DNA of 64,000 bases, from the sequence record MW812342.1; one strand, 5' to 3'. Below are positions 1 to 64,000 of this stretch, piece by piece. How positions within the stretch are numbered: the first letter of the stretch is position 1; the number at the start of each line of letters is the position of its first letter. Made by a program: the position numbers and the translations under genes. The notes under the pieces are model-generated. The model was given only the letters and a program-made list of their open reading frames with translations, did not search any database and was not told the origin of the DNA.

Positions 1-192
1 CCGGTCTGTGTGAACACGCCGTACTCCCACGCAGAGATTGCGGTCATCGGCGAACTGATTCGTACCGAGGCTCGGATTCGCAATCCTAACTTCGGGAAGT
101 ATTACACCGTGCCCGAATCAAAAAAATAATATTTTTTACAAACCGGGGTGTTCCTGTGTTCAAACCCAATCACCAGCACTAGGGAAATCATC

Positions 193-375
193 ATGACACC
201 AGAACAACGTCGCCGCCGCGACGAGGAAGAACGCCGTCGTCGCCAGTCCTCACAACGCGGTTACACGCCGGGTTATACCCCGGTCGATGATTCGCCGTAC
301 TACGGCGGAGATGATTCGTCACCTTCGGGTTGCGATTCCGGTTCTGACAGCGGCGGTTCTTGCGGCTGCGACTAA
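193..375 (+). CDS. small hypothetical protein, Arg-rich N-terminus and Ser/Gly/Asp-rich C-terminus
   Basis: ATG at 193 after AGGGAAA (track start 148 probably too long); MTPEQRRRRDEEERRRR...SGCDSGSDSGGSCGCD. Confidence 0.6.
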   Translation: MTPEQRRRRDEEERRRRQSSQRGYTPGYTPVDDSPYYGGDDSSPSGCDSGSDSGGSCGCD

Positions 376-387
376 GCGAGATAAACC

Positions 388-876
388 ATGACCACGATTG
401 CGTACGACGGAAAAACACTGGCGTCCGATAGCCAGTCGACTCAGGGTAACATCCGCGTGTCGAACTCTGCCATGAAAATCTTCGCCCGTGGTGAAGGTGA
501 CGATTGGTCTATCGAGGGAAAACGTATCGCGGCTTTCGGTGTGGCGGGTAATCTCCACGATGCCAAAGACCTGCGCCAGCGAATGTCATCGTTTGTCGGA
601 CACCATTCCGGTGACCACTTCGAGAACGGCTCCACGTTCGCGTTCATTGCAATCGCTGAAGACCACACCGTGTTCGTTGGCGGGAAGTATTCCGACGAAC
701 CACGTTCGTGGGTCATGGAAGCCGAAGCGCCGGTAGCGGTCGGTAGCGGTGGTGACTTCGCCCTCGGGGCCATGGCTGCCGGGGCAAAAGCCGAGGATGC
801 CGTTCGCATCGCTTCGAAGTTTGACGTGAACACCAATGACAGTGTCTCGTCCATCGATTGCTGGGGTAACACATGA
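388..876 (+). CDS. HslV/proteasome-beta-like Ntn-hydrolase
   Basis: N-terminal M-T-T-I (Thr nucleophile after Met removal), ASDSQST, MKIF (Lys) and AVGSGG motifs of the proteasome-beta/HslV fold. Confidence 0.75.
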   Translation: MTTIAYDGKTLASDSQSTQGNIRVSNSAMKIFARGEGDDWSIEGKRIAAFGVAGNLHDAKDLRQRMSSFVGHHSGDHFENGSTFAFIAIAEDHTVFVGGKYSDEPRSWVMEAEAPVAVGSGGDFALGAMAAGAKAEDAVRIASKFDVNTNDSVSSIDCWGNT

Positions 877-1208
877 GCAAAGAAAAAGTTCAACCGGAAC
901 TGGTGTTTGATTTTGCGTATCCGCTCGATGAGGCATGCGCGATTCTGGGGAATACCCGCGTACCAAAAATCGCGGCGCTGACGGATGTCGTTTCCACCGT
1001 CCAGTTTCACATGTGGGCTGCAACCGATTTGGTAACTGTGATGGTTCTGTCGAAAGACGGCGATGCCACGACGGTAAATACTTACCAAGGCTATAGTCCT
1101 GTAACCAAAATCGAATCCATCAACAACGCCATGGAGCAAGCACTCAAGACTGCATTGAAGTCTTGGGCCTATCTTCAGACGCGCAATTTGAGCGACGCGG
1201 TAGTCTAA
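873..1208 (+). CDS. hypothetical protein
   Basis: 111-aa ORF coupled by ATGA overlap to the upstream gene. Confidence 0.65.
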   Translation: MSKEKVQPELVFDFAYPLDEACAILGNTRVPKIAALTDVVSTVQFHMWAATDLVTVMVLSKDGDATTVNTYQGYSPVTKIESINNAMEQALKTALKSWAYLQTRNLSDAVV

Positions 1209-1231
1209 TTACAAGACTACCCTGTTGTATG
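1202..1231 (+). promoter_or_regulatory. putative phage promoter for tRNA transcript (AGTCTAATTACAAGA-N11-TATG)
   Basis: 15-bp exact repeat of 4376-4390 with TATG at the same offset; lies just before tRNA-Trp. Confidence 0.5.
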
Positions 1232-1255
1232 CTGAGAAGCACGTAATTGAATTCT

Positions 1256-1331
1256 AGGGGAGTAGCTCAGCTGGCAGAGCACCGGTCTCCAAAACCGGGT
1301 GTCCAGAGTTCGAATCTCTGTTCCCCTGCCA
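1256..1331 (+). tRNA. tRNA-Trp (CCA)
   Basis: AGGGGAG/TTCCCCT acceptor, CCGGT-CTCCAAA-ACCGG anticodon arm, TTCGAAT T-loop, encoded CCA; 76 nt. Confidence 0.95.
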
Positions 1332-1395
1332 AATTTAGCCAGCAAGAATGTGAGAAACCGCGGAAGACCAAATAGTCAATCGCTGGAGAATTCTC

Positions 1396-1617
1396 ATGAA
1401 CTTGTATTTGCTTGAACGTCAAGACGATGTCGGTTACGACGAGTTTGATTCCATAGTCGTTGCAGCTCCCTCGGAAGCTGTGGCGCGCGCAATTCGTCCA
1501 AGGGGTGGTTGGGTGTACGGTGAGGCATGGGATGAGGCGGAAACGCTGACCTGCACAAACATCGGAACCACACACCTCCCAATCGGTATTGTTCATGAAT
1601 CGTTTAATGCAGGCTGA
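1396..1617 (+). CDS. small hypothetical protein between tRNAs
   Basis: 73-aa ORF with GGAG Shine-Dalgarno. Confidence 0.65.
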   Translation: MNLYLLERQDDVGYDEFDSIVVAAPSEAVARAIRPRGGWVYGEAWDEAETLTCTNIGTTHLPIGIVHESFNAG

Positions 1618-1645
1618 ATAGGTGGGCTTCGGCCCACCAAACTCT

Positions 1646-1720
1646 GGGGCGCTGGCCGAGTGGCTTAGGCGCAGGATTGCAAATCCTGTTACCGCGGTTC
1701 AATTCCGCGGCGTCCCTCCA
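1646..1720 (+). tRNA. tRNA-Cys (GCA)
   Basis: GGGGCGC/GCGTCCC acceptor, CAGGA-TTGCAAA-TCCTG anticodon arm, U discriminator plus CCA. Confidence 0.95.
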
Positions 1721-1858
1721 AATACCCTGTCTCGCCCGACAGGATTTCTTTACAAAAACCCGTAGAGCCTTTCGGGGGTGAAGCCAGTTGGAGTGTTGCT
1801 ACTCTACGGTCTTCTACTCCTGGGCGCTGGCTCACCCACCTAAAGGATAAAAAGAATT

Positions 1859-2284
1859 ATGTTCGGTCTTTTCAAAAAACGCGCTAACCGTGCTATGTCT
1901 GAAATCAAAAAATTCGACAAACGTGACCTGGCAGAAGCCGTGGTTAACGCCGCTTACCTGATTGCGTACGCAGACGGCGAGCTGGAATCTTCTGAGAAAG
2001 CGAAAATCGATCAGGTGCTGCGCGCCAACCCGGTACTGTCTAACTTCCAGTCCGAGCTGAACGCAATTGCTTCTACTATCATCGCTCAGCTGGAAGCGGA
2101 CATCGACATCGGCCGTCGTGCTGCCCTGCGCCAGATTGCTGATGTGAAAGGCGACCAGCGCGAGTGTGAAGACGTTCTGGATGTTGCTGTGGCTATTGCC
2201 CGTGCTGATGGCGAAATCGAACCGGCAGAAGTTGAAATGCTGAAACAGATCGCCGAAGCGCTGGGTCTGCGTTACGACGCGTAA
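1859..2284 (+). CDS. terB: TerB-family (tellurite resistance-like) protein
   Basis: Two A(D)G-x-x-x-x-E repeats (IAYADGELESSE, IARADGEIEPAE) and all-helical pattern typical of TerB; AAGGA SD. Confidence 0.8.
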   Translation: MFGLFKKRANRAMSEIKKFDKRDLAEAVVNAAYLIAYADGELESSEKAKIDQVLRANPVLSNFQSELNAIASTIIAQLEADIDIGRRAALRQIADVKGDQRECEDVLDVAVAIARADGEIEPAEVEMLKQIAEALGLRYDA

Positions 2285-2287
2285 GCC

Positions 2288-2470
2288 ATGAAGCTGAAAA
2301 CCAAGTTATACATCGTGGCCGCGTTGCTGCTGATGCTGCTTGGCAACTTCGTTGGGCGTGCCTTCACGTTAATCGCCTACGTAGCTGTAATCGGCGTAGT
2401 AGCCTATCTGGTCTGGCCTGTCATCAAGAGGTTTGCGGCGAAGTCGCAGGCGAAGGTGAAAGGCAAGTAG
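2288..2470 (+). CDS. small membrane protein
   Basis: 60 aa, two hydrophobic segments followed by a basic tail; starts 3 nt after terB stop. Confidence 0.65.
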   Translation: MKLKTKLYIVAALLLMLLGNFVGRAFTLIAYVAVIGVVAYLVWPVIKRFAAKSQAKVKGK

Positions 2471-2476
2471 TAATTC

Positions 2477-2514
2477 GGTGCGGGGGTCGTTCCCTCCGCA
2501 CCACCCTTTTCTTC
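2477..2514 (+). terminator. putative intrinsic terminator/attenuator
   Basis: GGTGCGGGGG...CCCTCCGCACC hairpin followed by CTTTTCTTCT. Confidence 0.5.
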
Positions 2515-2536
2515 TCATCTAAAAATAGGTATAACC

Positions 2537-3376
2537 ATGAGAAAGGTGCTTTTCGGAATACTTGCAGCGTTGACGTTTAGCATGTCCGCCGTCGCGGCAG
2601 ACGAAGTAGTCATTACCACAGGACAGCAGGGCCTGACCTATAACTCGGTCTATGGCGTTAATCTGGCCGGTGCTATCAGCGAGTTCGGTACTCGTGCACG
2701 GGTCATCCCGTCGAAGGGGTCATTAGATAACCTCGACAAAGTTGCCGCAGGTGAAGCCCAGATTGGTTTCACGCAGGCAGATGCTTTCCAGTTCTGGCGC
2801 GCTAAGCACCCGAACGAAGCGCAGAACGTTGACATCGTCGGTCAGCTGGCCCGCGAATGTGTGTGGGTCGCTGTCAAGAAAGACGGCAAGGTCAAAGATG
2901 CGAAAGATTTAACCGATGGCGCGAAAATCGCCGTGGGTGAACCGGACTCCGGCTCGTACGCCAGTTGGCAATACCTGCAACAGTTGGTGAAAGAGTATTC
3001 CAAAGCGGAAACTTACGCCAAGGGTGGCATCCGTTCGTTGTCCAAAGTGGCAACGGGTGAATACGATGCGTTCCTGTGGGTGTCTGCGCCGGATAAAGGC
3101 AACAAATTCCTCGAAGCGGTCAATCAAGACAGTTCTGGTTTAGAGCTGATTGACATGAGCACATGGAACGTCAACGACAAACTGCCTAACGGCCAGTCGG
3201 TCTACACGAAAGAAACGGCCAAGACAGACAAGACCGCGTTCTTCGGTAAGAAAGTTGACGTCCCGTGCACCACCACACTCGTCGTGGCCAACACTGACGC
3301 CGGTGATGATCTGCTCGAAACCGTTTCTACCATCCTCCTGAAAAACAATTCACGAGTGATGGGGGACAAAAAATAA
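2537..3376 (+). CDS. TAXI-family (TRAP-like) periplasmic solute-binding protein
   Basis: Signal peptide ending AVAA; ITTGQQGLTY, SKGSLDNL, IGFTQADA and IAVGEPDSGS match TAXI-type binding-protein motifs. Confidence 0.75.
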   Translation: MRKVLFGILAALTFSMSAVAADEVVITTGQQGLTYNSVYGVNLAGAISEFGTRARVIPSKGSLDNLDKVAAGEAQIGFTQADAFQFWRAKHPNEAQNVDIVGQLARECVWVAVKKDGKVKDAKDLTDGAKIAVGEPDSGSYASWQYLQQLVKEYSKAETYAKGGIRSLSKVATGEYDAFLWVSAPDKGNKFLEAVNQDSSGLELIDMSTWNVNDKLPNGQSVYTKETAKTDKTAFFGKKVDVPCTTTLVVANTDAGDDLLETVSTILLKNNSRVMGDKK

Positions 3377-3384
3377 AAATATGT

Positions 3385-3995
3385 ACTGACCCAGTGCATC
3401 TTTTCGGGCTGGGTAGGGTTGATGTCCCTACCTGCGCGGTGTTCGTTAAGGCTGGTAACGTTCGCTGAGACCTGTCGCATACCCGTAAGTCGGCAGTAGC
3501 CGGTTACACAAAAGACTATCGCGTAAGCTGTGAAGTTTCCCCGGTAGGTAACCGACCGTTCACGATTTCATTAGGTGAGCAAATAATCTATGCAAGGACT
3601 TCTAGGATTTGTGCTCGACATGATGGGTAGCTTACGCCGCCTCATCAAGCAGTTACGAATCTGGAAGCTTGCCCATTACTGGTTTACAGGCGAAAAGGCT
3701 TCTCGTGAGAGAGCCACATGCAAACTGCGTATTTACATTAGTATGTTCACGGCTGTGAGCATAGGTCAAGCACCGGAACGATAAGCCGGACAGCTACGCC
3801 TGTAAAATACAATCTGAAAATCATAATGGGATTAAGTTCCCAGATTTGAAAAGGCGACTGTGTGTCGTCGGCGATAACCCCCTGTCGTGGACCAGGTTAT
3901 CCCAAAGGTAATGTGAAAGGGGTTGGTGCTTGGAGGCGCTAAGACCGGCGGATACGCTGGCTCAGAAGAAGAAGTCCATCAACCCCATTCTCACC
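3385..3995 (+). ncRNA. candidate large (~600 nt) structured non-coding RNA
   Basis: No convincing ORF; long-range helices 3521-29/3629-37, 3683-92/3797-3806, 3873-79/3895-3901 and 3919-28/3977-86 plus several local hairpins. Confidence 0.5.
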
Positions 3996-4046
3996 TAAGT
4001 GACTCTTTTACAAGATGTTACTTATATATGCGAAAGCGAGGTGAAC

Positions 4047-4373
4047 ATGGGAACGTATCGTGAAGGCCCTGAAAGCACGGTGACTCACCGTAGTCATGAT
4101 TACTCTGTGGATGCATTGCTGGATATAGCGGAACGTCATAGCCTCGTTCAAATTCCAGTGTCTAGGATAGAATGGATTTTAAACGAGACTACGCTCGAAG
4201 ATGAGCGAGTTAAGAGTGCAGATACAGATTATCCCATTATTGTGCTGCACGAAGGAAGTTTGTATATTGTATTAGACGGTGCCCATCGCCTTGCGAAGGC
4301 GGTTGCCGAAGGCAAGGATACCATTGCAGCCAAGATACTTGTGCCTGCTAATCTACCGAAACCGGTACGATAA
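4047..4373 (+). CDS. ParB/sulfiredoxin-like domain protein
   Basis: PIIV...IVLDGAHRLAKA motif (DG-x-HR); ATG 4047 follows GAGGTG SD. Confidence 0.7.
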   Translation: MGTYREGPESTVTHRSHDYSVDALLDIAERHSLVQIPVSRIEWILNETTLEDERVKSADTDYPIIVLHEGSLYIVLDGAHRLAKAVAEGKDTIAAKILVPANLPKPVR

Positions 4374-4375
4374 AA

Positions 4376-4405
4376 AGTCTAATTACAAGAATACACTGTA
4401 TTATG
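4376..4405 (+). promoter_or_regulatory. putative phage promoter for main tRNA cluster
   Basis: AGTCTAATTACAAGA identical to 1202-1216, with TATG 26 nt from motif start in both copies. Confidence 0.5.
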
Positions 4406-4492
4406 TCGGAAACCCGATTTGATGTTGCACAGGGCGTTACGCTGCGGCGTTTGCCGGTGTGCAGGGTTAGGTCGGGATTCTGGCACCTATTC

Positions 4493-4577
4493 GGCGGGTT
4501 ACTCAAGCGGCAACGAGAGCAGACTGTAAATCTGTTGACTTCGGTCTTCGGTGGTTCGAGTCCACCACACGCCACCA
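4493..4577 (+). tRNA. tRNA-Tyr (GTA)
   Basis: GCAGA-CTGTAAA-TCTGT anticodon arm, long variable arm, TTCGAGT T-loop, ACCA end; one G.A mismatch in acceptor. Confidence 0.92.
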
Positions 4578-4583
4578 AACAGT

Positions 4584-4658
4584 TGGGGTATAGCCAAGCG
4601 GTAAGGCCCAGGGCTTTGATCCCTGTATGCCTAGGTTCGATTCCTAGTGCCCCTGCCA
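4584..4658 (+). tRNA. tRNA-Gln (TTG)
   Basis: CAGGG-CTTTGAT-CCCTG anticodon arm, TTCGATT T-loop, GCCA end. Confidence 0.92.
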
Positions 4659-4664
4659 AACAAC

Positions 4665-4747
4665 GGAAGTAAAGCTCGCTGCTTCGGAAACTCATGGTGA
4701 AAAACCCGTGACCTTCCAGGCCGGTGCTATACCGGATGCTTCCACCA
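4665..4747 (+). ncRNA. degenerate tRNA-like RNA (non-canonical D/T loops, 8-nt anticodon loop)
   Basis: 7-bp acceptor GGAAGTA/TGCTTCC plus ACCA; TCATGG/CCGTGA arm; CCGG/CCGG T-like arm with TGCTATA loop. Confidence 0.65.
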
Positions 4748-4753
4748 AACAAT

Positions 4754-4973
4754 GGTACCTGTCACAGCAGCCCTTGAGGCTTACGCGAAGATGACTGGCC
4801 GCCCATTTTTACCGGGTAACACATTCCTGCCTGCGTGCTATTGCCGCTAAGGTTTGTCCCTGGTGTCGTGCGTCATTCGGGTCTACCCATGCTCTGCGGA
4901 GTGTGCGCTGATGTCTCGATAAACGCCATAGGGCCGCCTTGAGAACTCCGTGGAATTCGGAGGGGTACCACCC
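4754..4973 (+). ncRNA. tmRNA-like cloverleaf RNA with ~125-nt insert in place of anticodon loop
   Basis: GGTACCT/GGGTACC 7-bp acceptor plus A-CC; CTCCG-TGGAATT-CGGAG T-arm directly 5' of the acceptor strand; helix 4797-4804/4931-4938. Confidence 0.6.
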
Positions 4974-5048
4974 ATTCTTGTGTTTCCTTATCCTGAAGAC
5001 ATTCGTAAGACAAATCTATTCATGGTCGAGGAAGCACAGAACCCATTT

Positions 5049-5123
5049 AGGACTGTAGTTCAGTGGGAGAACGCCGCCCTGTCACGGCGGAGGTCGCGGG
5101 TTCGAAACCCGTCAGTCCTGCCA
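5049..5123 (+). tRNA. tRNA-Asp (GTC)
   Basis: AGGACTG/CAGTCCT acceptor, CCGCC-CTGTCAC-GGCGG arm, GCCA end. Confidence 0.95.
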
Positions 5124-5131
5124 GTTTCAAA

Positions 5132-5207
5132 TGCGTCTTAGCTCAGTTGGTAGAGCGCACCCCTGATAAGGGTGAGGTCACTGGTTCAAGTCCAGTAGAT
5201 GCAACCA
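5132..5207 (+). tRNA. tRNA-Ile (GAT)
   Basis: CACCC-CTGATAA-GGGTG arm, canonical D/T loops, ACCA end; 76 nt. Confidence 0.95.
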
Positions 5208-5213
5208 AACAAC

Positions 5214-5291
5214 GGTGTATGTAGTTCAGTTGGTTAGAATTCCGGCTTGTGACGTCGGAGGTCGAGAGTTCAAGTCTCTCCATACACCCCA
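5214..5291 (+). tRNA. tRNA-His (GTG)
   Basis: TTGTGAC anticodon loop, G-1:C73 His identity pair, CCA end. Confidence 0.95.
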
Positions 5292-5296
5292 TTTGC

Positions 5297-5372
5297 ATTC
5301 CCGTCATCTAGTTGGTTAGGATACGACACTTTCACTGTCGGTACACGAGTTCGAGTCTCGTCGGGAATACCA
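5297..5372 (+). tRNA. tRNA-Glu (TTC)
   Basis: ATTCCCG/CGGGAAT acceptor, CGACA-CTTTCAC-TGTCG arm, ACCA end. Confidence 0.95.
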
Positions 5373-5503
5373 TGTTATCCTCACGTAAATCATCGCCGGT
5401 GAGGGGTAAGGCAAGCTCCTGCCCCAATCCCATAATTACATCTCGGCTAAACACCGGGCGCTGTTGGTGTAGATGATACCCACTGGGTGTGAGGGGCCTA
5501 AAC

Positions 5504-5593
5504 GGAGAATTGACTGAGCGGCTAAAGGTGCTCCCCTGCTAAGGGAGTGTATGCGCAAGTGTACCATTGGTTCGAATCCAATATTCTCCGCCA
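5504..5593 (+). tRNA. tRNA-Ser (GCT)
   Basis: CTCCC-CTGCTAA-GGGAG arm, long variable arm, G discriminator plus CCA; 90 nt. Confidence 0.95.
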
Positions 5594-5769
5594 TGTTCTC
5601 TTGCTGTGGGAAATAGAAGCGAACGTAGAAACGCCGGTTAGCTCAAAGCTTAGAGCGTCTCATCTTCGGATGAGAAGGTTGGGGGTGCAACCCGAATTCC
5701 CTATCGGCAACGGCCTGCTTGTCAGGATTAGAAACATCTACGTGGATGGGAACTTCTACAGCAAGAACA
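5594..5769 (+). ncRNA. anticodon-less tRNA-like domain capping a long stem
   Basis: Cloverleaf 5633-5708 (GCTC/GAGC D-arm, TCTCATC-TTCG-GATGAGA arm) enclosed by helices 5623-29/5737-43 and 5600-11/5754-65. Confidence 0.6.
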
Positions 5770-5771
5770 AA

Positions 5772-5970
5772 ACAGTGGGAGCATTGTCCACTGTGACACC
5801 GGCAAAGGTTTCGTACCTTGCAGGTTGGGCGGAAGCCCGATGTTCCCCCGAACGCTGGCCTTCTGGCCGATACAGTGAAAGCTTACCCATGCCGTTGATC
5901 ACCTCTTCTGCTGCTGCCAACACACTGTATCACCGGAATCAGTCCTGCCTTAAATGGCAAGCGTTCACCC
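5772..5970 (+). ncRNA. candidate multi-helix structured RNA domain
   Basis: ACAGTGG/CCACTGT, GGGC-GGAA-GCCC, GAACGCT/AGCGTTC (5850/5960) and GATACAGTG/CACTGTATC (5869/5923). Confidence 0.45.
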
Positions 5971-5974
5971 ATTC

Positions 5975-6052
5975 GGTTCCCCAAGGCGGCTTGGGACATT
6001 ATCTCTCGGCTCTGTTGGGTAATGTCGTGGTTCAACTCCACAGGAATCACCA
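5975..6052 (+). ncRNA. degenerate tRNA-like RNA
   Basis: GGTTCC/GGAATC acceptor plus ACCA, GTGG-TTCAACT-CCAC T-arm, ACATTA/TAATGT arm with 18-nt loop. Confidence 0.5.
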
Positions 6053-6058
6053 AACAAT

Positions 6059-6127
6059 GGCCTCTCGCGATGGTGTGCTAAAAGCGCTTTATTGTGCTGC
6101 TAGGATGGTTCGAATCCGTCAGAGGCA
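6059..6127 (+). pseudogene. pseudo-tRNA (canonical T-arm, 6-nt anticodon loop, no CCA)
   Basis: GCCTCT/AGAGGC acceptor, GATGG-TTCGAAT-CCGTC T-arm, AGCGC-TTTATT-GTGCT arm. Confidence 0.5.
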
Positions 6128-6128
6128 A

Positions 6129-6204
6129 GAGCACCGCTGTTAAGCTGGTTAACACCCGACTCATAATCGGATATTCGCACGTTCGATTCGTGTCGGTGCT
6201 CGCC
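6129..6204 (+). tRNA. tRNA with CAT anticodon (Met or Ile2), atypical
   Basis: CCGA-CTCATAA-TCGG arm, GCACG-TTCGATT-CGTGT T-arm, 8-bp GAGCACCG/CGGTGCTC acceptor, ends GCCC. Confidence 0.8.
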
Positions 6205-6212
6205 CTTTTTTA

Positions 6213-6288
6213 GACTCTGTAGCTCAGTTGGTAGAGCGGATGACTGTTAATCATCAGGTCACAGGTTCAAGCCCTGTCAGAGTCGCCA
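6213..6288 (+). tRNA. tRNA-Asn (GTT)
   Basis: GACTCTG/CAGAGTC acceptor, GATGA-CTGTTAA-TCATC arm, GCCA end; 76 nt. Confidence 0.95.
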
Positions 6289-6559
6289 CATTTTGCATTG
6301 CCCGAGTCCCGAATGACATTCCGGAAAAATATCATCCATGGTCAAGGGCAGTGCAGAACCAAATTCCCGGCCCTTGCAGATAAAGCTTACCTGCATTAGC
6401 TGTCCCCTGCGGGGGTCGGGTACCACCTTTGTTCGTTTTGTTTTTTTCTTTCAATTGCCTGGCGGTATTGGTGGGAACAAAACGAATGAAGCCCTAGCGG
6501 GGGAAAAGCCGCTAACAACAACAGAAGCAGTAAAAACAGAAGTAAAAGCAGGAGTAGTT

Positions 6560-7372
6560 ATGTTTACTATCTTACGTAAAATCAATGGTAACCGCACACC
6601 AACCGAACACGAATCCCCAACGCTGGGTGATACGAAGTCACAAGTGTTCAAAGATGCGATGTCGCTTCTTACCGAATCCAACAACGTGCATAATTGCATG
6701 GATTCTGGAATGGATGCGAAGCCGTGGATTAACGGCAAATCTAAGCCTGTTGAAGAATGGGTAGAGCGCTTTAAGAAAGCGTTTGAGGTGGTCGACCCTG
6801 ACCCACAAGAGCTTATCGATCTGGTAAGTGAACTTTCTCCAGGAATGTTTGACAAAGCAAATGCGCGTTTTGCATCTCACTTTGGTCAGGTAGAAGATGC
6901 CTTCCTGAGAGACACCGGGCAAACCATCATCTGGTTAATACCTAAAGGTACCCCGATCGATAGCCAGTTCAAAGACATTCCACGCCAGTCTGTTGAAACC
7001 CTCCACACTACACTCGATTTCATCGAAGCTGATGAGATGAAGTTTGCTGTGTTCAATAGCAAGGCATTGTGGGATGGGTATAACTCCGCTGAACTGTTTG
7101 GCGGTGTAGCCACCGAGATTTCCTCGGTAGAACTCCAGCACATCTATCACGACGATATGGCGATGCCGCAAGAAGCGGTACTCAAAGCCAGCCGTCGGGG
7201 TGACCGTACGATGGAGCAGGTCATCGGGGTCCTTGCTTATGGCAACTCCGAAGAACCCGACCCTACCACGGGCAATGTGCCGGTCACAGTGATGACCTAC
7301 GAGTTTATCTACCAAGGCGATGAAGTCTACGTTACGAACCGTCACGGTAAGACAGTGGACTCCATCCGTTAA
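6560..7372 (+). CDS. hypothetical protein
   Basis: ATG 6560 after AGGAG SD (track start 6338 runs through structured non-coding sequence); 270 aa. Confidence 0.75.
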   Translation: MFTILRKINGNRTPTEHESPTLGDTKSQVFKDAMSLLTESNNVHNCMDSGMDAKPWINGKSKPVEEWVERFKKAFEVVDPDPQELIDLVSELSPGMFDKANARFASHFGQVEDAFLRDTGQTIIWLIPKGTPIDSQFKDIPRQSVETLHTTLDFIEADEMKFAVFNSKALWDGYNSAELFGGVATEISSVELQHIYHDDMAMPQEAVLKASRRGDRTMEQVIGVLAYGNSEEPDPTTGNVPVTVMTYEFIYQGDEVYVTNRHGKTVDSIR

Positions 7373-7476
7373 AGCATTAGCATGCTCGCTAATACCCGCC
7401 CTGAGGATTGGCCTCCTCGTGCTTGAAGGGCGACTCTCCTGTAGTACGCTTTGTAAGTCGACGTAAAATCGGTACG

Positions 7477-7519
7477 CCCTCTCCCCGAAAAGGGAGAGGG
7501 TAGTATCGTATATTTTTTT
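7477..7519 (+). terminator. intrinsic terminator
   Basis: CCCTCTCCC-CGAAAA-GGGAGAGGG with a downstream T-tract. Confidence 0.65.
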
Positions 7520-7525
7520 GGATAT

Positions 7526-7540
7526 ATATTACCTAGGTGA
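7526..7540 (+). promoter_or_regulatory. putative early (virion RNAP) promoter ATATTAYCNNNGTGA
   Basis: ATATTACCTAGGTGA; one of six copies in the window; resembles phiKZ early TATATTAC motif. Confidence 0.7.
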
Positions 7541-7589
7541 GATTAAACTATAATCTTTAACCTATCATTAGACTTTCGAGGATAAACTT

Positions 7590-8573
7590 ATGCATTACGC
7601 TCCAATGTCAGCACATGAAACCTTCGCCGCTCGTGGATACAGTCCAGAAGAAGGTAAACGTATTCGCGGCTATCTTCCGCGCCGCTTTGGCGATATCAGT
7701 AATGCCCTGCCCCTGACAAACGCTGAGTTCTGGCTGGCGTACGAGTGCATGAAGCACTACAATGACAATAGCCGCGAGCGTGGCCGCTTCTACGCCGCAG
7801 GTCCATTCAACTTCCAATCTAACGGGAAGGTCAACTATCGTTCTGAAAAGCTTAACGAAGATTTCTCCATGGTGGAATTCATCCGCCACTTTGGGGACAC
7901 GGTGTTCACCGACTTCGATGCTGAGTTAGGCATGAAAGTTCCACGCACTAATGCGGACGGTTCGTTGGTCATGAAGAACCGTATGGTGGCCACGCGTTTG
8001 GTCGAGATTGAGAAACAGGCACAACCGCAATCTGAAGACTTCTCAAGCTGGCACACCGCAAGCTGGATGAACTTCCCCGTCGGGTCACTCTCTCTACCGC
8101 CGACAGGTAACATTACACCCGAAACGGTATTGATGGCATCCCTGCACGGTACGATGGTACAAGAGTATGTTAATACGCAGGCCGGACGTATGTTGCATCC
8201 AACCCTTGATTATAAATGGGTGGCAACTTATGTCTATCTGAAACGCCTGTATCATGCGCGCGACCGTCAGTTCGGTCAGGACTACCATGGCATTCGTAGC
8301 ACGATTGAGATGAACCTACGCTTCCGTACAAGCACCGCCATGTACCCAAGCGATGTCATGACGCCGCCGCACTACTTCCACATCGATGCGGATCGCGTTA
8401 TGACTGCAAACGGTATCATGAATTTCCCACGTTTACACAATACAAAACCCATGGGCTTTTACGAGTCCATGTACCGCTTCAACAACAACGGCCATGTCGC
8501 CGCCATCACAACCATCCCCACTGAACTTTTCGATGAGTACAGTGAAGAGGATTGGAAAGCAGTTTTAGCATAA
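7590..8573 (+). CDS. hypothetical early protein
   Basis: 327-aa ORF, GAGGA SD, downstream of the early-promoter motif. Confidence 0.8.
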   Translation: MHYAPMSAHETFAARGYSPEEGKRIRGYLPRRFGDISNALPLTNAEFWLAYECMKHYNDNSRERGRFYAAGPFNFQSNGKVNYRSEKLNEDFSMVEFIRHFGDTVFTDFDAELGMKVPRTNADGSLVMKNRMVATRLVEIEKQAQPQSEDFSSWHTASWMNFPVGSLSLPPTGNITPETVLMASLHGTMVQEYVNTQAGRMLHPTLDYKWVATYVYLKRLYHARDRQFGQDYHGIRSTIEMNLRFRTSTAMYPSDVMTPPHYFHIDADRVMTANGIMNFPRLHNTKPMGFYESMYRFNNNGHVAAITTIPTELFDEYSEEDWKAVLA

Positions 8574-8578
8574 CTTCA

Positions 8579-8609
8579 AAGCGGGATTAAAACCCCGCTT
8601 TATTTTTTT
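8579..8609 (+). terminator. intrinsic terminator
   Basis: AAGCGGG...CCCGCTT followed by TATTTTTTT. Confidence 0.65.
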
Positions 8610-8644
8610 ACTTGAATTCCTGATTTATATAGGAGGGTAACATC

Positions 8645-9085
8645 ATGAAATCCAATTTGGCACACAGCTTTAACATCGTCCCGTTCTACCAACCAATCGA
8701 AATGACCCGTGCGTTAACCGATGGTTATCTGCCAGAAACTTTTATACCCAAAGGTCGCTACGACGAAATGTTGTTGGAGACGATATTCCCTATTATCACC
8801 TCTCATCCGCTGTTCAGAGAGTTTTCGTCTAAGCTGGCGTACCAAGACGGTACGGCTTTCCGTAAGGGTGAAGATGTTCCGGTGATTACCACCACGTACA
8901 ATATCTCACGAGAAGAAGCAGCCGCTATGGAGCATGACCCGGATGTATTCTTCCGGTTCATGAAGTCAATGGCCGAAGCCCTCGAAAAACGAGCCCTGCC
9001 GTTCGAGGAAATCTTCGCTGTTCTTCTTGACGCTATCTGCGCAAGTGACTTTGCCATGTTCCACAACATGAGCAGTCTGCACTAA
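8645..9085 (+). CDS. hypothetical protein
   Basis: 146 aa, AGGAGG SD. Confidence 0.75.
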   Translation: MKSNLAHSFNIVPFYQPIEMTRALTDGYLPETFIPKGRYDEMLLETIFPIITSHPLFREFSSKLAYQDGTAFRKGEDVPVITTTYNISREEAAAMEHDPDVFFRFMKSMAEALEKRALPFEEIFAVLLDAICASDFAMFHNMSSLH

Positions 9086-9151
9086 AAATTACGCCAGAGT
9101 CCCTCCCTATAGGGAATCTGTGCCTGTATAGATTCCAATAGGAGATGAACC

Positions 9152-9538
9152 ATGAAGACGACACTGCGTCCGATGGACGTGATTCTCGCTCACCCCGACA
9201 CGCTCAGCAAAATCGCACCCCAGTCAGAACTCGACCGCCGTTTATTAGAAAGCCTAGAATGGGGATTTACTCTCCACCCAGATGAGGTTTCCAACACACG
9301 CGTTCTCGATGTTACTGACGAAGTGGTCATTGACTGGACTGAGCGCGAAGGTTGTGACGATGTGCGAGAGTACGTGGCGCAAGCAACGGTACCCCCACGC
9401 GTACCCATCGCTGGATTGGCAGAACACACCATTTCTCTGCGCCGTTTATGCAACGCTCAAGACGAGATTGTTCGCAACGGTGAAGCGTGGAGCTATGGTA
9501 CCGCCAGTCACCTGAAGAACGTGCTGCTTCAGGCGTAA
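9152..9538 (+). CDS. hypothetical protein
   Basis: 128 aa, AGGAG SD. Confidence 0.75.
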   Translation: MKTTLRPMDVILAHPDTLSKIAPQSELDRRLLESLEWGFTLHPDEVSNTRVLDVTDEVVIDWTEREGCDDVREYVAQATVPPRVPIAGLAEHTISLRRLCNAQDEIVRNGEAWSYGTASHLKNVLLQA

Positions 9539-9590
9539 AAAAGAAAAGAAGATAACCCCTGCCGATGCAGGGGTTGGTCTTTCTTTTTTT
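9539..9590. terminator. bidirectional terminator
   Basis: AACCCCTGC-CGAT-GCAGGGGTT flanked by A-run and T-run between convergent genes. Confidence 0.75.
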
Positions 9591-9592
9591 GT

Positions 9593-10405
9593 CTACGATT
9601 TGAAACGACCACCGGACATGTAGTTGTAGCGGTTGCCGATGTCGTCGTTGTGAACCAGCGCGCGCTTCATCGCAGGCAGTGTGTCATCGAACATCTGCCC
9701 GGCATCCGAATACCCTTCCACCACGCTACGGAATGCACCAAACTCCATACCGTTCTCAATCTTCCCGGAATCCATATCGAAGATGAGTTGGTTATAGATG
9801 TATTGTTTGGTGGCAAAGACCGCCAAGTCAGCGACACGCGGATAGAAAGGAGTCTTGATTTCGTTCAGTTCTTCACTGAGCTTATACATGATCGCAATCT
9901 TCGTGGCGTAGACAAACATGCCGGGGTCTTTAATCTTGATGGTGTTCGGTCCCAGCACACGCACCTCGGGAGAACTGATACGCGGTAAGGCTGAGTTCGA
10001 ATCGACCACTAACTGCGTCGCGGCGAGCGCACCGGTGGTGGCCCCATCCAGATACGAGCCCGCAGGCGGGAGTGTATACGCCTGACCGGCCACCGGCGTA
10101 ACTGCGATGTGCGCTTCGAGGATTTCGCGGCCACCCGTTTTAAATTCATCGATGTGGTAAATGCGCGAGTAGTAGTCTTCCGTATCGTTCTCATAGGGCA
10201 GCCCCTGTAAATCAAGTTCGGTATATTGCCCCATGCGGGACACTTCGGGAATCACATACTCACGAATCACTTTATCCATGATTTCGTTTTCGATGCTACT
10301 GGCCACGCCCAACATCCGGAGGTTCTCTGGTGTAAAGGCGACTTTCAGCAGCGGTAAAGGAATGTCTCGCCGGATTTTGCGGAGACAATAATCTATCACG
10401 TTCAT
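9593..10405 (-). CDS. conserved jumbo-phage protein, probably virion structural
   Basis: 270-aa ORF with GGAG SD on the minus strand; position fits phiKZ-like layout; function inferred only. Confidence 0.65.
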   Translation of the reverse strand: MNVIDYCLRKIRRDIPLPLLKVAFTPENLRMLGVASSIENEIMDKVIREYVIPEVSRMGQYTELDLQGLPYENDTEDYYSRIYHIDEFKTGGREILEAHIAVTPVAGQAYTLPPAGSYLDGATTGALAATQLVVDSNSALPRISSPEVRVLGPNTIKIKDPGMFVYATKIAIMYKLSEELNEIKTPFYPRVADLAVFATKQYIYNQLIFDMDSGKIENGMEFGAFRSVVEGYSDAGQMFDDTLPAMKRALVHNDDIGNRYNYMSGGRFKS

Positions 10406-10528
10406 TTTGGGCTCCAGAGTGGCGTTAGGCAGCTTTCATAGCATGGGTAGTGGGGTAGGATAGGTTATAGTAAAAAATACGCTATATGGCTATTATGTGC
10501 GTACCACAGTCTAATTATTTTGACATAG

Positions 10529-10543
10529 ATATTATCTTTGTGA
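10529..10543 (+). promoter_or_regulatory. putative early promoter
   Basis: ATATTATCTTTGTGA upstream of the 10568-17045 operon. Confidence 0.7.
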
Positions 10544-10567
10544 CGAATCCATAAGGAGTATCTACTC

Positions 10568-10840
10568 ATGACGCGGGTGTTCTTTGAACTGAACTTGAAA
10601 ACCAAGCGCGGTTACATCGGTCCCCACTGGATTATCATCAACGCAATTCAAGAACTCATCTATCCGGGAACGTTTAACCTCGACAAACCTTTACTGGATC
10701 GAGCCGAGGAATATTTCGGTACGGATGCTTGGTACATGATTGCAAAGTTGGGTCCGAACCACCGTCATCCATTTATTTACCACAACGGGGTTGTAGAAAC
10801 ATGGTCAAGCTATACATCAAACCAGCTGATGTGCATGTAA
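10568..10840 (+). CDS. hypothetical protein
   Basis: 90 aa, AAGGAG SD. Confidence 0.7.
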   Translation: MTRVFFELNLKTKRGYIGPHWIIINAIQELIYPGTFNLDKPLLDRAEEYFGTDAWYMIAKLGPNHRHPFIYHNGVVETWSSYTSNQLMCM

Positions 10841-11454
10841 GCTTTTGGGGTGAGGTAGACAAAACGCCGTATGTGCAAGCATTACGCATGTCTGAGATGC
10901 AACGTCAGGAAGTGACAGTGCAGCTCCTCCACACCGCATTAGAACATATCTTCCTTTCGCTCGAGGAGATGCCTTTCGCTCAGCTGCATGACCACCTTGA
11001 GAAGTACGTTGATCAGGTGTTGTTGCACAAACTCCTGCATCACGATAAGAAAATGGAAGAACCCGAAATCATTCGCGGACGAACCCGTATTGTGACGGAA
11101 ACCATGTTCGGTAACGACATCCTCGACACCCGACTGGTTGACCGTGTTGTTTACGCAACCATCCGCGAACTGATTGATGTGGCCTTCGGTGAAATCTTCA
11201 ACAAGTTCGTAGACCAGATTGAATCGATGATTGAAGAATCGTGCAAACTGTGTAAGCGCAAGTTCAACCGTTATTCGATTGTGACCATCACGCCGCGTAT
11301 TGGTGCTCGTGCGAAGCTTGTTTGTTTGGAACTCGAACTGGGTGATGATATTCGACATGTCTACTTCAATCAGCGTTTCCCAACCGGGCGGTATAGTTCA
11401 GATAACGATGATAAAATTCGTGACCTGCAAAGCCTACTTCCGAATATTGGCTGA
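10801..11454 (+). CDS. hypothetical protein
   Basis: Probable start MVKLYIK at 10801; part of a tightly coupled operon. Confidence 0.7.
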   Translation: MVKLYIKPADVHVSFWGEVDKTPYVQALRMSEMQRQEVTVQLLHTALEHIFLSLEEMPFAQLHDHLEKYVDQVLLHKLLHHDKKMEEPEIIRGRTRIVTETMFGNDILDTRLVDRVVYATIRELIDVAFGEIFNKFVDQIESMIEESCKLCKRKFNRYSIVTITPRIGARAKLVCLELELGDDIRHVYFNQRFPTGRYSSDNDDKIRDLQSLLPNIG

Positions 11455-11776
11455 GGAAGAAGGACTTAGCAGTTACGATGTGCAGGTCTTGCTCAAGGAT
11501 ATTATCCTCGACCTGTTCAACTATCTGTTGTCGGGCTTCAATCCCACGGGTTCATGGGATGGCACTGCGGTGACGGTCATTGTGCGCGCTACGCGTCCAA
11601 AGACCACAACTAATCAGGCCAATAACTGGGCACGCCATGTTCGTCGCGCGATCTGCGAAGAACTGAACGTCCCCGCCAAAGGGTATCGGTTATGGCTGTC
11701 TGTGACCGATGAGTTTATCCGTTTTATCCCGTATAAGGATCAGGAGTATGAAAACGCTTTACTTCGAGTTTCCTGA
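11408..11776 (+). CDS. hypothetical protein (start uncertain)
   Basis: Fills the gap between neighbours in the coupled operon; ATG 11408 in frame with the track ORF. Confidence 0.55.
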   Translation: MIKFVTCKAYFRILAEEEGLSSYDVQVLLKDIILDLFNYLLSGFNPTGSWDGTAVTVIVRATRPKTTTNQANNWARHVRRAICEELNVPAKGYRLWLSVTDEFIRFIPYKDQEYENALLRVS

Positions 11777-12137
11777 AACTTATCGCGAGATTAATCGGGT
11801 GCTCGAGAAATTTACAAATAAAAACTATTTTGATGACCCGGATACCATCGATCATTACATCGAAATGCTTGTCCGCATGGAGACCCATCGGCGCTTGTAT
11901 AGTGCGGATATCGGTGCCCTGAAAAAGTGGATGCGCAGTGAGATTATTCGGTGGCCGGTTTCTGACGACTACTTCTCCAATAACACGGTGCAGTTATACA
12001 TTATTGAGTCTTCGGATCTTTGGGCTGCGATAGACAAAGAGATGACCATCACGCCCAATCCCGACTTCATCATGTGGCATGTTGAGCGTGGTGTGTGGAA
12101 AATGATTACTTCAGGAGTCAACCTTTATGTTAAGTAA
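11748..12137 (+). CDS. hypothetical protein
   Basis: MKTLYFEF start preceded by CAGGAGT SD (track ORF 11709..12137). Confidence 0.65.
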   Translation: MKTLYFEFPETYREINRVLEKFTNKNYFDDPDTIDHYIEMLVRMETHRRLYSADIGALKKWMRSEIIRWPVSDDYFSNNTVQLYIIESSDLWAAIDKEMTITPNPDFIMWHVERGVWKMITSGVNLYVK

Positions 12138-12633
12138 CACCTATTGCCTCATTCCCGATTACCAAGAGGTGGCGGGCCCGTTAACCGAGTTTGATCCTGC
12201 ATCCGTTCTCCGCGAAGTCAACGAAGACATGAACACGATTATCAATCGGGCGTTCGCGTTTGTTGAGACAGGCCATCTCGATGGGTCGTTGGAATTCAGC
12301 ATGAAGAACACCTTCAACTATGTGGCGACGGAATTGTCTACGCGTGGGATTGTGCTGGATAATGACTCGACCGTGGTTTACGCAAACGCCATTCAGAATG
12401 TTGGCAAAGCGTTCATGGTGGCGATCTCCTCATCCCCTTACTGGTTCACCCGTTACGGTAAGTGGGTCGGTGCCCGTTACAGCCCAACGTGCATCGGTGG
12501 CGTCGATGTGTACCTTGACCACAACCAACACAAGTTACCTCAGTTTGAATCCGCTGAACAGTATCAGGCCATCACGCCACGGTTACTGACAGTGGTCGAT
12601 ATGTTGATTGGTAATCTTGGGGGTCGCCTATGA
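12127..12633 (+). CDS. hypothetical protein
   Basis: 168 aa, AGGAG SD, overlapping coupling. Confidence 0.75.
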   Translation: MLSNTYCLIPDYQEVAGPLTEFDPASVLREVNEDMNTIINRAFAFVETGHLDGSLEFSMKNTFNYVATELSTRGIVLDNDSTVVYANAIQNVGKAFMVAISSSPYWFTRYGKWVGARYSPTCIGGVDVYLDHNQHKLPQFESAEQYQAITPRLLTVVDMLIGNLGGRL

Positions 12634-13202
12634 AGGTCTTTTACGATGTGTCTGCACGGGTTGTAGAGTTCGGGGCTACACGCTTCTATGAACACGTCCG
12701 TGAGCACATCTCCGCGATACTGACAGAGTGCCAGTTAGAGGTGACCAACGAAACCGTTGATAATCTCTATCATCTCTATCAGCGCTACGCCATGGCGTAT
12801 GTTATTGGCGTAACGACGCGGGATGCCGGTAAATTCATTGAACATCTGGTTGATGAGTTTGCCGAAGGTGATGAAGACAGTTACCGTTTAGAAACCGATC
12901 GCTCTGGCCTTGAGCTTCGTCAGCAGGGATTTCTGCTCGACCATTCATTCGAAGATATCGTGGTGGATGAGTTACCGCGTGTCTCGTCGATGGTTGCACA
13001 ATTCCCCGGCTGTTCGGGTCCGCAAGAGGAGCATGAAAAAGCGATCAATATGGCTGCCGCGATGTTCTTAGATGAAACCGGTATAGAGCTGTTGGGCCTA
13101 GCCAGCGTCATCGGCTCTGTGTGTCCGGGGAAATACATTGAACATTACGGTGATGACTTCAAAGGGTTAGTGGTGGTTTGCGAGCATGAAACTATACTTT
13201 GA
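12630..13202 (+). CDS. hypothetical protein
   Basis: 190 aa, ATGA overlap. Confidence 0.75.
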   Translation: MKVFYDVSARVVEFGATRFYEHVREHISAILTECQLEVTNETVDNLYHLYQRYAMAYVIGVTTRDAGKFIEHLVDEFAEGDEDSYRLETDRSGLELRQQGFLLDHSFEDIVVDELPRVSSMVAQFPGCSGPQEEHEKAINMAAAMFLDETGIELLGLASVIGSVCPGKYIEHYGDDFKGLVVVCEHETIL

Positions 13203-13620
13203 CCTCAATGATATCTGTGACGTTCCTGCCATGCTTGACCGGATTAACCAAGACAGCAATCGCTTCAAGGGTGAGTCGGCAAAAGCGTTTTACGCATTCA
13301 CTGCGATGTACGCAGCCTATACGCTCCGGGCTATTATCGACGGGGCCGCAGGAAACAACTTTGTTACTTATGTACCCGTTAAGGCCGCCCGCGTGTTTTC
13401 GAACATGACCAGCGTGTGGTCACATGACACCATCATCGATTTGCGCGTGTGTTTTGACACGCTCGATATGGACGACGTGGTGCGTTTTAACAATGTTGTT
13501 GCTACCGTGGACCATGCGTTGTTAAGCGAGGGCAAAACGTTCGAATCAATAAAAGACGCCAGTCACATACACATCGATCTGACAAACCCAAAAGGAACGG
13601 TGGTGTGTCTGGAGTGTTAA
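13186..13620 (+). CDS. hypothetical protein
   Basis: 144 aa, coupled to neighbours. Confidence 0.7.
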   Translation: MKLYFDLNDICDVPAMLDRINQDSNRFKGESAKAFYAFTAMYAAYTLRAIIDGAAGNNFVTYVPVKAARVFSNMTSVWSHDTIIDLRVCFDTLDMDDVVRFNNVVATVDHALLSEGKTFESIKDASHIHIDLTNPKGTVVCLEC

Positions 13621-13629
13621 GGAGTTGCG

Positions 13630-14226
13630 ATGGTCTACAAAGTGGTAGCCTACCACACCTGGAGCATGCATTTGGGTGTGGTGGAGTATCTGACCGGCAG
13701 TGAGGCATTTTCAGAACTGGTGACGCGAACCGTTGAGTCGTTTCCCAAAATGAAGATTGCCCTTCCCGTGGGTCCGTTAGAAGAAGACGCGATCTTCGCC
13801 GCGTTACACAATACCATGCCCTCCTACCTTCAAGCTTTCATGCTTACCATGACGCGTGCCGAAGAATCTCACGTTAAAGGCTTCCTGAAATCGCTTGATA
13901 AAGAATATCGGCGTTGGAAGTTTGGCACGGAGATGGACTCCGGTTCTGTTGATGGTGTGCTGGAAGATTTGGTTCCGCTGATTAAGCTCTACAAAGCAAA
14001 CAATGCCGATGGGGCAACCGTAACCAAGACCTTGTTGGATTACTCAGTTGAGACGCTGGCACAGTTCTTTGCTGGGGCGATTGTGGAAGAGTTCCGCGAA
14101 GCGGTGGATATGTTCCTGACGTGCCATCGTGGCAAGGTACAGTCCCTGAACGTGGTGCTGAACTTCCCACAGTGTCAGTATAACCTCATGGATATGAGGC
14201 TATTAATTGATGTGTCGGAGGAATGA
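13630..14226 (+). CDS. hypothetical protein
   Basis: 198 aa, AAGGAG SD. Confidence 0.75.
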   Translation: MVYKVVAYHTWSMHLGVVEYLTGSEAFSELVTRTVESFPKMKIALPVGPLEEDAIFAALHNTMPSYLQAFMLTMTRAEESHVKGFLKSLDKEYRRWKFGTEMDSGSVDGVLEDLVPLIKLYKANNADGATVTKTLLDYSVETLAQFFAGAIVEEFREAVDMFLTCHRGKVQSLNVVLNFPQCQYNLMDMRLLIDVSEE

Positions 14227-14630
14227 TGTTTGACGTGAAGAGTCTGGAGGAGGGGAGTATCGTAAACATCGTTTATGATACCCCGATGCTTCAACCGGAA
14301 ACGCGTGTGACGGTGTTGGGAACGTGCGGCTATGAAATGGCCCGCAGTATTGAAGACGTGACGGTGAAGCAGAAGAACATCTTCTCAACCATCGTCTCTC
14401 AACCGGAGAACAATGTGGCGAAGTATCGCTACCTGATGTTCAAAGGGGCGGACGGTAAAGCCCATGTGGCTGCCGATGCGTGGATTCGTAGTGTATCGGT
14501 TATCAAGAACCTGCAAGTGCGGTTCATGACGATTGTGGACAACCGTGAGGAGATTGATTTAATCACCAAAGCGTTGGCCGACCGGGGCATTAACGACGTC
14601 ACGTTTGAAATCGTTGACAACACCAACTGA
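14223..14630 (+). CDS. conserved jumbo-phage protein (phiKZ gp49-like position, beta-rich N-terminus)
   Basis: 135 aa directly upstream of the DNA polymerase; GAGGA SD; equivalence from synteny. Confidence 0.65.
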   Translation: MMFDVKSLEEGSIVNIVYDTPMLQPETRVTVLGTCGYEMARSIEDVTVKQKNIFSTIVSQPENNVAKYRYLMFKGADGKAHVAADAWIRSVSVIKNLQVRFMTIVDNREEIDLITKALADRGINDVTFEIVDNTN

Positions 14631-14635
14631 ATACT

Positions 14636-14668
14636 CTCCTCGCTTCGGCGGGGAGGTTATTTTTTTTT
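14636..14668 (+). terminator. intrinsic terminator
   Basis: CTCCTCGC-TTCG-GCGGGGAG followed by a T-tract. Confidence 0.75.
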
Positions 14669-14732
14669 GATCTTTTTTCACGTCAGTGGGTAATGTTATA
14701 GATGAAGATCCCGCGACCCACAGGAGTACAGC

Positions 14733-17045
14733 GTGGAATATAACGAACCCTTTCGACTGTCAAAAGACGAGTACAATCGTGACATTGATGTCATTGATGC
14801 GTACTTCGAACAAATGACGCTGTACATCTGGCACCAAACAGATCACAAGTACAGCAAAGAATTTATCCGTGCGCAACTCGACGAGATGTTTGCGGAAGAT
14901 GGCGAACTGGCTCACACTTACCCGACTTGTAAGCTGTGGGTGCGCGACCAGCAAACGGGTGACCGTAAAGAGAAGTTCACCACCGTGGACAAGCTGCTGC
15001 GCGTGGTCATTGACAAGCAGATTATTTCTGCACCGTCTTTGACCTTCTATTTACCGGAGCATGTCAAACGTTCGAAGCTCGCGGAATTCACCGCAGAGAA
15101 CGTGCGTAAACGTGCGGTCATCAAAAACGAGATGTACGAAGCGGCGGCTGCCGGTAACGACATCTTAAAGACGAACAAGAAGAACGAACAGAACGCCGTT
15201 AAGACACTGAACAACGGTATGTCTGGCGCGTTCTCTTCTCCGTATACGGTCATCTTTAACCAGTCGTCACACTCCGTACTGACCTCCACCTGCCGAACAG
15301 CGACGTCGTTTGGTAACGCAGGTAACGAGCGTCTGTTGGGCGGTAACCGACATTACGATACGCCCGCGCGCGTCATCGAACACTTCCTCAGCATCGGTAC
15401 CCTTACCGACTTTGCAGAATTCAAACGCTGTGTTGAGAAGTACAACCTGCACATCCCAACCGTCCAAGAAACCATGGACGTTATCAACTACTCTGCTAAC
15501 CTGTACTGGCGTTCAGCTGTCGGGTCAGAGAAAGTTGAACACTATGTGTCTCGCGTCAGTGACCTCGAACGTGCGGCCTTCGTCTACATGGGTGACTTCT
15601 TCCATCTGGCGAAGTACAACGACAAGTTCATGCGCGGTTTCATTGGTGCACTGATCTCTGAAGAAGAGTTTGGCGATTGTGCCCACTGGACCGACGCTGA
15701 TTGGTCAGCTGCTGAGAAGACCATCGACGGCGACATGAAGATTGTGATTGCCCAGTTCCGCACCGATGTGGTACCGCTGGGTAAATCGTTCGGGGATGTG
15801 AAGCTCAAAGACGAGGAAACAGAGAAAGCGCTACCGTGGAGCGAGCAGGCGAAGTACAAAGAACTGATTAGCACTGCCATGTACTTGCAGCGCACTATCG
15901 GCGAATACGCTTGCCTGATTCGTAACGTGCTGACCACCAAAAACCTGCCCATCAATATTGCCCGTATGCCGGACATGATTCGGCGTGTGGGTGTGGTATC
16001 CGATACGGACTCCACAATGATGACAGCACAATGGTGGGCGCAGTGGTACACCGGCCAGCATTACGGTCGTGAAGCCACTCGTGTGTCGGATGCGATGATT
16101 TACATTGCGACCCAGCATCTGCGCCACCTCATGGCCAGTATGTCAGCGAACATCGGTGTGGCGAAAGAACGTTTGTTCCTGTACGCCATGAAGAACGAGT
16201 ATAAGTTTGACTCGTTTGCACTGACCACGAAAGCGAAACACTACTTCTCCATTATCACCGGACAGGAAGGTCAGCTCAAGAAAGACCCAGAGTTGGAAGT
16301 AAAAGGTGTATCTCTGCGTACATCGAATATTCCGCCGGTTATCATGAAGGAGTTTAAAAAGACGATTCGTGAGCTGTGTATGATTGTGGCGCGTGGCGAT
16401 CGTATCGAGATTGTTCCTCTGCTGGAGAAAGTGGCGGCTATCGAGCACAACGTTGTGGACTCACTGCGTGCGGGTAATGCTGGGTATCTGAAAACGACCA
16501 ACATCAAATCCCGTGATGCCTATCAGGGTGATGAGAAGTCCTATCACTACCATCGCATGTATAACGCCATCTTTGGGCCGAAGTATGGGTATCTGGAAGA
16601 ACCACCGTATGATGCGGTGAAACTGCCAGTAAACCTCGGGTCTAAAACAGCCATGAAAGATTGGATTGAGTCTATCGAAGACCCGGTTATCCGCAATGGT
16701 GCCAAGCAGTGGTTTGAAGATACGAACGGTCGTACTTACGCTACCCTGATTCTGCCGGAGTATCTGGTGGAAAACCACGGTATCCCGCCGGAGCTGATTG
16801 CCGCGGCAGACTTACGCCGTACTGCATTCGCCACGGTAGAGCCGTATTACCATGTTCTTGAGTGCTTGGGTGTCTTCATGATTGATAAGAAGCGCACACG
16901 TCTGCTGTCAGACTACTACGGCGAATCGTTGGATGCCGAAGAAGTGTTGCCAGAACTGAAAGATGTGAAGTATATCAAGAAATCTGAACGTGATGCGGAA
17001 GAGGGCGAGGAAGATGAAGATGGGGAAGAAGATGCAGCTGAATAA
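14733..17045 (+). CDS. family-B DNA polymerase, palm/fingers/thumb subunit (phiKZ gp50-like)
   Basis: QNAVKTLNNGMSG (motif B) and VSDTDS (motif C); lacks exonuclease and motif A; GTG start with AGGAG. Confidence 0.88.
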   Translation: MEYNEPFRLSKDEYNRDIDVIDAYFEQMTLYIWHQTDHKYSKEFIRAQLDEMFAEDGELAHTYPTCKLWVRDQQTGDRKEKFTTVDKLLRVVIDKQIISAPSLTFYLPEHVKRSKLAEFTAENVRKRAVIKNEMYEAAAAGNDILKTNKKNEQNAVKTLNNGMSGAFSSPYTVIFNQSSHSVLTSTCRTATSFGNAGNERLLGGNRHYDTPARVIEHFLSIGTLTDFAEFKRCVEKYNLHIPTVQETMDVINYSANLYWRSAVGSEKVEHYVSRVSDLERAAFVYMGDFFHLAKYNDKFMRGFIGALISEEEFGDCAHWTDADWSAAEKTIDGDMKIVIAQFRTDVVPLGKSFGDVKLKDEETEKALPWSEQAKYKELISTAMYLQRTIGEYACLIRNVLTTKNLPINIARMPDMIRRVGVVSDTDSTMMTAQWWAQWYTGQHYGREATRVSDAMIYIATQHLRHLMASMSANIGVAKERLFLYAMKNEYKFDSFALTTKAKHYFSIITGQEGQLKKDPELEVKGVSLRTSNIPPVIMKEFKKTIRELCMIVARGDRIEIVPLLEKVAAIEHNVVDSLRAGNAGYLKTTNIKSRDAYQGDEKSYHYHRMYNAIFGPKYGYLEEPPYDAVKLPVNLGSKTAMKDWIESIEDPVIRNGAKQWFEDTNGRTYATLILPEYLVENHGIPPELIAAADLRRTAFATVEPYYHVLECLGVFMIDKKRTRLLSDYYGESLDAEEVLPELKDVKYIKKSERDAEEGEEDEDGEEDAAE

Positions 17046-17349
17046 AATCACCGCGCGCTTTATTTCTAACCAACCGTACAAAACCATTAACAACATTATC
17101 ATACCGCCTAACCAAACGATAGGCCCCACGCCAGAGGGGTCAACTGCATGTTACCCCGCACAGAAGGAACCCCCTCTCGTTATTTGGGAGGGCAAGGCTT
17201 CTGACATTGACCCGCAACATGAGCAGGTGGATTTTATTTTGCGGACGTGGCTTGGGGTGTGTTTGCAAGAGAAAAGCATCGAACAGGTGCAGGCTGAGGA
17301 AGACGCTTATCGTGCACGATACCCTAAGCGGTTTCCTCCCAGACATTAA
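17032..17349 (+). CDS. hypothetical protein
   Basis: Probable start MQLNK at 17032 overlapping the polymerase stop. Confidence 0.55.
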   Translation: MQLNKITARFISNQPYKTINNIIIPPNQTIGPTPEGSTACYPAQKEPPLVIWEGKASDIDPQHEQVDFILRTWLGVCLQEKSIEQVQAEEDAYRARYPKRFPPRH

Positions 17350-17354
17350 GGTGG

Positions 17355-17537
17355 TTGGTCGTGTACCATGACATCAAATCGTCAAACGAGCGTATCGCGG
17401 AGATACGCAAGGAGTACACCGAGAAGGGGTACGAAAACATTACGGTCTGGCGAGCAGGAGAACGGATTCACATTCAGGCATACGACCCGAAGCGGAAACG
17501 TGACATTAACTGCTACGCCATTCCTAACCCATTGTAG
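17355..17537 (+). CDS. small hypothetical protein
   Basis: 60 aa in operon. Confidence 0.55.
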   Translation: MVVYHDIKSSNERIAEIRKEYTEKGYENITVWRAGERIHIQAYDPKRKRDINCYAIPNPL

Positions 17538-17545
17538 GGATTCCC

Positions 17546-18130
17546 ATGGAACACAATTTGTTGGACGTAGTAAAGAAGTTTGCCAGAGACGGACAGTTAA
17601 ACCGGGTGCGAAAGCGTATTGTGTCGAGTATCTCTAAATTGGTAAACGAGGCGAACAAACAGTCCGGGTATAATGAAGCCCTGCATCGTGAACTCGATGA
17701 AGACAAGCTGATCCCACACTTTCGCATGCCGCAGGCGAATAAGATTTATCAGCCTGGTGGTAAAGGTTCCACGTTGGTTGTGGAGATGAACCCGAACTGC
17801 ACGTTGGCCAAACGTCTGCTGAAAGAAGCCCAGTATCGCTACTTCGCTGTCTGGGATTTCGAAGAGATCGAACTGGATTACGGTTTAGCCGGTCATTGCC
17901 GTGTTACTGCACTGGCGGGGTTTCTGAATCGCTTTCCGGGTTTGAAGGGTAAAGTGTCTGTGGGCGAAGACAGCCGTGGGCCAACATTGAACGCACCGAA
18001 CGATGTGGTTGAGCTGGACTTCGTGGTGATTGCACCCGATGGGAAGTATCATCTCCAGCGCTTTACCAATGACAATGTAGGACATGTGTGCGCGCAATTG
18101 CACATCAGCTACTACCAGTCAAAAAAATAA
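17546..18130 (+). CDS. hypothetical protein
   Basis: 194 aa in operon. Confidence 0.7.
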   Translation: MEHNLLDVVKKFARDGQLNRVRKRIVSSISKLVNEANKQSGYNEALHRELDEDKLIPHFRMPQANKIYQPGGKGSTLVVEMNPNCTLAKRLLKEAQYRYFAVWDFEEIELDYGLAGHCRVTALAGFLNRFPGLKGKVSVGEDSRGPTLNAPNDVVELDFVVIAPDGKYHLQRFTNDNVGHVCAQLHISYYQSKK

Positions 18131-18164
18131 AATGAGGTAATTGCACCCTTTCGAGTGCAATTAC
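18121..18164. terminator. hairpin between convergent genes
   Basis: GTAATTGCAC/GTGCAATTAC 10-bp stem with upstream A-run. Confidence 0.6.
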
Positions 18165-18220
18165 AAGTTATTCCCTATTATATGTAAACCTGAACGGTTT
18201 ACGGGGGAGGGAGTAAATTC

Positions 18221-19285
18221 TCATTTTTCAGCATGGTCTAACAAGGGCTGAATCAGGGTTTGCCGGAAGTGGTTATAGACCGCCTTTGGCAGCTTGTTCA
18301 AAACCTTGGTATCTGAATAGCGGCCGATCTCGTACGCGACGTCTTTCAGGTACGCATCCATGTGACCTTTGTTGTACTGGAGACAGTGCAACATCCAATG
18401 CCAGTTGACCAACGTCAGATGCCACGAGCCCTGGAATGTTAATCCGGGGTCACGGTGAACGATGCGGTCAATCGCACTCCGGTCTCCATCTAATGGAAAC
18501 TGGAATGGTTGGATGACGTGCGCCAATACAACCCCCGGTATTGGATTCCCCGTCAATAGCGACTGACGTGTCTGGGTGGCGTTGCGGATAGCAATATCGC
18601 GCAGCGGCGGTACCGGAATCGTTCGCAAAGGTTGATCCGTCTCTATATCTTGACCCGTCGCGACAAAACGATGGATGTTGAGTAAAGAGATATCCATATA
18701 GCTCGGCAGCATACGGCTGATAACGTGTCGCCAGATATACGTCGGGCTGGTCACTACTTCGTTGGAACGGTTGTAATAGGCAAACGCTTTAACGTGTTGC
18801 CACAGCAGCTCTACGAGATTGATCTCGATAATACTCACCCCACGCGGCTTGCCATTCCCGAGTTGCCAGTTTAAATTGGTATACTCGTGATACAGGTAAC
18901 GGGCCGGTGCGTATTCGCGAAAGGATAACTCAGGATCGATTGGGCGGGCCACGAGAGAGATGATCTCATCTTGGCCTTCGATGAACATACCGTTGAAGAC
19001 TTTACCGTATTCACCCATCGAGGTTAAGCGCTCGGCGTTGCCGATGCCAATCAACCGTCGTCGACATGCCCACTCTACGGTTTCGTAGTCGGGGTCTGTT
19101 GAGTAACCGATGGCTGAAATTAACTTTGCGATGAGGTGGCCGGATTCTACACGGGTCTGTACCGAGTCAAAGTAGTTGCGAATACGTTGGTGGTTATTTT
19201 TTACAAGAGCTGCCAATTGTATAGCGGTAGGGTCGACGTTATGCCCTTTGATTTCCACTTGCTTTAATTCGGCTTGACTGAACAT
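18221..19285 (-). CDS. conserved jumbo-phage protein divergent from chimallin
   Basis: MFSQAELK start with AGGAGAG SD; 354 aa. Confidence 0.75.
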   Translation of the reverse strand: MFSQAELKQVEIKGHNVDPTAIQLAALVKNNHQRIRNYFDSVQTRVESGHLIAKLISAIGYSTDPDYETVEWACRRRLIGIGNAERLTSMGEYGKVFNGMFIEGQDEIISLVARPIDPELSFREYAPARYLYHEYTNLNWQLGNGKPRGVSIIEINLVELLWQHVKAFAYYNRSNEVVTSPTYIWRHVISRMLPSYMDISLLNIHRFVATGQDIETDQPLRTIPVPPLRDIAIRNATQTRQSLLTGNPIPGVVLAHVIQPFQFPLDGDRSAIDRIVHRDPGLTFQGSWHLTLVNWHWMLHCLQYNKGHMDAYLKDVAYEIGRYSDTKVLNKLPKAVYNHFRQTLIQPLLDHAEK

Positions 19286-19343
19286 GATTCTCTCCTGTGT
19301 TACCACATAGGAACTAGGTCGTAGTCAAAGAAATTACAGATGT

Positions 19344-19358
19344 ATATTATCATTGTGA
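19344..19358 (+). promoter_or_regulatory. putative early promoter (distal) of chmA
   Basis: ATATTATCATTGTGA. Confidence 0.7.
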
Positions 19359-19434
19359 CGGTTCCGGTTATTCTTTCTGTTATGTGTTATTCATTAGGCG
19401 ACGGCTTAACTGTATCCCACAAATTTACAGATTG

Positions 19435-19449
19435 ATATTATCACTGTGA
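19435..19449 (+). promoter_or_regulatory. putative early promoter (proximal) of chmA
   Basis: ATATTATCACTGTGA, 91 bp from the distal copy. Confidence 0.7.
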
Positions 19450-19488
19450 ACTTACTCGTACTAATTATCTTTCAAGGATTATATAACC

Positions 19489-21300
19489 ATGGTTAAATAT
19501 GTTGGCGAAAACGACACTCACGTTCAGGCTCAAGCTCAGGCTGCGGAAGCACCGAACGTATCTCAGAATGTCACCAAAGCTGCTCCGGCTGCTGAGTATA
19601 ACAGCGGCAACCACGTCGATTCTTTCGACCAAGCTTTTGACTGGTCTTCTTCTTCTTCAAGCGCGAACGACTTCGTCCGCCTGCTGAAAGAAGCTGCTGA
19701 GAAAAACGAATACCTGAGCCGTTTCCGTTACGGTCTGGTAAAAGGCATCTCTGCCGAAATGGGTTCTGCCGCATACGTTGCTGGCGAACTGAACGGCGCA
19801 TGGCTGTACGGTCTGGTCTTCTTCGAGAAGGGCCAGTCTATCCGTATCTACGAAACCACCAACCGTCAGGAAGATTACTTCACCCTGTCTAGCCTCATCA
19901 ATAAAGATGTGCTGGCGAAGGTGTCTGAGTCTATCCGTGAAGACCACGGTATCGATAACGTCCACTACATGATCACCAACTGTGTGCCGGACTTCTCTGG
20001 CAACGTGGTTGACATCAACTGGGCGAAGTCTCTGATGGGCCAGCTGCTGCTGGGTGTGTTCGGTCGTGCGGTAGGTTACCTGGGCACCATCGTGCTGAAG
20101 AAAACCGATCGCTTCGTTGCGAACGTCGCTACGCCGGAAACTGGTGTGGCAACTGACGTCAACGGTCACCCGAACCGTGCTGACATCGCTGTGTACGTTG
20201 AGCATACGCCGACCAATCAGGAAAGCGATACGCCGACCCTGCTGAGCGACAGCATCCCAACTGCATACCCGCCGGTTCGTAGCTGCGGTTATCCGAACCT
20301 GCGCTTCACCGGCCTGAAAAAGCCTGTTGATGGCGTGCAGGATCTGAAACAGCTGCAAGGTGAAGTTGTCGTGTCACTGATTGACTCTCAGGCGAAAGGC
20401 TCTAAGGCCCCGCTGGAGCGTCAGTTCATCGCATTCGGCGCGTTCGCGGATATCGCACAGAACGGCGGCTGGCGTGACCTGTACATCAACACCCTGAACA
20501 AACAGGATCGTAAGTTCTCCGCACTGGCTTCTCATCTGAGCTGGGGTGCAGAGCAGGCTCCTGACCTGGGTAAACTGGATAGCTCTCGTGAGCTGGTTGA
20601 CCGCGCTCTGCGTGTGTTCGCACCAAGCTCTGCTGCACTGGTTGTCCGCCATCGTGCGGGTAACGGCGTGGGTGGCCTGTCCAACATGTTCGCTGAGATT
20701 GCTCTGCGTAACACCAACACCCTGGGTCAGCTGCTGAACGTCCTGAACAGCATGTTCGGCGACATCGATGGTGTCAACTTCACTACTTACCTCGGTAAGC
20801 AGCTGGAAGTGAGCACCATCACCTGTGCACATATCGTCGCAGCCGCAGTGCCGACTCTGGATGGCGTGTACACGTCTACCGCAGCGCACCGCTCTCTGCA
20901 AGATATGGACCTGACCTCTGTTGCTACCCACCTGGGTGACAAACAGCAGGAAATGTACCGTTACATGCACGCCCAGTCTTACGCTAACCGTGAGCTGGAA
21001 GGTCATGCTCAGCGCATCTACTTGGCTAAGCTGGCTTCTGCAATGTACGGTAACCGTTCACTGCGCTTCACTGGCGAATCTCTGGATATGGCAATCCATC
21101 CGGTGTTCGCACGTTGCGTACTGGATATGCTGCGTAAGAAAGCAAGCTTCCAGGTGAACGGCGTCAACGCCAACAACGAGCTGGACAACTCCCTGTTCTA
21201 CAACCAGGGTGGTGAAACGTTCGTGCTGTCAGGTAACGGCCAGACTGGTGGTATCGACACATTCGGTCTGGGTGTAACCCTTACCGACTACAAACTGTAA
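19489..21300 (+). CDS. chmA: probable chimallin, major phage-nucleus shell protein
   Basis: 603 aa, immediately upstream of the nvRNAP beta' N subunit (phiKZ gp54-gp55 synteny), strong high-expression codon bias, double early promoter, low-complexity termini. Confidence 0.75.
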   Translation: MVKYVGENDTHVQAQAQAAEAPNVSQNVTKAAPAAEYNSGNHVDSFDQAFDWSSSSSSANDFVRLLKEAAEKNEYLSRFRYGLVKGISAEMGSAAYVAGELNGAWLYGLVFFEKGQSIRIYETTNRQEDYFTLSSLINKDVLAKVSESIREDHGIDNVHYMITNCVPDFSGNVVDINWAKSLMGQLLLGVFGRAVGYLGTIVLKKTDRFVANVATPETGVATDVNGHPNRADIAVYVEHTPTNQESDTPTLLSDSIPTAYPPVRSCGYPNLRFTGLKKPVDGVQDLKQLQGEVVVSLIDSQAKGSKAPLERQFIAFGAFADIAQNGGWRDLYINTLNKQDRKFSALASHLSWGAEQAPDLGKLDSSRELVDRALRVFAPSSAALVVRHRAGNGVGGLSNMFAEIALRNTNTLGQLLNVLNSMFGDIDGVNFTTYLGKQLEVSTITCAHIVAAAVPTLDGVYTSTAAHRSLQDMDLTSVATHLGDKQQEMYRYMHAQSYANRELEGHAQRIYLAKLASAMYGNRSLRFTGESLDMAIHPVFARCVLDMLRKKASFQVNGVNANNELDNSLFYNQGGETFVLSGNGQTGGIDTFGLGVTLTDYKL

Positions 21301-21319
21301 TCCGTTTGTAGTGTAGTCG

Positions 21320-21360
21320 GGGTGGGAGCATTTGCTCCCACCCTACCACCATCTTTTTTT
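21320..21360 (+). terminator. terminator/hairpin after chmA
   Basis: GGGTGGGAGCA/TGCTCCCACCC stem followed by a T-tract. Confidence 0.65.
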
Positions 21361-21373
21361 GGTTGAGGTAAAA

Positions 21374-22966
21374 ATGCAGGCACCAAAGTTTTATGGAATC
21401 TCAGGACGATTAGAGGCACAGGATCATTATCTCCGTGACCTCCTTATCGAGGCGGGGGCGAAACAAATCAAACCTCCGACCATCATCAATGACTTGGCCA
21501 TTGGTGGTGACCCCATCAAAGTGGCTGAGCAGATTGACCTGCTGGTGCAAAACCGCATTATTGACGAACAGCTCAACTCTGCGCCAATTTGTAGCATCAC
21601 TTGCGATAACCCGATCGCCCACCGTTACAACCTCGGTAAGCAATGTCCGTGTTGTGGATACCGCGTCACCGAAAACCGTATTGAATCGGATGTGTGGTTG
21701 CGTGCCCCTGATGAGATTGAGTATTTCATCAACCCACGCTTCTGGGCGATGTTCAATGCGTTCTTTAACAACAACAAGAAACCGCGTAAGTTTGATCGGA
21801 CGAAAGTTGCCATTGGTAACGGATCTGATCTGATGATGTGGTTCCTTGACCCGTATTACCGCGCTGATGAGCCAGACTCAAAACGTGCGGCAGTTGTGAA
21901 GCGAATCATGGAAGAGCATGGTGTCCGCCGTGGGATTCATTATTTCACCGGCCACTACAAACAAATCTTTGATATTCTTACCCGGCCTGACAACTGGCGT
22001 GAGATTTATCCACCGCAACGCAACAATGCGAGTGAAAGCGAAATCCTGCGTGCCCAATGGGTAGAGCTGATCGAAACCCAAGGTAAGGCTATACTCACCA
22101 AACATCTGCCGATTATTTCATCGAAGATGATTGTGTCCGAGGAAGGTCGCCGTGGTGTGGTGATTGACCCTATCTTCACCGCCGCTATTGATTCGGTGAA
22201 AAACATTGCGCAGTTGTATACCCGCAAACGCAGTATGGAATCGCGCTTTGTTATCAGTAAAGCACTGAAAGCAAACCGTCAGCTGACTTACTTCCATATT
22301 GACTTCCGTCGTGAGACGCTGGAACAAAAGCCGGGTCACTATCGTGCGAAAGTGTCTTCAACGCATGTGTGTAACTCAGGCCGTGCAACAATCTCGCCAA
22401 TCGCCTCGCCGCATGATGCGTGGAAGTTGGTGGCACCGTGGCGTTGGTCAGTCGGGTTGCTCAGTGTAGACATCGAGTCGAAACTGTTGCAGCGTGGCTT
22501 CTCTTCGCGTCAGTGTGAACGTATTGTTGCAAAAGCTGCGATGCAATACGATCCGTTGGTCGATGAAATCTTCAAAGAACTGATTGCGGAGTCGCCGGGC
22601 GGCATGGGTATCCTTGTCCTACCGCTGCGTAACCCAACGTTGGTTCAGCTCTCTGTACAGGCGCTGTGGATTGACCAAATCATCACGGATGTTGACCAGT
22701 GCTCGATTCGTATCTCTGACCGCGTCATTAAGATGGCTAACGCCGACTTTGATGGTGACCAACTCATGGTGTACCGTCCGACCGATCAAATCGAAATCGA
22801 CCTGGCGATGGCGTTCCGTCCAGACAACGGGTTCATGTCATCTACCAAAGTCAATGAGGTAGAAAGAGGCATGATTTTACATAGCGAACTTATCAGTATG
22901 CAGAACAGCTTCCTCTTAGAGGCCGAAGAGGATGATGAAGTAGGTTTAGCACTCGAAGACTTATAA
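21374..22966 (+). CDS. non-virion RNA polymerase beta' N-terminal subunit (phiKZ gp55-56.1-like)
   Basis: Catalytic NADFDGD motif, Zn-ribbon CSITC...CPCC, LRNPTL; uninterrupted here; ATG 21374 with GAGGT. Confidence 0.92.
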   Translation: MQAPKFYGISGRLEAQDHYLRDLLIEAGAKQIKPPTIINDLAIGGDPIKVAEQIDLLVQNRIIDEQLNSAPICSITCDNPIAHRYNLGKQCPCCGYRVTENRIESDVWLRAPDEIEYFINPRFWAMFNAFFNNNKKPRKFDRTKVAIGNGSDLMMWFLDPYYRADEPDSKRAAVVKRIMEEHGVRRGIHYFTGHYKQIFDILTRPDNWREIYPPQRNNASESEILRAQWVELIETQGKAILTKHLPIISSKMIVSEEGRRGVVIDPIFTAAIDSVKNIAQLYTRKRSMESRFVISKALKANRQLTYFHIDFRRETLEQKPGHYRAKVSSTHVCNSGRATISPIASPHDAWKLVAPWRWSVGLLSVDIESKLLQRGFSSRQCERIVAKAAMQYDPLVDEIFKELIAESPGGMGILVLPLRNPTLVQLSVQALWIDQIITDVDQCSIRISDRVIKMANADFDGDQLMVYRPTDQIEIDLAMAFRPDNGFMSSTKVNEVERGMILHSELISMQNSFLLEAEEDDEVGLALEDL

Positions 22967-22981
22967 CAGGAGCAAACGAGT

Positions 22982-23569
22982 ATGTCGATGTGGAAGAATC
23001 TCTCTACCGCGTTTACGAAGCAGGAAACCGGTAGTGGCTTTCATGACTTCTTTGAAAGCAAATTTAACATCGACCTGATAGCCCCCGACATGCGTGAGAG
23101 TGTGTTGGAGCATCGTCGTGAGTTAGCGAACATGGAAATCTTCCGTAAGACCACTGCGGCCGTACGCAAACTGCGCCATTCCGATGGTACAGAATGCATC
23201 CGCCAGCTGGAAACTATTGGGGAGTTCCAACACGCCAACCCACTGCTGCAACCGTTCTTGGTCGCCATGCCTGAATACCGTAAACCGTATAACGAATTTA
23301 TGGCATCAGGTTTTGAGAAAGGTTTCTCCGAGCTGGATATCTTCCGTGGTAATGCGTATATGCACACGGACGATAACTATCGTGAGATGACCACTGACGT
23401 CTCAACCGAATACGATGAAGATCGTATCTGGCATTGGGTAACCAATGAAGACCGTCAGTACCGTCCGGACGCTGTCGCGAAGGTCGAGTTAAATATCAAC
23501 CGCGTGAGAATGCGAGACTTTGATTGGGAAGATGCAGATCCTTGCTCCCAATTCAACGCCTCGATGTAA
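22982..23569 (+). CDS. conserved hypothetical protein
   Basis: 195 aa, AGGAG SD. Confidence 0.75.
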   Translation: MSMWKNLSTAFTKQETGSGFHDFFESKFNIDLIAPDMRESVLEHRRELANMEIFRKTTAAVRKLRHSDGTECIRQLETIGEFQHANPLLQPFLVAMPEYRKPYNEFMASGFEKGFSELDIFRGNAYMHTDDNYREMTTDVSTEYDEDRIWHWVTNEDRQYRPDAVAKVELNINRVRMRDFDWEDADPCSQFNASM

Positions 23570-23576
23570 TAGAAGA

Positions 23577-23610
23577 AGAGAGGGAGATAAGCACCCTCTC
23601 TTTTTTTCTT
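23577..23610 (+). terminator. intrinsic terminator
   Basis: AGAGAGGG/CCCTCTCT followed by a T-tract. Confidence 0.65.
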
Positions 23611-23654
23611 CTGCCAGCGACCAAATCCTATGTTAGTAACTGGGGAGGTTAAAA

Positions 23655-24041
23655 ATGGTTGTTGCAGTCGGAACACTTTCTACGCGTGGTTGGGCAAAAA
23701 CAACCGGCGATATGATCACGGAACTGATGAACCACTATACCGAAGCCGGGTATAGCCAATCGGTGATTTACCGTGGGAATATCAAATCATTCTCTTTCCG
23801 CTGTGCGGCGTTCGCGCAAGACCCCGAAGAATTGGCATCCAAAGTCCAACAAGACTTGGTGGCCTTATACGGGGGTGTGTTTACAGCCGGAGTAGAGGTC
23901 GAGTGTACTTACGAGTACCTTAACGATTCAGACATACGCTACCGTCTGATCATCAGCCTGCGGGTTTTACCGGCAGTGGGTGGTGATTGGGTAGACGCCA
24001 TGCGTTATGTGAATGTAGATAAAGGAGCATACGGTGGTTGA
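23655..24041 (+). CDS. conserved hypothetical protein (possibly gp25-like small baseplate fold)
   Basis: 128 aa, GGAGG SD; fold suggestion is inference from size and alpha/beta pattern. Confidence 0.6.
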   Translation: MVVAVGTLSTRGWAKTTGDMITELMNHYTEAGYSQSVIYRGNIKSFSFRCAAFAQDPEELASKVQQDLVALYGGVFTAGVEVECTYEYLNDSDIRYRLIISLRVLPAVGGDWVDAMRYVNVDKGAYGG

Positions 24042-24705
24042 CGAACCGATTAAGTTTGAAAACAATGCCATGTACGACCTGAACAAAATGGGGCCACAGG
24101 AAGTCTTCGAGTTTAACCGCGCGATGGATATCGAAGCGGAGATTCGTGACAACCTCGACCCGTTTGCTCGTTTTACGGAGAGCATGTTCCGTCGTCAGGC
24201 GTTGCCTATCCTGAGTGGGCTGCTCGATGGGTCATTTGATGACAATGCGTACATCAACTGCATCGGGTCTGCAATGGTACCGCTACAGGTGGTGCAGGAC
24301 GAAGACCCAACCAAACTGATGTTCACCATTCCGCCGTTGTTCTTCACCGGACAGTCGTTGCTGCATGTGGAAGGACAGCAGTCATTGACCGACGAAGCGC
24401 TGGAGATTTCGTCCCGTGCGGAAATCCTGCCGATTCTGGGGCCACGCGCGAAACACGATCTCATTGTCAATACGCTCGACGGTATTGAGATGGCGTCGTA
24501 CGAAACCAATCGTCGTCGCGCTAAGCAAACGATTGATCTGTTGAACTGGGTGTTCAAGCGCTATAAGCTGAACGGTCAAATTGCGTACCCTGCGGGTATG
24601 GAAGATCTGATCCAAGTCGATGGTAAAAATGCTGCACCTGCGGCGGTAGTCCAACGCCAGCCGATTATCTCAGACGACGGTATTGAAGATGGTGAAGACC
24701 TCTAA
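24034..24705 (+). CDS. conserved hypothetical protein
   Basis: 223 aa, AAGGAG SD. Confidence 0.7.
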   Translation: MVDEPIKFENNAMYDLNKMGPQEVFEFNRAMDIEAEIRDNLDPFARFTESMFRRQALPILSGLLDGSFDDNAYINCIGSAMVPLQVVQDEDPTKLMFTIPPLFFTGQSLLHVEGQQSLTDEALEISSRAEILPILGPRAKHDLIVNTLDGIEMASYETNRRRAKQTIDLLNWVFKRYKLNGQIAYPAGMEDLIQVDGKNAAPAAVVQRQPIISDDGIEDGEDL

Positions 24706-25858
24706 ATCCTCGGTGGCCCGTGCCATTGAGAAGATTTACAACGTCCCACCGAAACCACTGGATGTGAAACGCATTTTGGCGTTGAGTGATTTGCACCTGT
24801 TGCATAAGCGGGTGCCGACATGGCACTTGGTTAACGTAACCAAAACACTCATCCTGAAAGCCGGAAATACCCTCGATGCCATTTATATAGCAGGCGACCT
24901 CTTTGAGGATTCGCGACAACTCCGTCAGACAGACTCACAAGAAGCAATGGGGTTCCTGTCGTGGTTGTTACAACACTGTAAGGCGAATGATATCGCCTTG
25001 CGTGTTGTCGAGGGTACACCGTCACATGACCATGGCCAATCAAAGGTCATCGTGGAGTTGAACGAAGCCATTGGCGCAGATGCGCTGTATTTAGATGGCA
25101 TCGGTATCTTCTACGACCCGGCGATTCAGGCCACTGTGGGTTGGGTGCAGGACGAGTACAAAGACCGTATTGCAGCGAACACCGAAGCTGAGATGGCGGA
25201 ACTGATGGCAACGCGTGGATTGGAGAAGGTTGATTTCTTCTTCATGCACGGCTGCTTTACATTCCAGCTACCGGTGGAATCTCCCCGTTCGTTCAATGAA
25301 AGTTTTTGGATTCCACGAACGCGTCTCGGTATCTATATCGGACACGACCATCGTGAGAAGATTCACGACCTGATACGCGTCACCGGAAGCGTTGACAGGT
25401 TGTCACAAGGTGAGGAAGAAGATAAAGGGATGACCCTTATCGATTTCACACCGACTTTAGCAAGGAACTATTTCCTTGTGAACACAGAAGCCTGCCCGCA
25501 GCGCTCTGTGTCAGCAAGCTTAGACCATGAGGCGCAGTACGCCAAGTGTCTGGCTGCGTTGGAGTATATCGATACCCACGTCTCATCGGCAATTGGCCGG
25601 TTTAAAGTGGAATACTATCGAGACTCTCCTATCGAGGAGCACATCAACCGCTGGAAGCGTGAGTACCCATTCCACATTGAGGGAGTGCGTATTAACACCG
25701 ACGAGGAAGAGAAGGCACTCGAAGCTGTGTTCTCCACAGAAACAGTTGCGGATGAACGCATCGGCCCCGACAATGTTGAGGCCGTGATGTTGAGCGGACT
25801 CGAAGGTCAGCATTATGACTTAGAGGTTGTATCCGACGTCATTAGGAGCATTGCATGA
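24683..25858 (+). CDS. Mre11/SbcD-like metallophosphoesterase nuclease
   Basis: LSDLH, AGDLF, GTPSHD, MHG and GHDH phosphoesterase motifs. Confidence 0.88.
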   Translation: MKMVKTSKSSVARAIEKIYNVPPKPLDVKRILALSDLHLLHKRVPTWHLVNVTKTLILKAGNTLDAIYIAGDLFEDSRQLRQTDSQEAMGFLSWLLQHCKANDIALRVVEGTPSHDHGQSKVIVELNEAIGADALYLDGIGIFYDPAIQATVGWVQDEYKDRIAANTEAEMAELMATRGLEKVDFFFMHGCFTFQLPVESPRSFNESFWIPRTRLGIYIGHDHREKIHDLIRVTGSVDRLSQGEEEDKGMTLIDFTPTLARNYFLVNTEACPQRSVSASLDHEAQYAKCLAALEYIDTHVSSAIGRFKVEYYRDSPIEEHINRWKREYPFHIEGVRINTDEEEKALEAVFSTETVADERIGPDNVEAVMLSGLEGQHYDLEVVSDVIRSIA

Positions 25859-26700
25859 GAACCCCAATAAGCGTTGATCGTGTATTTGGGAACTATCAGA
25901 TGTCAATCGCCACTTCACTGGCGATGGAAGGTTTACTCCATACGGGCGAATATGCCGACTGGAAAGGCAAGCTGCCCATCCATGAGTATCAGGAAATTTA
26001 TCTGAATCTCCGTACGTTGTTCCGTAATGCATTTTACGCATTCGAAGATAATCGTGAAAGATTAACTGCTGACGTTTTAAGAACTTGTGTCGAAGAAGAT
26101 ATAGAACAATTCACTGCCACCGCTGCGGCGGTGGCCCCCACGGTGGTATGTGTCCCTTATATCTGTCTGTACAAATCGGCCAATAAGCAGTTCCCTCTCG
26201 CGAAGTTCCGCAATGCGTTAGGTGGCGACGAAACAATGACCCCGAATCAGGCGTTCTTCAATTCCGTTGAGCAGGATTTGTACCACATGCTCACGAATGA
26301 AGAGACGGGGATGGAAAACCTTCTGGCGTTCGATGTGTTCCCAAAGAACAACAAAGACACCTTGCTGTTAACGCACTACCCAGCTGATCTTGTCCACAAA
26401 GAGCGTTTCCCGAAACTGGGTCTGCTCGAATCCCACAGCGGGAAGGTAAAGAAACAACTGGAGTGGTACACGAAGATGTACAACAAGCCGAAGCAGATAC
26501 CGTTTAACAAAGCGTTTCTGACTCTGTTTGGTGACCAATACATGTTCGCGCCCCAAGACAGAAAGATTCGTAACGTGTTACTGAAAACAGCGGAGAAGTA
26601 CAACTGGGATCAGACCACGTCGATGGATCGTATTTATAACTGCCTGAAGTTGGTCAACGAACCGCACGTCATTGATTACCTGCGCAAATTGAGCCACTAA
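25855..26700 (+). CDS. conserved protein, possibly divergent PIN/FEN (T4 RNase H-like) fold
   Basis: 281 aa; IYLNLRTLFRN and LLLTHYPADL loosely echo 5'-nuclease motifs (inference). Confidence 0.55.
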   Translation: MRTPISVDRVFGNYQMSIATSLAMEGLLHTGEYADWKGKLPIHEYQEIYLNLRTLFRNAFYAFEDNRERLTADVLRTCVEEDIEQFTATAAAVAPTVVCVPYICLYKSANKQFPLAKFRNALGGDETMTPNQAFFNSVEQDLYHMLTNEETGMENLLAFDVFPKNNKDTLLLTHYPADLVHKERFPKLGLLESHSGKVKKQLEWYTKMYNKPKQIPFNKAFLTLFGDQYMFAPQDRKIRNVLLKTAEKYNWDQTTSMDRIYNCLKLVNEPHVIDYLRKLSH

Positions 26701-26747
26701 CTTTTTACACCACCGGGGTATCCTTTGAGGATACCCAAACATTTTAA

Positions 26748-27425
26748 TTGAAGGACGCCAACATGGCCATGATCAACAAAGAACTCTTTAACGACAAATG
26801 GTGCTACCCGCAGACCGAGCCTGACAATCAGGGCAACACACGTAAGCTGGGTATCGAGCCGAACTTCTTTAAAGACTCGCCCGATTGCGAAGGTCTGAAG
26901 TTCAGCTACTCGTTCGGTAAAGGCGAAGGCGTTTATTACAACCTCGGCCCGACCATGTGTCAGGTGCTGGTTGATGCTCTGCAAGACATCCTGAAGAAGT
27001 CTGAAAAAGACGTCATCAGTCTGCCGTTCTCTGGCGGTAATAAAGGTACCATCACGCTGTCCGTTGGCCGTGGTGATGATCTGATCCCGTTCATGGCAAT
27101 TGGCGGTGAAATCAACGGTCAACGTCGCACGAAGAAGTTCTTCTTCACCACACCGAAAGGTTACGGTATTGTGCGCAACGGTACACCGGTGTCTGATCTC
27201 GAAAATGCGGAACGTATGTGTCGCGCCTTTATTGGCCGCTTCCATAAGTTCCAAGAGTGGCTGGATGACAGCTACAAGAAACGCGAATGGAATCAGAATG
27301 GCGGCGGTCGTCAGGGTAGCGGTGGTTACAATCGTCAAGGCGGTGGTAACAACAATGGCTATCAAGGTGGCGGTAACCAGCAGTCTGCTCCGGCAGCAAC
27401 GGACAATTTTGACGACTACGTTTAA
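26748..27425 (+). CDS. chmC: probable ChmC-like nucleus-associated single-stranded nucleic acid/RNA-binding protein
   Basis: Globular N-domain plus G/N/Q-rich disordered tail ending DNFDDYV; immediately upstream of the gp68-like and PicA-like genes. Confidence 0.65.
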   Translation: MKDANMAMINKELFNDKWCYPQTEPDNQGNTRKLGIEPNFFKDSPDCEGLKFSYSFGKGEGVYYNLGPTMCQVLVDALQDILKKSEKDVISLPFSGGNKGTITLSVGRGDDLIPFMAIGGEINGQRRTKKFFFTTPKGYGIVRNGTPVSDLENAERMCRAFIGRFHKFQEWLDDSYKKREWNQNGGGRQGSGGYNRQGGGNNNGYQGGGNQQSAPAATDNFDDYV

Positions 27426-27544
27426 CTAAAATAATGCCCACGGGACAACCCGTGGGCTTAGGACGATTATGTGTTCCGGTTGCATTCGATTCCTTTTTAG
27501 ATAGATTTTATCGTCGTGCTAATAACAATCGGGGTTTCGCGATA

Positions 27545-29170
27545 ATGAAAATTGTAAAGAACAAAGAGATTATTACTATCAGCCACAATGGGGAGGAAGT
27601 ACGGTTTGACCAGATTCCGACCCAGCGTAAACGGCAGGGTCCCGAGCCGCGTGATAGTAAGGGTGTCGTGTTAACAGCAGACCGTTTGCTGTTCAGTGAA
27701 CTGAATCGTTATTGGGGTACGCTGACTGCGGCGGAACAAGACGAGCTGTTCGGGGCTTATACGTTGTTGTCGGAATTGGCAGTAGAAGGCGATGAGGTTA
27801 TAAGCGAGCATGCACCGAAGGTCATGGAAATCATCGCGAAACACCACAAAGCCGAACGTTTCAGAGAGCTGTATCCGCTGAAGAACGTGTTCATCCCGCA
27901 GAAGCTGCATGCGTCGATTGCAGACATGTCGCCGAACTACACGGAGTCCATGACGTACTTTGTCCCGGACTATTATCACCTGATGATTTTGACGTTGTTA
28001 ATCAAACCGTTTATTCCGGTGTTTGCGGTGCTTGGGGCCTACGTGGCAGGTAAGGGTATCTCGCAGGAAGCTAAGCGTAAGGTTGTGTACAAAATCAACC
28101 TCGCGTTCGACCTGCTGTCCGATACCGAAATCCGTCAGTCCGAAGCCGTTCAGAAGCTGGAGTTGTTCTTACCGAGTCTGGTAGAGAAGTTCCAGAAAGA
28201 GATGAGTAACCGTGGCTCAGGTACCAGCCTGTCAATCCTGTCATCCGTTATGGGTTACGGGTCTGACATGATGGATGAATACCTGTTGTCGTTGACGATT
28301 GTTCGTCTACTGGCATTGCGTCCATGCTATTGCGATTTCCCAGACGGGTCACTGGAAGACAGTTCTATCGTCTCCAGCATCTATTTCGGTATTCGCACCG
28401 AAGTGGAATCCGGCTTTGCAAACCGCATCGCAGGCCAGCAGGTTATCCTGAAACAACATCCGACTGCCGTGGTGTTTAATGGGGAAAAGGGGAAGGTCAG
28501 TGCCATCGACTTAGTACAAGGTCGTAGCCCTGCACCAATAAAGGAATACGTGCGTCCGGGCATGACGTTTAAAGATTACCGCCGTTTCATCAAAACGTCC
28601 GGTTATGATATTGCGCCTGCCAATGCCAAGTGCCTGATTGATTCCCAAATCGTCAATCACACGGGGCCGACGTACGAACTGCATGAGTGGCTTGCCGCCG
28701 CGGCGCTGCATCGCTTTGCTGACCATCGGTCATTCAAAGATATTGATCCAGACAAATTCCCGTATGGGGTGGGTCTTGCTCAGGCCATTTACCTGTACTA
28801 CGGAATGCCGCAGTTAGCACAACTGCTCAGTTGTGAAATGTTGCCGGGGAACATCAGTGGCTATCCGATCGAACCAATCGACAGCGAACTGAAAATATCT
28901 ACAGATAGATATTATCCACAGGCATACCGTTCACCCCGTAACGAATCACAGGAGAGTATCGTTCGCACATCGTTAGAGTTGTTGGTGCGTAATCACCTGA
29001 ACCCGTATCACTTCCATCTCAAAGCGTCTCCAGAAGCCGCAGAGTTGTTGAAGTGTGAACCGGATATTCCGAACTATCGACCACACGGTCGTATCCTCAC
29101 GCAGTTAACTGAGTTCTTAGCGATTCAAGCTCGCCAGAAAGTCAGTGAAGTAAAATGGTTTAATTCATAA
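27545..29170 (+). CDS. non-virion RNAP promoter-specificity (sigma-like, phiKZ gp68-like) subunit
   Basis: 541 aa between ChmC-like and PicA-like genes; synteny-based; start set at MKIVKNKE. Confidence 0.65.
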   Translation: MKIVKNKEIITISHNGEEVRFDQIPTQRKRQGPEPRDSKGVVLTADRLLFSELNRYWGTLTAAEQDELFGAYTLLSELAVEGDEVISEHAPKVMEIIAKHHKAERFRELYPLKNVFIPQKLHASIADMSPNYTESMTYFVPDYYHLMILTLLIKPFIPVFAVLGAYVAGKGISQEAKRKVVYKINLAFDLLSDTEIRQSEAVQKLELFLPSLVEKFQKEMSNRGSGTSLSILSSVMGYGSDMMDEYLLSLTIVRLLALRPCYCDFPDGSLEDSSIVSSIYFGIRTEVESGFANRIAGQQVILKQHPTAVVFNGEKGKVSAIDLVQGRSPAPIKEYVRPGMTFKDYRRFIKTSGYDIAPANAKCLIDSQIVNHTGPTYELHEWLAAAALHRFADHRSFKDIDPDKFPYGVGLAQAIYLYYGMPQLAQLLSCEMLPGNISGYPIEPIDSELKISTDRYYPQAYRSPRNESQESIVRTSLELLVRNHLNPYHFHLKASPEAAELLKCEPDIPNYRPHGRILTQLTEFLAIQARQKVSEVKWFNS

Positions 29171-29181
29171 GGAGAATCAAG

Positions 29182-30879
29182 ATGTTATTACGCGACTTAC
29201 AGTTATTCCCAGTACGTGAAATCCCACAGCAGTACCGTCGTCGTATCGCGTTCAACGCCACGACCGGTGCACTAGGCGAGTTGTCTGAAATCATCGAAGA
29301 GAATGGCCAATCTGCTTCGGGTACGCAAGCGTACCAAGATTCACTCAGTAACATCGTGGGCTTTGATGGCACGCCGGACGGTTTCGAACGTCCGCTGGTC
29401 AACATCTCCGGCGATGACAAAAAGATTCAACCATTCCAGTACGAAAACCGCGATACTGGTCTGTATAACTTCGTGGCTGTGTTAGTCGCTAACCCGATTA
29501 ACGACACACGCTCTCAGGAGCTGCGTTACATCGTGACCGGTTATACTTCGCAGGCAGAGCAGAGCCTGTTTGGTAACCTGCCGAACGACATGGTGCTGTA
29601 CATCAACGAAATCTACGGGATGCAAACGGTCTATGACCGTACGCCTCTGGGTGAGCGGGTTATCAACCCGAACGGCTTTAAGATGGTGGATAACCTGGTG
29701 CTCTCGCGTGCTCTAGCGACGCAGGGTTATCACGAGTCCAGCATCAACGCCATCACCATCAGCAAAACCGCTGACATGATTAAGAAGATGAACCTCAACC
29801 CGGATGAGAAGTTCATGCCGAATGAGGATGAGATTTATGCACCGACTGCCACAGCAGCACCAACGCTATTGGCAGGTCAGCTCAGCCAACCTGAGAACTT
29901 CGTGACCGCCATCTCAAACTCGTATCTCCGCACCATGGGGATGGACAATGAGTTGACGCAGGTCGAGAGCTTCTTTGAAGGTACTGGCGGCAGTAACGTT
30001 GAGAGTGATCTCAACGCGCTGGGCGTGGTGCGTAACTTCTCGAACTACGACTTGATTAAAGCGTTTCGTCAAGCGCTGACCAACTCACTGGGCAGCTCAG
30101 CAGACGGGTACAACGTTTCGTCAAAAGCGCAGTTCCGTTTGGGTGATCTCAAAGCCGCGGTTGCTAACCCGGATGAAATCGATCGGCAGATTGTGGCCTC
30201 ACTTGATCTCGCCCGCAAACTCGGTCTGGGTGAAATTGAACAGACCGACCAGTGGATTGGCCATAACGGTTACTCCACGATGGGTTCTCTGGTGTCGTAC
30301 GAACTCGCCATGCAGCTGGGTGCGATTCTGTCGCGTAACCTTGTTAGTCGCGTGAGCTTCGACTTCGATAACCGCCACAGCGATTTCTTGACCCCGGCAC
30401 AGTTGACCGTTCACAGTGATTCTATCTACTCACTGAGTGACCGCCAGTTACCGCGCATTCTGGCAGAACGCTTTGAACGTGATCTTCATGCGATGTTCGT
30501 CAAGGTGACCAAGCACAACCATATCCGCTGCGCCATTCGTGTTCATGCCCTGTTGGGTACGGTCACGCGTGTTGAAGTCCTGATGGACGGTGAGACCGCC
30601 AAAGAGTTCTTCACCTATGCATCGTTCATGTCTTCTCGTCTGCACAACGGTAACACCACCAGTCTGGCCTACACAGGTCGTCTGGCGAATGATACCTCGA
30701 AGCTGATGAAGGCCATTGAGACGGGCTATCACGGACACAGCACCGCCAGCAATCGCAGCAATATCATTACCTCCGCACCGTCATCACCAAATGCGTTCCG
30801 CACGGGGAACTCATTGTTAGATGATGATACCCCGGCAGCAGGCATTCGCCTTGGTACCGGCAACAGCCTGTTAGATTAA
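29182..30879 (+). CDS. picA: probable PicA/Imp1 nuclear import factor (phiKZ gp69-like)
   Basis: 565 aa, second gene after ChmC-like and two genes before nvRNAP beta; AAGGAG SD; synteny-based. Confidence 0.6.
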   Translation: MLLRDLQLFPVREIPQQYRRRIAFNATTGALGELSEIIEENGQSASGTQAYQDSLSNIVGFDGTPDGFERPLVNISGDDKKIQPFQYENRDTGLYNFVAVLVANPINDTRSQELRYIVTGYTSQAEQSLFGNLPNDMVLYINEIYGMQTVYDRTPLGERVINPNGFKMVDNLVLSRALATQGYHESSINAITISKTADMIKKMNLNPDEKFMPNEDEIYAPTATAAPTLLAGQLSQPENFVTAISNSYLRTMGMDNELTQVESFFEGTGGSNVESDLNALGVVRNFSNYDLIKAFRQALTNSLGSSADGYNVSSKAQFRLGDLKAAVANPDEIDRQIVASLDLARKLGLGEIEQTDQWIGHNGYSTMGSLVSYELAMQLGAILSRNLVSRVSFDFDNRHSDFLTPAQLTVHSDSIYSLSDRQLPRILAERFERDLHAMFVKVTKHNHIRCAIRVHALLGTVTRVEVLMDGETAKEFFTYASFMSSRLHNGNTTSLAYTGRLANDTSKLMKAIETGYHGHSTASNRSNIITSAPSSPNAFRTGNSLLDDDTPAAGIRLGTGNSLLD

Positions 30880-30888
30880 GGATAAACA

Positions 30889-32256
30889 ATGCACATCATC
30901 AAGTTTTATCAATCCATGTTGGAATCGCTTGGGTTCAATCGTGACGGCGACCTGATGGTCTACGCGGACGACGGCACTCCGGCGTATTTCACCTACAACA
31001 AAGAGAAGCGCCGTCTGGTGCTTCCTACCAATGCCATGATTAAAGCGGGTATGGAAGATGCGAACGGCAAAGAGTGCCACGCCTTCCATCCGCTGTGTGA
31101 ATCCGTACTGACCGGGGAATCGGGCACCATCCGTTTCCTCAAACGTGCGATTCGCATGCGTCTGTGGATGAACAGCTTCGATCTTATCGATGCGATTCTC
31201 GATGCAGCAGCAGAAGGCAAAACCATCAAGCAGGCGTCTTACAAGAAGTTCATGACGGATGTTATCTGTCAGGGCATCAAAGACCCGAAGCTCGATGACA
31301 AGCTGCGTTCGGCTTGGGTTACCCTGCGTAACCACATGATGGAAGTCGAGAACAAGAAGCAAACCAACTTGTTCATCGCCTCCGACATGTCTATCGAAGG
31401 TGTGAAGTATGTCCGCGTGGCAAACTTCAAACACATCTTTGAAGAAGAGTCGTACGACGATACCGCAACCTACTTCGGGGTGAAGCTGCCGCGTAAGCAG
31501 GATAAGGTGATTCTGCATCGTCTGCTGATGACCGTATTCGGTTGGTATCCGAGCATGTGTGGTTCCAATGACAACCGTCCGTATTTCGGCTGTCTGGCAC
31601 GCGGATGGGCACAATGGGTCATGAACTACAACAACGTAGTGAAAGCCCTGCGTGAACACTGTGCGCTGAAACCACTGAGCGATGAGTGGATTGGTCAGCT
31701 GGATGAACTCCAGCAGTACGACAACGTGATTCAAACGCTGCCGTATAACACCGGTTCCTCATCCAAAGACCCGGAGCGTGATACCACTGCGCGTGAGTAT
31801 AGCGTAACACCAACCACCACGAACCGTTCAGTTGAACTGCTGGCTTCTGAGCAGAACAAACCTGAGCAAGGTAGTCTGGAAGCGTTCTTCGACAAAGCCT
31901 TACCGAAGACGGTCAGTTCTACCGGACTGGATATTAGCAGACTGACTCCTGCCCAACAGCGGTCACTGCGTGAGAACGGACACCTCAACGGTACGTCCGA
32001 CCAATCCATCGTGGGTAAATCTCTGTCTGAAGCCATGGGCCAAGCACCACGTAACCCACTGGGCCTGACGTCTGAGATTGATCGTCGTAGCCTGTTATCA
32101 ACCAGCACCGCAAGTGGTTTGTCCAACACCGGCAACTCACTGCTGGATGATGCCCCGCCGCGTCTGGGTGGTCTGGCTGGTGTGAGTGGCGGTTCAACTG
32201 GCCCACGTCTGGGTGGTATCGATCCAACGAAACCGAAAGACGGGTTCCACTGGTAA
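30889..32256 (+). CDS. conserved nucleus-associated protein (phiKZ gp70-like)
   Basis: 455 aa, FHPLCES motif, disordered C-terminal half; synteny. Confidence 0.6.
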   Translation: MHIIKFYQSMLESLGFNRDGDLMVYADDGTPAYFTYNKEKRRLVLPTNAMIKAGMEDANGKECHAFHPLCESVLTGESGTIRFLKRAIRMRLWMNSFDLIDAILDAAAEGKTIKQASYKKFMTDVICQGIKDPKLDDKLRSAWVTLRNHMMEVENKKQTNLFIASDMSIEGVKYVRVANFKHIFEEESYDDTATYFGVKLPRKQDKVILHRLLMTVFGWYPSMCGSNDNRPYFGCLARGWAQWVMNYNNVVKALREHCALKPLSDEWIGQLDELQQYDNVIQTLPYNTGSSSKDPERDTTAREYSVTPTTTNRSVELLASEQNKPEQGSLEAFFDKALPKTVSSTGLDISRLTPAQQRSLRENGHLNGTSDQSIVGKSLSEAMGQAPRNPLGLTSEIDRRSLLSTSTASGLSNTGNSLLDDAPPRLGGLAGVSGGSTGPRLGGIDPTKPKDGFHW

Positions 32257-32261
32257 AAAAA

Positions 32262-32298
32262 ATAAAAGAAGGAAGGGACCGAAGTCCCTTCTTTTTTT
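32262..32298. terminator. bidirectional terminator
   Basis: GAAGGGAC-CGAA-GTCCCTTC with flanking A/T runs. Confidence 0.75.
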
Positions 32299-32299
32299 G

Positions 32300-32623
32300 T
32301 CAGGTGGTGATGGTGTTCAATACGTTCTCCACAACCACCGGCGATGGAATACGTAGCACCGGGTATTTCTCCGGCGTGAAATCCATCGGGTTCGATATCC
32401 CATTAATGAGCATAATGGGGTAAACTTGATTATCCTGAATCTCGGCAAGTTTGCAGTATGCATAGAAGCTATGTATTTCTGGCCAAGCAAACTCTGCCTT
32501 TGTCGGGACATCCGTTGTCTCTGGATGGTTCCGAAAGTATTCAGTGTAGTCTTGCATTAGTTTGCGACGTTGACTATCGAGCGAAGGTATAACTTCACCG
32601 AGAGTGATCGAGCTGATAAGCAT
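32300..32623 (-). CDS. small conserved protein (possibly LysM/tail-X-like)
   Basis: Start MLISS with GGAGA SD; 107 aa; IMLINGISNPMDF...LRIP pattern (inference). Confidence 0.6.
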   Translation of the reverse strand: MLISSITLGEVIPSLDSQRRKLMQDYTEYFRNHPETTDVPTKAEFAWPEIHSFYAYCKLAEIQDNQVYPIMLINGISNPMDFTPEKYPVLRIPSPVVVENVLNTITT

Positions 32624-32650
32624 GGGGTCTCCTTGAAAAGATCTACGAAT

Positions 32651-32665
32651 ATATATTATCTCGGT
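32651..32665 (+). promoter_or_regulatory. putative early promoter of nvRNAP beta gene
   Basis: ATATTATCTCGGTGA. Confidence 0.7.
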
Positions 32666-32693
32666 GAAGTAACCAAGAAGGAGTATTAAAGTA

Positions 32694-34907
32694 ATGAGCA
32701 TGCCCGTACAATTAGTCGGCACCCACGCCGACCGTGAGTATTTGATTCGTAACCAATCGGGTGCGCGTGCATCGATGGTAGGCGGCCATATGAAATCGGC
32801 TGCACCCATTGACCACCCAACCCCGATGTTCCATTTCACGGGTGCGGATTCAAACTACCACGACGTCCTCTTCAATGACATCGTTGAAGATTCAGGTAGC
32901 GTTTGTATCTATAATGATAATGGCACACACAAAAGAGCGGTGTTCACACGCCATGCCCAAATCGGCAGTGGTTCCCCGCTAGAGCATGCAATTTTCTTTC
33001 GTCGTAGTGAAACCAGCCCAGGCATGCTGAATAAGCCTGTCATGGATGTTATTGAAATAAACCACTATACCTCGCACGATAACGTCTTCACTTCGGAGAA
33101 GCGTATCACCGATAAACTTCGGGCGATCTTACGTGGTGAAACCACCGTGTTGGAAAAGGATGAAATCCTGACCGAGATGAACTGTATGATGAACGGGGAA
33201 TTTGTTGACGGCGTTGCGCTGCCAACAGTGACCATGTCGCATCCAGACATTATCGAGGATTCCTACACGATTTCGAAAACCGCCGCCGCGTTAATGCACG
33301 CCTATGGATTCAAAGAAATCTGGACGTCGTTGCGCGAAGACGAGTTCTTGCTGGATACGTACGGCTACGACACACCGAACGGTCGTGTGCCGCAGTATTT
33401 CCCGAACGTGGGACAGGCAATCCGTGATGATGGTTTGGTAATCGCCACGCGTCAATTTGACCCGTTGTACGCGGCTATCAATGCCTCTATCGGTGAGCTA
33501 CAGCATGTCTCGCCACACTTTGACCATTGTGAATACGTTGACGCTGATCCGAAGCACTATGAAAACCCAACGGATGAAAACGGTTCACGGGTGATTGACA
33601 TTCAGGTGTGGCGTGATGACGTTAGCTTTAGCAATGGCAACAACAACATCAAAGCAACCGAAGAGAACAAACGCGTTCTCGACTCGTATGCTGTGGCGTT
33701 GAAAGACTACTACCGCGAAATCGTTCGCTTCTACTTCCTTGTGAAAGATGATGTGGTGTGGTCACCGAAAGCCTGTGAGTTCTTAGAGAAAGCGTTCGCC
33801 TCTGAAACTCACGAAGTGTACCAAGAGTTCCGCGAAGAGATTCGTGGTGTGGTTGAGGCAGCGGTACGCCGTGGTGAATATAAGAAAGACACCATGGAAA
33901 CCAAAATCATCAATCGTATCAACCGTCCGGTGGAACGTTCTCTGCGTGACCCTATCAACACGTACACCATTAAGATTGTGGTGCGCTATCCGATCCCGGT
34001 CACTGTCTCGTCCAAGATTACGGACTTGTCAGGTACGAAAGGTATCGTTGGCGAAGTGAAAGAAGACGAAGACATGCCCATCAACGAATTCGGACAACGT
34101 GTCCATTCCATTCGTTCGATGAACGCCGTGGTTCGTCGCTCAACGTATTCTGCGCTGTTCCACATGTATTGGTCGGCTGCATCTGAACAGCTCAAGATGC
34201 GCTTAAAGCCAATGCTGGATGCAGGCAAGGTGAATGAATCGTGGAATATCCTGATGGATTATCTCGCACGGTACAATCCCGATTGGGCAAACTGTCTGAA
34301 CGTGACGCACGATACCCATCAGAAACGACTGGAACTCTTCAAAGAGATCTACGACTTCACGATTCGTATCTGGCTACCGCATGAACTGGACAATACCCCG
34401 ATCGGTATCACCAAAGCGCTGGGCGAATTTGCACCGAAGAAATCCCGTCTCCAAATCACCAACTACCAAGGTGAGAAGGAGTGGACGAAGAATGAATTCT
34501 ACGTGGGTAATGTCATGACCTTGCGTCTTGACAAAACCGGCCGTGAGTTCTCGTCTATCTCTTCGATGCACACGAACTATCTGGGTTGTATTGACGCATC
34601 AGGACAAGGGCGTGGGTCATACCCCATTAACTACAGTCCGAAGAAGTGGGGTGGTGAAGCAGAACACCGACTGACGGATGGCTACGGCCAAGGGCTGTTC
34701 GATGAAGCGCATAACCGTTCCAACTGCCCAGATGTCCATCGTCAGATTGTTGAAGGGAAGTACGCCTCTGACACCCCAAGTAATCCGGGGGTGCTGGTTG
34801 ACCGTGAACGTTACCCGCTGGGTGAATCGCAAGTGGATAAGATGATCGACAACATACACCGTTGTGAAGGGTTTGTGTTAGTGCGCCCCACTCGGGAGGA
34901 TAATTGA
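32694..34907 (+). CDS. non-virion RNA polymerase beta C-terminal subunit (phiKZ gp71-73-like)
   Basis: SSKITDLSGTKGIV (GDK...GNKG motif), FYVGNVMTLRLDK, GEAE motif. Confidence 0.88.
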   Translation: MSMPVQLVGTHADREYLIRNQSGARASMVGGHMKSAAPIDHPTPMFHFTGADSNYHDVLFNDIVEDSGSVCIYNDNGTHKRAVFTRHAQIGSGSPLEHAIFFRRSETSPGMLNKPVMDVIEINHYTSHDNVFTSEKRITDKLRAILRGETTVLEKDEILTEMNCMMNGEFVDGVALPTVTMSHPDIIEDSYTISKTAAALMHAYGFKEIWTSLREDEFLLDTYGYDTPNGRVPQYFPNVGQAIRDDGLVIATRQFDPLYAAINASIGELQHVSPHFDHCEYVDADPKHYENPTDENGSRVIDIQVWRDDVSFSNGNNNIKATEENKRVLDSYAVALKDYYREIVRFYFLVKDDVVWSPKACEFLEKAFASETHEVYQEFREEIRGVVEAAVRRGEYKKDTMETKIINRINRPVERSLRDPINTYTIKIVVRYPIPVTVSSKITDLSGTKGIVGEVKEDEDMPINEFGQRVHSIRSMNAVVRRSTYSALFHMYWSAASEQLKMRLKPMLDAGKVNESWNILMDYLARYNPDWANCLNVTHDTHQKRLELFKEIYDFTIRIWLPHELDNTPIGITKALGEFAPKKSRLQITNYQGEKEWTKNEFYVGNVMTLRLDKTGREFSSISSMHTNYLGCIDASGQGRGSYPINYSPKKWGGEAEHRLTDGYGQGLFDEAHNRSNCPDVHRQIVEGKYASDTPSNPGVLVDRERYPLGESQVDKMIDNIHRCEGFVLVRPTREDN

Positions 34908-37006
34908 TGGATGCTCGCCAAGTACACGTACGTGATCTCCGTAACCTGAACTCTGATCAGGTATGGCGTCTTCGCGGACGTTATGATGTAACGTTTGATG
35001 ATGGTGTGACTCAACCGATGTCGGGTCGCCACATCAAACTCAGTTGGCCGTACTGGGGCATCTCTCGATTCTATCCGCAGGTACCGACACCTTCAACGAT
35101 GTGTTATCGTCGTGGAGGTGAGTGGGCAACGGATGATCGCCACATCGACCTGATGTCCGAAGCTGCTGTACTTGCCCGTAAAGCGGGTATTGATTTGGCC
35201 GATACCCGTTATCTGTTAAGTCAGCACATCTATGCCGATGCGTTCAACCTGACAGTGAAGAACTTGCTGTCTTATTGTACGACCATCGACATCGATACCA
35301 TGATGCAGATTTACGACCATCCTGACTATCAGATTATCCACGAGTGGGCAAAGCAGTACCCAAGTGGCTATGATGAAGAAGGGGTCGATAAGGTTAACGA
35401 AGCGTACGAGATTATCGAGCGCATCATTCGTTCACCTGAGCTGGCAGACAACCCGGTGGCAATGTCGGTACTCGACAAAACCATCAAGATGGATCAGGTG
35501 CTCCAAGCCTACGTGCGTGGTAAAACCTCTGAAATCGATTCCCGTGTCTATTCGAATCAGGTATGGGAAGGGTTCTTCGGTGGTCTGAACTCGGTCATCA
35601 GCCGACTGAAAGAATCGGGTGCAACGTCACGTTCGCACCTGTACAACACCGACAAGATTGCGGAAGCAGAATACGGCTCCCGTAAACTCCAGCTCGCTGC
35701 AAACGTGCTGACCCACTTCACCTTAGATGACTGTGGTACCGAACACGCCCACGAACATACGTTCCGTGACACCAAAGAAAGTCAGACGCAGTACGACGCT
35801 ATGGTCGGTATGCGTTTCCGCTTCAACGGTGAAACCGGTCCGTGGCGTGTGTTCGAAAAAGGCCGCTTTGAGGATGTGGTTGATAAGCCGCTCCTGTTCC
35901 GATCTGCCATGACCTGTCGCCACATGGCGAAGCAGGGCATCTGTGCAGTCTGTATGGGCGACTTGGTGTACAACCTGTCGGAGAAAACCTCACCGGGTCA
36001 CTTGGCTTCCACCTCTATTTCAGAGAAGGGCACCCAAGGGATTCTCTCAACGAAGCACCTCGACTTCCTGCGTGAACTGTTTACGCTGGTTATCGGTGGG
36101 CGCATCAAAGGCTACTTCCGTGGCTATGAGAAAGGGTCAGAGAAAGGTCTGCGTTTACTCGACAAGCCGGAGTTCGGTACGTGGAGTGAATACTCACTGG
36201 TGGTATCTGAGAAGATGCACTCTGAACTGAGCCAGGTGGCGTATTACGACAACCTCGAAGATATTGATGAAACCTCTCTGCCGGATGTCACAGACGTTAC
36301 GTTTGTGCGTTTGAATGCAGACGGCGAACCGTGTGGCGGTGAATCACTGGATGTCCGTATGGGCGTCTGCGGGAACTTCTCGAAAGCGTTCTTGTCGTAC
36401 TTCCTGAAAGTGCGTGACGAGATTCAGTTCATCCGCAAAGGTGAGATTCGTATTCCAATGAGTGGCTGGAAGCCGAAAGCGCCGTTCCTCATTTATACTA
36501 ACCGTTCCGAATCCATGGCAGAGTTCGTTGCCGGTCTTGAGACCAAGCTGCGTTCTGTTGCTGCGGACAAGAACGAAACACCGATGGACTTCACCACGGA
36601 TGCCACGGTGAAAATGAGTAAAGATGGTAAAGTCAAGACGCTTACCTTGGTGGAGATGGGTGGGTCTACCGAACGTCAATGTACCTTTGCGATGTTCGAT
36701 ACCTTCCGCTACATTAACCGTAAGCTGAAAGGGATTCCGATGACACACATCGGCATCATGCTTGCCATTTCTCGTGTGGAAAGCCCCATCAATCCGTTCC
36801 CGGCGGTAGGGTTCGATAAGGAAACTGCTATTGATGGTATGGGTAAACGGTTCTTAGACCACAATACGCTGATTGCGATTCGTAGTGCGGCCCCGATGTT
36901 GTTCTTCCAAGGCCAGCAAGACAATCTCAACCGCGTAGGGTTCTATACCACACGTAAGATTCCGGCGTCGTTGTATGACGGGTCATTCAAAACACGGTTG
37001 CATTAA
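34904..37006 (+). CDS. non-virion RNA polymerase beta' C-terminal subunit (phiKZ gp74-like)
   Basis: Bridge-helix region (AEYGSRKL), DDCGT, Zn site CRH...ICAVCMG, trigger-loop TQGILSTKH. Confidence 0.88.
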   Translation: MMDARQVHVRDLRNLNSDQVWRLRGRYDVTFDDGVTQPMSGRHIKLSWPYWGISRFYPQVPTPSTMCYRRGGEWATDDRHIDLMSEAAVLARKAGIDLADTRYLLSQHIYADAFNLTVKNLLSYCTTIDIDTMMQIYDHPDYQIIHEWAKQYPSGYDEEGVDKVNEAYEIIERIIRSPELADNPVAMSVLDKTIKMDQVLQAYVRGKTSEIDSRVYSNQVWEGFFGGLNSVISRLKESGATSRSHLYNTDKIAEAEYGSRKLQLAANVLTHFTLDDCGTEHAHEHTFRDTKESQTQYDAMVGMRFRFNGETGPWRVFEKGRFEDVVDKPLLFRSAMTCRHMAKQGICAVCMGDLVYNLSEKTSPGHLASTSISEKGTQGILSTKHLDFLRELFTLVIGGRIKGYFRGYEKGSEKGLRLLDKPEFGTWSEYSLVVSEKMHSELSQVAYYDNLEDIDETSLPDVTDVTFVRLNADGEPCGGESLDVRMGVCGNFSKAFLSYFLKVRDEIQFIRKGEIRIPMSGWKPKAPFLIYTNRSESMAEFVAGLETKLRSVAADKNETPMDFTTDATVKMSKDGKVKTLTLVEMGGSTERQCTFAMFDTFRYINRKLKGIPMTHIGIMLAISRVESPINPFPAVGFDKETAIDGMGKRFLDHNTLIAIRSAAPMLFFQGQQDNLNRVGFYTTRKIPASLYDGSFKTRLH

Positions 37007-37009
37007 TAC

Positions 37010-37035
37010 AGAGGGGCAGATGCCCCTCTTTTTTT
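37010..37035 (+). terminator. intrinsic terminator
   Basis: AGAGGGGCA/TGCCCCTCT followed by a T-tract. Confidence 0.65.
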
Positions 37036-37047
37036 GTAGAGGGGTAT

Positions 37048-38751
37048 ATGCAGCAGATCAACATCACGCACACCACCATGGGGGTGCGAATTGAAGTTCC
37101 TATCCGACCCGTTGAGATTGCCATCAAGACATGGGCGGAACGGAATCTGCACGCCCCGAAAATGGGAAAAGAGCGCGGCAAGATTACCGTGGAACAAGGA
37201 GATGGCTACTACGCCCACATGGAAGGCGCACGTAGCTTTATCTTTCACAAAGCCCACCTTGAGGAAATTCTCTCCATCATCAAGAACGCGATCATTGAGT
37301 ACCGATTGGATGCCGAAGTAAAGCACCATAAAGTCGAGCGTTCTGAACCTTACCGGTGTACCTTTGAAAACTTCGGTACGCCGATGCTTGTGGACGATCC
37401 CGAATCACGCTTCTATTATCAGAACGAGGTTGTGGAGAAAGCCCTCGATCCCAATCGGCTGCAAACCATCTTTGCCATCGATACGGGAAGGGGGAAGACA
37501 AAGTCCCTGATGAAGGTGATGGTGAAAAAGCAGGTGCGGACTTCGCTTATCATGCGTCCGACGTACGTGGATAAGTGGATCTCGGACATCTGCGATGACC
37601 CCACCGGTTTGCGAATCGACCGTGACAAAGTCTTGGTCTGTCGTGGGGTGCAGGGGATTATCGAAGCGTATGAGATGGGACTCAGTGGGGAACTTGACCG
37701 TCGGGATATCCGTGCGATTATTTTCCCAACCGTTTCTCTTCAGTTGTTCCTGAAAGAGTACATCAATACCGGGCACTCGATGGGGATTGACATCGAACGC
37801 TTTTACGATGTACTGGGCGTGGGTCTTATCGGGATGGATGAGGTGCATGAGCACTTCTATCTGGTGTATCTGGCCGGGATTATCTTAAACCCATGTGCTG
37901 CGGTGGAGATGTCAGCCACGCTTGAACCGGGTGCCGCGAAGACGTTTATCATCGCGCGCTATCTGGAACGCTTCCCAATGGAACTGCGCTTGTCTGTTGA
38001 GCGTATTAAGGTCGTTGATATCCGCGCGTTCTATTACACGCTGGATGACAAGAAGTTGGCGTGGTGGGCGACGAAGATGTCTCCCTATAACCACAAGTTG
38101 TTTGAAGGTAAGTTGATTCGCGAGGGCTTCCACGTTTCGTATTGCGAGATGTGGTGGAATCTGATCGAGAAGGTGTATCTGTCCAATTACCAACCGGGAC
38201 AGAAAATCATCATCTTGTTCTCAACCGTTGACATGTGTGAGTTCTTCACCCAGTTCCTGCATCAGAAGTTGGCGGGTACTGAGTTCAATGAGTTGATGGT
38301 GGCGAAGTATAACGGTGGCGATTCGTATGATGACTTCATCATGGCGGAGTTTGGTGTTTCCACACCGAACAAAGCCGGTACTGCGATAGACAAACCGGGT
38401 ATGGTCCACATGATCGTGACAGTGCCGGTAGATGACCAACAGCTGAACTTACAGATTGCCGGACGCCCGCGTCCTGTGCGGGAAGTGTTTGGTTGGGACA
38501 TGAACCCGATTGTGTGGTTCGGGCATTGCATGAACATTGCTAAACACGGTACGTACCTGAACTCACGTATGCGTTCGCTGCGTGACACGGTACTGTCTTT
38601 CAAAGTTGCGACTTCCCCTTATGTTGTAAGGAAAACGTATGATAACGCCTCCACTTCCAGCCGCCCCAACAGCCCCCTACGCCGGATTGACGTTGGCAGA
38701 CTTTCTCGTAAAGGTGCTAAGGGCCTATCCCGGCGCAGAAAGCGCCGCTAA
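37048..38751 (+). CDS. SF2 (DExH) helicase (phiKZ gp75-like)
   Basis: Walker A IDTGRGKT, DEVH, MSATL (motif III), QIAGRPR (motif VI). Confidence 0.9.
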   Translation: MQQINITHTTMGVRIEVPIRPVEIAIKTWAERNLHAPKMGKERGKITVEQGDGYYAHMEGARSFIFHKAHLEEILSIIKNAIIEYRLDAEVKHHKVERSEPYRCTFENFGTPMLVDDPESRFYYQNEVVEKALDPNRLQTIFAIDTGRGKTKSLMKVMVKKQVRTSLIMRPTYVDKWISDICDDPTGLRIDRDKVLVCRGVQGIIEAYEMGLSGELDRRDIRAIIFPTVSLQLFLKEYINTGHSMGIDIERFYDVLGVGLIGMDEVHEHFYLVYLAGIILNPCAAVEMSATLEPGAAKTFIIARYLERFPMELRLSVERIKVVDIRAFYYTLDDKKLAWWATKMSPYNHKLFEGKLIREGFHVSYCEMWWNLIEKVYLSNYQPGQKIIILFSTVDMCEFFTQFLHQKLAGTEFNELMVAKYNGGDSYDDFIMAEFGVSTPNKAGTAIDKPGMVHMIVTVPVDDQQLNLQIAGRPRPVREVFGWDMNPIVWFGHCMNIAKHGTYLNSRMRSLRDTVLSFKVATSPYVVRKTYDNASTSSRPNSPLRRIDVGRLSRKGAKGLSRRRKRR

Positions 38752-39019
38752 GGCTTTGTGTCAGGACCCGGAGATTAACCGGGCCTTTCACTATTACACG
38801 ATTACGGAACACTTCACGTCCTGCTTTATCATGCAGCGTGGGTTAACGTATTTCGTCACTCGTACGTCCAGTATCCGTGGTACTGCGGCGTACGAACTTT
38901 ATTCTTACGAACTGTGGAACAACAATCCCGCAGGGAATACCGATGAAAACCCGAAAGTGGCATATCGCCTCTTCTCGGATAAATGGCACGATTGGGTGAC
39001 TGTACCACATAACGGTTAA
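38639..39019 (+). CDS. hypothetical protein overlapping the helicase 3' end by 113 nt
   Basis: TAAGGA SD 6 nt before ATG; protein-like composition. Confidence 0.6.
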   Translation: MITPPLPAAPTAPYAGLTLADFLVKVLRAYPGAESAAKALCQDPEINRAFHYYTITEHFTSCFIMQRGLTYFVTRTSSIRGTAAYELYSYELWNNNPAGNTDENPKVAYRLFSDKWHDWVTVPHNG

Positions 39020-39073
39020 TTACACGGTTAGTGTATATTGTGTAGAGTCACTTTCATTAATAAGGAATATCCG

Positions 39074-39691
39074 ATGTCTCGTCGTAAAAAGCAGCCTGGT
39101 TTTAGCCCGCGTGAAGCAGCACGCGAACGTGTCCGTAGCGTCATGCGTGGCATGAACACGACCGAGAATGTTTTCCTCGGTCATTCGAAAACGCACGCCG
39201 AGAAAATCGACCGTGAGTTTGAACGTATCAACTCGCTGATGGGTGAAGACCTGAAAGCGTATTTGACCGAGTGGTTAAAGAACTCTCAGGCTGCCTTCTT
39301 GGGTGCCATGCAAGACTTCAAAACGCGCCTGTTTGCTGTGCGTACTGATGCCGACGCAAAGGCGACCAAACTGATGGAGGTCATCGACAACCACAAGTGG
39401 GACGAAATCAAAGACGTTGTTGTTGTGGCTGAGCTGGAACTGGCGGACTTTGACATTCAGGTGGATACCGTGGCGCAGGAAACCCTGCTGTCTATCGTTG
39501 AAGCCGGTGCCGCTTATGAGCAGCGCCGTGAATGTGTCCGCGTGGGCCTGCACAACAACTGGTCCCATGAAGCAATCCTGACCAAGCTGCGCGAGCTGGA
39601 TGCCCAAGCCGCGGCGGCCGCATTAGCGGCGGCAGAAGCAGCAGAAGCGTCAGAGCCTGTAGCAGAGCAAGAGGAAACTGCGAATGTCTAA
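39074..39691 (+). CDS. hypothetical coiled-coil protein
   Basis: Start MSRRKK with TAAGGA SD; 205 aa. Confidence 0.75.
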   Translation: MSRRKKQPGFSPREAARERVRSVMRGMNTTENVFLGHSKTHAEKIDREFERINSLMGEDLKAYLTEWLKNSQAAFLGAMQDFKTRLFAVRTDADAKATKLMEVIDNHKWDEIKDVVVVAELELADFDIQVDTVAQETLLSIVEAGAAYEQRRECVRVGLHNNWSHEAILTKLRELDAQAAAAALAAAEAAEASEPVAEQEETANV

Positions 39692-41741
39692 TGATCCGCG
39701 TCCGTCGTTCGGTGCTGCCGAACCGGAAACGGCTGAGGTGCAACTTCCCCCACGCGAAGCCCTAGTGGGTAAAGACGTGGCGGAGGTGGCCTTCGAGCTG
39801 GTAAAACTCAATCCCACTTTTTCTTTTGCCGAAGCAACTGAGCGCGCGAAAGGTCTGGTTATGCTAAACGCGCCGGTAGACGATACGCCGCCGCCGGTGG
39901 TAGACGCTGTGGCTGGCGTGCTCGATACGCCACTTGGTGGCGATCGCGAAGCGTCGCCGGAGGATCTGGCTGCACTCAATAGCACTGAGAACCAACTGGA
40001 GCAGCCGGTCAAACTTGACCTCTCTCCGGTACAACCTCAGCCGGAACCAGAAGCTGCGCAAGCGGTGCAGCCGCGTGTTGAGCACATCGCCGAAGCACCG
40101 CCGATTGTGCAGCCTTTAGGTGTACAAACTCCTAAACCGGAACGGGTTCCGGTTAAGGCAGAAGTGATTCCTGCTCCGGCACTCGATGCCGAAGATGCCC
40201 CGGCAGACCGTGATGAGCAGACGCCAAACCTCTCGAAAGAGAAACGCCGTCAGATTGATTTCGGGCCAGAACCACACCGTGCTGAAATTACCAGCATGGA
40301 CCCGGAAGATCCCCATCGCGTCCTGACGCAAAGTGATGAGCTGGTTGGCACCACACTGCCACTCGCCGGTGAGCAGGAAGTCATGCAGTTCTTTGCCAGC
40401 ATCCCGCGTAACCGTGAGGGGCGTCCGATGTTCCGCAATGCCGCCGAAGAGGAGCGTTATCAGAAGCTCTTTACGGCGCTGGAACTGACCCCGCCTATCA
40501 TGATTAACAACCGTGCTGCGTTTGACATGGCACTGGAACGCGAAGATACGGCGTGGCAACAAACCATCAAACTGCCGAACAACAAGTTTGTGTCTGCGGT
40601 AACCGACCGTGGTGCAAACGCGCAAGGTGCGATGGCTGCCCTGCGCCGCCGTCGTGGTTCCGGTTCACCGGTTTCCGTGTGGCTGCCTGCGACCGGCATC
40701 TTCGTTGGTTTCCGTGCCCCGCATGAAAACGACATGTGTGACTTCGATATTCGTATCACGTCAGAGCAGTCGAAAATCGGGATGTTCACCTACGGTCTGC
40801 TGTTGGCCTCGTCTTCGGGCGTGTATCTCCAGCACATGATCGAGCATTCGCTGAACTTTGCGGTAGACACCACTTACGACTGTCAGGGTCTGGACATTAA
40901 GACCGCCCTGATGGACATCGTGGATGTGGACGACTACTGGCTGCTGGTCATCGGGCCGTTGATGGCGAAGTTCCCGGCGGGGATTCCGTGGAAGCTGCTG
41001 TGTCCGAACCACGAATGTGGTCATGAGCGTGAAGTGCGTCTGAATCTGGCTCGCTGTATCCGTATGGCAGATGGCCTGTTCTCTGACCTGCACCGTTCGC
41101 TCTGGCTGCGCCAGCGTGGCAAAGGGCCGGATGCGATTATCGGTAACGCCGAGTATCTGGAATACCGCAAAGAGCTGCCGAAGTCCAAAGCCGCCCGTTT
41201 CCATTACGAGCAGCTGGGCATTACGGTAGAGTTCGGTCGGTCAACCATCGGTCAGTTCATCGATAACACCAATGCGTGGGTAGAGAAAATTAACACCTCT
41301 GCCACGAACGCACTGGCAAACCATGCCACTGAATCCGAGCGCTCGCAATACATTCGTCTGGCTGCGGAAAACCGCCGCTTGACGCGTTACGCGACACACG
41401 TTAAAGCCATCATCGTTGAAGAGACGGTGAAAGGCGAACCGGTTGAGACCCGCGAAGAAGATCCAGACCGTATCTTTGAGATGTTAGAGGAACTCTCTTC
41501 TGACCGCATGTACGTGCTGGCATTTGAAAACGCGCTGTCCACTTACAACGAAGAATCGCGCATGGCCGTGTTTGGTTACATGGGTCACGCGTGTCCGAGC
41601 TGTAAGACCGGTGAGGGTGAAGAAGACGGTCCGTTCCGTGGTATTGTTACCATTAGCCCGGACAAGGTTTTTTTCGCGCTATCTCGTGTGGTGTTCGAGA
41701 TACAGAGAGTCTACTTACAACAATTCGAAAATATTGGATAG
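39684..41741 (+). CDS. conserved protein (phiKZ gp77-like position), possible tail/baseplate assembly chaperone
   Basis: 685 aa, Pro/Ala/Glu-rich N-terminus, CPNHEC and CPSC Cys pairs reminiscent of T4 gp26-type hub chaperones; GAGGA SD. Confidence 0.65.
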   Translation: MSNDPRPSFGAAEPETAEVQLPPREALVGKDVAEVAFELVKLNPTFSFAEATERAKGLVMLNAPVDDTPPPVVDAVAGVLDTPLGGDREASPEDLAALNSTENQLEQPVKLDLSPVQPQPEPEAAQAVQPRVEHIAEAPPIVQPLGVQTPKPERVPVKAEVIPAPALDAEDAPADRDEQTPNLSKEKRRQIDFGPEPHRAEITSMDPEDPHRVLTQSDELVGTTLPLAGEQEVMQFFASIPRNREGRPMFRNAAEEERYQKLFTALELTPPIMINNRAAFDMALEREDTAWQQTIKLPNNKFVSAVTDRGANAQGAMAALRRRRGSGSPVSVWLPATGIFVGFRAPHENDMCDFDIRITSEQSKIGMFTYGLLLASSSGVYLQHMIEHSLNFAVDTTYDCQGLDIKTALMDIVDVDDYWLLVIGPLMAKFPAGIPWKLLCPNHECGHEREVRLNLARCIRMADGLFSDLHRSLWLRQRGKGPDAIIGNAEYLEYRKELPKSKAARFHYEQLGITVEFGRSTIGQFIDNTNAWVEKINTSATNALANHATESERSQYIRLAAENRRLTRYATHVKAIIVEETVKGEPVETREEDPDRIFEMLEELSSDRMYVLAFENALSTYNEESRMAVFGYMGHACPSCKTGEGEEDGPFRGIVTISPDKVFFALSRVVFEIQRVYLQQFENIG
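41669..41702 (+). other. putative programmed -1 ribosomal frameshift signal
   Basis: In-frame heptamer T TTT TTC (41669-75), 4-nt spacer, TATCTCG/CGAGATA hairpin (41680-41702); the -1 frame is open into ORF 41780-42148. Confidence 0.7.
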
Positions 41742-41779
41742 ACGCCGACGACGTTCCAGCCGAAGCCATCATCACTGCC

Positions 41780-42148
41780 ATGAAGCTGGACACCACCTCG
41801 CTGTTCAAACGGCGAGACAGTCGACCTATCACGTATCAAGAAGCGCATGACGAGCTACTCTCCACGTACGACGGGATACTCGGGTTAGAGACCGGTGAGA
41901 ACAACATCAGTGTCTCTGACTTTGAGAATCCCATCAACCAGAGCCTGTATGAAATCTGGGCGACCACGTACGTGCGTGAAGGTATCAAGGAACTGTTTGG
42001 ATACGACCTTGATACCTGGCTTGATAGGCCGCGTTGGAAGTTGATGAAGCATCTGGAAATCGCAAAACGTCGTCGTGCTGAGCTAGACAATGCTAAGAAA
42101 GGCGCAATCCCGCCAGAACTTGAGAAAGAACTGAAGGGACGCATCTAA
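41780..42148 (+). CDS. C-terminal module probably expressed as a frameshift fusion with the 39684 gene
   Basis: No SD before ATG 41780; frame open upstream to 41657. Confidence 0.65.
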   Translation: MKLDTTSLFKRRDSRPITYQEAHDELLSTYDGILGLETGENNISVSDFENPINQSLYEIWATTYVREGIKELFGYDLDTWLDRPRWKLMKHLEIAKRRRAELDNAKKGAIPPELEKELKGRI

Positions 42149-42175
42149 GGGAGCTTCGGCTCCCTTTTATTTTTT
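42149..42175 (+). terminator. intrinsic terminator
   Basis: GGGAGC-TTCG-GCTCCC followed by a T-tract; identical stem at 62321. Confidence 0.75.
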
Positions 42176-42207
42176 TGTTGTTATGAGACCCATTTTAGGA
42201 AACCGTC

Positions 42208-43062
42208 ATGACTGACTTATACGAAGACTATGCCGACACACTCGGTCTGGTAAGACAAGATGGCCGTCTGGCCCCGGTGTTAGACTTAGTGTCGTTAGCT
42301 ATCGAGTATGGTTACGATACGACGCTGATGGACATTTATACCGGTCAAATCCCTGACATGAATGAAGAGTGTCTGCGACTGGAAGCCATCATTAACCGTT
42401 GTGCCTGCGCATTGGCCCAGCGGCTGGGCGTGGGCTTGAACCCGCAGGTTGCGCACAACAAACCGAAAGAGGTGGTGCGCATTATCCATGGCCTGACCTC
42501 CGCGTTTGAAGAGTTTGAGGACACCGACACCCTGTACGGGATTCTGTTGTCAGGTGAACCCCACGCGTACATCCTTGAAAACATGGTGCGTTACGTCTAT
42601 GGGGATAACGACATCCACTTCGAAGACCTGATTGTGGTGGTGGAGCCGCGTGTGATTAACGTCATGCGTAACTTCCTTGCCGCCACGTCCGCAGAGCAGC
42701 AAGCCGAAGGCACCGACAACCCACGCATGCAGCGTGTGGTGCAGTTCCTGCGCACCTACCCGCAGAACCCATCGGCGTACGTGTTCCTTAACTTGAGTGA
42801 CACGACAGACATCAACAGCGTTATCTCCGCACTGGATTTCAGCGAAGAAGCGGGTGTGGGGGAAAGCGAGCTGCTCACCATCTACGCCGTCGGTCTGTCT
42901 ATCATTGAGAACGACACGTTCGATGCAGCCTACGCTGCACTGGAAGGGATGCTCGAATTGATTAACAGCGATGAGGCCCCAGAAGACCTTATCCTGCGCG
43001 ACGGCTTAGCGGGCCTGAAGAAAATCTACGGGGTAGAGGAGCAAACTGATGAACCGGATTGA
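42208..43062 (+). CDS. conserved protein, probably virion-associated (phiKZ gp79-like position)
   Basis: 284 aa, AGGA SD, coupled to the vRNAP gene. Confidence 0.7.
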   Translation: MTDLYEDYADTLGLVRQDGRLAPVLDLVSLAIEYGYDTTLMDIYTGQIPDMNEECLRLEAIINRCACALAQRLGVGLNPQVAHNKPKEVVRIIHGLTSAFEEFEDTDTLYGILLSGEPHAYILENMVRYVYGDNDIHFEDLIVVVEPRVINVMRNFLAATSAEQQAEGTDNPRMQRVVQFLRTYPQNPSAYVFLNLSDTTDINSVISALDFSEEAGVGESELLTIYAVGLSIIENDTFDAAYAALEGMLELINSDEAPEDLILRDGLAGLKKIYGVEEQTDEPD

Positions 43063-44347
43063 GTATTTGATTGCTGCGTGTAATGCCGAGGCGTGGCGTC
43101 GACTCGTCTGGCGTATTGGCTTGTTCAACGTCTGTATCTTTCCCGAAGCGCATGAGCGCCCGGAGCAGTATGACCTGAACTTTATTGAAGGGGTGGCGCA
43201 TTACTGGGACGAGGTGAACGGCCACTGGGAATGGGTACCCATTAAAGACGCTGTAAAGGACGCAGAGCTGTTTGTACCTGAAATGCGATTCCAGCTACCG
43301 GTTGGTGGTTATCCGGGCTTAGAGAGCGAGATAGAGACGTCTGTTGGGCGTTACGTCCTGAACTGGATCGTCATCTATTACGCCTTTGAGAAACGGATGC
43401 CGTATCTGGAAGTGGGTCACCCGATGGACATCCGTAAAGAGATGTACAGCCGGTGTGTGGACTTCGAAGAAGATGACCCGGAGAACGTGGGGGCAATTCG
43501 TCCGAGCATGGTTGACCGGTTTGTCAACGGCCTCGCGGAACTGGCCCCGCTCGCCAAAGCAATTGCCCCGACCGGTACCCTGCGGTCGTGGACGGTACAT
43601 CCCGACACCTACAAAATCCGTGACGCCCTGCTTGAGAAACACAAAGACGAACTGGATAACCCAGCCGTCATCGTGAAGATTGAACAGGCGCTGGATGAAC
43701 TCGATAAAGAGTGGTTGTCAGGCGACCAGTCTGTACAGTATTACGCCTCGAAGAAATCCCGCATGCGTCGTCGTAAACTGATGCTGATGTACGGGATTGA
43801 ATCCGCCTTCCAGGAAGGTGCTGACTTTACCCTGATACCGAATGCACTGGTTGAGGTGGATAAAGAAGGGCTCAAGAATCTGGTCGCCAAGTATAACTCG
43901 ATTCGTGACGGTTCGTTCTCCCGTGGTGCAGAAACGGCAAAAGGGGGTGAGCAGGTACGTATCATCCAGATGATTTTCCAGAACCACAAAATCGTCGAAG
44001 GGGATTGCGGCACCAAGCTTGTCCATCAGGTCTTCATCACCGAACTGAACGTGAAACGCTACCTCGGTATGAATGCCATGGTCAACGGCAAGTTGACACC
44101 GATTACCGATGGCTTCCTGAAAGCCAATCTGGGCAAAATCATTAACCTGCGACGCCCCATCCTATGTCAGATGGGTCACGTTGACTGCTGCGCGGCTTGT
44201 GCCTCGAATGAGAAAGCTAAAGAACCGCGTGCTATCGCCGCCGATATCTCTACCGCGTTCTCGAACGTCATGGGGGTAGCAATGGCCAAGATGCACGGTT
44301 CTGACACCGTAGTTGTCGAGTTCAAACCCAAACTTCACATCACTTAA
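43049..44347 (+). CDS. virion RNA polymerase beta' C-terminal subunit (phiKZ gp80-like)
   Basis: SIRDGSFSRGAETAKGG bridge-helix-like region, EGDCGT, Zn site CQ...CCAACA, trigger-loop MAKMHG. Confidence 0.85.
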   Translation: MNRIEYLIAACNAEAWRRLVWRIGLFNVCIFPEAHERPEQYDLNFIEGVAHYWDEVNGHWEWVPIKDAVKDAELFVPEMRFQLPVGGYPGLESEIETSVGRYVLNWIVIYYAFEKRMPYLEVGHPMDIRKEMYSRCVDFEEDDPENVGAIRPSMVDRFVNGLAELAPLAKAIAPTGTLRSWTVHPDTYKIRDALLEKHKDELDNPAVIVKIEQALDELDKEWLSGDQSVQYYASKKSRMRRRKLMLMYGIESAFQEGADFTLIPNALVEVDKEGLKNLVAKYNSIRDGSFSRGAETAKGGEQVRIIQMIFQNHKIVEGDCGTKLVHQVFITELNVKRYLGMNAMVNGKLTPITDGFLKANLGKIINLRRPILCQMGHVDCCAACASNEKAKEPRAIAADISTAFSNVMGVAMAKMHGSDTVVVEFKPKLHIT

Positions 44348-44358
44348 AAGGATATATC

Positions 44359-44868
44359 ATGACTCAGCCAGTTAAAGACACGAGCACCCAAAATGCTGCG
44401 CGTCCTGAAACCCTTTCCGTCACTAGCGCAACGTACGGTACCGATGAACAGAGTCAGGTCAAACTGATTGCCGACATGCTGGACAGCGCCGGTAACACCG
44501 TGGGTCGTAACAAGTCACCGAGTGCGCAGAAGAAAGCCGAGGCGTACGGTCAACTGCACAACGCATTCCGTAACCTGTTCAAACTGCGCGGCCAAGCGTT
44601 CCTCGACGGCTTCGCATGTTTCGTGAGCGCTGTGAACAAATACCCGGATGGGATTTTCTACCTGCCGCTGGTTAACGAAAACCTGTCAGACTTCAGCAAT
44701 CAGGCTGAGCGTGAAGTGTTCATGATCTTCATCAACAACACGGTACGTTTCGCACGTTCTGCGAACAAAGCGAACTTCGGCCAGATTAGCAATATCGAAC
44801 GTCTGACCTCGCGCATGTCTGACCCGGAACTGCGCAGCCTGCTGCGTGCTGCCTTCCTCGTCGAATAA
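44359..44868 (+). CDS. conserved hypothetical protein
   Basis: 169 aa, AAGGA SD. Confidence 0.75.
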   Translation: MTQPVKDTSTQNAARPETLSVTSATYGTDEQSQVKLIADMLDSAGNTVGRNKSPSAQKKAEAYGQLHNAFRNLFKLRGQAFLDGFACFVSAVNKYPDGIFYLPLVNENLSDFSNQAEREVFMIFINNTVRFARSANKANFGQISNIERLTSRMSDPELRSLLRAAFLVE

Positions 44869-44869
44869 A

Positions 44870-44910
44870 AAATAAAGCTACCTACTCCATCAGGAGTAGG
44901 TAGTCTTTTT
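44870..44910. terminator. bidirectional terminator
   Basis: CTACCTACTCC-ATCA-GGAGTAGGTAG between convergent genes. Confidence 0.75.
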
Positions 44911-44911
44911 A

Positions 44912-46690
44912 TTAAAACCCTTGTGCGTATTCTTCAGCAGGTTCGCTGTTTGCCACACGACGGTTAAACGCTTCCAACACATCATCCTTATCAGGTAACA
45001 GGAAGAAGGTATTGGCAATGTCCATGGCATTCACACGCCCGGCTGTCAGGTTCACACCGGTACGACGACGCACCTCTTCGGATACCCCATTGATGAACAG
45101 CAGTTCAAAGATGGTGGTTTCACGAGACTGGTTCATCATGTTGGTCGCGGAAGGATACGCCTGAGTTAAGTCCGCGTCCGCGGTTTGGCCACGGAAGGCA
45201 GAATAGAACTGCGGCAGCTCCTTCAAGACATCCAACCCGTTCTCGGCATTCATACACGCCGTTAACGTGACAATCCATCCGTCTGTCCCGATAACCTCCT
45301 CATCGTAGTTGTTACGCATCTCAGCGCCCACACTGCCCGCCACATAGCCCTGCGCTAACAGGTAATAGGTGAAGGCGATACAGATACGCTTCGGTAACGA
45401 TGGGAAGATGTCGTACATCGAGTAACCGGCCAAAATCGTTATCGCTGAGGAGAGGTCGTTGGTTTTCTTGTCCAACAACACAATCATCAGGTTATCGAAG
45501 ATGTTATAGACACAATACTCCAGCGGGAACTCTCGCTGGGCTTTTAAGTGCCAATCCAGTTTCTCTTCGTACGGCAGCCCCGGTATGTCAAGTTTGTTCA
45601 GCCCCAGCTCTGAATCCAGTATCGCATTCAGTTTATAGCTGGGTCGCTGACCTTCATGGACACGCAGGGAACGGAACAACACCATGGCATCCACACAGAA
45701 GAACGACGCCATGCAATACAAGACGTGCCACTGCTGACTCGGTGCTTTGGTGAGCGATTTGGACTCCGTCTTCTTCGACGCCAAATCTTTCTTGAACCAC
45801 ACTTTGCGATACTGCCGTGGAACATCCGGGTGACAGAATACGTCTTCCGGTTCGATACAACCACGCTCTAGCGCTTCCATCATACGTGTGATATCGAACT
45901 CGTGGTTCCATGCCACTAACAGGTCAGGCAGACGTGGGTGAATCTCTTCAAACATACGGACGATACATTGTGCCGAGTCCAAGCATTCGTAAGTGAAGAT
46001 TTTGTAATCAGCAATCACGTTCTTCACTTTGACTTCGACTTCGCCCGTCTTTTTATTTTTTTCTCTGAACTCAATCTTGCTCAGCAGTTCCTGCGCCTTG
46101 GCAACCAGACGGTCTTCCCAGTTCTTGCCGATGCGGGCCACGTAATCCTTCGTGCAGAACAGGTGAATTTCATCGTCCAGTACAAAGGACATGATCCACG
46201 GGTCACGCGACTTATCTTCTTCGCGCGTTTCTACGTCGTAGACGCAGATGCGGTTTGGGGTGGTACAGTCTTTGTACTTGGCCATGTATTTCTGTTTAAT
46301 CCAGCTGGTGACTGGTAAGTCTGCCAGATAAACAAAGGGGCTAGTACAGACCTGACGAAGACGCTTCTTCGGATCAGGGAAACGGGCACCCAGACCCATT
46401 TGCAATGTCTTGGCCATTAACGCATCGGTCGTCAACAATTCCTGACAACGCGACTTCAATTCGAACTCTTTCTTTTCCTTGTGGTTGCGGTACGGCTCTT
46501 GCGTCACGTACACCGGGCGCTTAACATTTTCACGCAGCTGAATGCGCGGAATAAGCCGTCCATCCTTAGTATGGATGACCTCTTTAATGAGGACTAAGTC
46601 GTTTTCCCCGCTGTCGTCAGTGGCATAAGCGACGTGCTTACACTCCTTCGCTATGACGTCCTCGGGACTGAAATACATGTTGGTTTCCAT
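44912..46690 (-). CDS. family-B DNA polymerase, 3'-5' exonuclease plus motif A subunit (phiKZ gp82-like)
   Basis: ExoI YDVET, ExoII AWNHEFD, ExoIII YNIFD, polymerase motif A DADLTQAYPS. Confidence 0.88.
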   Translation of the reverse strand: METNMYFSPEDVIAKECKHVAYATDDSGENDLVLIKEVIHTKDGRLIPRIQLRENVKRPVYVTQEPYRNHKEKKEFELKSRCQELLTTDALMAKTLQMGLGARFPDPKKRLRQVCTSPFVYLADLPVTSWIKQKYMAKYKDCTTPNRICVYDVETREEDKSRDPWIMSFVLDDEIHLFCTKDYVARIGKNWEDRLVAKAQELLSKIEFREKNKKTGEVEVKVKNVIADYKIFTYECLDSAQCIVRMFEEIHPRLPDLLVAWNHEFDITRMMEALERGCIEPEDVFCHPDVPRQYRKVWFKKDLASKKTESKSLTKAPSQQWHVLYCMASFFCVDAMVLFRSLRVHEGQRPSYKLNAILDSELGLNKLDIPGLPYEEKLDWHLKAQREFPLEYCVYNIFDNLMIVLLDKKTNDLSSAITILAGYSMYDIFPSLPKRICIAFTYYLLAQGYVAGSVGAEMRNNYDEEVIGTDGWIVTLTACMNAENGLDVLKELPQFYSAFRGQTADADLTQAYPSATNMMNQSRETTIFELLFINGVSEEVRRRTGVNLTAGRVNAMDIANTFFLLPDKDDVLEAFNRRVANSEPAEEYAQGF

Positions 46691-46762
46691 CGGTTCTCTC
46701 TCATCGATCCGCCTCTATATTGATCGGTGGTGACGTAAAAACTTTTTAAAGGAACGTCTGAT

Positions 46763-48121
46763 ATGGGCTACTGGTCTAAGCACGCTCAAAGCGTGAAAGA
46801 ACTCAAGCGTGTTGCCGCTGAGTCAATTAAGTTTCAAGATAAGAAAAAACTGGCATCACTCGCCGATATCGTTGCTAAGTTCCAAGCTGCTGGGGATTTC
46901 ACCGTGGCGGCATACGACACCTCCGGCATCAAAGAGTGGATTCAGAAAAACCACGGCATCGGTGTGACCTTCACAAACGGTGCAGAGCTGGGTCTGGAGT
47001 CTGAGCTGTTTGCGGCCATCCAACCGCCACAGATTGATGCCAATAACCCGATCGTGGCGCAGTTCCACCGCGTGGTGTATCAGGGTAACAAAGACCTTGA
47101 CCTGTACAGCAAGTTTATCAAAGACAACGAACTGAACGGTGAGTTTGATGATAACAACGCGATACTGAAAGGCGACCTGTCAAGAATCACCTCGCCGTTG
47201 TACGTGACCCCGCCGATTTTCAACGGCCGTGCTGAACTGACCTCGTATGAAATCGCGGCCATCATTCTGCACGAAGTGGGACACGTCTACTATTACCTGC
47301 GCACGCTGATGCGTGGCGTGATAGTGAACCTGTTGGCGGATGCCGCGGCAAACCGCATGATGGAGATGGATTCACCGCAGGAGAAACTGCGCGTAGTCAA
47401 AGACGTTGAACGTATCCTCGATACGAAAATCAATCAGCCGGAGACTATCTGTGATTCGTTCAAGAAAGAAAACATCTACATGCACCTTGTTACGCAGACT
47501 CTCCTTGAACGCCCGAACGTCACCGGCGGTAAAGGGTTTGGTAACCGTAGCTGGGAACGTGCTGCCGATGACTTCTCTGCCCGCATGGGTGCTGCGCCTT
47601 ACCTTGCGTCCGCGCTCTACAAGATGGAAATGAGCCAGTGGTGGATTCTGCGCCATAACTCGTACACCAACATCTATACACACCTGTTTGGCGAACTGCT
47701 GAATATGGCGGTGCTGATTGTCGGTGCAACTACGCCATTCGGTATTGTGTATGCCTCGGTCATGGTGGCCTTCGGGTTAATCATCAACGACCCCGAAAAC
47801 ACCATCTACGATCCACCGCAGGAACGCTTCGAAACGCTGCGTCGCAATCTGGTCGAGGAACTGAACGTTCTCAAAGGGTTGAACACCAAAGCAGCCAACG
47901 AACAGCGTCAGCGTTGTTTGGACGGGATTGCCGGGCTTGACCAGATTCTGAAGACGGTCAAGGATAAAGATAACATCTATGCCTTCATCATGAAAACCCT
48001 GACACCTGCGGGTCGTAAGGAACGCGCTGCGGTAGATTACCAGCGCACCCTCGAAGGCTATATGTCCAACGACCTGCGTGTTGCCTCTGCGAAAATGTCC
48101 CAGCTGGCCAACGCTAAATAA
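46763..48121 (+). CDS. virion head protein with HExxH zincin-like motif (phiKZ gp84-like position)
   Basis: ILHEVGH...ERAADDFS; N-terminal AAE-S putative maturation site. Confidence 0.65.
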   Translation: MGYWSKHAQSVKELKRVAAESIKFQDKKKLASLADIVAKFQAAGDFTVAAYDTSGIKEWIQKNHGIGVTFTNGAELGLESELFAAIQPPQIDANNPIVAQFHRVVYQGNKDLDLYSKFIKDNELNGEFDDNNAILKGDLSRITSPLYVTPPIFNGRAELTSYEIAAIILHEVGHVYYYLRTLMRGVIVNLLADAAANRMMEMDSPQEKLRVVKDVERILDTKINQPETICDSFKKENIYMHLVTQTLLERPNVTGGKGFGNRSWERAADDFSARMGAAPYLASALYKMEMSQWWILRHNSYTNIYTHLFGELLNMAVLIVGATTPFGIVYASVMVAFGLIINDPENTIYDPPQERFETLRRNLVEELNVLKGLNTKAANEQRQRCLDGIAGLDQILKTVKDKDNIYAFIMKTLTPAGRKERAAVDYQRTLEGYMSNDLRVASAKMSQLANAK

Positions 48122-48145
48122 CTTGATTACTGACAAGGTAAAATC

Positions 48146-48586
48146 ATGACGCATAAACTTTCTCTGAATTCCCTCGTGCTCGACTTTAAACGCGACAACG
48201 AAGGGAAAGGTGTGCAGGGCTCACAAGCACTGACCGCACTGGTGGCCTTCACGCTGGCGTACTCTGTCCGTCTGCCAGACAACGGCGCGTACGGCTCGGC
48301 AGAAGCCGCACAAGCGTTCCTCGTGCCTATCATGAAGAACATTGTGTCCGACGTGAACGAGCTGTACTGCGTTGACCTCGGCACCGTGCTGGACTTGACC
48401 TCTGCGCTGTACTGCAACCGCTACGACAACGTCTGGGGTGGTCGCCGTGCATTGGAAGCGTTCTCACCGAAAGCCGTCATTGACGAAGCGTACGGTGTTG
48501 ATTGCTACCCGACCGTTCAACTGTGGGCTGAGCGTTTCTTCGAAACCGTTGGCTTCTACATCAGCGAAACAACTCAGAAGGCGTAA
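48146..48586 (+). CDS. hypothetical protein
   Basis: 146 aa, AAGGT SD. Confidence 0.7.
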   Translation: MTHKLSLNSLVLDFKRDNEGKGVQGSQALTALVAFTLAYSVRLPDNGAYGSAEAAQAFLVPIMKNIVSDVNELYCVDLGTVLDLTSALYCNRYDNVWGGRRALEAFSPKAVIDEAYGVDCYPTVQLWAERFFETVGFYISETTQKA

Positions 48587-48589
48587 ACC

Positions 48590-50347
48590 ATGACCAGCAT
48601 GACCGAAGTAGGTGGGCTGGTCTCTACCGCCCCACAGTGGCGTCTCGGTGAAATGGGCAACCTGCTCCAGGAGCACATGAACCACAAGATTAGCAGTCTT
48701 GACCAGCTAAACTTGTACATGCAGCGTAACGATGCAGACCTGCTTTACGGCAGCCGTATCCTTGCGCAGGTTGAAGCCATTCTGGAAGATGTTCGTCGGC
48801 ACGGGATTTCACGCGACCTTGCGGTGGCTGTGGAATCAACCCGTCCGGGTACCATTCCAAAGAACGTGCAGAAAATCCTGACCTCGAACTATACCGGTAC
48901 CCACCAACGGGAAACGGTTGCGGCGTTAGAGTCGTGGAAAGAAGCCGGACGCATGGGCCTGATTATTCTGGTGCTGACCGCCATCCTGAAAATCATCAGT
49001 TGGATTGTGGAATCGGGCAAAGGGTATAAAGGTAACACCAACGCGAAAACCGCGGCCGACAAAGTCGAGGAATACAAAACCAAGACTGACGAGAAATGGC
49101 AAGCTGCTGCCGAAGCACCCCCTCCGGCTCCGAAGTCCGTTAAACCGGATGACTGGAAGCGGGAGTACGAGTCTCTGGCAGATACCCTGTCTTGCGCGTC
49201 TGTCAAAGCTGCGTACCTCGATGCCACCAAAGAGCTGTCCAGTCGCAGTCTGTCGCAACTGACCGCCGCTGCCCTGCGTTACGATGCGCTGATTAAGAAC
49301 GCGAACGCGGGCGACTACGTGGACACAGTGACAGCCGTTTCCGGCCGTAACCCGATTGTTCCGCTGTTGAAAGACGTGGCGTCTGGTGAGAAAGGGGCGG
49401 GGTCGGTTGGTGGGTTAGTCGCTGAACTGCTGCGCATGAATGTGTCGGAAGGTATCTTCACGCCACAGGCGGCGGCGAAGGCGTACTCGTTGCTGCCAAA
49501 AGGCATGCACGAAGCCGGTGTACGTATCCCTAACGAATCCGTCTTCCGCATGATGGCGAACCGTGCCCCAGAGCTGAACAACTTCTTCCAGTCCGCTGGT
49601 AAAGGGTTTGATGCACTGTCCTCGATGATGTCGCAGAAACACGAACAGAACCAGTGGAATGACAACGACCTGCATAAGCCGGGTACCGAGTTTGCCCACG
49701 CGATGCGTTTCCTGAACGACTACCTTGCCACGGTGATTCCGGTGGTCAAAGGCGGGAAGTTTACTGCGGAAACCTCGCCGACCATCGCGGTCGTAGGTAC
49801 ACTGTCAGGCGGGGGCTTAATCGGTTACGACGAACCCACTGAGTTCCTCGGCAACACGGTGTTGGTGTGCGCGCAGTATGGCGCTTATCTGAACAGCAGC
49901 TTCCTTTCTTCCTACACAGAACGTCGTGGGTTGAATGATGACGAAGCGGGCGGGGTCTTGCAGGCGTTGGTGGTTATGGCGAACGGACTGTCAACCAACA
50001 GCGGCGTCACGAACTTCAACGCGTACAGCAAAATGGAAGGTGAAGTGAAAACCCTCATCGACCGTATTCAGGCGTGGGAGAAGTCCATGTCCCGCAGTCG
50101 TGAAGGTGCGCATGCGTTGCAGGTGATTGGCGCGGGCCTGCTTAGCGTGATGATGGAAGAACGTTCCGACAGCCTGAACATGGGCCGCGAACTGTCAGCG
50201 GATTACAAAGACCAAAGCTCCGGGGATTTCTGGATGGGTCTGCGTAAGAACCTGAACTACATCCGCCGCATCTGCATGGGTACGGTTGGGATGCAGAACA
50301 TCATCAGTAAGAGCCAGAACAACCCGTTCATCAAAGGTAAAAATTAA
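48590..50347 (+). CDS. putative virion head/ejection protein (phiKZ gp86-like position)
   Basis: 585 aa, AVE-S and ALE-SW putative prohead protease sites followed by a hydrophobic helix. Confidence 0.65.
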   Translation: MTSMTEVGGLVSTAPQWRLGEMGNLLQEHMNHKISSLDQLNLYMQRNDADLLYGSRILAQVEAILEDVRRHGISRDLAVAVESTRPGTIPKNVQKILTSNYTGTHQRETVAALESWKEAGRMGLIILVLTAILKIISWIVESGKGYKGNTNAKTAADKVEEYKTKTDEKWQAAAEAPPPAPKSVKPDDWKREYESLADTLSCASVKAAYLDATKELSSRSLSQLTAAALRYDALIKNANAGDYVDTVTAVSGRNPIVPLLKDVASGEKGAGSVGGLVAELLRMNVSEGIFTPQAAAKAYSLLPKGMHEAGVRIPNESVFRMMANRAPELNNFFQSAGKGFDALSSMMSQKHEQNQWNDNDLHKPGTEFAHAMRFLNDYLATVIPVVKGGKFTAETSPTIAVVGTLSGGGLIGYDEPTEFLGNTVLVCAQYGAYLNSSFLSSYTERRGLNDDEAGGVLQALVVMANGLSTNSGVTNFNAYSKMEGEVKTLIDRIQAWEKSMSRSREGAHALQVIGAGLLSVMMEERSDSLNMGRELSADYKDQSSGDFWMGLRKNLNYIRRICMGTVGMQNIISKSQNNPFIKGKN

Positions 50348-50392
50348 AATAAAAGACCTACTCTCCTTCGGGAGAGTAGGCTTTCTTTTTTT
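50348..50392. terminator. bidirectional terminator
   Basis: CCTACTCTCC-TTCG-GGAGAGTAGG with A/T runs. Confidence 0.75.
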
Positions 50393-53339
50393 ATACCGGT
50401 GCAGTGTCGTGACGGTTGTAGCTTGCAACAATGTCGTCTTTGAGACCGACACGGCCGTTAGCTTCAATCACCATCTTCTTACCGACAGTGACCTGCGTGG
50501 CATCGGACATGACCGTGAACAGACGCATGTCCTGGTCTGGCCCCATCCCACCAACCACAACCCCCAAGATAGTGTCCTTCAACGCATCTTGCAGGGCTTC
50601 ACCCAACGCCACCGCAGACACGGTGCTGTTTTTAATCAGGTACTGACTGATAACCTCAGAGGTCTTCTTCTGAATCGCTTTAATCAGGTCAGCATTCTGA
50701 CGGTTCACCGCAGTCAGGTAATAGCTTACCGTGAACTGTTGCTCGGCCGGGATTGGGGTGATGGCCCCGTTCTCCGTACGCGCGTCGATGTAACCCATGG
50801 TGGTGATGGGCACGAAGTACGCATCCGTACGTTCCAACAACAGCGGGGTCAGCTGCGGCATGTTCACCGTGATTTGATTGATCATGTAATCAATCACCGA
50901 TTGACGGTACGCCACCACTTCATCGCTGTCCGCAAACAGATAACGGGCATCGAAGACCGCCATCTCGTTACGGAACCGGATGCTGCGAGGACGGTCAATC
51001 ACGGAGTTACCGTCACTGTCCTTCACTAACGTTCCTTTCTCGTGCAACACTTCCTGCACCCCATTCGCGTCAAGTACCGGGTCACCTTTACGGTGGAGGT
51101 ACGTTAACTGCAACGGCGGTGTTTTGCTCTCGTCGTACGTGTACTCCGGCACACCCCGTTCGTTCGTCTTCACCACATCCGCGTCGTAGAACTTCAGCAC
51201 ATCGGCTTCGTAATACTTGTAGTTGATACTGTCGGTGATAGGACGGGCTTTGCGCCAGTATGCGGTTAAGGCTTTCCCCAGCTCGATTTTGAAAATCTCA
51301 TGGGTAATACCAATCGCATCACGGGACGGCGCAACAATCAGGGTGTCCATGTTCGCCCGTTCGTAGTTCTTCGGATAGTACCCCGTGCAGCCGTAGAAGA
51401 TGTTGAAGTCCTCAGTCAGGCTGACCGGAATATTCACCGTCGATGACGACGTGGTGCGGGTGTTGGTGATAATCATCTCATCGTTACGGTCAACGTCAAG
51501 ATTGGTCTCCAACAGGAACTCCCACACGCGCTCGCTGCCCTGTTTACCGACGAGAGTACCCTGAACCCATGCGAGGCTTTCAGAGTTACGCGGCTGGAAG
51601 GAGAGCTGGGCAAACACCTGACCGTCGTCAAGGGCTTGGTACGGCGATTCGGATTTCGTCACCGTGCGCAACACGTAACCTTGGTCAGTCATCAGAATCT
51701 GGTAGTCGTCAGTGACCACGCTCAGTTCTGTGGTGATGTTAGTGCTGATGAAACGCTTCGACACGAGGCTTGGGCGGTCAAGCTGGTAGATACGCACGTC
51801 GATGGAGTTGTTGTTGATGTCCAGCACGTAGTGGAACGGTGTGAAGAGGTAGGAACCGCTGTTCCCCACATTCACCAAGTCCTCTTTACGCATGGTCTTC
51901 AACAGCTCAGTCATCGTGGTTTCCACTGACAATGAACTGCCATCGAACTTGTACAGCGTGTTAGGCAGCACCGTCATTCGGTTATCGTTGATGCGCACCG
52001 TCGAGAGGTTCGACAACTCATCCCAACTGAAGTAGAGGGCCGAGGTTACCGAGCCAATCGGCGAGCTGACGTTCTTCAGCGTGGAAACCGGCAACGGCGC
52101 TGACATCAGATACGTACGACTGGTAACGTAGTCGATAGCGTTCTGGAGTGTCAGGTTGAAGTCGGCCGCCACGGCAGTCAGCTGCTTCTCCGTAATCGGC
52201 GCTTGTCGTAAGCCCACGGCGTTGTTCACCACACGGTCACGCAGTTCGGTAAACGGCAACTCTGCACGCCCCCCGCTAGTCACACCCACACCACTCTCTG
52301 CCACAATCTGGAAGATAGAGAAGTTGCGCAGGGGGTTCACGTACGAAGCGTCGTACTCCCCGTTCAGGTCACGGAAGTCCCACGAGAACTGGTCAGTGGC
52401 GTAACTGGACAAGTCCACGTTCAACACACCCATGGTGGTGTAGACATCCATACGCACCTCTCCTGATACCAGACCGGTGGTCAAGTAAATAGAAGGGATG
52501 GTACAACGGATGTTCTGACCCACAACCTGGATGACTGCGGTCGCCACATTCGGGTCGTACACGTCACGGCTGTGCGTGTGCGGAATCTCCACCCAACCGG
52601 TACCGGCAGCATCACGTTGCCAGACGCGGGCGTAGAAGAAGCTGTTGGTAAAGCTTCGGGTAATTTGCAGTTCGTTTGTCCCGACGGTGGTGTCGGTATG
52701 ACTCTTGACATCGTACTGCTTCACCGGAATCTTGATACGCAACAGAATCGAGTTAGTGGTAGGTGATGAACCCAAATCCCACTCCAGTGCGTTGGTGGAG
52801 ACCGGCGAGATTGGTGACTGTGTCTCGGTAATCCACAGCACCTCGAACGCCGGGTTGTCCGGTGTCCCGTAAGGCAGCACACGAATCTCAATCGGGTATT
52901 GAATCGAGAAGGTGTAGCCCGACACTTTGAAGACGGTGTCACGCGGGATAACCAGTTTTCGTACACCGGCGTAGACCAATGGCATGGCTTTGCTCAGTAA
53001 CGAATCCACATCGATAATCAACTGGAGTTCGGTGCCCGACGGTTGCGAGAACACATCGACGTAGTCCACATCCGACATATGGCGGAAGAGGTCGTCCATG
53101 GTCTGGGCCTGAGACGGGTATGTTTTCGGTACGGTCGCCCGACACCCTTCAATCGCTGTGTGTGACAACATCACGCTGGCTTCGGCTAAGAAGACCACCG
53201 GGTCAGTTGGGCTGCGAAGGGTAATCGAGGCGGCGTTGTCGCTGACGTTTTGGAGCTGCTTTAATAACAGCGTCTGCATCGCGGCGGGGTTATGCGCCAA
53301 CAGCAACATATTCGATGCCAGCTTATCATAAGTGTCCAT
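50391..53339 (-). CDS. large virion baseplate/tail protein (phiKZ gp87-like)
   Basis: 982 aa, beta-rich, PTDPVVFLAE near the N-terminus resembling baseplate wedge proteins; synteny. Confidence 0.65.
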   Translation of the reverse strand: MDTYDKLASNMLLLAHNPAAMQTLLLKQLQNVSDNAASITLRSPTDPVVFLAEASVMLSHTAIEGCRATVPKTYPSQAQTMDDLFRHMSDVDYVDVFSQPSGTELQLIIDVDSLLSKAMPLVYAGVRKLVIPRDTVFKVSGYTFSIQYPIEIRVLPYGTPDNPAFEVLWITETQSPISPVSTNALEWDLGSSPTTNSILLRIKIPVKQYDVKSHTDTTVGTNELQITRSFTNSFFYARVWQRDAAGTGWVEIPHTHSRDVYDPNVATAVIQVVGQNIRCTIPSIYLTTGLVSGEVRMDVYTTMGVLNVDLSSYATDQFSWDFRDLNGEYDASYVNPLRNFSIFQIVAESGVGVTSGGRAELPFTELRDRVVNNAVGLRQAPITEKQLTAVAADFNLTLQNAIDYVTSRTYLMSAPLPVSTLKNVSSPIGSVTSALYFSWDELSNLSTVRINDNRMTVLPNTLYKFDGSSLSVETTMTELLKTMRKEDLVNVGNSGSYLFTPFHYVLDINNNSIDVRIYQLDRPSLVSKRFISTNITTELSVVTDDYQILMTDQGYVLRTVTKSESPYQALDDGQVFAQLSFQPRNSESLAWVQGTLVGKQGSERVWEFLLETNLDVDRNDEMIITNTRTTSSSTVNIPVSLTEDFNIFYGCTGYYPKNYERANMDTLIVAPSRDAIGITHEIFKIELGKALTAYWRKARPITDSINYKYYEADVLKFYDADVVKTNERGVPEYTYDESKTPPLQLTYLHRKGDPVLDANGVQEVLHEKGTLVKDSDGNSVIDRPRSIRFRNEMAVFDARYLFADSDEVVAYRQSVIDYMINQITVNMPQLTPLLLERTDAYFVPITTMGYIDARTENGAITPIPAEQQFTVSYYLTAVNRQNADLIKAIQKKTSEVISQYLIKNSTVSAVALGEALQDALKDTILGVVVGGMGPDQDMRLFTVMSDATQVTVGKKMVIEANGRVGLKDDIVASYNRHDTAPV

Positions 53340-54607
53340 CAGATGAGACCTGCCCTTTTCAGAATGCGTTGGTAATCAGATTGGTACACCCACCACGTCA
53401 GTTTCCGGCGCACCGGGTCGATGTGAGGGTATCCGTAATAGTTGAACAGCGGGAGGAACTGCGGAATGACCTGCACCAATTGGTCACGGGCCGTCGGTAC
53501 GAAGTTACCGGTTTGCAGGCTCTCCGGGGTCGGCGACATATCCGGGTTAAAGTAAGACACGGTCGCGTTAAACATCTCCATGTAGAGCGGGTCATCGTAG
53601 CGGGCCCCGATACACTGCCACTGCAACGTGATGTTGGTGTCGTCGTTGCTCATGGGTTTGGAGTTGTCCACCTGTGCTTGCTGCCCGGCGTTGTTGTTCA
53701 TCGGCCACGCCACACACGCTGTCCAGAAGCGGGTGATGTTCCCCATGGGGTCGTATTTCATCCCGTACATGCGGGTTTGGTAGTCAATACGCCGTTGAAT
53801 CGAGTTACGAATCTTGGGCATGAACTGACCACGACGCACCCCTGACATGTATTCCAGCCACACACTGGCCATGCGCATGATCGCATTACCGTATGGGTTG
53901 GTTAATGTAGAGGACATGGTGTAGCCATAGTTCACAAGGTTCGTGGAATCGACCATCCCCCACTGTTCACGCAACAACCCTTCGTCCGACATCCAGTTAT
54001 CCACAGACTCATCCGGCATCCCCGACAAGCTAATCAGCTGTGTGGAAAGCAATGGTATGAAAGCCTGTAAATTATCGAAGGGGATATCGGGCAGGAACGG
54101 GGTTCCCAACCGGTTCTTTCGTAATCCCCTTGCGGTAAACGGCGAGTCGGAAAACCCCAGTTCGAAATCAGGGTCGAGGGCTGCCAGAATCGAATAGTCG
54201 AGAGACGACTTCGGCTGCATTGCCATGTTTGACATGCGGCGTGAATTCGAAATGTTGTCGTAGCTAAGGTTAAAATCCGGTCGGGTAAAGAAGGTCATCC
54301 CCCCGTACTCCCGGTTCACCGGCACGGGGTTGTTGGCCATCATATGGTTGAACCCCATCAAGGGGTTGGTCATACGCTGCGCAGCGATACCTAGACCGAC
54401 TGACAAGCGAATGCGGTCTGCCCACACGGATAACTCGTCATCGAAACTCTTCTTTTGAGTGGGAGCTGTCGATGAAGAACGACCGTCAATGTAACCCGCT
54501 AACGAGGGAACGGCATCGGAATTGTTCGGGTTTGGGACGGTATAGTCGATATCCGTATTAGGGTCGTAACCGGGATCTGTATTCTTCTTTTCAGTCTCGT
54601 CACTCAT
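53339..54607 (-). CDS. virion structural protein (phiKZ gp88-like, tail-tube/hub-type)
   Basis: 422 aa; MTFFTRPDFNL and tube-like beta motifs; coupled to the previous gene. Confidence 0.6.
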   Translation of the reverse strand: MSDETEKKNTDPGYDPNTDIDYTVPNPNNSDAVPSLAGYIDGRSSSTAPTQKKSFDDELSVWADRIRLSVGLGIAAQRMTNPLMGFNHMMANNPVPVNREYGGMTFFTRPDFNLSYDNISNSRRMSNMAMQPKSSLDYSILAALDPDFELGFSDSPFTARGLRKNRLGTPFLPDIPFDNLQAFIPLLSTQLISLSGMPDESVDNWMSDEGLLREQWGMVDSTNLVNYGYTMSSTLTNPYGNAIMRMASVWLEYMSGVRRGQFMPKIRNSIQRRIDYQTRMYGMKYDPMGNITRFWTACVAWPMNNNAGQQAQVDNSKPMSNDDTNITLQWQCIGARYDDPLYMEMFNATVSYFNPDMSPTPESLQTGNFVPTARDQLVQVIPQFLPLFNYYGYPHIDPVRRKLTWWVYQSDYQRILKRAGLI

Positions 54608-54636
54608 GAAATTTTTACTCCGGAGTAAAGTATAAA

Positions 54637-55878
54637 ATGGCAGAAAAAACTGTTGAGACGAGTGTCATCTCGTTTCTCTCTAAATTCCCAGACCTGTTTC
54701 GGCAGCGTGCCGACTCGCTGGAAGAGTTCAACCAGATTCTGTATAACGAATACACTACGCTTGTTGAACAGTCGCTGTTAGGCGTTGATTACCTGCCGGG
54801 CATTCTGGATAAATTGCAGATACTGCTGGCCGCTAACCAATTAACTGCCATCTCCCTGCTGATTGGCGTGCCTGAGGTGGATGTTATTGGAACGCTGGAC
54901 AAAATCTCCACGCGCCGTAGCTCCCTCGATGCCGCCGCCCGCAGCGGTTCCCGTCTGGCCACAATGGCTATCGGCGAACGCCGGGGTCGCTTTGGTTTAC
55001 CGTCATACGATAGCCTCGCCATCGCAGTAGGCGAATCAAGCCGTCGTGGTAGCCGTCCGATGAACCAGAACAACCAGTTCAACGGCAACACGGACATCAC
55101 CAACAACAATAACAACAGCCACACTGAAAACTTCAACTCGACCACTAACAACTACGACAGCAAAGCGGGCAAAGTGGCCTCTACGCTGCCGTCCAACTTC
55201 ATGAAGCAGATGATGGAGCAGGAAGGGTTGGCAGGCGGTAAAGTGTTCAATGCGACCTTTGAGCGTAACGGGAACAAAACCGATGTGCCGATGCGTCTGC
55301 GCCTCGATGTGAAGTCTGTGCCGACGGACGGTATGGAAACCCTGATTGCGTTTGCCTCCGAACAGAAAGACTTCTGGGAGCGTTACATCCGTCTGCAACA
55401 CAAAGGCGATCGTAACGGGGGCTGGCTGGATAAACTGGCGGCCGCTAAAGACCTCGCGTTCTCCAACGACCTGATGGAAGAGTACCGTAAGAACCGCTAC
55501 CGCGATAAGACGGGCTATTACACCAAGATGATGGAGAAGCGCAACGGTAACTGGCTGTCTGGCCTGCTGACCCTGTCGCCGTCTATCAATAACGCCTCAG
55601 GCGTGATGGTGGTGTCTCAGGAAACCATCGACGGTCTGGAAGCGCAGCTCGGCGGTAGCTTCGAAGACTTCAACGTGCGTCAGCGCGTGTTCCAGGATAC
55701 CCTGACGGTGTACTACGTCGTCGTGGACACAACGTGGAACCGTGTGACCATTTACACCCGTGGCCTGAACGGCTCGCAGGAACTGGATAAGTCTGACTTC
55801 TCCAAATCGAAATCTGGTGCGGCTGATGTGAACAAAATCATCGAAGCCTACCGCTCTGGCGCACAGCCGGTTCTTTAA
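54637..55878 (+). CDS. virion head/inner-body protein (phiKZ gp89-like)
   Basis: 413 aa, AIGE and AVGE-S sites, Asn-rich linker; synteny. Confidence 0.65.
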   Translation: MAEKTVETSVISFLSKFPDLFRQRADSLEEFNQILYNEYTTLVEQSLLGVDYLPGILDKLQILLAANQLTAISLLIGVPEVDVIGTLDKISTRRSSLDAAARSGSRLATMAIGERRGRFGLPSYDSLAIAVGESSRRGSRPMNQNNQFNGNTDITNNNNNSHTENFNSTTNNYDSKAGKVASTLPSNFMKQMMEQEGLAGGKVFNATFERNGNKTDVPMRLRLDVKSVPTDGMETLIAFASEQKDFWERYIRLQHKGDRNGGWLDKLAAAKDLAFSNDLMEEYRKNRYRDKTGYYTKMMEKRNGNWLSGLLTLSPSINNASGVMVVSQETIDGLEAQLGGSFEDFNVRQRVFQDTLTVYYVVVDTTWNRVTIYTRGLNGSQELDKSDFSKSKSGAADVNKIIEAYRSGAQPVL

Positions 55879-55889
55879 GGGGTTTAGCA

Positions 55890-56825
55890 ATGCCTATTCC
55901 AAACATGCTGTCGGTGCTCTTACCGAGCTTCGAAGCAACGAATCTGAAAAACACGCTGAACGCAAACTGCGACGCCATCAGTGAATCACTGCTGCCTCAG
56001 TTTGAAAACCTGCGTGACCTGGTCGGTAGCGAACAGGGTAAACCGTTCCTCTCTAAGCCGGTGCAAACCCTGAGCGAAGAGTTGGTGAAAATGTTGCGTA
56101 GCTCTGGCCTTGAGGTCAAAGGTCTACGCGACCCATCTGCACTGGAATACATCATCGCAGCCATGCGTAACACGCTGGAACTGCGTCCGTTTATTGAACA
56201 GTGCATTAACCGTGACATCGGTAAGCAGGTTGTGACTGCTTCACTGACGTTCAACAAATCCACGCTCCTTCAATTGCTGGACCTCATTAACTTCTTTGTT
56301 CTTTACAGCGGTACGCTCGTAAACTACATCACTGCCGAAGAACTCGGCGCGGTGGAGAACTCGAACATTGCAGTGAAAGGTATCGGTCCAAACGATTTGC
56401 AGTACCTCCATGTTCGCATGGTAACGTACGGCATCGCTTGTCGTGTTCTGGCTACGCCTCAGTCGAAGCTCAAAGCAGACTATGCGGAAATCCCGGAAGC
56501 GGTATTTGATGAAGACACCTACAATGATCTGGTTAAGTCTTTCGGTTCGAAAGCCACCGATCCGCTGGGTCTCTCCGCAGTACCATTCCCGCTCACCATC
56601 ATTTATCGGATTAATCTGTCGTGGAACGAATGGCAGATGGACAACTACGATGAAGTGTGTGAAGCGGCGAAAGCAGCCGAGTACCGCATCTTACTGTTCA
56701 AGAAGCAGCAAGCGGAAGGGAAAGGCGACGCCGCGTTGGAAATCCTTATCGAGAAGCATGAGAAGCGTCTGGATTCCCTGAAACGCAAGCGCGAACGTCT
56801 GGCGAAAAAGAACGGTCTCGAATAA
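55890..56825 (+). CDS. virion head/inner-body protein (phiKZ gp90-like)
   Basis: 311 aa with C-terminal coiled coil; synteny. Confidence 0.65.
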   Translation: MPIPNMLSVLLPSFEATNLKNTLNANCDAISESLLPQFENLRDLVGSEQGKPFLSKPVQTLSEELVKMLRSSGLEVKGLRDPSALEYIIAAMRNTLELRPFIEQCINRDIGKQVVTASLTFNKSTLLQLLDLINFFVLYSGTLVNYITAEELGAVENSNIAVKGIGPNDLQYLHVRMVTYGIACRVLATPQSKLKADYAEIPEAVFDEDTYNDLVKSFGSKATDPLGLSAVPFPLTIIYRINLSWNEWQMDNYDEVCEAAKAAEYRILLFKKQQAEGKGDAALEILIEKHEKRLDSLKRKRERLAKKNGLE

Positions 56826-56840
56826 CAACAGGAGAGACTG

Positions 56841-57401
56841 ATGAACCAGATTAACAACCCGGACTTTAACGTGGCCGAGCGCCTCGTTAAACGTTACATG
56901 GCCAAGCTGGCCGAAAACCCGATCGAAGTCCATGATGATGACCTCATTCATGAGACGCTGACCGCGGCAGCCGTTATCCTGCCTTACTTCCGGCTCTTAG
57001 CCGCGGAGTCTGTGCAACAGGTATTATATGACGAATTTCCACAAATCGGTTTTACGTTTAATACGTTTTACAATGAAACAGTTGCGTTCGTTGTAGACGG
57101 AAAGAAACGTCCAACCAATGTCGGTACCTGGTCTGTGTTGATGTCGACGTACATGAATGATGTACACGGCACCAAATACGTTCAGGAGAAAGGCAGCTTG
57201 GGCTCGCGTATGATGTCTGCCGCTTTCGGTCAGGCTGGTAAAGTTCGTAACATGGGCACGCAGCACCAATCCATGCAACCGGATACTCGCCTCTTATCTT
57301 ATGCAGACCACGAACTGCTTGCGCGGTGGATGACACGTACTAACGGATTGTCCGATATGATAATGTCGCTGGCAGTATTCTTGAAAATCGCACGTCCCTA
57401 A
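56841..57401 (+). CDS. hypothetical virion-associated protein
   Basis: 186 aa, AGGAG SD. Confidence 0.65.
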   Translation: MNQINNPDFNVAERLVKRYMAKLAENPIEVHDDDLIHETLTAAAVILPYFRLLAAESVQQVLYDEFPQIGFTFNTFYNETVAFVVDGKKRPTNVGTWSVLMSTYMNDVHGTKYVQEKGSLGSRMMSAAFGQAGKVRNMGTQHQSMQPDTRLLSYADHELLARWMTRTNGLSDMIMSLAVFLKIARP

Positions 57402-57457
57402 GGGGGCCCCTTTCTAGGGGCGTGTAATTCGGTTATAACCAAACAGGAACAAAAGAA

Positions 57458-58786
57458 ATGGCAAATTTTGCACAACGCAGAGCTGCTCGTGAAAGCATCG
57501 AAAACACCGAACCGGGTGAAATCGACGGCCTGTCTAACGTAGAACCGGGTGTAGAAAACCTGGATACCCAACTGGCTGAAATGGCATCGGAAGATGCACA
57601 GCTGGAAGGTCTGGCTGGCGATCAGGAAACCCTGGGCGCGGACACCGCACGTACTGAAGACGCTATCGACGACGCGCAAGACGCTATCGATAACGGCGAA
57701 GAACAATCCGAAGAATCGATTGCCCACACCGAAGTGGCGCAGGAGTCGATTCGTCGTCGCTGGGGCATCGACCGCACCAAACTGGCGCGCGAAAGCTTCC
57801 GTCGTGGCCGTGGCATGACTGCCGCTGCGCAGGAAGGCTGGAAAGAAACCCTGAAAGATCTGTGGAAACGTTTCCTTGAGCTGATCAAGTCAATCGTTAA
57901 CAAGATCAAAGAGCTGAAACTCAAGTACATCAACGTGGGTAAAACCGCGCAGAACCGTGCTAAGAAGTATCAGGCCGCAATCAAAAACCTGGGCAGCAAA
58001 AAGACCAAAGATGAAATCGGCGGTAGCTGGATCAGCAAACTGTCCATCGAAGGCGCTTTCAACGTTGACGGTTCTATCGGCATCGCGAAAGAAGTGACCC
58101 AGGGCAAAGCCAAAGGCGCGATCGCTGCAATGACCAAACAGGCCGATGCAGCTGCAACCTACGTCGTGAAAGCGGCTGACGGTGAAGTGTCTGCGTCTAA
58201 AGCTTCTGGCGGTACTTCTGCTTCTGGTCCGGGCCTGATGCTGGCGTCCGACGCTCCGACTTACGACAAGATCGAGCTGTTCGGTACCGCTGCAACCAAA
58301 CTTCAGAATCTGGAAGAGTTCGCCGATGGCGAATACCAGAAACTGCAAGCCCTGCCGGGTAACGCCTACATTCAGGTCGGTAACAAGAAACTGGCTGGCG
58401 GCGTAGACTTCGCTGCTGTTGGCTTCATGACCACTGGCGACGCGACCGAAGACAAACAGGTTGCTACTCCTGAGCTGGGTAAACTGACTGCTGCTGCGCA
58501 GGGTCTGGATGCGATCGGTAAAGGCTTCGAGAAAGTCCTGCAAGACTTCCGTAGCTTCGATAGCGAAGTTGAGAAACTGCAACGCGCTGCTGAGAAAGCA
58601 TCTGGTGCTGTAGATAAAGCTGACGACGCGAACCGCGAAGCGCTGCAATCTGCACGTACTGCTGCTGACCAGTCTGTGAAGAACTATCAGGTTCTGAACC
58701 GCGCTGTGGCTTACGTTGCTAACACCGTTATCGCTGGCCTGAACGGCTACATCGGTGCTGGTATCGGTGCGTACGGTAAGAAGTAA
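57458..58786 (+). CDS. abundant head ejection protein with acidic propeptide (SPN3US gp53 / phiKZ gp93-like)
   Basis: ARE-S, AQE-S, ARE-S and AQE-G sites, acidic N-terminal region, W-x-x-I/L-K helix, high-expression codons. Confidence 0.75.
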   Translation: MANFAQRRAARESIENTEPGEIDGLSNVEPGVENLDTQLAEMASEDAQLEGLAGDQETLGADTARTEDAIDDAQDAIDNGEEQSEESIAHTEVAQESIRRRWGIDRTKLARESFRRGRGMTAAAQEGWKETLKDLWKRFLELIKSIVNKIKELKLKYINVGKTAQNRAKKYQAAIKNLGSKKTKDEIGGSWISKLSIEGAFNVDGSIGIAKEVTQGKAKGAIAAMTKQADAAATYVVKAADGEVSASKASGGTSASGPGLMLASDAPTYDKIELFGTAATKLQNLEEFADGEYQKLQALPGNAYIQVGNKKLAGGVDFAAVGFMTTGDATEDKQVATPELGKLTAAAQGLDAIGKGFEKVLQDFRSFDSEVEKLQRAAEKASGAVDKADDANREALQSARTAADQSVKNYQVLNRAVAYVANTVIAGLNGYIGAGIGAYGKK

Positions 58787-58862
58787 TCCTTCTTAACCCG
58801 TAAACGACCCGACGTTAATCATTGAGGTGGGGCACGCTGCCCCACCTAGAGGAAAAGTGAAA

Positions 58863-60143
58863 ATGGCAAACTTTGCACAAAAACGCGCTGCTCGCGAATC
58901 CATCGAAGGCACCGGTACTGTTGTCCCGGATGGCCTGGAGCTGCCAGCAGAATCGGTTGAAGGTATTCTCGCCGAGCTGGCTGAGAAAGAGCGTGATATC
59001 GACCAGACTGACTCTGAGCACGACGTGCTGGTTGAAGACGGTAACGAAACTGATGCGCAGCTGGACGCGGTTGACGCGGCCGACGACGCAGCAGCTGAAC
59101 CGTCTGACGACAAAATGGAAGCGGAAGAAGACATGCCTGACGAAGCAGCGGAAGCGCTGGACGTTGCGCAGGAATCTATCCGTCGCCGTTGGGGCTTCGA
59201 CCATCGTACCAGCGTAGCGCGCGAAAGCTACGGCAGCCGTAACCGCCGCAACGTGGCGCGTGAAAGCCTGTGGGAAGACATCAAAGCCTTCCTGAAGCGT
59301 GCGTGGGAATGGCTGAAAGAGCAGGGTCGTAAGATCAAAGACCGCTGGCTGAAATTCAGCAACCAGGGTAAATCTGTCCAGGGCCGTTCTAAGAAGTTCG
59401 GCGAACAGATCAAAAAGCTCGGCAAGCAGAAGTCTGGTAAAGACAAACTGTCAGGCGGCTTCATCAAAGATCTGACCCTGAACGGTAAGTTCGAAGGTAC
59501 CGACACTGCTGCGCTGGATATGGCGTTCACCAAGAAAGGTGAATTCGCTAAAGTTCAGGACGATGTGCTGGCTGAAATGACCAGCGCCGTTGATGAAGTT
59601 GTGAATGCGTCTGAAGCTGATTTCGCCAAAACTGGCAAAAAGGCTAAAGATCTGGCCGAAGCAATTTCTCACGACCTGAAAGGCGAGCATCCGATGCTGG
59701 GCAACCAGGTGTTCAAAGTCGAAACCGAAGCCACTGATGATGGCGAAAGCTTTGAAGCGAGCACCACCATCGTTGAAGCTGATCACAGCGTAGAAAGCGA
59801 TATCTCTACGCCGTCTGTTGCGCAGCTGACTGCCGTTAACACCTTCTTCAACAAAGTCGGTGTGGAGATCGAGAAGAAGGTTAAAGCGTATCACGCAACT
59901 AACCAGAAACGCGATCGCTACGAAGCGGCCGTTGAGAAACTGCTGAAGAAAATCGACGGCGTGAAAATCGACGAGCAGAATGGCGAGTTCTCCAAGTCAA
60001 TCCGTCTGATCCGTAAAATGATCGGCGCGACTAACCAGTTCCTGGGTGCAGCTGAGCGTGCAGACGCGGCTAACACCAAGCATCTGGTTTCTGGTCTGAA
60101 CGGCCTGCTGGTTGCCGGTATCGCTGCTTACGAGAAAAAGTAA
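58863..60143 (+). CDS. paralogous head ejection protein (SPN3US gp54 / phiKZ gp93-like)
   Basis: Same MANFAQxRAARES start and AQESIRRRWG motif as the upstream gene; start set at 58863. Confidence 0.75.
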   Translation: MANFAQKRAARESIEGTGTVVPDGLELPAESVEGILAELAEKERDIDQTDSEHDVLVEDGNETDAQLDAVDAADDAAAEPSDDKMEAEEDMPDEAAEALDVAQESIRRRWGFDHRTSVARESYGSRNRRNVARESLWEDIKAFLKRAWEWLKEQGRKIKDRWLKFSNQGKSVQGRSKKFGEQIKKLGKQKSGKDKLSGGFIKDLTLNGKFEGTDTAALDMAFTKKGEFAKVQDDVLAEMTSAVDEVVNASEADFAKTGKKAKDLAEAISHDLKGEHPMLGNQVFKVETEATDDGESFEASTTIVEADHSVESDISTPSVAQLTAVNTFFNKVGVEIEKKVKAYHATNQKRDRYEAAVEKLLKKIDGVKIDEQNGEFSKSIRLIRKMIGATNQFLGAAERADAANTKHLVSGLNGLLVAGIAAYEKK

Positions 60144-60168
60144 GTTAGTGTGCTGCTAAGGCGGAATG

Positions 60169-60204
60169 CCCTACTCCTTCGGGAGTAGGGTTTTTCTTTT
60201 TTTT
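60169..60204 (+). terminator. intrinsic terminator
   Basis: CCCTACTCC-TTCG-GGAGTAGGG followed by a long T-tract. Confidence 0.8.
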
Positions 60205-60225
60205 GTTTAAAAAGTTTTCAGATAG

Positions 60226-60240
60226 ATATTATCTTGGTGA
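60226..60240 (+). promoter_or_regulatory. putative early promoter
   Basis: ATATTATCTTGGTGA directly after the terminator. Confidence 0.7.
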
Positions 60241-60274
60241 GTATTCATCCTATTCACCTTTAAGGAGTATCAAG

Positions 60275-60907
60275 ATGCTGAATCCAGCCAAACATAAAGT
60301 GACCGTAAACATCGGGGCGTACCAGAATCCAAAGGTGCGTTATAACCGCCGTGAAGACAAAGTCTCGGTAGCGTCCGGCAAAGCAGAGTTCGTGTGCAGC
60401 TATCTCGAATTCTACGCGCTGCTGATGTGGGCCCGTCTGTCCTTCCATGAAGAAGAACAGATGGCGTTCGTTGCCGGAAACACCCGTTATGAATTAGACC
60501 CGCCGTATGGCACCACGCACCGGGAACGTATCAAAGGTCTGCTGGACGCCGCCAAAGGCTTCCTGCCGATGTCCACAGACGAACCGACAACTTATACGTG
60601 GGATGACGAAATCATCTACGGTAGCGATTTAGAGCACGTTTATCTGCGCCGGTCGGTAGACTCATGGCGTCCGGTATTTGCGCTGCGTGTGACCCTGCCG
60701 AATACGCTCAAGCGTGACGATGGGTTGGCCCTGTACCATCAGGCAAAAGAAACCATCATCGAAGGCCGTGCGTTGCCTGCGGGTACCGAAGACATCAGCA
60801 TTATCTTCCCGAAAGAAGATGCTAAGTCACCGACATACCGCGGCATCAATAACCGGAAAATCTTCGAAGAGTATACCGGCGTGCCGGTTGTCGATTCGCC
60901 GGTCTAA
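60275..60907 (+). CDS. hypothetical early protein
   Basis: Start MLNPAK with TAAGGAG SD; 210 aa. Confidence 0.75.
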   Translation: MLNPAKHKVTVNIGAYQNPKVRYNRREDKVSVASGKAEFVCSYLEFYALLMWARLSFHEEEQMAFVAGNTRYELDPPYGTTHRERIKGLLDAAKGFLPMSTDEPTTYTWDDEIIYGSDLEHVYLRRSVDSWRPVFALRVTLPNTLKRDDGLALYHQAKETIIEGRALPAGTEDISIIFPKEDAKSPTYRGINNRKIFEEYTGVPVVDSPV

Positions 60908-60914
60908 AAAGGCT

Positions 60915-60948
60915 ACCCCACCTTCGGGTGGGGTGCTCTTTCTTTTTT
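60915..60948 (+). terminator. intrinsic terminator
   Basis: ACCCCACC-TTCG-GGTGGGGT followed by a T-rich tract. Confidence 0.7.
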
Positions 60949-61072
60949 ACAAATCCCCTTTTGGTTATGCGAGGGGGTAGGCCCTTTTATGTCTTTGGCC
61001 GATCGATCGGCGCTTGTCGTTCAGACAAGCTGCCTTATTGCCTTTGACTTTATCGTTTATCGAGGAACACGT

Positions 61073-61444
61073 ATGTTGGAAACAACCAATTTTTCATTGA
61101 AGATGGAAACCATCGTTCACCCGGTGATGATTTTCAAATCCCCCACGCGCCCCGTGATTAAACTGTTTGTGGTGTTAGAGGATTTAGAAGCGGCGTTACT
61201 CGATTTGGGTAGCCGGGACTTCCGTGGCACCATCACTATCCGACTGGCCACCCCTTACTACGGTAAGGACACGTACGCCAACAGCCGGATGGACGGTATT
61301 GTATTCGATGTCGAAGGACGCACATTGTCCACGGCCGTGATTACTGACCGCGTTGAGCTGTTCACATTCGCGCGCCGGAGCTTTACTACCTACCTGCGCG
61401 AACTTATCAAAGAAATCAATAAGAGTAAGGATAATAAAGAATGA
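61073..61444 (+). CDS. hypothetical protein
   Basis: Start MLETT with GAGGA SD; 123 aa. Confidence 0.7.
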   Translation: MLETTNFSLKMETIVHPVMIFKSPTRPVIKLFVVLEDLEAALLDLGSRDFRGTITIRLATPYYGKDTYANSRMDGIVFDVEGRTLSTAVITDRVELFTFARRSFTTYLRELIKEINKSKDNKE

Positions 61445-61983
61445 AACTCTCCATCATTGCTGCGACTGACCGTAAGAACGCCATTGGTAAAGAGAACTCG
61501 CTCCCGTGGCGTTTACCGGCTGACCTCAAGAACTTCAAAGCTTTGACCGACGGCAAGCTCATCATCATGGGGCGAAAGACGTGGGAATCGCTCGGTTCCA
61601 AGTCCCTGCCAAATCGCCAGTCCATCGTCATTACCCGCGACCATACGCGTGTAACGGAAAACAGCCCCAACAACGAACGGGGTGTGATTATCGCCCCGAA
61701 CCTTGCGGATGCAATCGGTTGTGCAGAAGCGCTGGTCAAGCAAGGGACGTACCCGGATGAGGTCTTTATCATCGGTGGGTCTGAGGTCTACCACCAGACC
61801 ATCAAGAAAGCTGACCGCATTTACGTCAGCCGTGTGGACACGGTGGTGGAAGGCGCAGACGCGTTCTTCCCGGAAATTGACCGTGACTATTATCAGCAGT
61901 CTATGTCGGTTCGCCATCTGAAAGACGATGCGGGGAACACGTATGACTGGCATTACCAAATCTGGGATAAGGTAGGGGGTTAA
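61441..61983 (+). CDS. folA: dihydrofolate reductase
   Basis: IGKENSLPWRLPADLKNFK, IIMGRKTWES, LPNRQSIVITR and IIGGSEVY motifs. Confidence 0.95.
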   Translation: MKLSIIAATDRKNAIGKENSLPWRLPADLKNFKALTDGKLIIMGRKTWESLGSKSLPNRQSIVITRDHTRVTENSPNNERGVIIAPNLADAIGCAEALVKQGTYPDEVFIIGGSEVYHQTIKKADRIYVSRVDTVVEGADAFFPEIDRDYYQQSMSVRHLKDDAGNTYDWHYQIWDKVGG

Positions 61984-61984
61984 G

Positions 61985-62314
61985 ATGGGTGGTTATGCTC
62001 TGACAGAAATGAACGAGTATGAAATGAATGAATCGCTGGAGCGATACTTTCGTGAGATTACGGGGAAAGAAGAAGTGCCAGTCATGGTACTGCTGACGCG
62101 GGAGAACGGTGACCCTCGCAATACGGCGTTGCGTGGTATCGCACTGTACGATGGGGTGAAGCATAACTTCCTTCGCCTGACGCCACAACAGGCGAGACAG
62201 GCAATGGTGAAGGCTGACCTCACGAAAGGCCAATCGGTGATTCGTGAGTCCCACTACATGACAGTGGTTCGCAGTAAGACGCTGCGCAGTGGAACGGTTT
62301 ACGAACCGTTCTAA
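61985..62314 (+). CDS. hypothetical protein
   Basis: 109 aa in operon. Confidence 0.65.
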   Translation: MGGYALTEMNEYEMNESLERYFREITGKEEVPVMVLLTRENGDPRNTALRGIALYDGVKHNFLRLTPQQARQAMVKADLTKGQSVIRESHYMTVVRSKTLRSGTVYEPF

Positions 62315-62320
62315 AAAGTG

Positions 62321-62348
62321 GGGAGCTTCGGCTCCCTGTTTTTTTTTT
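62321..62348 (+). terminator. intrinsic terminator
   Basis: GGGAGC-TTCG-GCTCCC followed by a T-tract. Confidence 0.75.
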
Positions 62349-62416
62349 GCGTTTGCGTTCAGTGATATGTATAAGCACAAGCAATGGCCACCATGTGGAC
62401 GGCCTGAGGGGATGAA

Positions 62417-63943
62417 ATGCAACAGTATTTCGAAGTGCCGTCACTTGATGTGACCATCCGCAAGGCGGTTATTGACGGCATCGTCTATCGATTATTAAAT
62501 GAATCGGGGATGGACAAAGCAGACGCAGTCTTCTTAGACGCATTCAATACTGCCCACCAACCCGGTTCGACACTCGGCGATGAAACGGACGTTGAGTATG
62601 CTTCAACGGATCGCGTCTATGTCGAGGTGAATGAAGAACGTGACGAAATGGCCCGTATCAACCGTGGCGTGGGTCTGGGTATCGAACTGCCGTTCTTCCA
62701 CGACGAAGTCAACCAGATTAAAGCGTGGCCGATTCGCACCAAGTATAAAGTCTCCATTACGTTCCGCCGTAACGCCAAGTCCGAGGACGAGTTGCTACGC
62801 TGGACGAACCGGTTGAATTCGTTACTCGACATGGGCCGCTACTCGCTTGTGACCGAGTCCGAAGCGTACTTCGTGATTCCCAAGCCGCTGTTTAACCTGT
62901 TGAATGCCTGTTGGGTCGCCTCCGAAACCCGCGTGCCCATGTACCCAACTTTTAAAGAGTATCTGGCTGCTAACTTCGAAGAGTCGGTCGGGGTGGTGGC
63001 CAACGACAGCGGGGGTCAACAGACGTTAATGGTGCGCTACTCACCAACCCGTGTGGAGATGGTGTATGACGTCAATCCGCCATCGTGGGACAAGGACGAG
63101 AACCATTACGAAGCGACGATGACCGCCAACTTCGAATACGACCGCCCAGAAGAAGTCGGATGCGTCTATCCGTACATCATCAACCAAACCCCGTTGCCGG
63201 ACGCGTACTTCCCTCAAATCGATCCGCCGTGGATGGAGAACGAGGACGGTGTGGCCCGCAGCGACATTCAGACGTCGTTCGATGGGACGTGGTGGCAGAA
63301 TGAACGACGGGAATTAATTCGCCTGCCGTACCTGCTCTGCCCGCCGGAGCAACTTCACCGTATTCACTCGCCACTGGAAGCCAAACTTCTGCGGATGTTT
63401 GGTACTGATGTCTGTTTCGGCGAAGAGAACATGTCTAATCCGGTGGTGATGTCAACGTCTGATTTGCCGTACGAGTGGAACCCGGTGCTGCTTCCGTATA
63501 TCGAGCACTGCCGACTTATTGACCCGACCGGGATGACGGGTGTGTTCCGTACCGAACTCTTTGAGAACGGCTTGCGTGTGGAGCCGCGCCTGTATCACTG
63601 GCAAGACGATGAATTCTCCCTGACCCGTGAGATGGATGTACACAAAGCGTACTTCCTGACGGAGTCCGTCATTTACGATTGGCGTGGGTTGGATTTATGG
63701 CCACTCCAGAAATACCCGAAGGCGGCTGAACTGCTCATCAAATGGTTGTTCCCCAATCTGGACTTCCCGGAATACTGGTGGGACTTACCGACCCTTCCGC
63801 CAAGTGCGTGGGAGGAGATTGAAGAGAAAACCACCAACGACGAAACCGGGAAAGGCACTAACCGCAAACATTTGCTGCTGACTGTCTTTAACACCACCAT
63901 CATTGCGATACGAGGTACTTCGAATGCTGCAAGCGAAGGGTAA
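62417..63943 (+). CDS. conserved virion structural protein (neck/tail-associated, inferred)
   Basis: 508 aa, GAGGGG SD; follows the head-protein block as in phiKZ-like phages. Confidence 0.65.
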   Translation: MQQYFEVPSLDVTIRKAVIDGIVYRLLNESGMDKADAVFLDAFNTAHQPGSTLGDETDVEYASTDRVYVEVNEERDEMARINRGVGLGIELPFFHDEVNQIKAWPIRTKYKVSITFRRNAKSEDELLRWTNRLNSLLDMGRYSLVTESEAYFVIPKPLFNLLNACWVASETRVPMYPTFKEYLAANFEESVGVVANDSGGQQTLMVRYSPTRVEMVYDVNPPSWDKDENHYEATMTANFEYDRPEEVGCVYPYIINQTPLPDAYFPQIDPPWMENEDGVARSDIQTSFDGTWWQNERRELIRLPYLLCPPEQLHRIHSPLEAKLLRMFGTDVCFGEENMSNPVVMSTSDLPYEWNPVLLPYIEHCRLIDPTGMTGVFRTELFENGLRVEPRLYHWQDDEFSLTREMDVHKAYFLTESVIYDWRGLDLWPLQKYPKAAELLIKWLFPNLDFPEYWWDLPTLPPSAWEEIEEKTTNDETGKGTNRKHLLLTVFNTTIIAIRGTSNAASEG

Positions 63944-64000
63944 GGGTAAAACCACATTCGAGCCGGTGAAGACGGAGCCCGAATACCTGAACCAAGCTCA
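63924..64000 (+). CDS. next gene, truncated by the window edge
   Basis: GAGGT SD, MLQAKGKGKTTFEPVKTEPEYLNQA... open to the window end. Confidence 0.55.
   Translation, partial: MLQAKGKGKTTFEPVKTEPEYLNQA

Follow-up and report, generated by a model that had tools for sequence, protein, structure and literature searches.

The locus under study is in the genome of the Erwinia jumbo phage pEa_SNUABM_10 (MW812342.1), of which a stretch of 64,000 nt, the window, was analyzed. The coding sequence of a TAXI-like protein ends at position 3376 and that of a ParB-like protein starts at position 4047. The 670-nt gap between both genes, noted in a preliminary description of the sequence, is real, and its sole GenBank annotation is a 64-aa hypothetical ORF at positions 3590 to 3784. 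The preliminary description had assigned to the gap an ornate non-coding RNA of about 600 nt. A strongly conserved, heavily structured plus-strand RNA of about 590 nt, belonging to giant phages of Erwinia and Salmonella, was indeed found at positions 3404 to 3992, but it was not purely non-coding since it contains a conserved ORF. The 5' module, the small ORF, and the 3' domain (Table 1) had a fixed order and spacing across the four jumbo-phage genera Machinavirus, Seoulvirus, Erskinevirus, and Wellingtonvirus (SPN3US-like), in which the stretch was conserved, as it was in related metagenomic contigs. The flanking genes were complete and differed between the genera.

Table 1. Features of the locus, with positions in the window
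Feature	Position	Strand	Description
5' module	3404-3566	+	independently occurring structured RNA; model R1, built from alignment A4
H1 hairpin	3410-3418/3426-3434	+	conserved loop YUGRURU
H2	3436-3440/3555-3559	+	closes the multi-way junction
Optional junction hairpin	3444-3447/3457-3460	+	
H3	3472-3478/3489-3496	+	conserved loop GCAnACCnnUAAGUC
H4	3501-3507/3548-3554	+	
A-rich 8-nt bulge	in the 5' module junction	+	ACAAARNA
H5	3516-3519/3544-3547	+	
H5 extension	3520-3543	+	GUGA-capped hairpin; clade of the window
Linker	3567-3589	+	conserved motif AUUMGRUGAG: mini-hairpin and Shine-Dalgarno-like purines before the ORF start
Small ORF	3590-3784	+	64 codons; stop TAA (3782-3784) within a hairpin loop
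P-long, 5' strand	3656-3690	+	predicted long-range duplex of ~30 bp with 3813-3848; ORF codons 23-34
GNRA-capped hairpin	3697-3715	+	GGCUUCUC-GUGA-GAGAGCC; inside the ORF
Three-tier hairpin with ORF stop codon in loop	3761-3804	+	AUAGGU/GCCUGU (3761-3766/3798-3803), AGC/GCU (3769-3771/3793-3795), CGG/CCG (3774-3777/3785-3788)
P-long, 3' strand	3813-3848	+	alternative local fold: AAUCUG/CAGAUU plus hairpin UGGGA-UURAGU-UCCCA (3827-3843)
3' domain	3848-3996	+	model R2, built from alignment A6
Hairpin	3853-3858/3864-3869	+	loop UGUGU
Variable cassette hairpin	3870-3903	+	
Closing helix	3915-3931/3972-3990	+	
Inner hairpin	3945-3950/3955-3960	+	GAUA loop
Invariant single strands	in the 3' domain	+	CUUGGAG, GCGCUAAGA, AGAAGAAGAAGUC (3964-3976)
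TATATATG	4023-4030	+	just 3' of the RNA, 17 nt before the ParB-like start codon

Genomic setting

The RNA is located in a phage tRNA island. The locus was surrounded by 11 tRNA genes within positions 1256 to 6288, and a tRNA gene cluster adjoined it in every relative, which is the placement expected of an RNA of the ROOL or GOLLD kind, in a phage or prophage near a tRNA island. A link to tRNA-Tyr was visible: in the four genera, the locus preceded the tRNA-Tyr gene, whereas SA002 and pEa_SNUABM_37 had it immediately after that gene, with the match to the 5' module starting 18 nt and 12 nt, respectively, past the annotated 3' end of the tRNA. In Erskinevirus, a tRNA-Gly gene started 7 nt past the closing helix of the 3' domain. 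In Machinavirus, the nearest tRNA was 70 to 600 nt away from the RNA, and because of this spacing and the promoter-like TATG motifs in between, cotranscription with the tRNAs is not assured in this genus. The position of the locus in the genome record differed between the lineages, with RAY having it at 167 kb.

The site TATATATG was kept in Machinavirus and was present as a single copy in the 64-kb window. With only this copy in the window, its exact form was rejected as a general promoter motif. It resembles the phiKZ-type late promoter, with the consensus T(-3)ATG(+1) (PMC7598289), and probably marks the next transcription unit instead of being part of the RNA, as judged from its sequence and position.

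Structure and strand of the RNA

Folding of the plus strand of positions 3404 to 3992 yielded -209.4 kcal/mol with a z score of -3.93, and none of 100 shuffled sequences was as stable, while the z score of the minus strand was -2.56. The covariation analysis of the whole region comprised 69 pairs, 30 of them with compensatory changes, and such changes were seen across the four genera. Since G-U pairs were frequent in the 5' module and the 3' domain, and the plus strand folded better than the minus strand, the RNA was assigned to the plus strand. A DNA-level element, such as a replication origin, a packaging site, or a recombination hotspot, would also be an intergenic stretch rich in inverted repeats, and the locus is near the arbitrary start of many genome records. 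Nevertheless, such an element deserves almost no credence. The compensatory changes keep pairing and not sequence, the many G-U pairs would turn into A-C mismatches on the opposite strand, GNRA loops are present, the models match the plus strand only, and the position in the genome record varies by lineage.

All helices listed in the preliminary description were found in the window at the positions given there. Four of the eight held in the comparison, two were lineage specific, one had an arm that was probably mis-partnered, and one was ambiguous. An all-against-all covariation scan of 26 related sequences for helices or pseudoknots between the domains was noisy, and no convincing interdomain helix emerged. 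By eye, some loops were seen to be self-complementary: H1 had loops of GAUAUC, GAUGUC, GGUAUC, or GAUC, the 3' hairpin had CGCG loops, and Kwan had GCCCGCGGGC.

The 5' module and the 3' domain

The 5' module of about 160 nt and the 3' domain of about 145 nt were both shown to be multi-helix structures supported by covariation. When model R1 was applied to 29 sequences, 96.4% of the cells were paired, 21 of 26 pairs had changed on both sides, and the covariation score was 0.691 compared to 0.225 for shuffled and at most 0.108 for slid alignments. H2, for instance, occurred as ACGGU/ACCGU, CCGGU/ACCGG, ACGGA/UCCGU, GCGAU/AUCGU, and CGUAAU/AUUACG. The unpaired nucleotides of the junction and the loops were highly conserved. 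The helix GCGTAAGCT/AGCTTACGC (3521/3629), together with its proposed pseudoknot with TGATGGG/CTCATCA, was present in the window but not conserved: its 5' arm is within an insert that was limited to the closest relatives of the window, was missing from pSal-SNUABM-04, and forms its own GUGA-capped hairpin.

For the 3' domain, 94.0% of the cells were paired when model R2 was applied to 25 sequences, both sides had changed in 16 of 32 pairs, and the covariation score was 0.389 versus 0.161 shuffled and at most 0.095 slid. Here, covariation confirmed the previously proposed helix GGGGTTGGTG/CATCAACCCC (3919/3977), and GGCGAC/GTCGTC with the loop TGTGT, which is helix 1 of R2, was 98% paired with five of six pairs covarying. 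GATAACC/GGTTATC was a real hairpin, albeit in a variable cassette that is swapped among lineages. Matches to R2 were limited to the four genera.

The 5' module, in contrast to this limited range, occurred alone in L077, AH06, RAY, SA002, and pEa_SNUABM_37 (E values of 1e-16 to 1e-24), which added three further jumbo-phage lineages, and its size across the lineages was 130 to 160 nt. AH06, RAY, and L077 had neither the ORF nor the 3' domain. The occurrence of the module without any ORF in other phages bears indirectly on a possible RNA function independent of the peptide. By its distribution among the genomes, the 5' module was shown to be an autonomous RNA element that stands alone beside tRNA genes in other jumbo-phage lineages. 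A single, indivisible RNA of 600 nt was not supported.

A match that starts 12 to 18 nt after tRNA-Tyr in SA002 and pEa_SNUABM_37 and contains highly conserved unpaired nucleotides might indicate a self-cleaving or processing RNA that matures the neighboring tRNA. Its action would be that of the HDV-like "theta" ribozymes, which occur just downstream of phage tRNAs. However, no Rfam ribozyme matched at E values up to 10, the fold with a hairpin and a 3- to 4-way junction is unlike the HDV double pseudoknot, and most lineages have no tRNA immediately upstream, which leaves a ribozyme a very unlikely identity of the module.

The small ORF and the central helices

The ORF was open in all 26 distinct homologues recovered, which had 55 to 64 codons, with aligned ATG and TAA and with indels that were multiples of 3. 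In six clades, the pN/pS ratio was 0 to 0.56 for the first 22 codons and 0 to 0.93 for the remaining codons, with values near 1 for the C-terminal two-thirds in several clades. Substitutions followed the order of codon positions 3 > 1 > 2 in the N-terminal half only. As judged by these patterns, the N-terminal third of the ORF is under purifying selection, selection keeps an ORF of 55 to 64 codons open between the 5' module and the 3' domain, and the 3' two-thirds are constrained mainly as RNA. That part overlaps the long-range duplex, the GNRA hairpin, and the stop codon hairpin. A possible conservation of the ORF as a protein had been named beforehand as an argument against a non-coding RNA, and this was half borne out, because there was conservation at the level of the protein and also of the structure. 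The RNA parts, and not the protein, were the most strongly conserved.

The ORF product matched phrog_26199, a family with no assigned function. A protein profile search among 5.8 billion proteins found six clusters, one of them annotated to ChrisDB, a phage of the same group, and four on contigs of about 240 to 245 kb. A search for transcript-like contigs that carry the peptide yielded one 1.1-kb Logan contig, which was uninformative, and there was no record of the SPN3US peptide. AlphaFold2 modeled a helix at residues 2 to 33 with a pLDDT of about 80 and a C terminus below 50, so that the predicted product has an amphipathic helix at its N terminus and, after it, a tail that is basic and disordered. 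The invariant residues W25, G34, A61, and P62 are encoded by paired, RNA-constrained nucleotides, and this coincidence makes a function of the peptide itself uncertain.

The stop codon hairpin was supported, with 97.3% of the cells of alignment A9 paired compared to at most 53.5% when slid, and its outer tier covaried (CG/AU, AU/GC, GC/UA). Its homologue in Erskinevirus and Wellingtonvirus was GAAGGU/ACCUUC. The P-long duplex is predicted from conserved pairing potential. It was part of the minimum free energy fold, and in 15 lineages it reached -21 to -37 kcal/mol with z scores of -3.1 to -8.8 against shuffled sequences. It contained one clear covarying pair, 3670-3834 (UA versus CG), and many one-sided GU/AU/GC changes, and its covariation in fixed alignment columns was not above that of shuffled alignments. 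The hairpin of the alternative local fold was invariant, so that no variation was available to support or refute its pairing. Three further helices of the preliminary description belong to this region. The GTGA-capped hairpin at 3697 to 3715 held in both Machinavirus and Seoulvirus (CUC/GAG versus CCC/GGG; loops GUGA, GUAA, and GCAA) but was replaced by other hairpins in Erskinevirus and Wellingtonvirus. TTTACAGGCG/CGCCTGTAAA (3683/3797) was invariant in the former two genera but absent from the latter two, and both its arms have better-conserved alternative partners. AATCTG/CAGATT remained ambiguous, as two copies of AATCTG (3658 and 3811) can each pair with CAGATT.

From about position 3561 to 3612, from the linker into the first codons of the ORF, no conserved pairs were predicted. 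This was the only long stretch of this kind, and it indicates that the start region of the ORF is accessible and not sequestered. The linker motif AUUMGRUGAG also followed the 5' module in SA002 and pEa_SNUABM_37, both without the ORF at this position.

These features are relevant for the question of whether the locus is simply a gene for a small protein flanked by elaborate untranslated regions. In that case, the 5' module would be a cis-acting leader, riboswitch-like or protein-binding, that controls the translation or stability of whichever gene comes next, and the 3' domain would be a stabilizing 3' untranslated region. In every lineage, the 5' module was upstream of a plus-strand gene, at a distance of 24 to about 1000 nt, its conserved junction and loop nucleotides are typical of ligand- or protein-binding RNAs, and the ORF is under selection. 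Nevertheless, the gene downstream differed by lineage, being the small ORF, a P-loop protein, or other hypothetical genes, and the distances were long and variable. In the compared regions, the P-loop gene was downstream of the module in AH06 and L077, whereas its homologue in SA002 and pEa_SNUABM_37 was upstream of tRNA-Tyr and the 5' module, and this change of position argues against a gene-specific leader. No terminator-like site was seen after the 5' module. Together with the start region that lacks conserved sequestering pairs, the module abutting the tRNA 3' end in two lineages, and the stronger conservation of the RNA parts, this renders a mere leader and trailer improbable, and a riboswitch or other cis-regulatory leader was rejected on the differing downstream genes, the unpaired start region, and the missing terminator-like site.

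The small, narrowly distributed protein family, a peptide of 55 to 64 aa with a predicted N-terminal helix of 32 residues, and conserved long-range pairing over the coding region could also describe a type I toxin-like (hok-like) cassette, in which translation of a possibly membrane-active peptide is checked by the folded mRNA. This reading carries little weight, since the helix is amphipathic and charged and no hydrophobic transmembrane segment, neither an antisense RNA nor a promoter was evident, the start region is free of sequestering pairs, the phages have a lytic life cycle, and the flanking modules are conserved in their own right and occur without the ORF.

Alternatively, the locus may encode a non-coding RNA like ROOL or GOLLD, ornate, indivisible, and about 590 nt in size, which would fold as one unit and perhaps form a multimer, with the ORF being incidental or its translation a by-product. 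The size, the tRNA island context, and the phage origin would be as reported for ROOL and GOLLD, the three parts have a fixed order and spacing in four genera, some loops are self-complementary, the C-terminal two-thirds of the ORF have a pN/pS near 1 in several clades, and the invariant residues fall on paired nucleotides. An incidental ORF would not be expected to stay open in 26 of 26 distinct homologues with indels that keep the frame, or to have a pN/pS of 0 to 0.56 in the N-terminal third, where there is little structure. Other phages have the 5' module alone, no covarying interdomain helix emerged in the noisy scan of 26 related sequences, and there was no Rfam similarity to ROOL or GOLLD. 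An indivisible RNA is considered unlikely on these grounds.

Searches for related RNAs

A cmscan of the whole window with Rfam gathering thresholds identified tRNAs only, and at E values up to 10, the sole match within positions 3300 to 4100 was mir-511 on the minus strand, a chance match. The proposal of a new family was upheld: the locus matched none of 4227 Rfam families, including those of ROOL, GOLLD, and OLE (RF03087, RF01998, and RF01071). The earlier failure to recognize RNase P, tmRNA, or group I intron motifs was confirmed with Rfam. RNase P RNA, group I and II introns, and known self-cleaving ribozymes were rejected with no match at E values up to 10; an intron would also require a split host gene, and the flanking genes are complete. 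A tmRNA was rejected because ARAGORN found none in positions 1 to 12000, there was no Rfam match, and the ORF starts with ATG. A T-box was rejected, too. In the literature, no description of the structured RNA locus was found.

Patterns of the conserved motifs were scanned over IMG/VR and metagenomes, and the matches were filtered by nhmmer or covariance models. Only the same phage group and chance matches were recovered, and 185,579 bacterial and archaeal genomes gave only chance matches, indicating that the locus belongs neither to bacteria nor to prophages. Klebsiella phage FBKp24 and Pseudaeromonas phage KLEP7, reached via the TAXI-like neighbor gene, had no homologue by nhmmer, R1, R2, R3, or Rfam, and Serratia phage Moabite had no match. 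In positions 68000 to 76000 of T4, R1 with its filters off gave a best match of 3.5 bits with an E value of 1.4, which was not on rnaC/rnaD as a whole, and R3 found nothing in the rnaC/rnaD region. None of the models R1 to R3 thus revealed a relation to rnaC/rnaD.

Comparison with known RNAs

T4 RNAs C and D (species 1 and 2 RNAs) are released from a tRNA precursor transcript. They are small structured RNAs inside a phage tRNA cluster, directly after a tRNA (tRNA-Arg, rnaD, rnaC), and their size of 119 to 139 nt is similar to that of the 5' module. The locus shares the adjoining tRNA on the same strand, upstream of the 5' module in SA002 and pEa_SNUABM_37 and downstream of the 3' domain in Erskinevirus. 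There is, however, no detectable homology, and the T4 RNAs have no ORF and no further joined conserved domains, so that the parallel would hold by context only. The same is true for the trailer of E. coli tyrT, from which the RtT RNA (RF00391), derived from tandem 178-bp repeats, is processed out of the tRNA-Tyr transcript, and which also contains the ORF for the small basic Tpr peptide. In both cases, a structured RNA and an ORF for a small basic peptide are tied to tRNA-Tyr, but no repeats were seen here and Rfam gave no RtT match.

ROOL and GOLLD are large (about 580 to 800 nt), intricately folded RNAs of phages or prophages, often near tRNA islands, and GOLLD resembles the locus in having a better conserved 3' part and a more variable 5' part. 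The hosts differ, with jumbo phages of Enterobacterales here compared to mainly Firmicutes and environmental phages for ROOL and GOLLD, and neither sequence nor structure matched in Rfam even at E values up to 10. Moreover, the locus contains a conserved, probably translated ORF and a module that exists alone.

Staphylococcus RNAIII/hld and E. coli SgrS/SgrT are dual-function RNAs that base-pair to mRNAs, with the ORF outside the main functional helices. The locus is similar in being a structured RNA of several hundred nucleotides with many conserved hairpins, a structure supported by covariation, and an ORF for a small peptide that is under selection at the protein level. It differs in that conserved helices overlap the ORF, whose stop codon is in a hairpin loop, and there is no homology. 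A tmRNA likewise combines structured, pseudoknot-rich domains with a short internal frame; here, there is no tRNA-like domain, and the ORF possesses its own AUG, a Shine-Dalgarno-like sequence, and 55 to 64 codons.

Possible function of the RNA

The stretch from 3404 to 3992 is a genuine new structured-RNA locus with a modular and probably bifunctional makeup, and the preliminary interpretation was supported in part. The ends, abundance, stability, and unity of the RNA are inferred. The preferred explanation, held with slightly better than even confidence, is that of a modular, bifunctional plus-strand RNA of the SPN3US-like tRNA island that would be processed from tRNA transcripts. The locus would be transcribed together with the tRNA island, and the nucleases that mature the tRNAs would free the RNA. 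RNase P would cut where the next tRNA begins, and the processing of tRNA 3' ends would act behind a tRNA located upstream, in parallel to the release of the stable RNAs C and D of T4. Once freed, the RNA would act in a stable, folded form and double as the message for the small basic peptide. A translating ribosome would have to unwind the 5' strand of P-long and stop in a hairpin loop. This would mean that translation and the full fold are mutually exclusive, and the center could then be a switch that responds to translation or, alternatively, a processing site in double-stranded RNA.

A more far-reaching version, which is possible although doubtful, would place the locus in a new class of large bifunctional phage RNAs found only in phiKZ-related jumbo phages with genes for multisubunit RNA polymerases of their own. 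The transcript of the tRNA island may yield a folded RNA, or an RNA-peptide particle if the basic peptide binds the RNA by which it is encoded. Such a particle could act on the translation or tRNA machinery, for instance, by capturing ribosomes or tRNA-modifying or tRNA-cleaving enzymes. The phiKZ-related jumbo phages have been reported to build a nucleus-like compartment, and escorting tRNAs and mRNAs out of it would be another example. Like ROOL and GOLLD, the RNA might form a higher-order structure, and the 5' module might be the founding member of a wider tRNA-linked family of small RNAs in jumbo phages.

Implications

Few large RNAs with strong covariation lack a known function, and ROOL, GOLLD, and OLE proved to form unprecedented RNA assemblies. 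The locus adds a new family, so far without annotation, from jumbo phages that are well studied and culturable, namely, SPN3US, RAY, Machina, and the Seoulviruses infecting E. coli. In these phages, phage genetics can address its function directly, which is difficult for classes derived from metagenomes. It may serve as a clear example of a reading frame that passes through conserved RNA helices. For annotation, a defined RNA feature can replace calls of "hypothetical protein" or empty gaps at this position in more than 60 phage genomes. The separable RNA module of 130 to 160 nt, found beside tRNA genes over at least 7 jumbo-phage lineages, would back the old observation, made with RNAs C and D of T4, that phage tRNA clusters contain extra stable RNAs.

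Structured RNA locus in the tRNA island

The window is the start of the genome of Erwinia phage pEa_SNUABM_10 (MW812342.1; 238.9 kb, genus Machinavirus), since the 671 bases 3377-4047 were 100% identical at the same coordinates. As RNA, the plus strand of 3404-3992 had a folding energy of −209.4 kcal/mol (z = −3.93) and 0 of 100 dinucleotide shuffles were equally stable; z was −2.56 for the minus strand. A preliminary description had proposed an ornate non-coding RNA of about 600 nt here, possibly a new large family. All of its helices were located in the sequence where they had been described, and cmscan against Rfam, which it had suggested as a check, matched no family, neither with gathering thresholds over the whole window nor with E values up to 10 over 3300-4100. 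The proposal of a real, new, and large structured-RNA locus could be upheld, but the locus is modular and carries a selected small ORF. Comparison of the homologues showed that covariation supports two domains of a plus-strand RNA, that the 5′ module is autonomous and linked to tRNA genes, and that the ORF is under selection. The features are listed in the table.

Features of the locus and its surroundings (window positions)
Feature	Position	Remarks
tRNA island	1256-6288	11 plus-strand tRNA genes around the locus
TAXI-like solute-binding-protein gene	ends 3376	Pfam NMT1_3
5′ module	3404-3566	covariance model R1
H1		hairpin, conserved loop YUGRURU
H2		closes the junction
Variable hairpin of 5′ module		optional
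H3		conserved 13-nt loop GCAnACCnnUAAGUC, conserved AGAC alongside
H3 base	3464-3472 with 3496-3500	internal loop GC-NNA-GA-C opposite G-N-A-GC
H4, bulge, H5		in that order; bulge of 8 nt, A rich
Small ORF	3590-3784	64-aa hypothetical protein, sole GenBank annotation between TAXI-like and ParB-like genes
Long-range duplex (P-long)	3656-3690/3813-3848	predicted; 5′ arm within the ORF
GNRA hairpin	3697-3715	distal ORF part
Stop-codon hairpin	3761-3804	three tiers, ORF stop codon in loop
3′ domain	3848-3996	covariance model R2
First hairpin		conserved loop UGUGU
Variable hairpin of 3′ domain	3870-3903	swapped as a cassette between lineages
Closing helix		13-16 bp, GGGGTTGGTG/CATCAACCCC
Inner hairpin		loop GAUA, CGCG, or other
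Unpaired invariant strands		among them AGAAGAAGAAGUC
TATATATG	4023-4030	single copy in the 64-kb window
ParB-like gene	4047-4373	name from annotation of relatives; no Pfam match at E 0.1

The region was present in 50 to 62 phage records as judged by blastn, with alignments over the full length in close relatives of the window, a 3′ block (about 3767-3990) of 70 to 84% identity in other Machinavirus and in the Seoulvirus group (SPN3US, SEGD1, E. coli phages Lh1B and EC001, and Proteus phage 7), and a shorter matching stretch in Erskinevirus and Wellingtonvirus. When whole intergenic stretches were aligned, about 585 nt (3409-3992) were alignable across all four genera, with variable hairpins between conserved blocks. 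When IMG/VR and metagenomes were scanned with patterns, about a dozen further distinct members came from the same phage group and none from outside it; 185,579 bacterial and archaeal genomes yielded chance matches only.

In every relative of the four genera compared, the locus shared its strand with the tRNA genes and preceded tRNA-Tyr. The ParB-like gene was positioned between them only in the sub-clade of the window (pEa_SNUABM_10, Machina, Huxley, Parshik, and pSal-SNUABM-04), whereas in ChrisDB, pEa_SNUABM_4/9, and Caitlin only a spacer of about 170 nt separated the RNA from tRNA-Tyr. This confinement suggests that the gene was inserted recently. A conserved TAT(T)ATGTCGG occurred upstream of both the ParB-like gene and tRNA-Tyr (second site at about 4397-4410); this motif and TATATATG are similar to the phiKZ-type late promoter consensus T(−3)ATG(+1) (PMC7598289). 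In the Machina-2 phages, an identical TATATATG and the small-ORF start codon overlap.

Some neighboring annotations were also of note. A “tRNA-OTHER” just downstream of the RNA in SPN3US (2925-2994) is overlapped by an opposite-strand hypothetical CDS, which is probably a spurious call. Unannotated tRNA-like Rfam matches were present in Klebsiella phage FBKp24 (5622-5718) and Pseudaeromonas phage KLEP7 (4036-4107). FBKp24 contains about 750 nt free of annotation after its tRNA cluster (5985-6733), and a weak YrlA-like Rfam match adjoins its suppressor tRNA.

The 5′ module

In the R1 alignment of 29 sequences, 96.4% of the cells were standard pairs and both partners had changed in 21 of 26 pairs. 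For covariation, the score was 0.691 compared to 0.225 after shuffling (0 of 500 reached 0.691) and at most 0.108 with the partners slid. H2 was missing from the RNAalifold structure due to register shifts and was read from the alignments instead (ACGGU/ACCGU, CCGGU/ACCGG, ACGGA/UCCGU, GCGAU/AUCGU, and CGUAAU/AUUACG). Judged by eye, the internal loop at the H3 base resembles a K-turn, as it has a bulge of 3 nt and a G-A pair that is conserved. In the clade of the window, H5 is enlarged by an insert of 17 nt, which folds into a separate GUGA-capped hairpin (AAGCU-GUGA-AGUUU). This insert contains the 5′ arm of a proposed helix GCGTAAGCT/AGCTTACGC and is absent from pSal-SNUABM-04, so that neither this helix nor the pseudoknot built on it is conserved.

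The module also occurred alone. A motif scan found an IMG/VR contig (L077) with a match limited to the first 120 model positions, which R1 confirmed (E = 9e-23), and R1 also placed the module in Erwinia phages AH06 and RAY (Agricanvirus), Salmonella phage SA002, and Erwinia phage pEa_SNUABM_37. Near these five modules, there was no small ORF, mid domain, or 3′ domain. The other Agricanvirus records matched by blastn, all 16, contained the module, annotated in none. The R1 match started 12 nt (pEa_SNUABM_37) or 18 nt (SA002) after the 3′ end of tRNA-Tyr, and the gene 3′ of the module differed between lineages. The missing domains, the adjacency to tRNA-Tyr, and the differing downstream genes speak for an independent small RNA gene instead of a leader of one particular gene. 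In RAY, the module (2492-2628) is part of 1.27 kb without an annotated gene (2405-3672), and additional RNA elements or a gene missed in annotation may be present in the other 1 kb or so.

The 3′ domain

The R2 alignment of 25 sequences had 94.0% paired cells and double changes in 16 of 32 pairs, with a score of 0.389; shuffling gave 0.161 and sliding no more than 0.095. Its closing helix had already been recognized in the preliminary description. In pEa4, Caitlin, and locus L074, the bulge GCGCUA changed to AGGUUC together with AGAAG to AACCG or AACUG, which, read by eye, hints at an additional pseudoknot-like pairing. In Erskinevirus, tRNA-Gly starts 7 nt past the closing helix.

The cassette hairpin of pSal-SNUABM-04 and a metagenome contig (L048), both otherwise near-identical to the window, is of the SPN3US/Asesino type GGCGCGGTACC...GGTACGCC, and this indicates recombination between genera inside the RNA. 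In Kwan, Wellington, and locus L024, the interior (equivalents of 3929-3976) is replaced: a 10-nt palindrome GCCCGCGGGC was gained, the AGAAGAAGAAGUC strand is missing, and the outer helix is preserved by fully compensatory changes (GGAGGGGAUG/CAUCCCCUCC).

The small ORF and a likely long-range duplex

The ORF was open in 26 of 26 distinct homologues (55 to 64 codons) with aligned ATG and TAA; the stretch between conserved anchors came in three lengths (24, 25, and 26 codons), each in frame. In codons 1 to 22, pN/pS was 0.00, 0.56, 0.56, 0.35, 0.00, and 0.29 in six clades and substitutions followed the order of codon positions 3 > 1 > 2; the nucleotide sequence was poorly conserved there, without predicted conserved pairs. 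After codon 22, pN/pS was 0.11, 0.93, 0.00, 0.81, 0.69, and 0.71, and all three positions varied about equally. This distal part is constrained as RNA. Its GNRA hairpin changed in a compensatory manner from CUC/GAG to CCC/GGG, the stop-codon hairpin was 97.3% paired with a covarying outer tier, and the invariant W25 and G34 are encoded by CUGG and CAGG, which are conserved parts of RNA helices.

At 3769-3795, the stop-codon hairpin resembles a tRNA anticodon arm, and nhmmer aligned it to that of a tRNA-Arg. The Machina-2 loop CUGCUAA is compatible with the pattern C32-U33-NNN-A37-A38; the “anticodon” positions vary between clades.

Among 5.8 billion proteins, the peptide family, phrog_26199, was represented by no more than 6 clusters; 1 is assigned by annotation to ChrisDB, a phage of this group, and 4 are on contigs of about 240 to 245 kb. 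AlphaFold2 predicted an N-terminal helix (residues 2-33, pLDDT about 80) and an unstructured C terminus.

P-long could form in 15 of 15 lineages tested (about 30 imperfect bp, −21 to −37 kcal/mol, z of −3.1 to −8.8 against shuffles) and is included in the minimum-energy fold of the window. In a fixed column register, 82% of the cells paired versus 34 to 48% when slid, with double-sided covariation not above that of shuffles; 3670-3834 was the only clear covarying pair (UA versus CG), and one-sided GU/AU/GC changes were numerous. A real duplex is likely but unproven. It competes with a local AAUCUG/CAGAUU pairing plus an invariant UGGGA...UCCCA hairpin, and with the earlier proposed TTTACAGGCG/CGCCTGTAAA. 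The latter can pair, but only in Machinavirus and Seoulvirus, and its 3′ arm has a better-conserved local partner, AUAGGU at 3761-3766, with the homologous helices ACAGGC/GCCUGU (Machina-2, Seoulvirus) and GAAGGU/ACCUUC (Erskinevirus, Wellingtonvirus).

Possible function

By analogy to RNAs C and D of phage T4, the locus may be part of tRNA-island transcripts and be released by tRNA-maturing nucleases. The product would be a stable folded RNA that doubles as the mRNA encoding a small basic peptide. Its translation would require P-long to open and would end in the loop of a hairpin, so that the RNA could not be translated and completely folded at once. The phage nucleus of phiKZ-related phages separates transcription from translation. 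Such phages, for instance SPN3US, are transcribed by their own RNA polymerases (PMC7598289). Both features would make classical transcription attenuation unlikely.

The stable T4 RNAs rnaC and rnaD, encoded directly 3′ of tRNA-Arg, are a parallel by context, with no homology to the locus. Context or architecture only also connects it to ROOL and GOLLD, which are large, ornate, and of phage origin in tRNA islands, to dual-function RNAs such as RNAIII, and to the E. coli tyrT trailer with its RtT RNA and Tpr peptide. No description of this RNA turned up in full-text literature searches; a jumbo-phage review from 2026 goes no further than to note the expression of non-coding RNAs by phiKZ. In kind, the locus can be placed with the tRNA-island-associated structured phage RNAs and the dual-function RNAs.

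Follow-up and report, generated by a model that had tools for sequence, protein, structure and literature searches.

In phage T4, the tRNA cluster yields two RNAs, RNAC and RNAD, that mature together with the tRNAs and whose ends are tRNA-like. These species 1 and 2 RNAs are small, stable non-tRNA RNAs of unknown function (PMC3014915, PMC9697503). GOLLD and ROOL, likewise of unknown function, are large structured RNAs that phages and prophages encode, often beside tRNA islands (bioRxiv 10.1101/2024.12.08.627333). Here we describe a tRNA array at the start of the genome of the Erwinia jumbo phage pEa_SNUABM_10, a Machinavirus and SPN3US relative, of which we analyzed a window of 64,000 nt (MW812342.1, positions 1 to 64000). 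Besides nine tRNAs, the array appears to encode, interleaved with them on the same strand, about a dozen other RNAs that are conserved and folded. RNAC and RNAD are probably their closest analogues, likened by description and not by sequence, in that they too are non-tRNA RNAs inside a phage tRNA cluster and on the tRNA strand. Whereas T4 has two such RNAs, pEa_SNUABM_10 has about eight in one array plus an upstream module of ~600 nt, and its RNA families are common to SPN3US-like phages and some other jumbo phages. GOLLD and ROOL may be compared more loosely, because the upstream module (S1; ~600 nt with many covarying helices) heads the tRNA array. In contrast to them, S1 contains a conserved, translated-looking open reading frame (ORF), is restricted to one phage clade, and matches no Rfam model.

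ARAGORN and Rfam each returned exactly nine tRNAs at 4493 to 6288 (Tyr, Gln, Asp, Ile, His, Glu, Ser, Met, and Asn), the number given in the preliminary description of the locus. All are on the plus strand: tRNA-Tyr (4493 to 4577) and tRNA-Gln (4584 to 4658); tRNA-Asp, tRNA-Ile, tRNA-His, and tRNA-Glu (5049 to 5372, with mutual gaps of 5 to 8 nt); tRNA-Ser(gct) (5504 to 5593); and tRNA-Met and tRNA-Asn (6129 to 6288), with no CCA encoded in tRNA-Met. When the array was searched against Rfam 15, the tRNAs alone were recognized and the non-tRNA elements matched no described family, in keeping with the earlier suggestion that they are undescribed. A kinship with YrlA, GOLLD, and ROOL, mentioned at the same time as RNAs that occur near phage tRNA genes, did not hold up. 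The GOLLD and ROOL models gave no match even at an E value of ≤10, and YrlA scored 23 bits where its gathering score is 69, its matches merely straddling the junctions of real tRNAs. YrlA and the bacterial Y RNA-like RNAs do share with these elements the plan of a noncoding RNA with a tRNA-like module; the ends of YrlA RNA make a Ro-binding stem, not an acceptor helix. Neither ARAGORN nor Rfam detected a tmRNA, and the array held no group I intron signal. We also scanned 4374 to 6560 for a closing 7-bp helix with an adjacent hairpin and an NCC end. This relaxed pattern, whose background over the rest of the window is ~1 hit per kb per strand, gave 22 hits on the plus strand and 1 on the minus strand, compared to 2.3 ± 1.5 in shuffled sequences.

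Three long segments had been described as multi-helix RNAs (3385 to 3995, 5772 to 5970, and 6294 to 6514), and all three are strongly structured. The first is not a single pure RNA but combines a covarying leader with an ORF of 64 codons and a covarying RNA of ~225 nt. The leader, S1a (3410 to 3557, plus strand), is a multi-helix RNA 5' of the ORF that is kept in 16 phages from four genera. Its 29 predicted pairs are 98.2% paired, and 18 of them show changes on both sides, a count reached by 0 of 500 shuffles and compared to 2 to 6 in slid controls. The ORF (3590 to 3784, plus strand; 64 amino acids, annotated as pEaSNUABM10_00011) is intact in 16 of 16 relatives at 55 to 64 codons, with in-frame indels and pN/pS values of 0.12 to 0.93, mostly below 1. 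It matches phrog_26199 (unknown function) and nothing in Pfam. At its 3' end the ORF runs into the first hairpin of S1b, which overlaps the last codons and includes the stop codon. S1b (3765 to 3992, plus strand), the ~225-nt RNA, is the most widely conserved element, occurring in 17 phages from four genera (Machina-, Seoul-, Erskine-, and Wellingtonvirus). Its 42 pairs are 97.9% paired, with both-side changes in 14 of the 42, which again none of 500 shuffles reached. In the Erskineviruses Stratton and Asesino, its 3' end lies 6 nt from tRNA-Gly. Neither S1a nor S1b matched Rfam, and S1b had no match in Escherichia coli.

Within the array, five elements had been called tRNA mimics without a usable anticodon loop, and both their positions and the lack of a usable loop stand. 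E1, E2, and E4, and less cleanly E3 and E5, are predicted to combine an acceptor-type helix with a T-arm-type hairpin, and most of them finish in an NCC(A) tail. E1 (4665 to 4747, plus strand) is cloverleaf-like and ends in ACCA; its acceptor helix has 7 bp and its "anticodon" loop 8 nt. It was picked up by the helix-hairpin-NCC scan, and its structure rests on one fold (z = −3.5), as its sequence offers no variation from which covariation could be assessed; copies, ~99% identical, occur only in SNU6 and, elsewhere in the array, in ChrisDB/SNU9. E2 (4754 to 4972, plus strand) is a giant tRNA-like RNA in which GGTACCT pairs with GGGTACC as the acceptor helix, followed by a D-like hairpin, an expanded body, and a T arm (CTCCG-TGGAATT-CGGAG) ending in ACC. 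Members of this family are found in four genera at lengths of 125 to 222 nt. Their acceptor helix covaries across genera (GGTACC/GGTACC versus GACAC/GTGTC), as does the D-like hairpin, and the T arm, CTCCG-TGNNATT-CGGAG, is invariant. Like the tRNA-like domain of tmRNA, and also viral tRNA-like structures and mascRNA, E2 would join an acceptor helix, T arm, and NCC tail to a large non-tRNA body. Unlike tmRNA, it has no G3-U70 pair and no tag reading frame, and it is short even at its longest.

The remaining three are more variable or less regular, all on the plus strand. E3 (5633 to 5709) appears to be tRNA derived, with a 6-bp acceptor helix, a normal D arm, and no CCA. It has a UUCG tetraloop at the anticodon-loop site and an enlarged, aberrant T loop, and the T-arm geometry attributed to it is not clean. 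E3 is 96 to 99% conserved within the Machina group. An exchange of the anticodon arm is seen in SNU43, where an arm with a 7-nt loop sits between identical flanks. E4 (5975 to 6052) couples an acceptor helix and a canonical T loop to an "anticodon" stem of 10 bp and terminates in ACCA. It evolves fast (85 to 88% identity), and among close relatives four pairs show double compensatory changes and most other changes preserve pairing. E5 (6059 to 6128) combines a canonical T arm with an acceptor helix of 6 bp, lacks CCA, and abuts tRNA-Met. Within one genus, this slot is hypervariable: between acceptor and T arms that are similar, it carries one of three unrelated bodies. SNU10 and SNU43 share one type, pSal04 has a near-normal tRNA, and Parshik/Machina have a form of 97 nt. 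The 8-nt-type loops and encoded CCA of E1 and E4, together with the weak tRNA score of the pSal04 allele (38.9 bits), could be read as signs of unusual decoding tRNAs, with loops expanded for four-base codons or stop suppression or with short removable insertions. We consider this the least probable reading, since the D loops lack T-loop docking features, the E3 loop has only 4 nt, the body of E2 spans 125 to 222 nt, and the window holds neither group I intron nor tmRNA signals. Moreover, none of E1 to E5 matched the Rfam tRNA model at an E value of ≤10, and ARAGORN reported only E4 and E5, at 80% stringency only, with anticodon loops of 8 and 6 nt.

Other structured elements on the plus strand lie between these. 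H1 (4975 to 5043; fold z = −3.9) is a hairpin element and a paralogue of H2 (6291 to 6358), which follows the last tRNA in all genera, SPN3US included; the H family alignment (A7) contains five covarying pairs, and nhmmer detects both copies. G1 (5378 to 5498), closed by CCTCAC/GTGAGG, precedes tRNA-Ser. Among Machinaviruses it was found in pEa_SNUABM_10 alone; the unrelated jumbo phages Klebsiella LPKP23 and Shewanella SXP01 carry homologues within their tRNA arrays. Its closing helix covaries, and a core of ~45 nt is invariant across these unrelated phages. By minimum free energy of folding, neither E2 (z = −1.4) nor G1 (z = −0.9) stands out. S2a (5779 to 5848) is cloverleaf-like, closed by GAGCATT/GATGTTC and followed by CCC, and is 94 to 97% conserved. 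S2b (5850 to 5969), whose closing helix is GAACGCT/AGCGTTC, has an adjacent hairpin and ends in ACC; it folds with a z-score of −4.1 and was picked up by the scan. The 3' 35 nt of S2b are conserved in ChrisDB, Caitlin, and SNU4, and the Caitlin homologue has the same fold.

Could these elements be defunct copies of tRNAs and remnants of spacer DNA in an array with fast turnover? tRNA arrays do differ strongly between close relatives, E3 and E5 look degenerate, and locus tag 00020 is missing from the GenBank record at the array. SPN3US has lost nearly all these tRNAs, yet it retains S1a, the ORF, S1b, and an H element, with cross-genus identity of ~70%. Divergence of the noncoding elements is 2 to 12%, in each case below that at synonymous sites of the flanking genes (14 to 33%), and compensatory changes were found in S1a, S1b, E2, E4, the H elements, G1, and S3. 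Because divergence falls below the synonymous rate and substitutions in many elements are compensatory, we reject neutral tRNA decay, which we regard as very improbable.

Several features bear on expression. A 30-nt motif ending in TATG (4376 to 4405, plus strand) is a candidate promoter of the tRNA unit. It has only two copies in the 64 kb, at 1202 to 1231 before tRNA-Trp and at 4376 to 4405 before tRNA-Tyr, against a chance expectation of 0. A sigma-70 promoter scan gave no matches, which we attribute to the split multisubunit RNA polymerase genes carried by the same genome type. The unit may end at S3a (6366 to 6420, plus strand), a GC-rich hairpin of 14 bp (z = −4.6) that precedes a U-rich tract; it is overlapped by a terminator-like match and shows compensatory changes in SNU43, pSal04, and Parshik. 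A further long hairpin (6431 to 6487, plus strand) lies in the leader of the coding sequence at 6560 to 7372 and shows a compensatory T-A to C-G change among relatives; this stretch is noncoding, since in SNU43 and pSal04 an in-frame stop interrupts the ORF that extends from 6338. Reading the sequence directly, we found an AACAAY spacer after CCA before E1, E2, E5, and tRNA-His, as had been noted, and spacers of 3 to 9 nt are alike before mimics and real tRNAs. This spacing and the acceptor/T/NCC(A) ends would agree with the co-transcription and co-processing with tRNAs that the preliminary description envisaged.

The explanation we favor, with modest confidence, is that tRNAs and structured RNAs are co-transcribed and released by the tRNA maturation machinery. 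The same-strand block from 3385 to 6560 would be transcribed by the phage's own RNA polymerases. Several of its array elements would keep only the features read by that machinery (an acceptor-type helix, the T-arm-type hairpin stacked on it, and an encoded NCC(A)), with non-decoding bodies. Host RNase P would cut the long precursor 5' of each acceptor-type helix, and the 3' side would be trimmed, with the CCA-adding enzyme completing ends where needed. We infer that the products would be the tRNAs plus stable RNAs, from tRNA sized to 220 nt. The weakest step, and purely a guess, is that the released RNAs might act in trans by occupying proteins that recognize the upper half of tRNA.

Alternatively, requirements in cis alone could explain the conserved folds: the elements would be former tRNAs that fold only for orderly cleavage and folding of the precursor, with no role of their own once released. 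The best-conserved parts are indeed those that processing enzymes read (acceptor helix, T arm, and NCC), bodies in the E3 and E5 slots are freely exchanged, and E5 abuts the tRNA-Met that lacks CCA. We nevertheless think this unlikely. The internal motifs and covarying D-like hairpin of E2 persist across four genera, double compensatory changes maintain the long E4 stem, the G1 core stays invariant in unrelated phages, and many relatives pack their tRNAs 3 to 9 nt apart with no spacer elements.

The array elements also behave like exchangeable cassettes, judging from the shifted position of E1, the sharing of G1, and the alleles of E5, and HNH/NUMOD4 endonuclease genes lie within the SNU6 and SNU29 arrays. 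Horizontal spread of cassettes together with homing endonucleases resembles an arms-race locus, and phage tRNA loci are, according to one report (PMC13096335), documented anti-defense loci shaped by a homing endonuclease. Hypervariable bodies between conserved handles (E3 and E5) and the fast but compensated evolution of E4 would likewise suit decoys that absorb host tRNA-targeting nucleases or toxins, the RNA-based counter-defense proposed earlier. We regard this as speculative and doubtful, given that the anticodon or variable loop, missing or distorted here, is what most known effectors directed at tRNA recognize, and that RNAs without an anticodon loop make poor decoys for anticodon nucleases. 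The best-conserved members, S1b and E2, are not variable, and our sequence analysis of the array found no defense-related gene or motif linked to the elements and no link to anticodon nucleases or any defense system. The original observation was confirmed and its interpretation partly supported.

Outside this RNA set, a neighboring ORF (4047 to 4373, plus strand) lies between S1b and the tRNA array in the Machina subgroup only, being found solely in L001 to L007. It is annotated as ParB-like in relatives and matches phrog_17560.

The region matches Erwinia phage pEa_SNUABM_10 (MW812342.1; Machinavirus, 238.9 kb) at 100% identity, and window coordinates equal genome coordinates. Genomes of this type have the split genes for a multisubunit RNA polymerase that are typical of phiKZ-like phages. 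Its close relatives are pEa_SNUABM_6, 42 and 43 (SNU6, SNU42, and SNU43; other pEa_SNUABM phages are shortened likewise), Salmonella phage pSal-SNUABM-04 (pSal04), Machina, Huxley, and Parshik. The same gene order extends to more distant phages, namely ChrisDB, Caitlin, SNU4, and SNU9 (likewise filed as Machinavirus), SPN3US and other Seoulviruses, Stratton, Asesino, and phiEaH2 (Erskinevirus), and Wellington, Kwan, and SNU11 (Wellingtonvirus). The locus holds several undescribed RNA families at unusual density, with a conserved leader-ORF-RNA module at its head. ARAGORN and Rfam agree on the nine tRNAs at 4493-6288 that a preliminary description of the sequence had reported, and both also find a tRNA-Trp and a tRNA-Cys upstream of this array.

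That description had further proposed five tRNA mimics, lacking a usable anticodon loop, among the tRNAs. Three of them, E1 (4665-4747), E2 (4754-4972), and E4 (5975-6052), do combine an acceptor-type helix stacked on a T-arm-type hairpin with a discriminator and an encoded 3' end, which is ACCA in E1 and E4 and ACC in E2. The other two follow this plan only in part: E3 (5633-5709) has a 6-bp helix, an aberrant, enlarged T loop, and no CCA, together with a normal D arm, and E5 (6059-6128), which adjoins tRNA-Met, has a 6-bp helix and a canonical T arm but again no CCA. A 7-nt anticodon loop with a 3-nt anticodon is absent from all five. The corresponding loop measures 8 nt in E1, at least 8 nt on a 10-bp stem in E4, and 6 nt in E5; a UUCG tetraloop replaces it in E3, and in E2 its place is taken by a body of 125 to 222 nt. 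The Rfam tRNA model (RF00005) did not match E1 to E5 even at an E value of ≤10, and ARAGORN, both by default and with -ps, called the nine tRNAs alone, adding E4 and E5 (as tRNA-???) at 80% stringency. As had been noticed, an AACAAY linker following a CCA stands before E1, E2, E5, and the genuine tRNA-His.

We scanned 4374-6560 for a closing 7-bp helix with an adjacent hairpin and NCC. This architecture occurs 22 times on the + strand, compared to 2.3 ± 1.5 times in shuffled sequence, once on the − strand, and about once per kb in the rest of the window. Three more elements built in this way emerged from the scan, namely G1 (5378-5498), S2a (5779-5848), and S2b (5850-5969). Since S2a and S2b are resolved as separate closing-helix elements, the segment 5772-5970, which had been taken for one long multihelix stretch, is indeed structured but consists of two units.

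The individual elements differ widely in distribution and in mode of change. Members of the E2 family, 125 to 222 nt long, occur in all four genera, always with an AACAAY-type linker on the 5' side. Their acceptor helix covaries (GGTACC/GGTACC versus GACAC/GTGTC), as does a D-like hairpin, and their T arm, CTCCG-TGNNATT-CGGAG, is invariant and leads into an NCC tail. Several matches to the E2 signature in IMG/VR (L038, L040, L043, and L044) proved to be chance matches within coding DNA. E4 evolves fast (85 to 88% identity), with double compensatory changes in four pairs and pairing kept by most of its other changes. Three unrelated bodies, framed by similar acceptor and T arms, are found in the E5 slot within one genus, and the SNU43 version of E3 differs in its anticodon arm but not in its flanks. 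E1 is ∼99% identical in SNU6 and, elsewhere in the array, in ChrisDB and SNU9; it is absent from the other relatives, and IMG/VR yielded none beyond ChrisDB. Among Machinaviruses, G1 is found in this phage only, and homologues, in which the closing helix covaries and the core is invariant, lie in the tRNA arrays of unrelated Klebsiella/Serratia and Shewanella phages of ∼270 to 300 kb. Beside the tRNA arrays of Klebsiella phage LPKP23 (L046:1324-2433) and Shewanella phage SXP01 (L047:190-2595), 1 to 2.4 kb containing a G1 homologue is unannotated; the stretch in LPKP23 has seven matches to closing helix, hairpin, and NCC on the + strand and two on the − strand.

If these elements were neutrally decaying tRNA pseudogenes, an alternative that the preliminary description had itself named, relatives should hold neither conserved nor covarying structure. 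Both were found. Compared with SNU43, pSal04, or Parshik, this phage shows a synonymous divergence (pS) of 0.14 to 0.33 in the flanking genes, and the noncoding elements differ by 2 to 12%. Because the elements diverge less than synonymous sites, and because compensatory changes are seen among them, we rejected neutral decay.

Upstream of the array, 3385-3995 had been read as one long structured RNA. Structured RNA is present at both ends; the middle, however, holds a small gene, and the region falls into three parts, each conserved in four genera. The core of the leader, S1a (3410-3557), has 29 predicted pairs, 98.2% paired across relatives and changed on both sides in 18; none of 500 shuffles scored as high, and slid controls gave 2 to 6. 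This multihelix fold lies directly 5' of a conserved ORF (3590-3784) and, as judged from sequence, would fit a cis-regulatory, riboswitch-like 5' leader. The ORF, with 55 to 64 codons, is intact in 16/16 phages, with in-frame indels, a common motif, and pN/pS mostly far under 1, and it belongs to a PHROG to which no function is assigned. We take it on these sequence signatures to be a real small gene, and the single-RNA reading of 3385-3995 is therefore only partly right. The stop codon of the ORF sits within the first hairpin of the third part, S1b (3765-3992), where 42 pairs are 97.9% paired, 14 carry double changes, and again 0/500 shuffles reached the observed value. Since tRNA-Gly begins 6 nt after the end of S1b in Erskineviruses, S1b can in effect be counted as the array's first unit; the ParB-like gene that separates it from the tRNAs here (4047-4373) is an insertion limited to the Machina subgroup.

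We also considered whether S1 might form a single 600-nt fold. In Machina- and Seoulviruses, the middle of the ORF can pair over 9 to 12 bp with the 5' part of S1b, a pairing that Erskine- and Wellingtonviruses lack. Searches with S1 of Rfam, E. coli genomes, and bacterial genomes returned nothing similar. As for a host origin of S1b, no complete E. coli genome matched it by blastn, and when 185,579 bacterial and archaeal genomes were scanned with a motif, an nhmmer profile dismissed all 8 resulting matches as chance. Two short repeats hinted at paralogy between 100-480 and the S1a leader, which alignment ruled out. An AT-rich 24-nt motif stands directly 5' of the leader (3368-3391) and upstream of the first small genes (121-144), and it may represent a second promoter type.

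A 68-nt hairpin element with five covarying pairs is present in two copies (4975-5043 and 6291-6358) and comes after the last tRNA in every genus, including SPN3US. It is followed by a 14-bp GC-rich hairpin with a U-rich tail (6366-6420) and then by a second long hairpin, both with compensatory changes. In Parshik, Machina, and Huxley, an ORF is annotated that extends over 6338-7372 and would make this stretch coding; SNU43 and pSal04 have an in-frame stop in it. The 344-amino-acid version in those three phages is over-extended, and the gene starts at 6560, after a strong ribosome-binding site.

The tRNA arrays themselves vary strongly among relatives. Homing-endonuclease ORFs (HNH_3 and NUMOD4) lie inside the arrays of SNU6 (L002:4311-4829) and SNU29 (L013:4557-5093); the one in SNU6 truncates E4 and stands in place of E5 and tRNA-Met. 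In this phage, tRNA-Met (6129-6204) follows E5 practically without a spacer, does not encode CCA, and has the lowest tRNA score in the array (41 bits); its anticodon loop region is altered in Parshik and Huxley, where the ARAGORN call is lost. SNU43 (approximately L003:3406-3506) and pSal04 (approximately L004:3568-3654) carry a further tRNA-like element with an ACCA end, a canonical T arm, and a long extra arm, called by neither ARAGORN nor Rfam, which in SNU43 occupies the place of the window's tRNA-Ser. Array gaps of ChrisDB, SNU4, SNU11, pSal04, and SNU6 (among them L010:3368-3500, L012:4371-4494, L015:2662-2783, and L004:2680-2832) hold another structured RNA family of ∼120 to 150 nt, F4, that is not in the window; 8 of its 19 predicted pairs covary. 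SPN3US (L008:2154-3456) has lost nearly all array tRNAs; what remains is the leader, S1b, the hairpin element, the small ORF (which is unannotated there), and a pair of weak tRNA-like sequences that score 37 and 31 bits.

Comparison with known RNA families gave tRNAs only when Rfam was searched, at gathering and permissive thresholds, with the window, its subregions, and 14 relatives' loci. GOLLD and ROOL models had no match at the gathering threshold or at an E value of ≤10 (3380-4000, 3300-6600, and the 14 loci), YrlA (RF02553) reached 23.4 to 23.7 bits against a gathering score of 69, with matches that overlap Asp/Ile and Met/Asn tRNA junctions, and neither ARAGORN nor Rfam found a tmRNA, that is, a tRNA-like domain with a tag reading frame. 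Since the elements belong to none of tRNA, tmRNA, YrlA, GOLLD, or ROOL, we place them beside T4 RNAC and RNAD, the closest known kind by analogy of setting: like these, the present elements are encoded inside a phage tRNA cluster, sharing the strand of the closely spaced tRNAs that flank them. Non-tRNA RNAs of phage tRNA clusters have been known since RNAC and RNAD, their roles still unknown (PMC3014915), and those two are transcribed from the tRNA region (PMC3014915, PMC9697503). GOLLD and ROOL, found near phage tRNA islands (bioRxiv 10.1101/2024.12.08.627333), offer a looser likeness, that of proximity to such islands. In the literature we found neither a description of the present RNAs nor a transcriptome of any phage in this group.

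Architecture, conservation, and covariation are direct observations here; how the RNAs would be made and used is a matter of interpretation. In bacterial tRNA maturation, RNase P recognizes the stacked acceptor and T arms together with the 3' RCCA, and 3' ends are completed by exonucleases and the CCA-adding enzyme. Because these enzymes read and finish such features, a single precursor could be cut into both tRNAs and non-tRNA RNAs. A 30-nt motif ending in TATG, AGTCTAATTACAAGAnTACnCTGTnnTATG, has exactly two copies in 64 kb, one before tRNA-Trp (1202-1231) and one before tRNA-Tyr (4376-4405), and is a candidate tRNA-unit promoter for a phage RNA polymerase. Predicted sigma-70 promoters and intrinsic terminators did not exceed shuffles, as expected since the phage has its own RNA polymerases.

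Among possible roles, we rank trans binding of proteins that recognize the tRNA top half first, followed by cis punctuation of the array, the nuclease decoy of the preliminary description, decay, and odd decoding tRNAs. A fuller scheme, which we regard as a long shot, is an RNA-based system found only in the tRNA arrays of jumbo phages. Array expression would be set by the S1 leader in response to a metabolite, to a tRNA, or to the small ORF being translated, and the released E1, E2, E4, G1, and others would form a new trans-acting class, occupying host or phage tRNA-recognizing proteins or assembling into particles like ROOL and GOLLD.

GOLLD and ROOL, machines of unknown purpose, illustrate how elaborate RNAs beside phage tRNA islands can be. 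Here, one locus offers S1a, S1b, E2, E4, G1, and the hairpin elements, plus F4 in relatives, as undescribed families whose covariation already suffices to define their structures. The phages that carry such families include SPN3US, a genetically tractable model, and at least one element, G1, is common to unrelated jumbo phages. If the RNAs are stable products, the tRNA-maturation pathway would routinely serve phages as a general RNA production line, and there would be a comparative handle on what the RNAs do. Phage annotations at present give no feature here, or place spurious ORFs or odd "tRNA-Ile(aat)" calls over these stretches. In the GenBank record of this phage, locus tag pEaSNUABM10_00020 is missing between tRNA-Ser (00019) and tRNA-Met (00021); apparently, a feature predicted within 5594-6128 was deleted before deposition, and this was probably E4 or E5.

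What the first reader, a model, noticed from the sequence alone, without database searches (positions are those of the whole stretch)
4754..4973. ~220-nt tmRNA-like cloverleaf with non-Ala identity
Seen: 5' GGTACCT pairs with GGGTACC (4963-69), followed by A-C-C. A 5-bp/7-nt T-arm (CTCCG-TGGAATT-CGGAG) sits directly before it. There is a D-like stem GTCA/TGAC (4761/4792), and an anticodon-position helix (4797-4804/4931-38) encloses about 125 nt. An ATG-initiated 19-codon ORF lies at 4791-4850 (MTGRPFLPGNTFLPACYCR). Known: tmRNA has this tRNA-domain-plus-insert topology but is ~360 nt with a G3.U70 alanine determinant. Here pair 3-70 is U-A, and the insert is too short for a typical group I intron. 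Inference: a miniature or alternative tmRNA, a tRNA-scaffolded small RNA, or an intron-split tRNA of unknown type.
Basis: partly seen in the sequence, partly recalled or inferred. Interest (0 to 1): 0.82.

Follow-up and report, generated by a model that had tools for sequence, protein, structure and literature searches.

The report
tRNA-shaped non-coding RNA in jumbo phages
The 220-nt stretch is a real, conserved, unannotated RNA gene in the tRNA cluster of an Erwinia jumbo phage: it has a tRNA's outline, but a long structured arm replaces the anticodon, so it is a tRNA mimic of unknown job rather than a tmRNA or a split tRNA.

Summary
The window is Erwinia phage pEa_SNUABM_10 (Machinavirus, a phiKZ/SPN3US-like jumbo phage). 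The stems are real. I found 15 distinct homologues (118-220 nt) in four jumbo-phage genera, always inside tRNA clusters. They keep the acceptor stem, a 4-bp D-like stem in seven different complementary versions, an "anticodon-position" helix with a conserved mismatch, an inner RGC/GCY helix and an invariant T arm. Over the 21 frame pairs, 95% of cells are paired, against 37-52% when partners are slid by 1-3 columns.

It is not a tmRNA:
- ARAGORN and Rfam give no hit.
- Pair 3-70 is U-A or C-G.
- The T loop is UGNNAUU.
- The 19-codon ORF is confined to this phage and its near-identical relatives: frameshifted or extended in other Machinaviruses, ATG absent elsewhere.

It is not an intron-bearing tRNA: there is no anticodon loop, no canonical D or T invariants and no group I match.

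Best reading: a non-decoding, tRNA-scaffolded stable RNA released by the tRNA-processing pathway. The closest analogue is T4 species 1 RNA (rnaC). Its function is unknown; a tRNA-mimic binding platform or decoy is the leading guess. The same cluster holds at least five more unannotated tRNA-shaped RNAs, at least four of which lack an anticodon loop. The family is absent from Rfam 15 and from the GenBank annotation.

The parts
4748..4753 (+). Spacer AACAAU between the CCA of the preceding tRNA-like gene and G1 of the element; the same AACA(A/G)(U/C) spacer follows tRNA-Tyr, tRNA-Gln, tRNA-Ile and another tRNA-like gene
   Evidence: homologues in other genera are also preceded by CAA(U/C)
4754..4760 (+). 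Acceptor stem, 5' strand GGUACCU
   Evidence: Pairs with 4963-4969. Covaries to GACACUG/CGGUGUC, GACACCC/GGGUGUC and others; pairs 2-71, 3-70, 6-67 and 7-66 change on both sides
4761..4764 (+). D-like stem, 5' strand GUCA (no linker after the acceptor stem)
   Evidence: Seven complementary versions across the family: GUCA/UGAC, GACU/AGUC, GACC/GGUC, UCCC/GGGA, GCAC/GUGC, GUUA/UAAC, GUCU/AGAC
4765..4791 (+). 27-nt D-loop region: invariant C, an internal hairpin (GC-AGCC-CUUGA-GGCU-UAC-GC, 4767-4786), then GAAGA with an invariant GA
   Evidence: the hairpin is present in every member, but its sequence and length vary (24-33 nt)
4792..4795 (+). D-like stem, 3' strand UGAC
4797..4804 (+). Anticodon-position helix P-a, 5' strand GGC-C-GCCC
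   Evidence: Pairs with 4931-4938. The mismatch position is never a Watson-Crick pair: A.A in 11 members, C.C in 3, C.A in 1
4811..4864 (+). Hairpin domain H1 (ACCGGG...CCUGGU), a Machinavirus-specific insertion in the 5' side of the internal loop
   Evidence: RNAalifold on 5 Machinavirus sequences; absent from the 118-156-nt members
4868..4927 (+). Helix P-b (G-UGCGU/ACGCC) closing the tip domain H2, including the hairpin CAUGCUC-UGCG-GAGUGUG
   Evidence: tip hairpin pairs at A4 columns 138-149 and 139-148 change on both sides. In the other genera P-b is RGC/GCY and switches G-C<->A-U within each of three genera
4931..4938 (+). P-a, 3' strand GGGC-C-GCC
4939..4945 (+). Variable-loop equivalent UUGAGAA (6-7 nt across the family)
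4946..4962 (+). T arm CUCCG-UGGAAUU-CGGAG. The stem is invariant in all 15 members; the loop is U-G-N-N-A-U-U (G53-C61, U54 and A58 kept; Psi55-C56 not)
4963..4969 (+). Acceptor stem, 3' strand GGGUACC
4970..4973 (+). Discriminator A (G in one member), invariant CC, then C (C or U in the family, never A)
   Evidence: the phage's own tRNA-Met (6129-6204) also lacks an encoded A76
4974..5048 (+). Conserved ~70-nt trailing hairpin; a second copy follows tRNA-Asn at 6289-6365. Possibly the 3' boundary or terminator of a transcription unit
   Evidence: z = -3.5 and -2.3, and the two copies differ by compensatory changes in the stem

Best explanation
The element is a gene for a stable, non-decoding, tRNA-shaped RNA. 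It belongs to a previously undescribed family found in SPN3US/phiKZ-like jumbo phages of Enterobacterales.

Proposed pathway:
1. It is transcribed on the + strand together with the neighbouring tRNAs (inferred).
2. The 7-bp acceptor stem, stacked on the invariant 5-bp T stem and followed by the invariant A-C-C tail, makes it a substrate for host RNase P, which cuts before G4754 (inferred).
3. The 3' end is set by cleavage of the next tRNA (4-5 nt downstream in three genera) or, in Machinavirus, by the trailing hairpin. Exonuclease trimming follows, and probably addition of A76 by the CCA-adding enzyme (inferred).
4. The product is a cloverleaf. Its anticodon arm is replaced by a long, interrupted helix (P-a with a conserved non-Watson-Crick mismatch, an internal loop, P-b, and a lineage-specific tip). 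It has no anticodon loop and no conserved ORF, so it cannot decode or tag (shown by comparison).
5. The tRNA half supplies processing, stability and tRNA mimicry. The conserved irregular arm is the specific functional surface, most likely a binding site for a protein that recognises tRNA-like RNA. On this view the RNA acts as a mimic, sponge or scaffold rather than in translation (speculative).
For: - Identity and context: the window is MW812342.1, the element is unannotated, and it lies between tRNA-Gln and tRNA-Asp.
- Family: 15 distinct homologues of 118-220 nt in Machinavirus, Erskinevirus, Wellingtonvirus and Seoulvirus genomes and in metagenomic jumbo-phage contigs. There is one copy per genome, always in the tRNA cluster.
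- Structure: 95% of 315 cells are paired against 37-52% for slid partners; 8 pairs change on both sides; the covariation score is reached by 0 of 500 shuffles.
- The D-like stem occurs in seven complementary versions.
- P-b RGC/GCY switches G-C<->A-U within each of three genera.
- The Machinavirus tip hairpin shows compensatory changes.
- The T-arm stem is identical in all members.
- The spacer is the same as for real tRNAs, and the next tRNA lies 4-5 nt downstream in other genera.
- ACC is conserved while position 76 varies between C and U, and the phage tRNA-Met also lacks an encoded A76.
- The ORF is not conserved.
- T4 rnaC, a 139-nt stable RNA in the T4 tRNA cluster, likewise has a T arm and an acceptor-like stem around a long insert.
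- At least five further cloverleaf-like RNAs sit in the same cluster, at least four of them with non-decoding arms, so tRNA mimicry without decoding is a recurring theme here.
Against: - There is no expression, end-mapping or processing data.
- The MFE z-score of the single sequence is unremarkable (-1.28).
- The T loop lacks Psi55-C56 and the D region lacks G18G19, so a tRNA-like elbow, which helps RNase P and the CCA-adding enzyme, is not assured.
- Two Machinaviruses (ChrisDB, Caitlin) lack the element in the fetched regions, so it is dispensable in some relatives.
- No partner protein was identified. The neighbouring ORFs have no RNA-related Pfam domains.
- The decoy or scaffold function is inference only, and I found no published precedent for a phage tRNA-like decoy.
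Confidence: 0.6

Rival explanations
1. A miniature or alternative tmRNA: the tRNA-like domain is charged, enters stalled ribosomes with SmpB, and an internal frame such as 4791-4850 is translated as a tag.
For: The topology is an acceptor stem plus T arm around a large insert. An ATG ORF of 19 codons exists in this phage. The ACC tail could be completed to CCA.
Against: - ARAGORN finds no tmRNA, and no tmRNA family in Rfam 15 matches even at E<=10.
- Pair 3-70 is U-A or C-G in all 15 members, never G.U.
- Pairs 2-71 and 3-70 differ between genera, so no acceptor-stem identity is conserved.
- The T loop is UGNNAUU rather than a canonical T loop, and a 4-bp D stem is present.
- The ORF's stop is specific to this phage; the frame is shifted in Parshik, Huxley and Machina; the ATG is absent in three genera.
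- The 118-120-nt members have a fully paired 43-nt arm with no room for a tag frame.
Confidence: 0.03
2. A tRNA gene interrupted by an intron or insertion, or a decaying tRNA pseudogene.
For: It lies in a tRNA cluster and has a cloverleaf outline. GenBank records of related phages (Parshik, Huxley, Machina, Stratton, Asesino) annotate over-long 'tRNA-Ile(aat)' genes of 97-121 nt in the same clusters, and ARAGORN as run here calls a 94-nt one in Parshik.
Against: - No member has a 7-nt anticodon loop or a 5-bp anticodon stem flanking the insert.
- U8, A14, G18G19 and T54-Psi55-C56 are missing.
- No group I intron or tRNA model matches at E<=10.
- The insert itself is under structural selection: P-b covariation in three genera, a conserved mismatch, tip-hairpin compensation.
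- A 29-nt stretch spanning the T arm and acceptor 3' strand matched the exact search pattern in 14 of the 15 members, from all four genera, and the T-arm stem is identical in all 15. That argues against neutral decay.
Confidence: 0.06
3. A purely cis-acting processing or punctuation element: the tRNA-like fold exists only to direct RNase P and 3' processing, or to terminate the tRNA transcript. The released RNA has no function of its own.
For: In Machinavirus it is the last gene before a conserved hairpin that elsewhere marks the end of the cluster. tRNA-like punctuation is an established mechanism (mitochondrial transcripts; MALAT1 mascRNA).
Against: - Punctuation needs only an acceptor/T minihelix. 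Here the D-like arm, P-a with its conserved mismatch, P-b and the tip are also maintained by compensatory change across four genera.
- In three genera the element sits between ordinary tRNAs that already provide RNase P sites.
Confidence: 0.15
4. A chance arrangement of complementary segments (GGTACC is a palindrome, so two copies always pair).
For: The single-sequence z-score is -1.28. The acceptor + T-arm + NCC pattern gives four isolated chance hits and one alternative 5' pairing onto tRNA-Asn's 3' end over both strands of the 64 kb window.
Against: Homologues with a non-palindromic acceptor (GACACUG/CGGUGUC) keep the pairing, and every helix shows covariation.
Confidence: 0.01

Closest known systems
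Bacteriophage T4 species 1 RNA (rnaC; also species 2, rnaD)
   Same: A stable RNA of about 120-140 nt encoded inside a phage tRNA cluster. It has a T arm and an acceptor-like stem formed by its two ends around a long structured insert, is non-decoding, and does not end in an encoded CCA (sequence and fold). From my own knowledge of the T4 literature, it is released from the tRNA precursor by the tRNA-processing enzymes and its function is still unknown.
   Different: There is no sequence or covariance-model similarity: model R1 finds nothing in the T4 tRNA region. T4 rnaC has a canonical UUCGAAU T loop and a mismatched acceptor stem. It lacks the 4-bp D-like stem and the GGC-N-GC helix.
tmRNA (SsrA), tRNA-like domain
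   Same: An acceptor stem plus T arm, with a long helix in place of the anticodon arm. Both are RNase P substrates.
   Different: tmRNA has G3.U70, a canonical T loop, no D stem, pseudoknots and a conserved tag frame. None of these is present here.
YrlA / bacterial Y RNA-like tRNA mimics (Rfam RF02553)
   Same: A non-coding RNA that mimics tRNA (T arm, D arm, acceptor-like stem) and serves as a protein-binding module. Versions occur in phages, and some jumbo phages carry Ro/TROVE with a tRNA-like partner (PMC7824862).
   Different: The topology is reversed. In YrlA the RNA ends lie in the Ro-binding stem at the anticodon side and the acceptor is closed. Here the ends form the acceptor stem. 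No RF02553 match covers the element. No Ro gene was looked for outside the window.
tRNA-like processing modules (MALAT1 mascRNA; gammaherpesvirus tRNA-miRNA units)
   Same: A tRNA-like fold is used so that the host tRNA-processing enzymes release a non-coding RNA.
   Different: Those are eukaryotic systems. Here the tRNA-like frame and the functional arm are one molecule.
GOLLD and ROOL large ncRNAs
   Same: Structured non-coding RNAs of unknown function that are frequently encoded next to tRNA genes in phage genomes (own knowledge).
   Different: They are much larger (about 600-800 nt), are not tRNA-shaped, and give no Rfam match here.

Membership tests
tmRNA | Recognised by tmRNA detectors or covariance models | tested here: not met
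   ARAGORN reports no tmRNA. Rfam 15 gives no hit at gathering thresholds or at E<=10 over 4400-5300, nor at E<=5 over 1-7000. Homologues in other genera give none at E<=1.
tmRNA | G3.U70 alanine identity pair | tested here: not met
   Pair 3-70 is U-A in 5 members and C-G in 10.
tmRNA | Conserved tag reading frame with a resume codon and an in-frame stop | tested here: not met
   The ORF 4791-4850 has a phage-specific stop, is frameshifted in Parshik, Huxley and Machina, and its ATG is absent in the other three genera.
tmRNA | Pseudoknots flanking the tag frame | tested here: inconclusive
   Nested folds account for the whole insert, and the 118-nt members have no room for pseudoknots. Pseudoknots were not searched for explicitly.
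tmRNA | tRNA-like domain with a canonical T loop and no D stem | tested here: not met
   The T loop is UGNNAUU, and a 4-bp covarying D-like stem is present.
tmRNA | Aminoacylation, SmpB binding, trans-translation | not testable with these tools
   This needs biochemistry.
Canonical tRNA (optionally with a group I intron) | Matches the tRNA model; has a 7-nt anticodon loop on a 5-bp stem | tested here: not met
   No RF00005 hit at E<=10, while all 11 neighbouring tRNAs score 41-74 bits. The arm is a long interrupted helix with a pentaloop or multi-hairpin tip.
Canonical tRNA (optionally with a group I intron) | Invariant core: U8, A14, G18G19, T54-Psi55-C56 | tested here: not met
   There is no 8-9 linker. 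The D loop is 24-33 nt with its own hairpin. T-loop positions 55-56 are G and N.
Canonical tRNA (optionally with a group I intron) | Insert is a group I intron | tested here: not met
   No intron family matches at E<=10. The insert is 43-134 nt.
tRNA-like fold (cloverleaf four-way junction) | 7-bp acceptor stacked on a 5-bp T stem, D-position and anticodon-position helices, NCC tail | tested here: met
   All four helices are supported by conservation or covariation in 15 sequences. Junction lengths are 0/1/6-7/0 nt against 2/1/4-5/0 in tRNA.
T4 species 1 RNA (rnaC) family | Sequence or structure homology to T4 rnaC | tested here: not met
   Model R1 finds nothing in T4 69000-75000. The resemblance is in architecture only.
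YrlA / Y RNA-like | Match to RF02553; Ro-binding stem formed by the RNA ends | tested here: not met
   Only weak RF02553 hits, and they lie on neighbouring true tRNAs, not on the element. The ends form an acceptor stem.

The most novel reading that the evidence does not exclude
Nucleus-forming jumbo phages of Enterobacterales carry a battery of tRNA mimics inside their tRNA clusters; this family and at least four of five neighbours lack an anticodon loop. These RNAs are matured like tRNAs. They act as sponges or decoys for proteins that recognise the acceptor/T-arm half of tRNA, for example tRNA-directed host defence enzymes or regulators that sense uncharged tRNA. That would make them an RNA-based counter-defence or host-takeover class. 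An even more radical reading, a non-alanine trans-translation RNA, is not strictly excluded, but I put it at about 3%.
Probability: 0.2. Interest if true: 0.8.

Novelty: new variant of a known kind. Interest (0 to 1): 0.55.

Why it matters
Phage tRNA clusters are usually read as codon-usage or anti-defence tRNA supplies, and the gaps between tRNAs are ignored. This gap holds a covariation-supported RNA family of 118-220 nt that keeps tRNA's processing half and replaces the decoding half. It is conserved across four genera of jumbo phages, yet it is absent from Rfam 15 and from every GenBank record examined. It is a modern, comparatively tractable counterpart of T4 species 1 RNA, whose function has been unknown for about 50 years. 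It comes with natural length variants and with relatives that lack it. If these RNAs prove to be tRNA-mimic decoys or scaffolds, they would add an RNA class to phage-host conflict. If not, they still correct the annotation of these genomes, where spurious ORFs such as Huxley gp17 and odd 'tRNA-Ile(aat)' calls overlap such regions.

Tried and rejected
- tmRNA or tRNA detection: ARAGORN and Rfam, at gathering and at permissive E-values, on the window and on four related loci. Nothing was found over the element or its homologues.
- Coding reading: the ORF is not conserved.
- Single-sequence thermodynamics: uninformative, z = -1.28.
- Search for cellular homologues: the exact family pattern is absent from 185,579 bacterial and archaeal genomes.
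- More distant members: I fetched 69 loci through the neighbouring TAXI-like gene. Most were unrelated 35-60-kb viral contigs carrying a host-like copy of that gene. Only one new divergent member turned up, L034.
- Partner protein among neighbours: Pfam found only TerB and a TAXI/NMT1-like solute-binding protein. Annotation of 50 kb of pSal-SNUABM-04 showed split RNA polymerase subunits, DNA polymerase and structural genes, with no RNA-binding candidate.
- Homology to T4 rnaC or rnaD: none at covariance-model level.
- Idea that the element pairs with a downstream tRNA-like 3' end as a two-piece tmRNA: complementarity to UCCGUGA was seen in SNUABM_29 only, so I dropped it as coincidence.
- Literature: six full-text searches found no description of this RNA or of phage tRNA-like decoys.
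- MAFFT columns for the D-like stem and P-b were out of register for some genera. Those helices were therefore counted from explicit segmentation in scripts rather than with the pair-counting tool.

Full report
**Where the window comes from.** A BLAST of 4660-5048 against GenBank phages gives a 100% match to Erwinia phage pEa_SNUABM_10 (MW812342.1, 238.9 kb, genus Machinavirus), with window coordinates equal to record coordinates. The close relative pSal-SNUABM-04 encodes split multisubunit RNA polymerase genes of the phiKZ/SPN3US type. The finding lies in a tRNA cluster on the + strand, between tRNA-Gln (4584-4658) and tRNA-Asp (5049-5123). It carries no annotation in any of the records examined.

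**The observation.**
- acceptor stem 4754-4760 with 4963-4969 (7 bp);
- A-C-C-C at 4970-4973;
- T arm 4946-4962 (5 bp, 7-nt loop);
- D-like stem 4761-4764 with 4792-4795;
- helix 4797-4804 with 4931-4938, enclosing 126 nt;
- the ORF 4791-4850.

On its own this is not compelling. The MFE z-score is -1.28. A simple scan for acceptor + T arm + NCC over both strands of the window gives 15 hits: nine tRNAs, this element, one alternative 5' pairing onto tRNA-Asn's 3' end, and four isolated chance hits. GGTACC is also a palindrome, so two copies always pair.

**Comparative evidence.**
- Near-identical to 92%-identical copies occur in Machinaviruses (SNUABM_6, _42, _43, Parshik, Huxley, Machina, pSal-SNUABM-04).
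- The 3' third also matched other genera. Following those hits, together with one exact-pattern scan each of IMG/VR and the JGI metagenomes, gave 14 distinct sequences. A covariance model (R1) found a 15th, more divergent one.
- Lengths are 216-220 nt (Machinavirus), 143-145 nt (Erskinevirus: Asesino, EaH2, Stratton), 151-156 nt (Wellingtonvirus: Kwan, Wellington, SNUABM_11), 118-120 nt (Seoulvirus: SPAsTU, SNUABM_29) and 149 nt (the divergent metagenomic contig L034).
- There is one copy per genome, always in the tRNA cluster and always preceded by the CAA(U/C) spacer that also separates genuine tRNAs. In three genera the next tRNA follows 4-5 nt downstream.
- None was found in ChrisDB, Caitlin or T4, nor in 185,579 bacterial and archaeal genomes by exact pattern.

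**Structure.** On the model-based alignment of 15 sequences, the 21 frame pairs are 94.9% paired, against 37-52% when the 3' partners are slid by 1-3 columns. Eight pairs change on both sides, and no shuffle of 500 reaches the covariation score (similar on the MAFFT alignment).
- The acceptor stem changes from GGUACCU/GGGUACC to GACACUG/CGGUGUC, GACACCC/GGGUGUC and others.
- The 4-bp D-like stem exists in seven complementary versions.
- The anticodon-position helix is GGC-N-GC / GC-N-GCC. Its N.N position is never Watson-Crick: A.A in 11 members, C.C in 3, C.A in 1.
- An internal loop follows, then a second helix RGC/GCY. This helix switches between G-C and A-U independently within Erskinevirus, Wellingtonvirus and Seoulvirus.
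- The tip is lineage-specific: a 17-nt hairpin in Seoulvirus, about 43 nt with a GNRR hairpin in Erskine/Wellingtonvirus, and two hairpin domains in Machinavirus (H1 4811-4864, H2 4868-4927). The UGCG-capped hairpin in H2 shows compensatory changes.
- The T-arm stem is identical in all members. The loop is U-G-N-N-A-U-U, which keeps G53-C61, U54 and A58 but not Psi55-C56.
- G.U pairs in the acceptor stem fit only the + strand.
- Junction lengths are 0, 1, 6-7 and 0 nt. This is close to tRNA's 2, 1, 4-5 and 0, so 'cloverleaf' is a fair description.

**What it is not.** It is not a tmRNA:
- No detector or Rfam model matches at any threshold tried.
- Pair 3-70 is U-A or C-G. Pairs 2-71 and 3-70 differ between genera, so no acceptor identity is conserved.
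- A D stem is present and the T loop is non-canonical.
- The 19-codon ORF ends at a stop that only this phage has. It is frameshifted in Parshik, Huxley and Machina, and its ATG is missing in the other genera.
- The 118-nt members have no space for a tag frame.

It is not an intron-bearing tRNA. No member has an anticodon loop, the tRNA core invariants are absent, nothing matches tRNA or group I models, and the inserted arm is itself under structural selection. It is not coding, and it is not a chance fold.

**What it most likely is.** I read it as a non-decoding, tRNA-scaffolded stable RNA that is released from the tRNA precursor by the host tRNA-processing enzymes.
- RNase P is known to accept an acceptor/T-stem minihelix and, in bacteria, to pair with the C74-C75 of the substrate. 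That explains the invariant 12-bp stack and the invariant A-C-C.
- The position after CC varies between C and U and is never A. The phage's own tRNA-Met also lacks an encoded A76. The mature end is therefore probably ACC plus an added A.
- These processing steps are inferred, not shown.
- The conserved irregular arm looks like a specific binding surface. My leading functional guess is a tRNA mimic that binds a tRNA-recognising protein, acting as a sponge, decoy or scaffold. I hold this at roughly 30% within the overall model.
- A purely cis-acting punctuation role is the main ordinary rival (about 15%). It does not explain selection on the D-like arm and the long arm.

**Closest known.** T4 species 1 RNA (rnaC, 139 nt) is the nearest analogue. 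It sits in the T4 tRNA cluster, has a T arm and an acceptor-like stem around a long insert, and has no assigned function. It is an analogue rather than a homologue. The tmRNA tRNA-like domain, YrlA-type Y RNAs and mascRNA-like processing modules share parts of the logic but fail the membership tests listed.

**Context noticed.** The same cluster contains at least five other unannotated cloverleaf-like RNAs; at least four have non-decoding arms, and the fifth (6059-6127) was folded but its arm was not examined: 4665-4747, 5633-5710, 5850-5971 (which also ends ACCC), 5975-6049 and 6059-6127. Several have strongly negative folding z-scores. A conserved ~70-nt hairpin occurs twice, directly after the element and after the last tRNA. 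This element is therefore the largest member of a wider set of tRNA-shaped, mostly anticodon-less RNAs in these phages. That set is the more interesting lead.

**Verdict.** It is a new family, in neither Rfam 15 nor the GenBank annotation, and no description turned up in six full-text searches. It belongs to a known kind, the tRNA-like stable RNAs of phage tRNA clusters. Interest is moderate to good (0.55), limited by the lack of any expression or functional data.

Noticed in passing
window 4665-4747: An unannotated 83-nt cloverleaf-like RNA directly upstream of the element. It has a 7-bp acceptor stem, an extended anticodon arm with an 8-nt loop, a T loop UGCUAUA, and ends ACCA. Folding z = -3.4. 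It is also present (96% identical) in ChrisDB and SNUABM_9, which lack the main element. ARAGORN and Rfam tRNA do not call it.
   Followed up: partly
window 5633-5710: A tRNA-like fold whose anticodon arm is a closed CUCAUC-UUCG-GAUGAG tetraloop hairpin, so it has no anticodon. Unannotated.
   Followed up: partly
window 5850-5971: A second tRNA-shaped RNA family, 122 nt. It has a 7-bp acceptor stem, no linker to a GGCC-UUCU-GGCC hairpin, a 9-bp long arm, a T arm UGCC-UUAAAU-GGCA, and ends ACCC like the main element. Folding z = -4.6. Apparent relatives occur in SNUABM_11 (L015:1549-1650), L020 and Caitlin, where it ends ACCA.
   Followed up: partly
window 5975-6049 and 6059-6127: Two more cloverleaf-like RNAs. 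The first has a 10-bp 'anticodon' arm, a canonical UUCAACU T loop and ACCA (z = -3.4). The second lies just before tRNA-Met (z = -2.1). The whole 5594-6129 gap is 92-95% conserved in Machinaviruses. In Huxley, Machina and Parshik a 98-aa 'hypothetical protein' is annotated across it, which looks spurious.
   Followed up: partly
window 4974-5048 and 6289-6365: A conserved ~70-nt hairpin occurs twice: right after the element and after tRNA-Asn at the end of the cluster. The two stems differ by compensatory changes (GUGUUUCCUU/GAGGAAGCAC against GCAUUGCCC/GGGCAGUGC). The same motif follows tRNA-Asn in Asesino and Caitlin. It may be a terminator for the phage RNA polymerase, a 3' stabiliser or another small RNA.
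   Followed up: partly
window 6129-6204: The phage tRNA-Met(CAT) does not encode A76 (it reads ...CUCG-CC-C UUUUUU). The other ten tRNAs all encode CCA.
   Followed up: no
L010:1384-1920 (Erwinia phage pEa_SNUABM_29): An HNH endonuclease ORF (Pfam HNH_3, E = 4e-7) is inserted in the tRNA cluster immediately upstream of that phage's copy of the element. This recalls segB in the T4 tRNA cluster.
   Followed up: partly
L002:2780-2873, L005:2612-2708, L008:2217-2337, L014:1979-2098: GenBank and ARAGORN give 94-121-nt 'tRNA-Ile(aat)' calls in related phages. These are over-long and are probably further non-canonical tRNA-like RNAs rather than real tRNAs.
   Followed up: no
window 2537-3376: A phage gene for a TAXI/NMT1-like periplasmic solute-binding protein. 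It has ~70% identical homologues on many 35-60-kb viral contigs, which suggests recent exchange with host or prophage genes. A TerB-domain protein lies at 1859-2284.
   Followed up: partly
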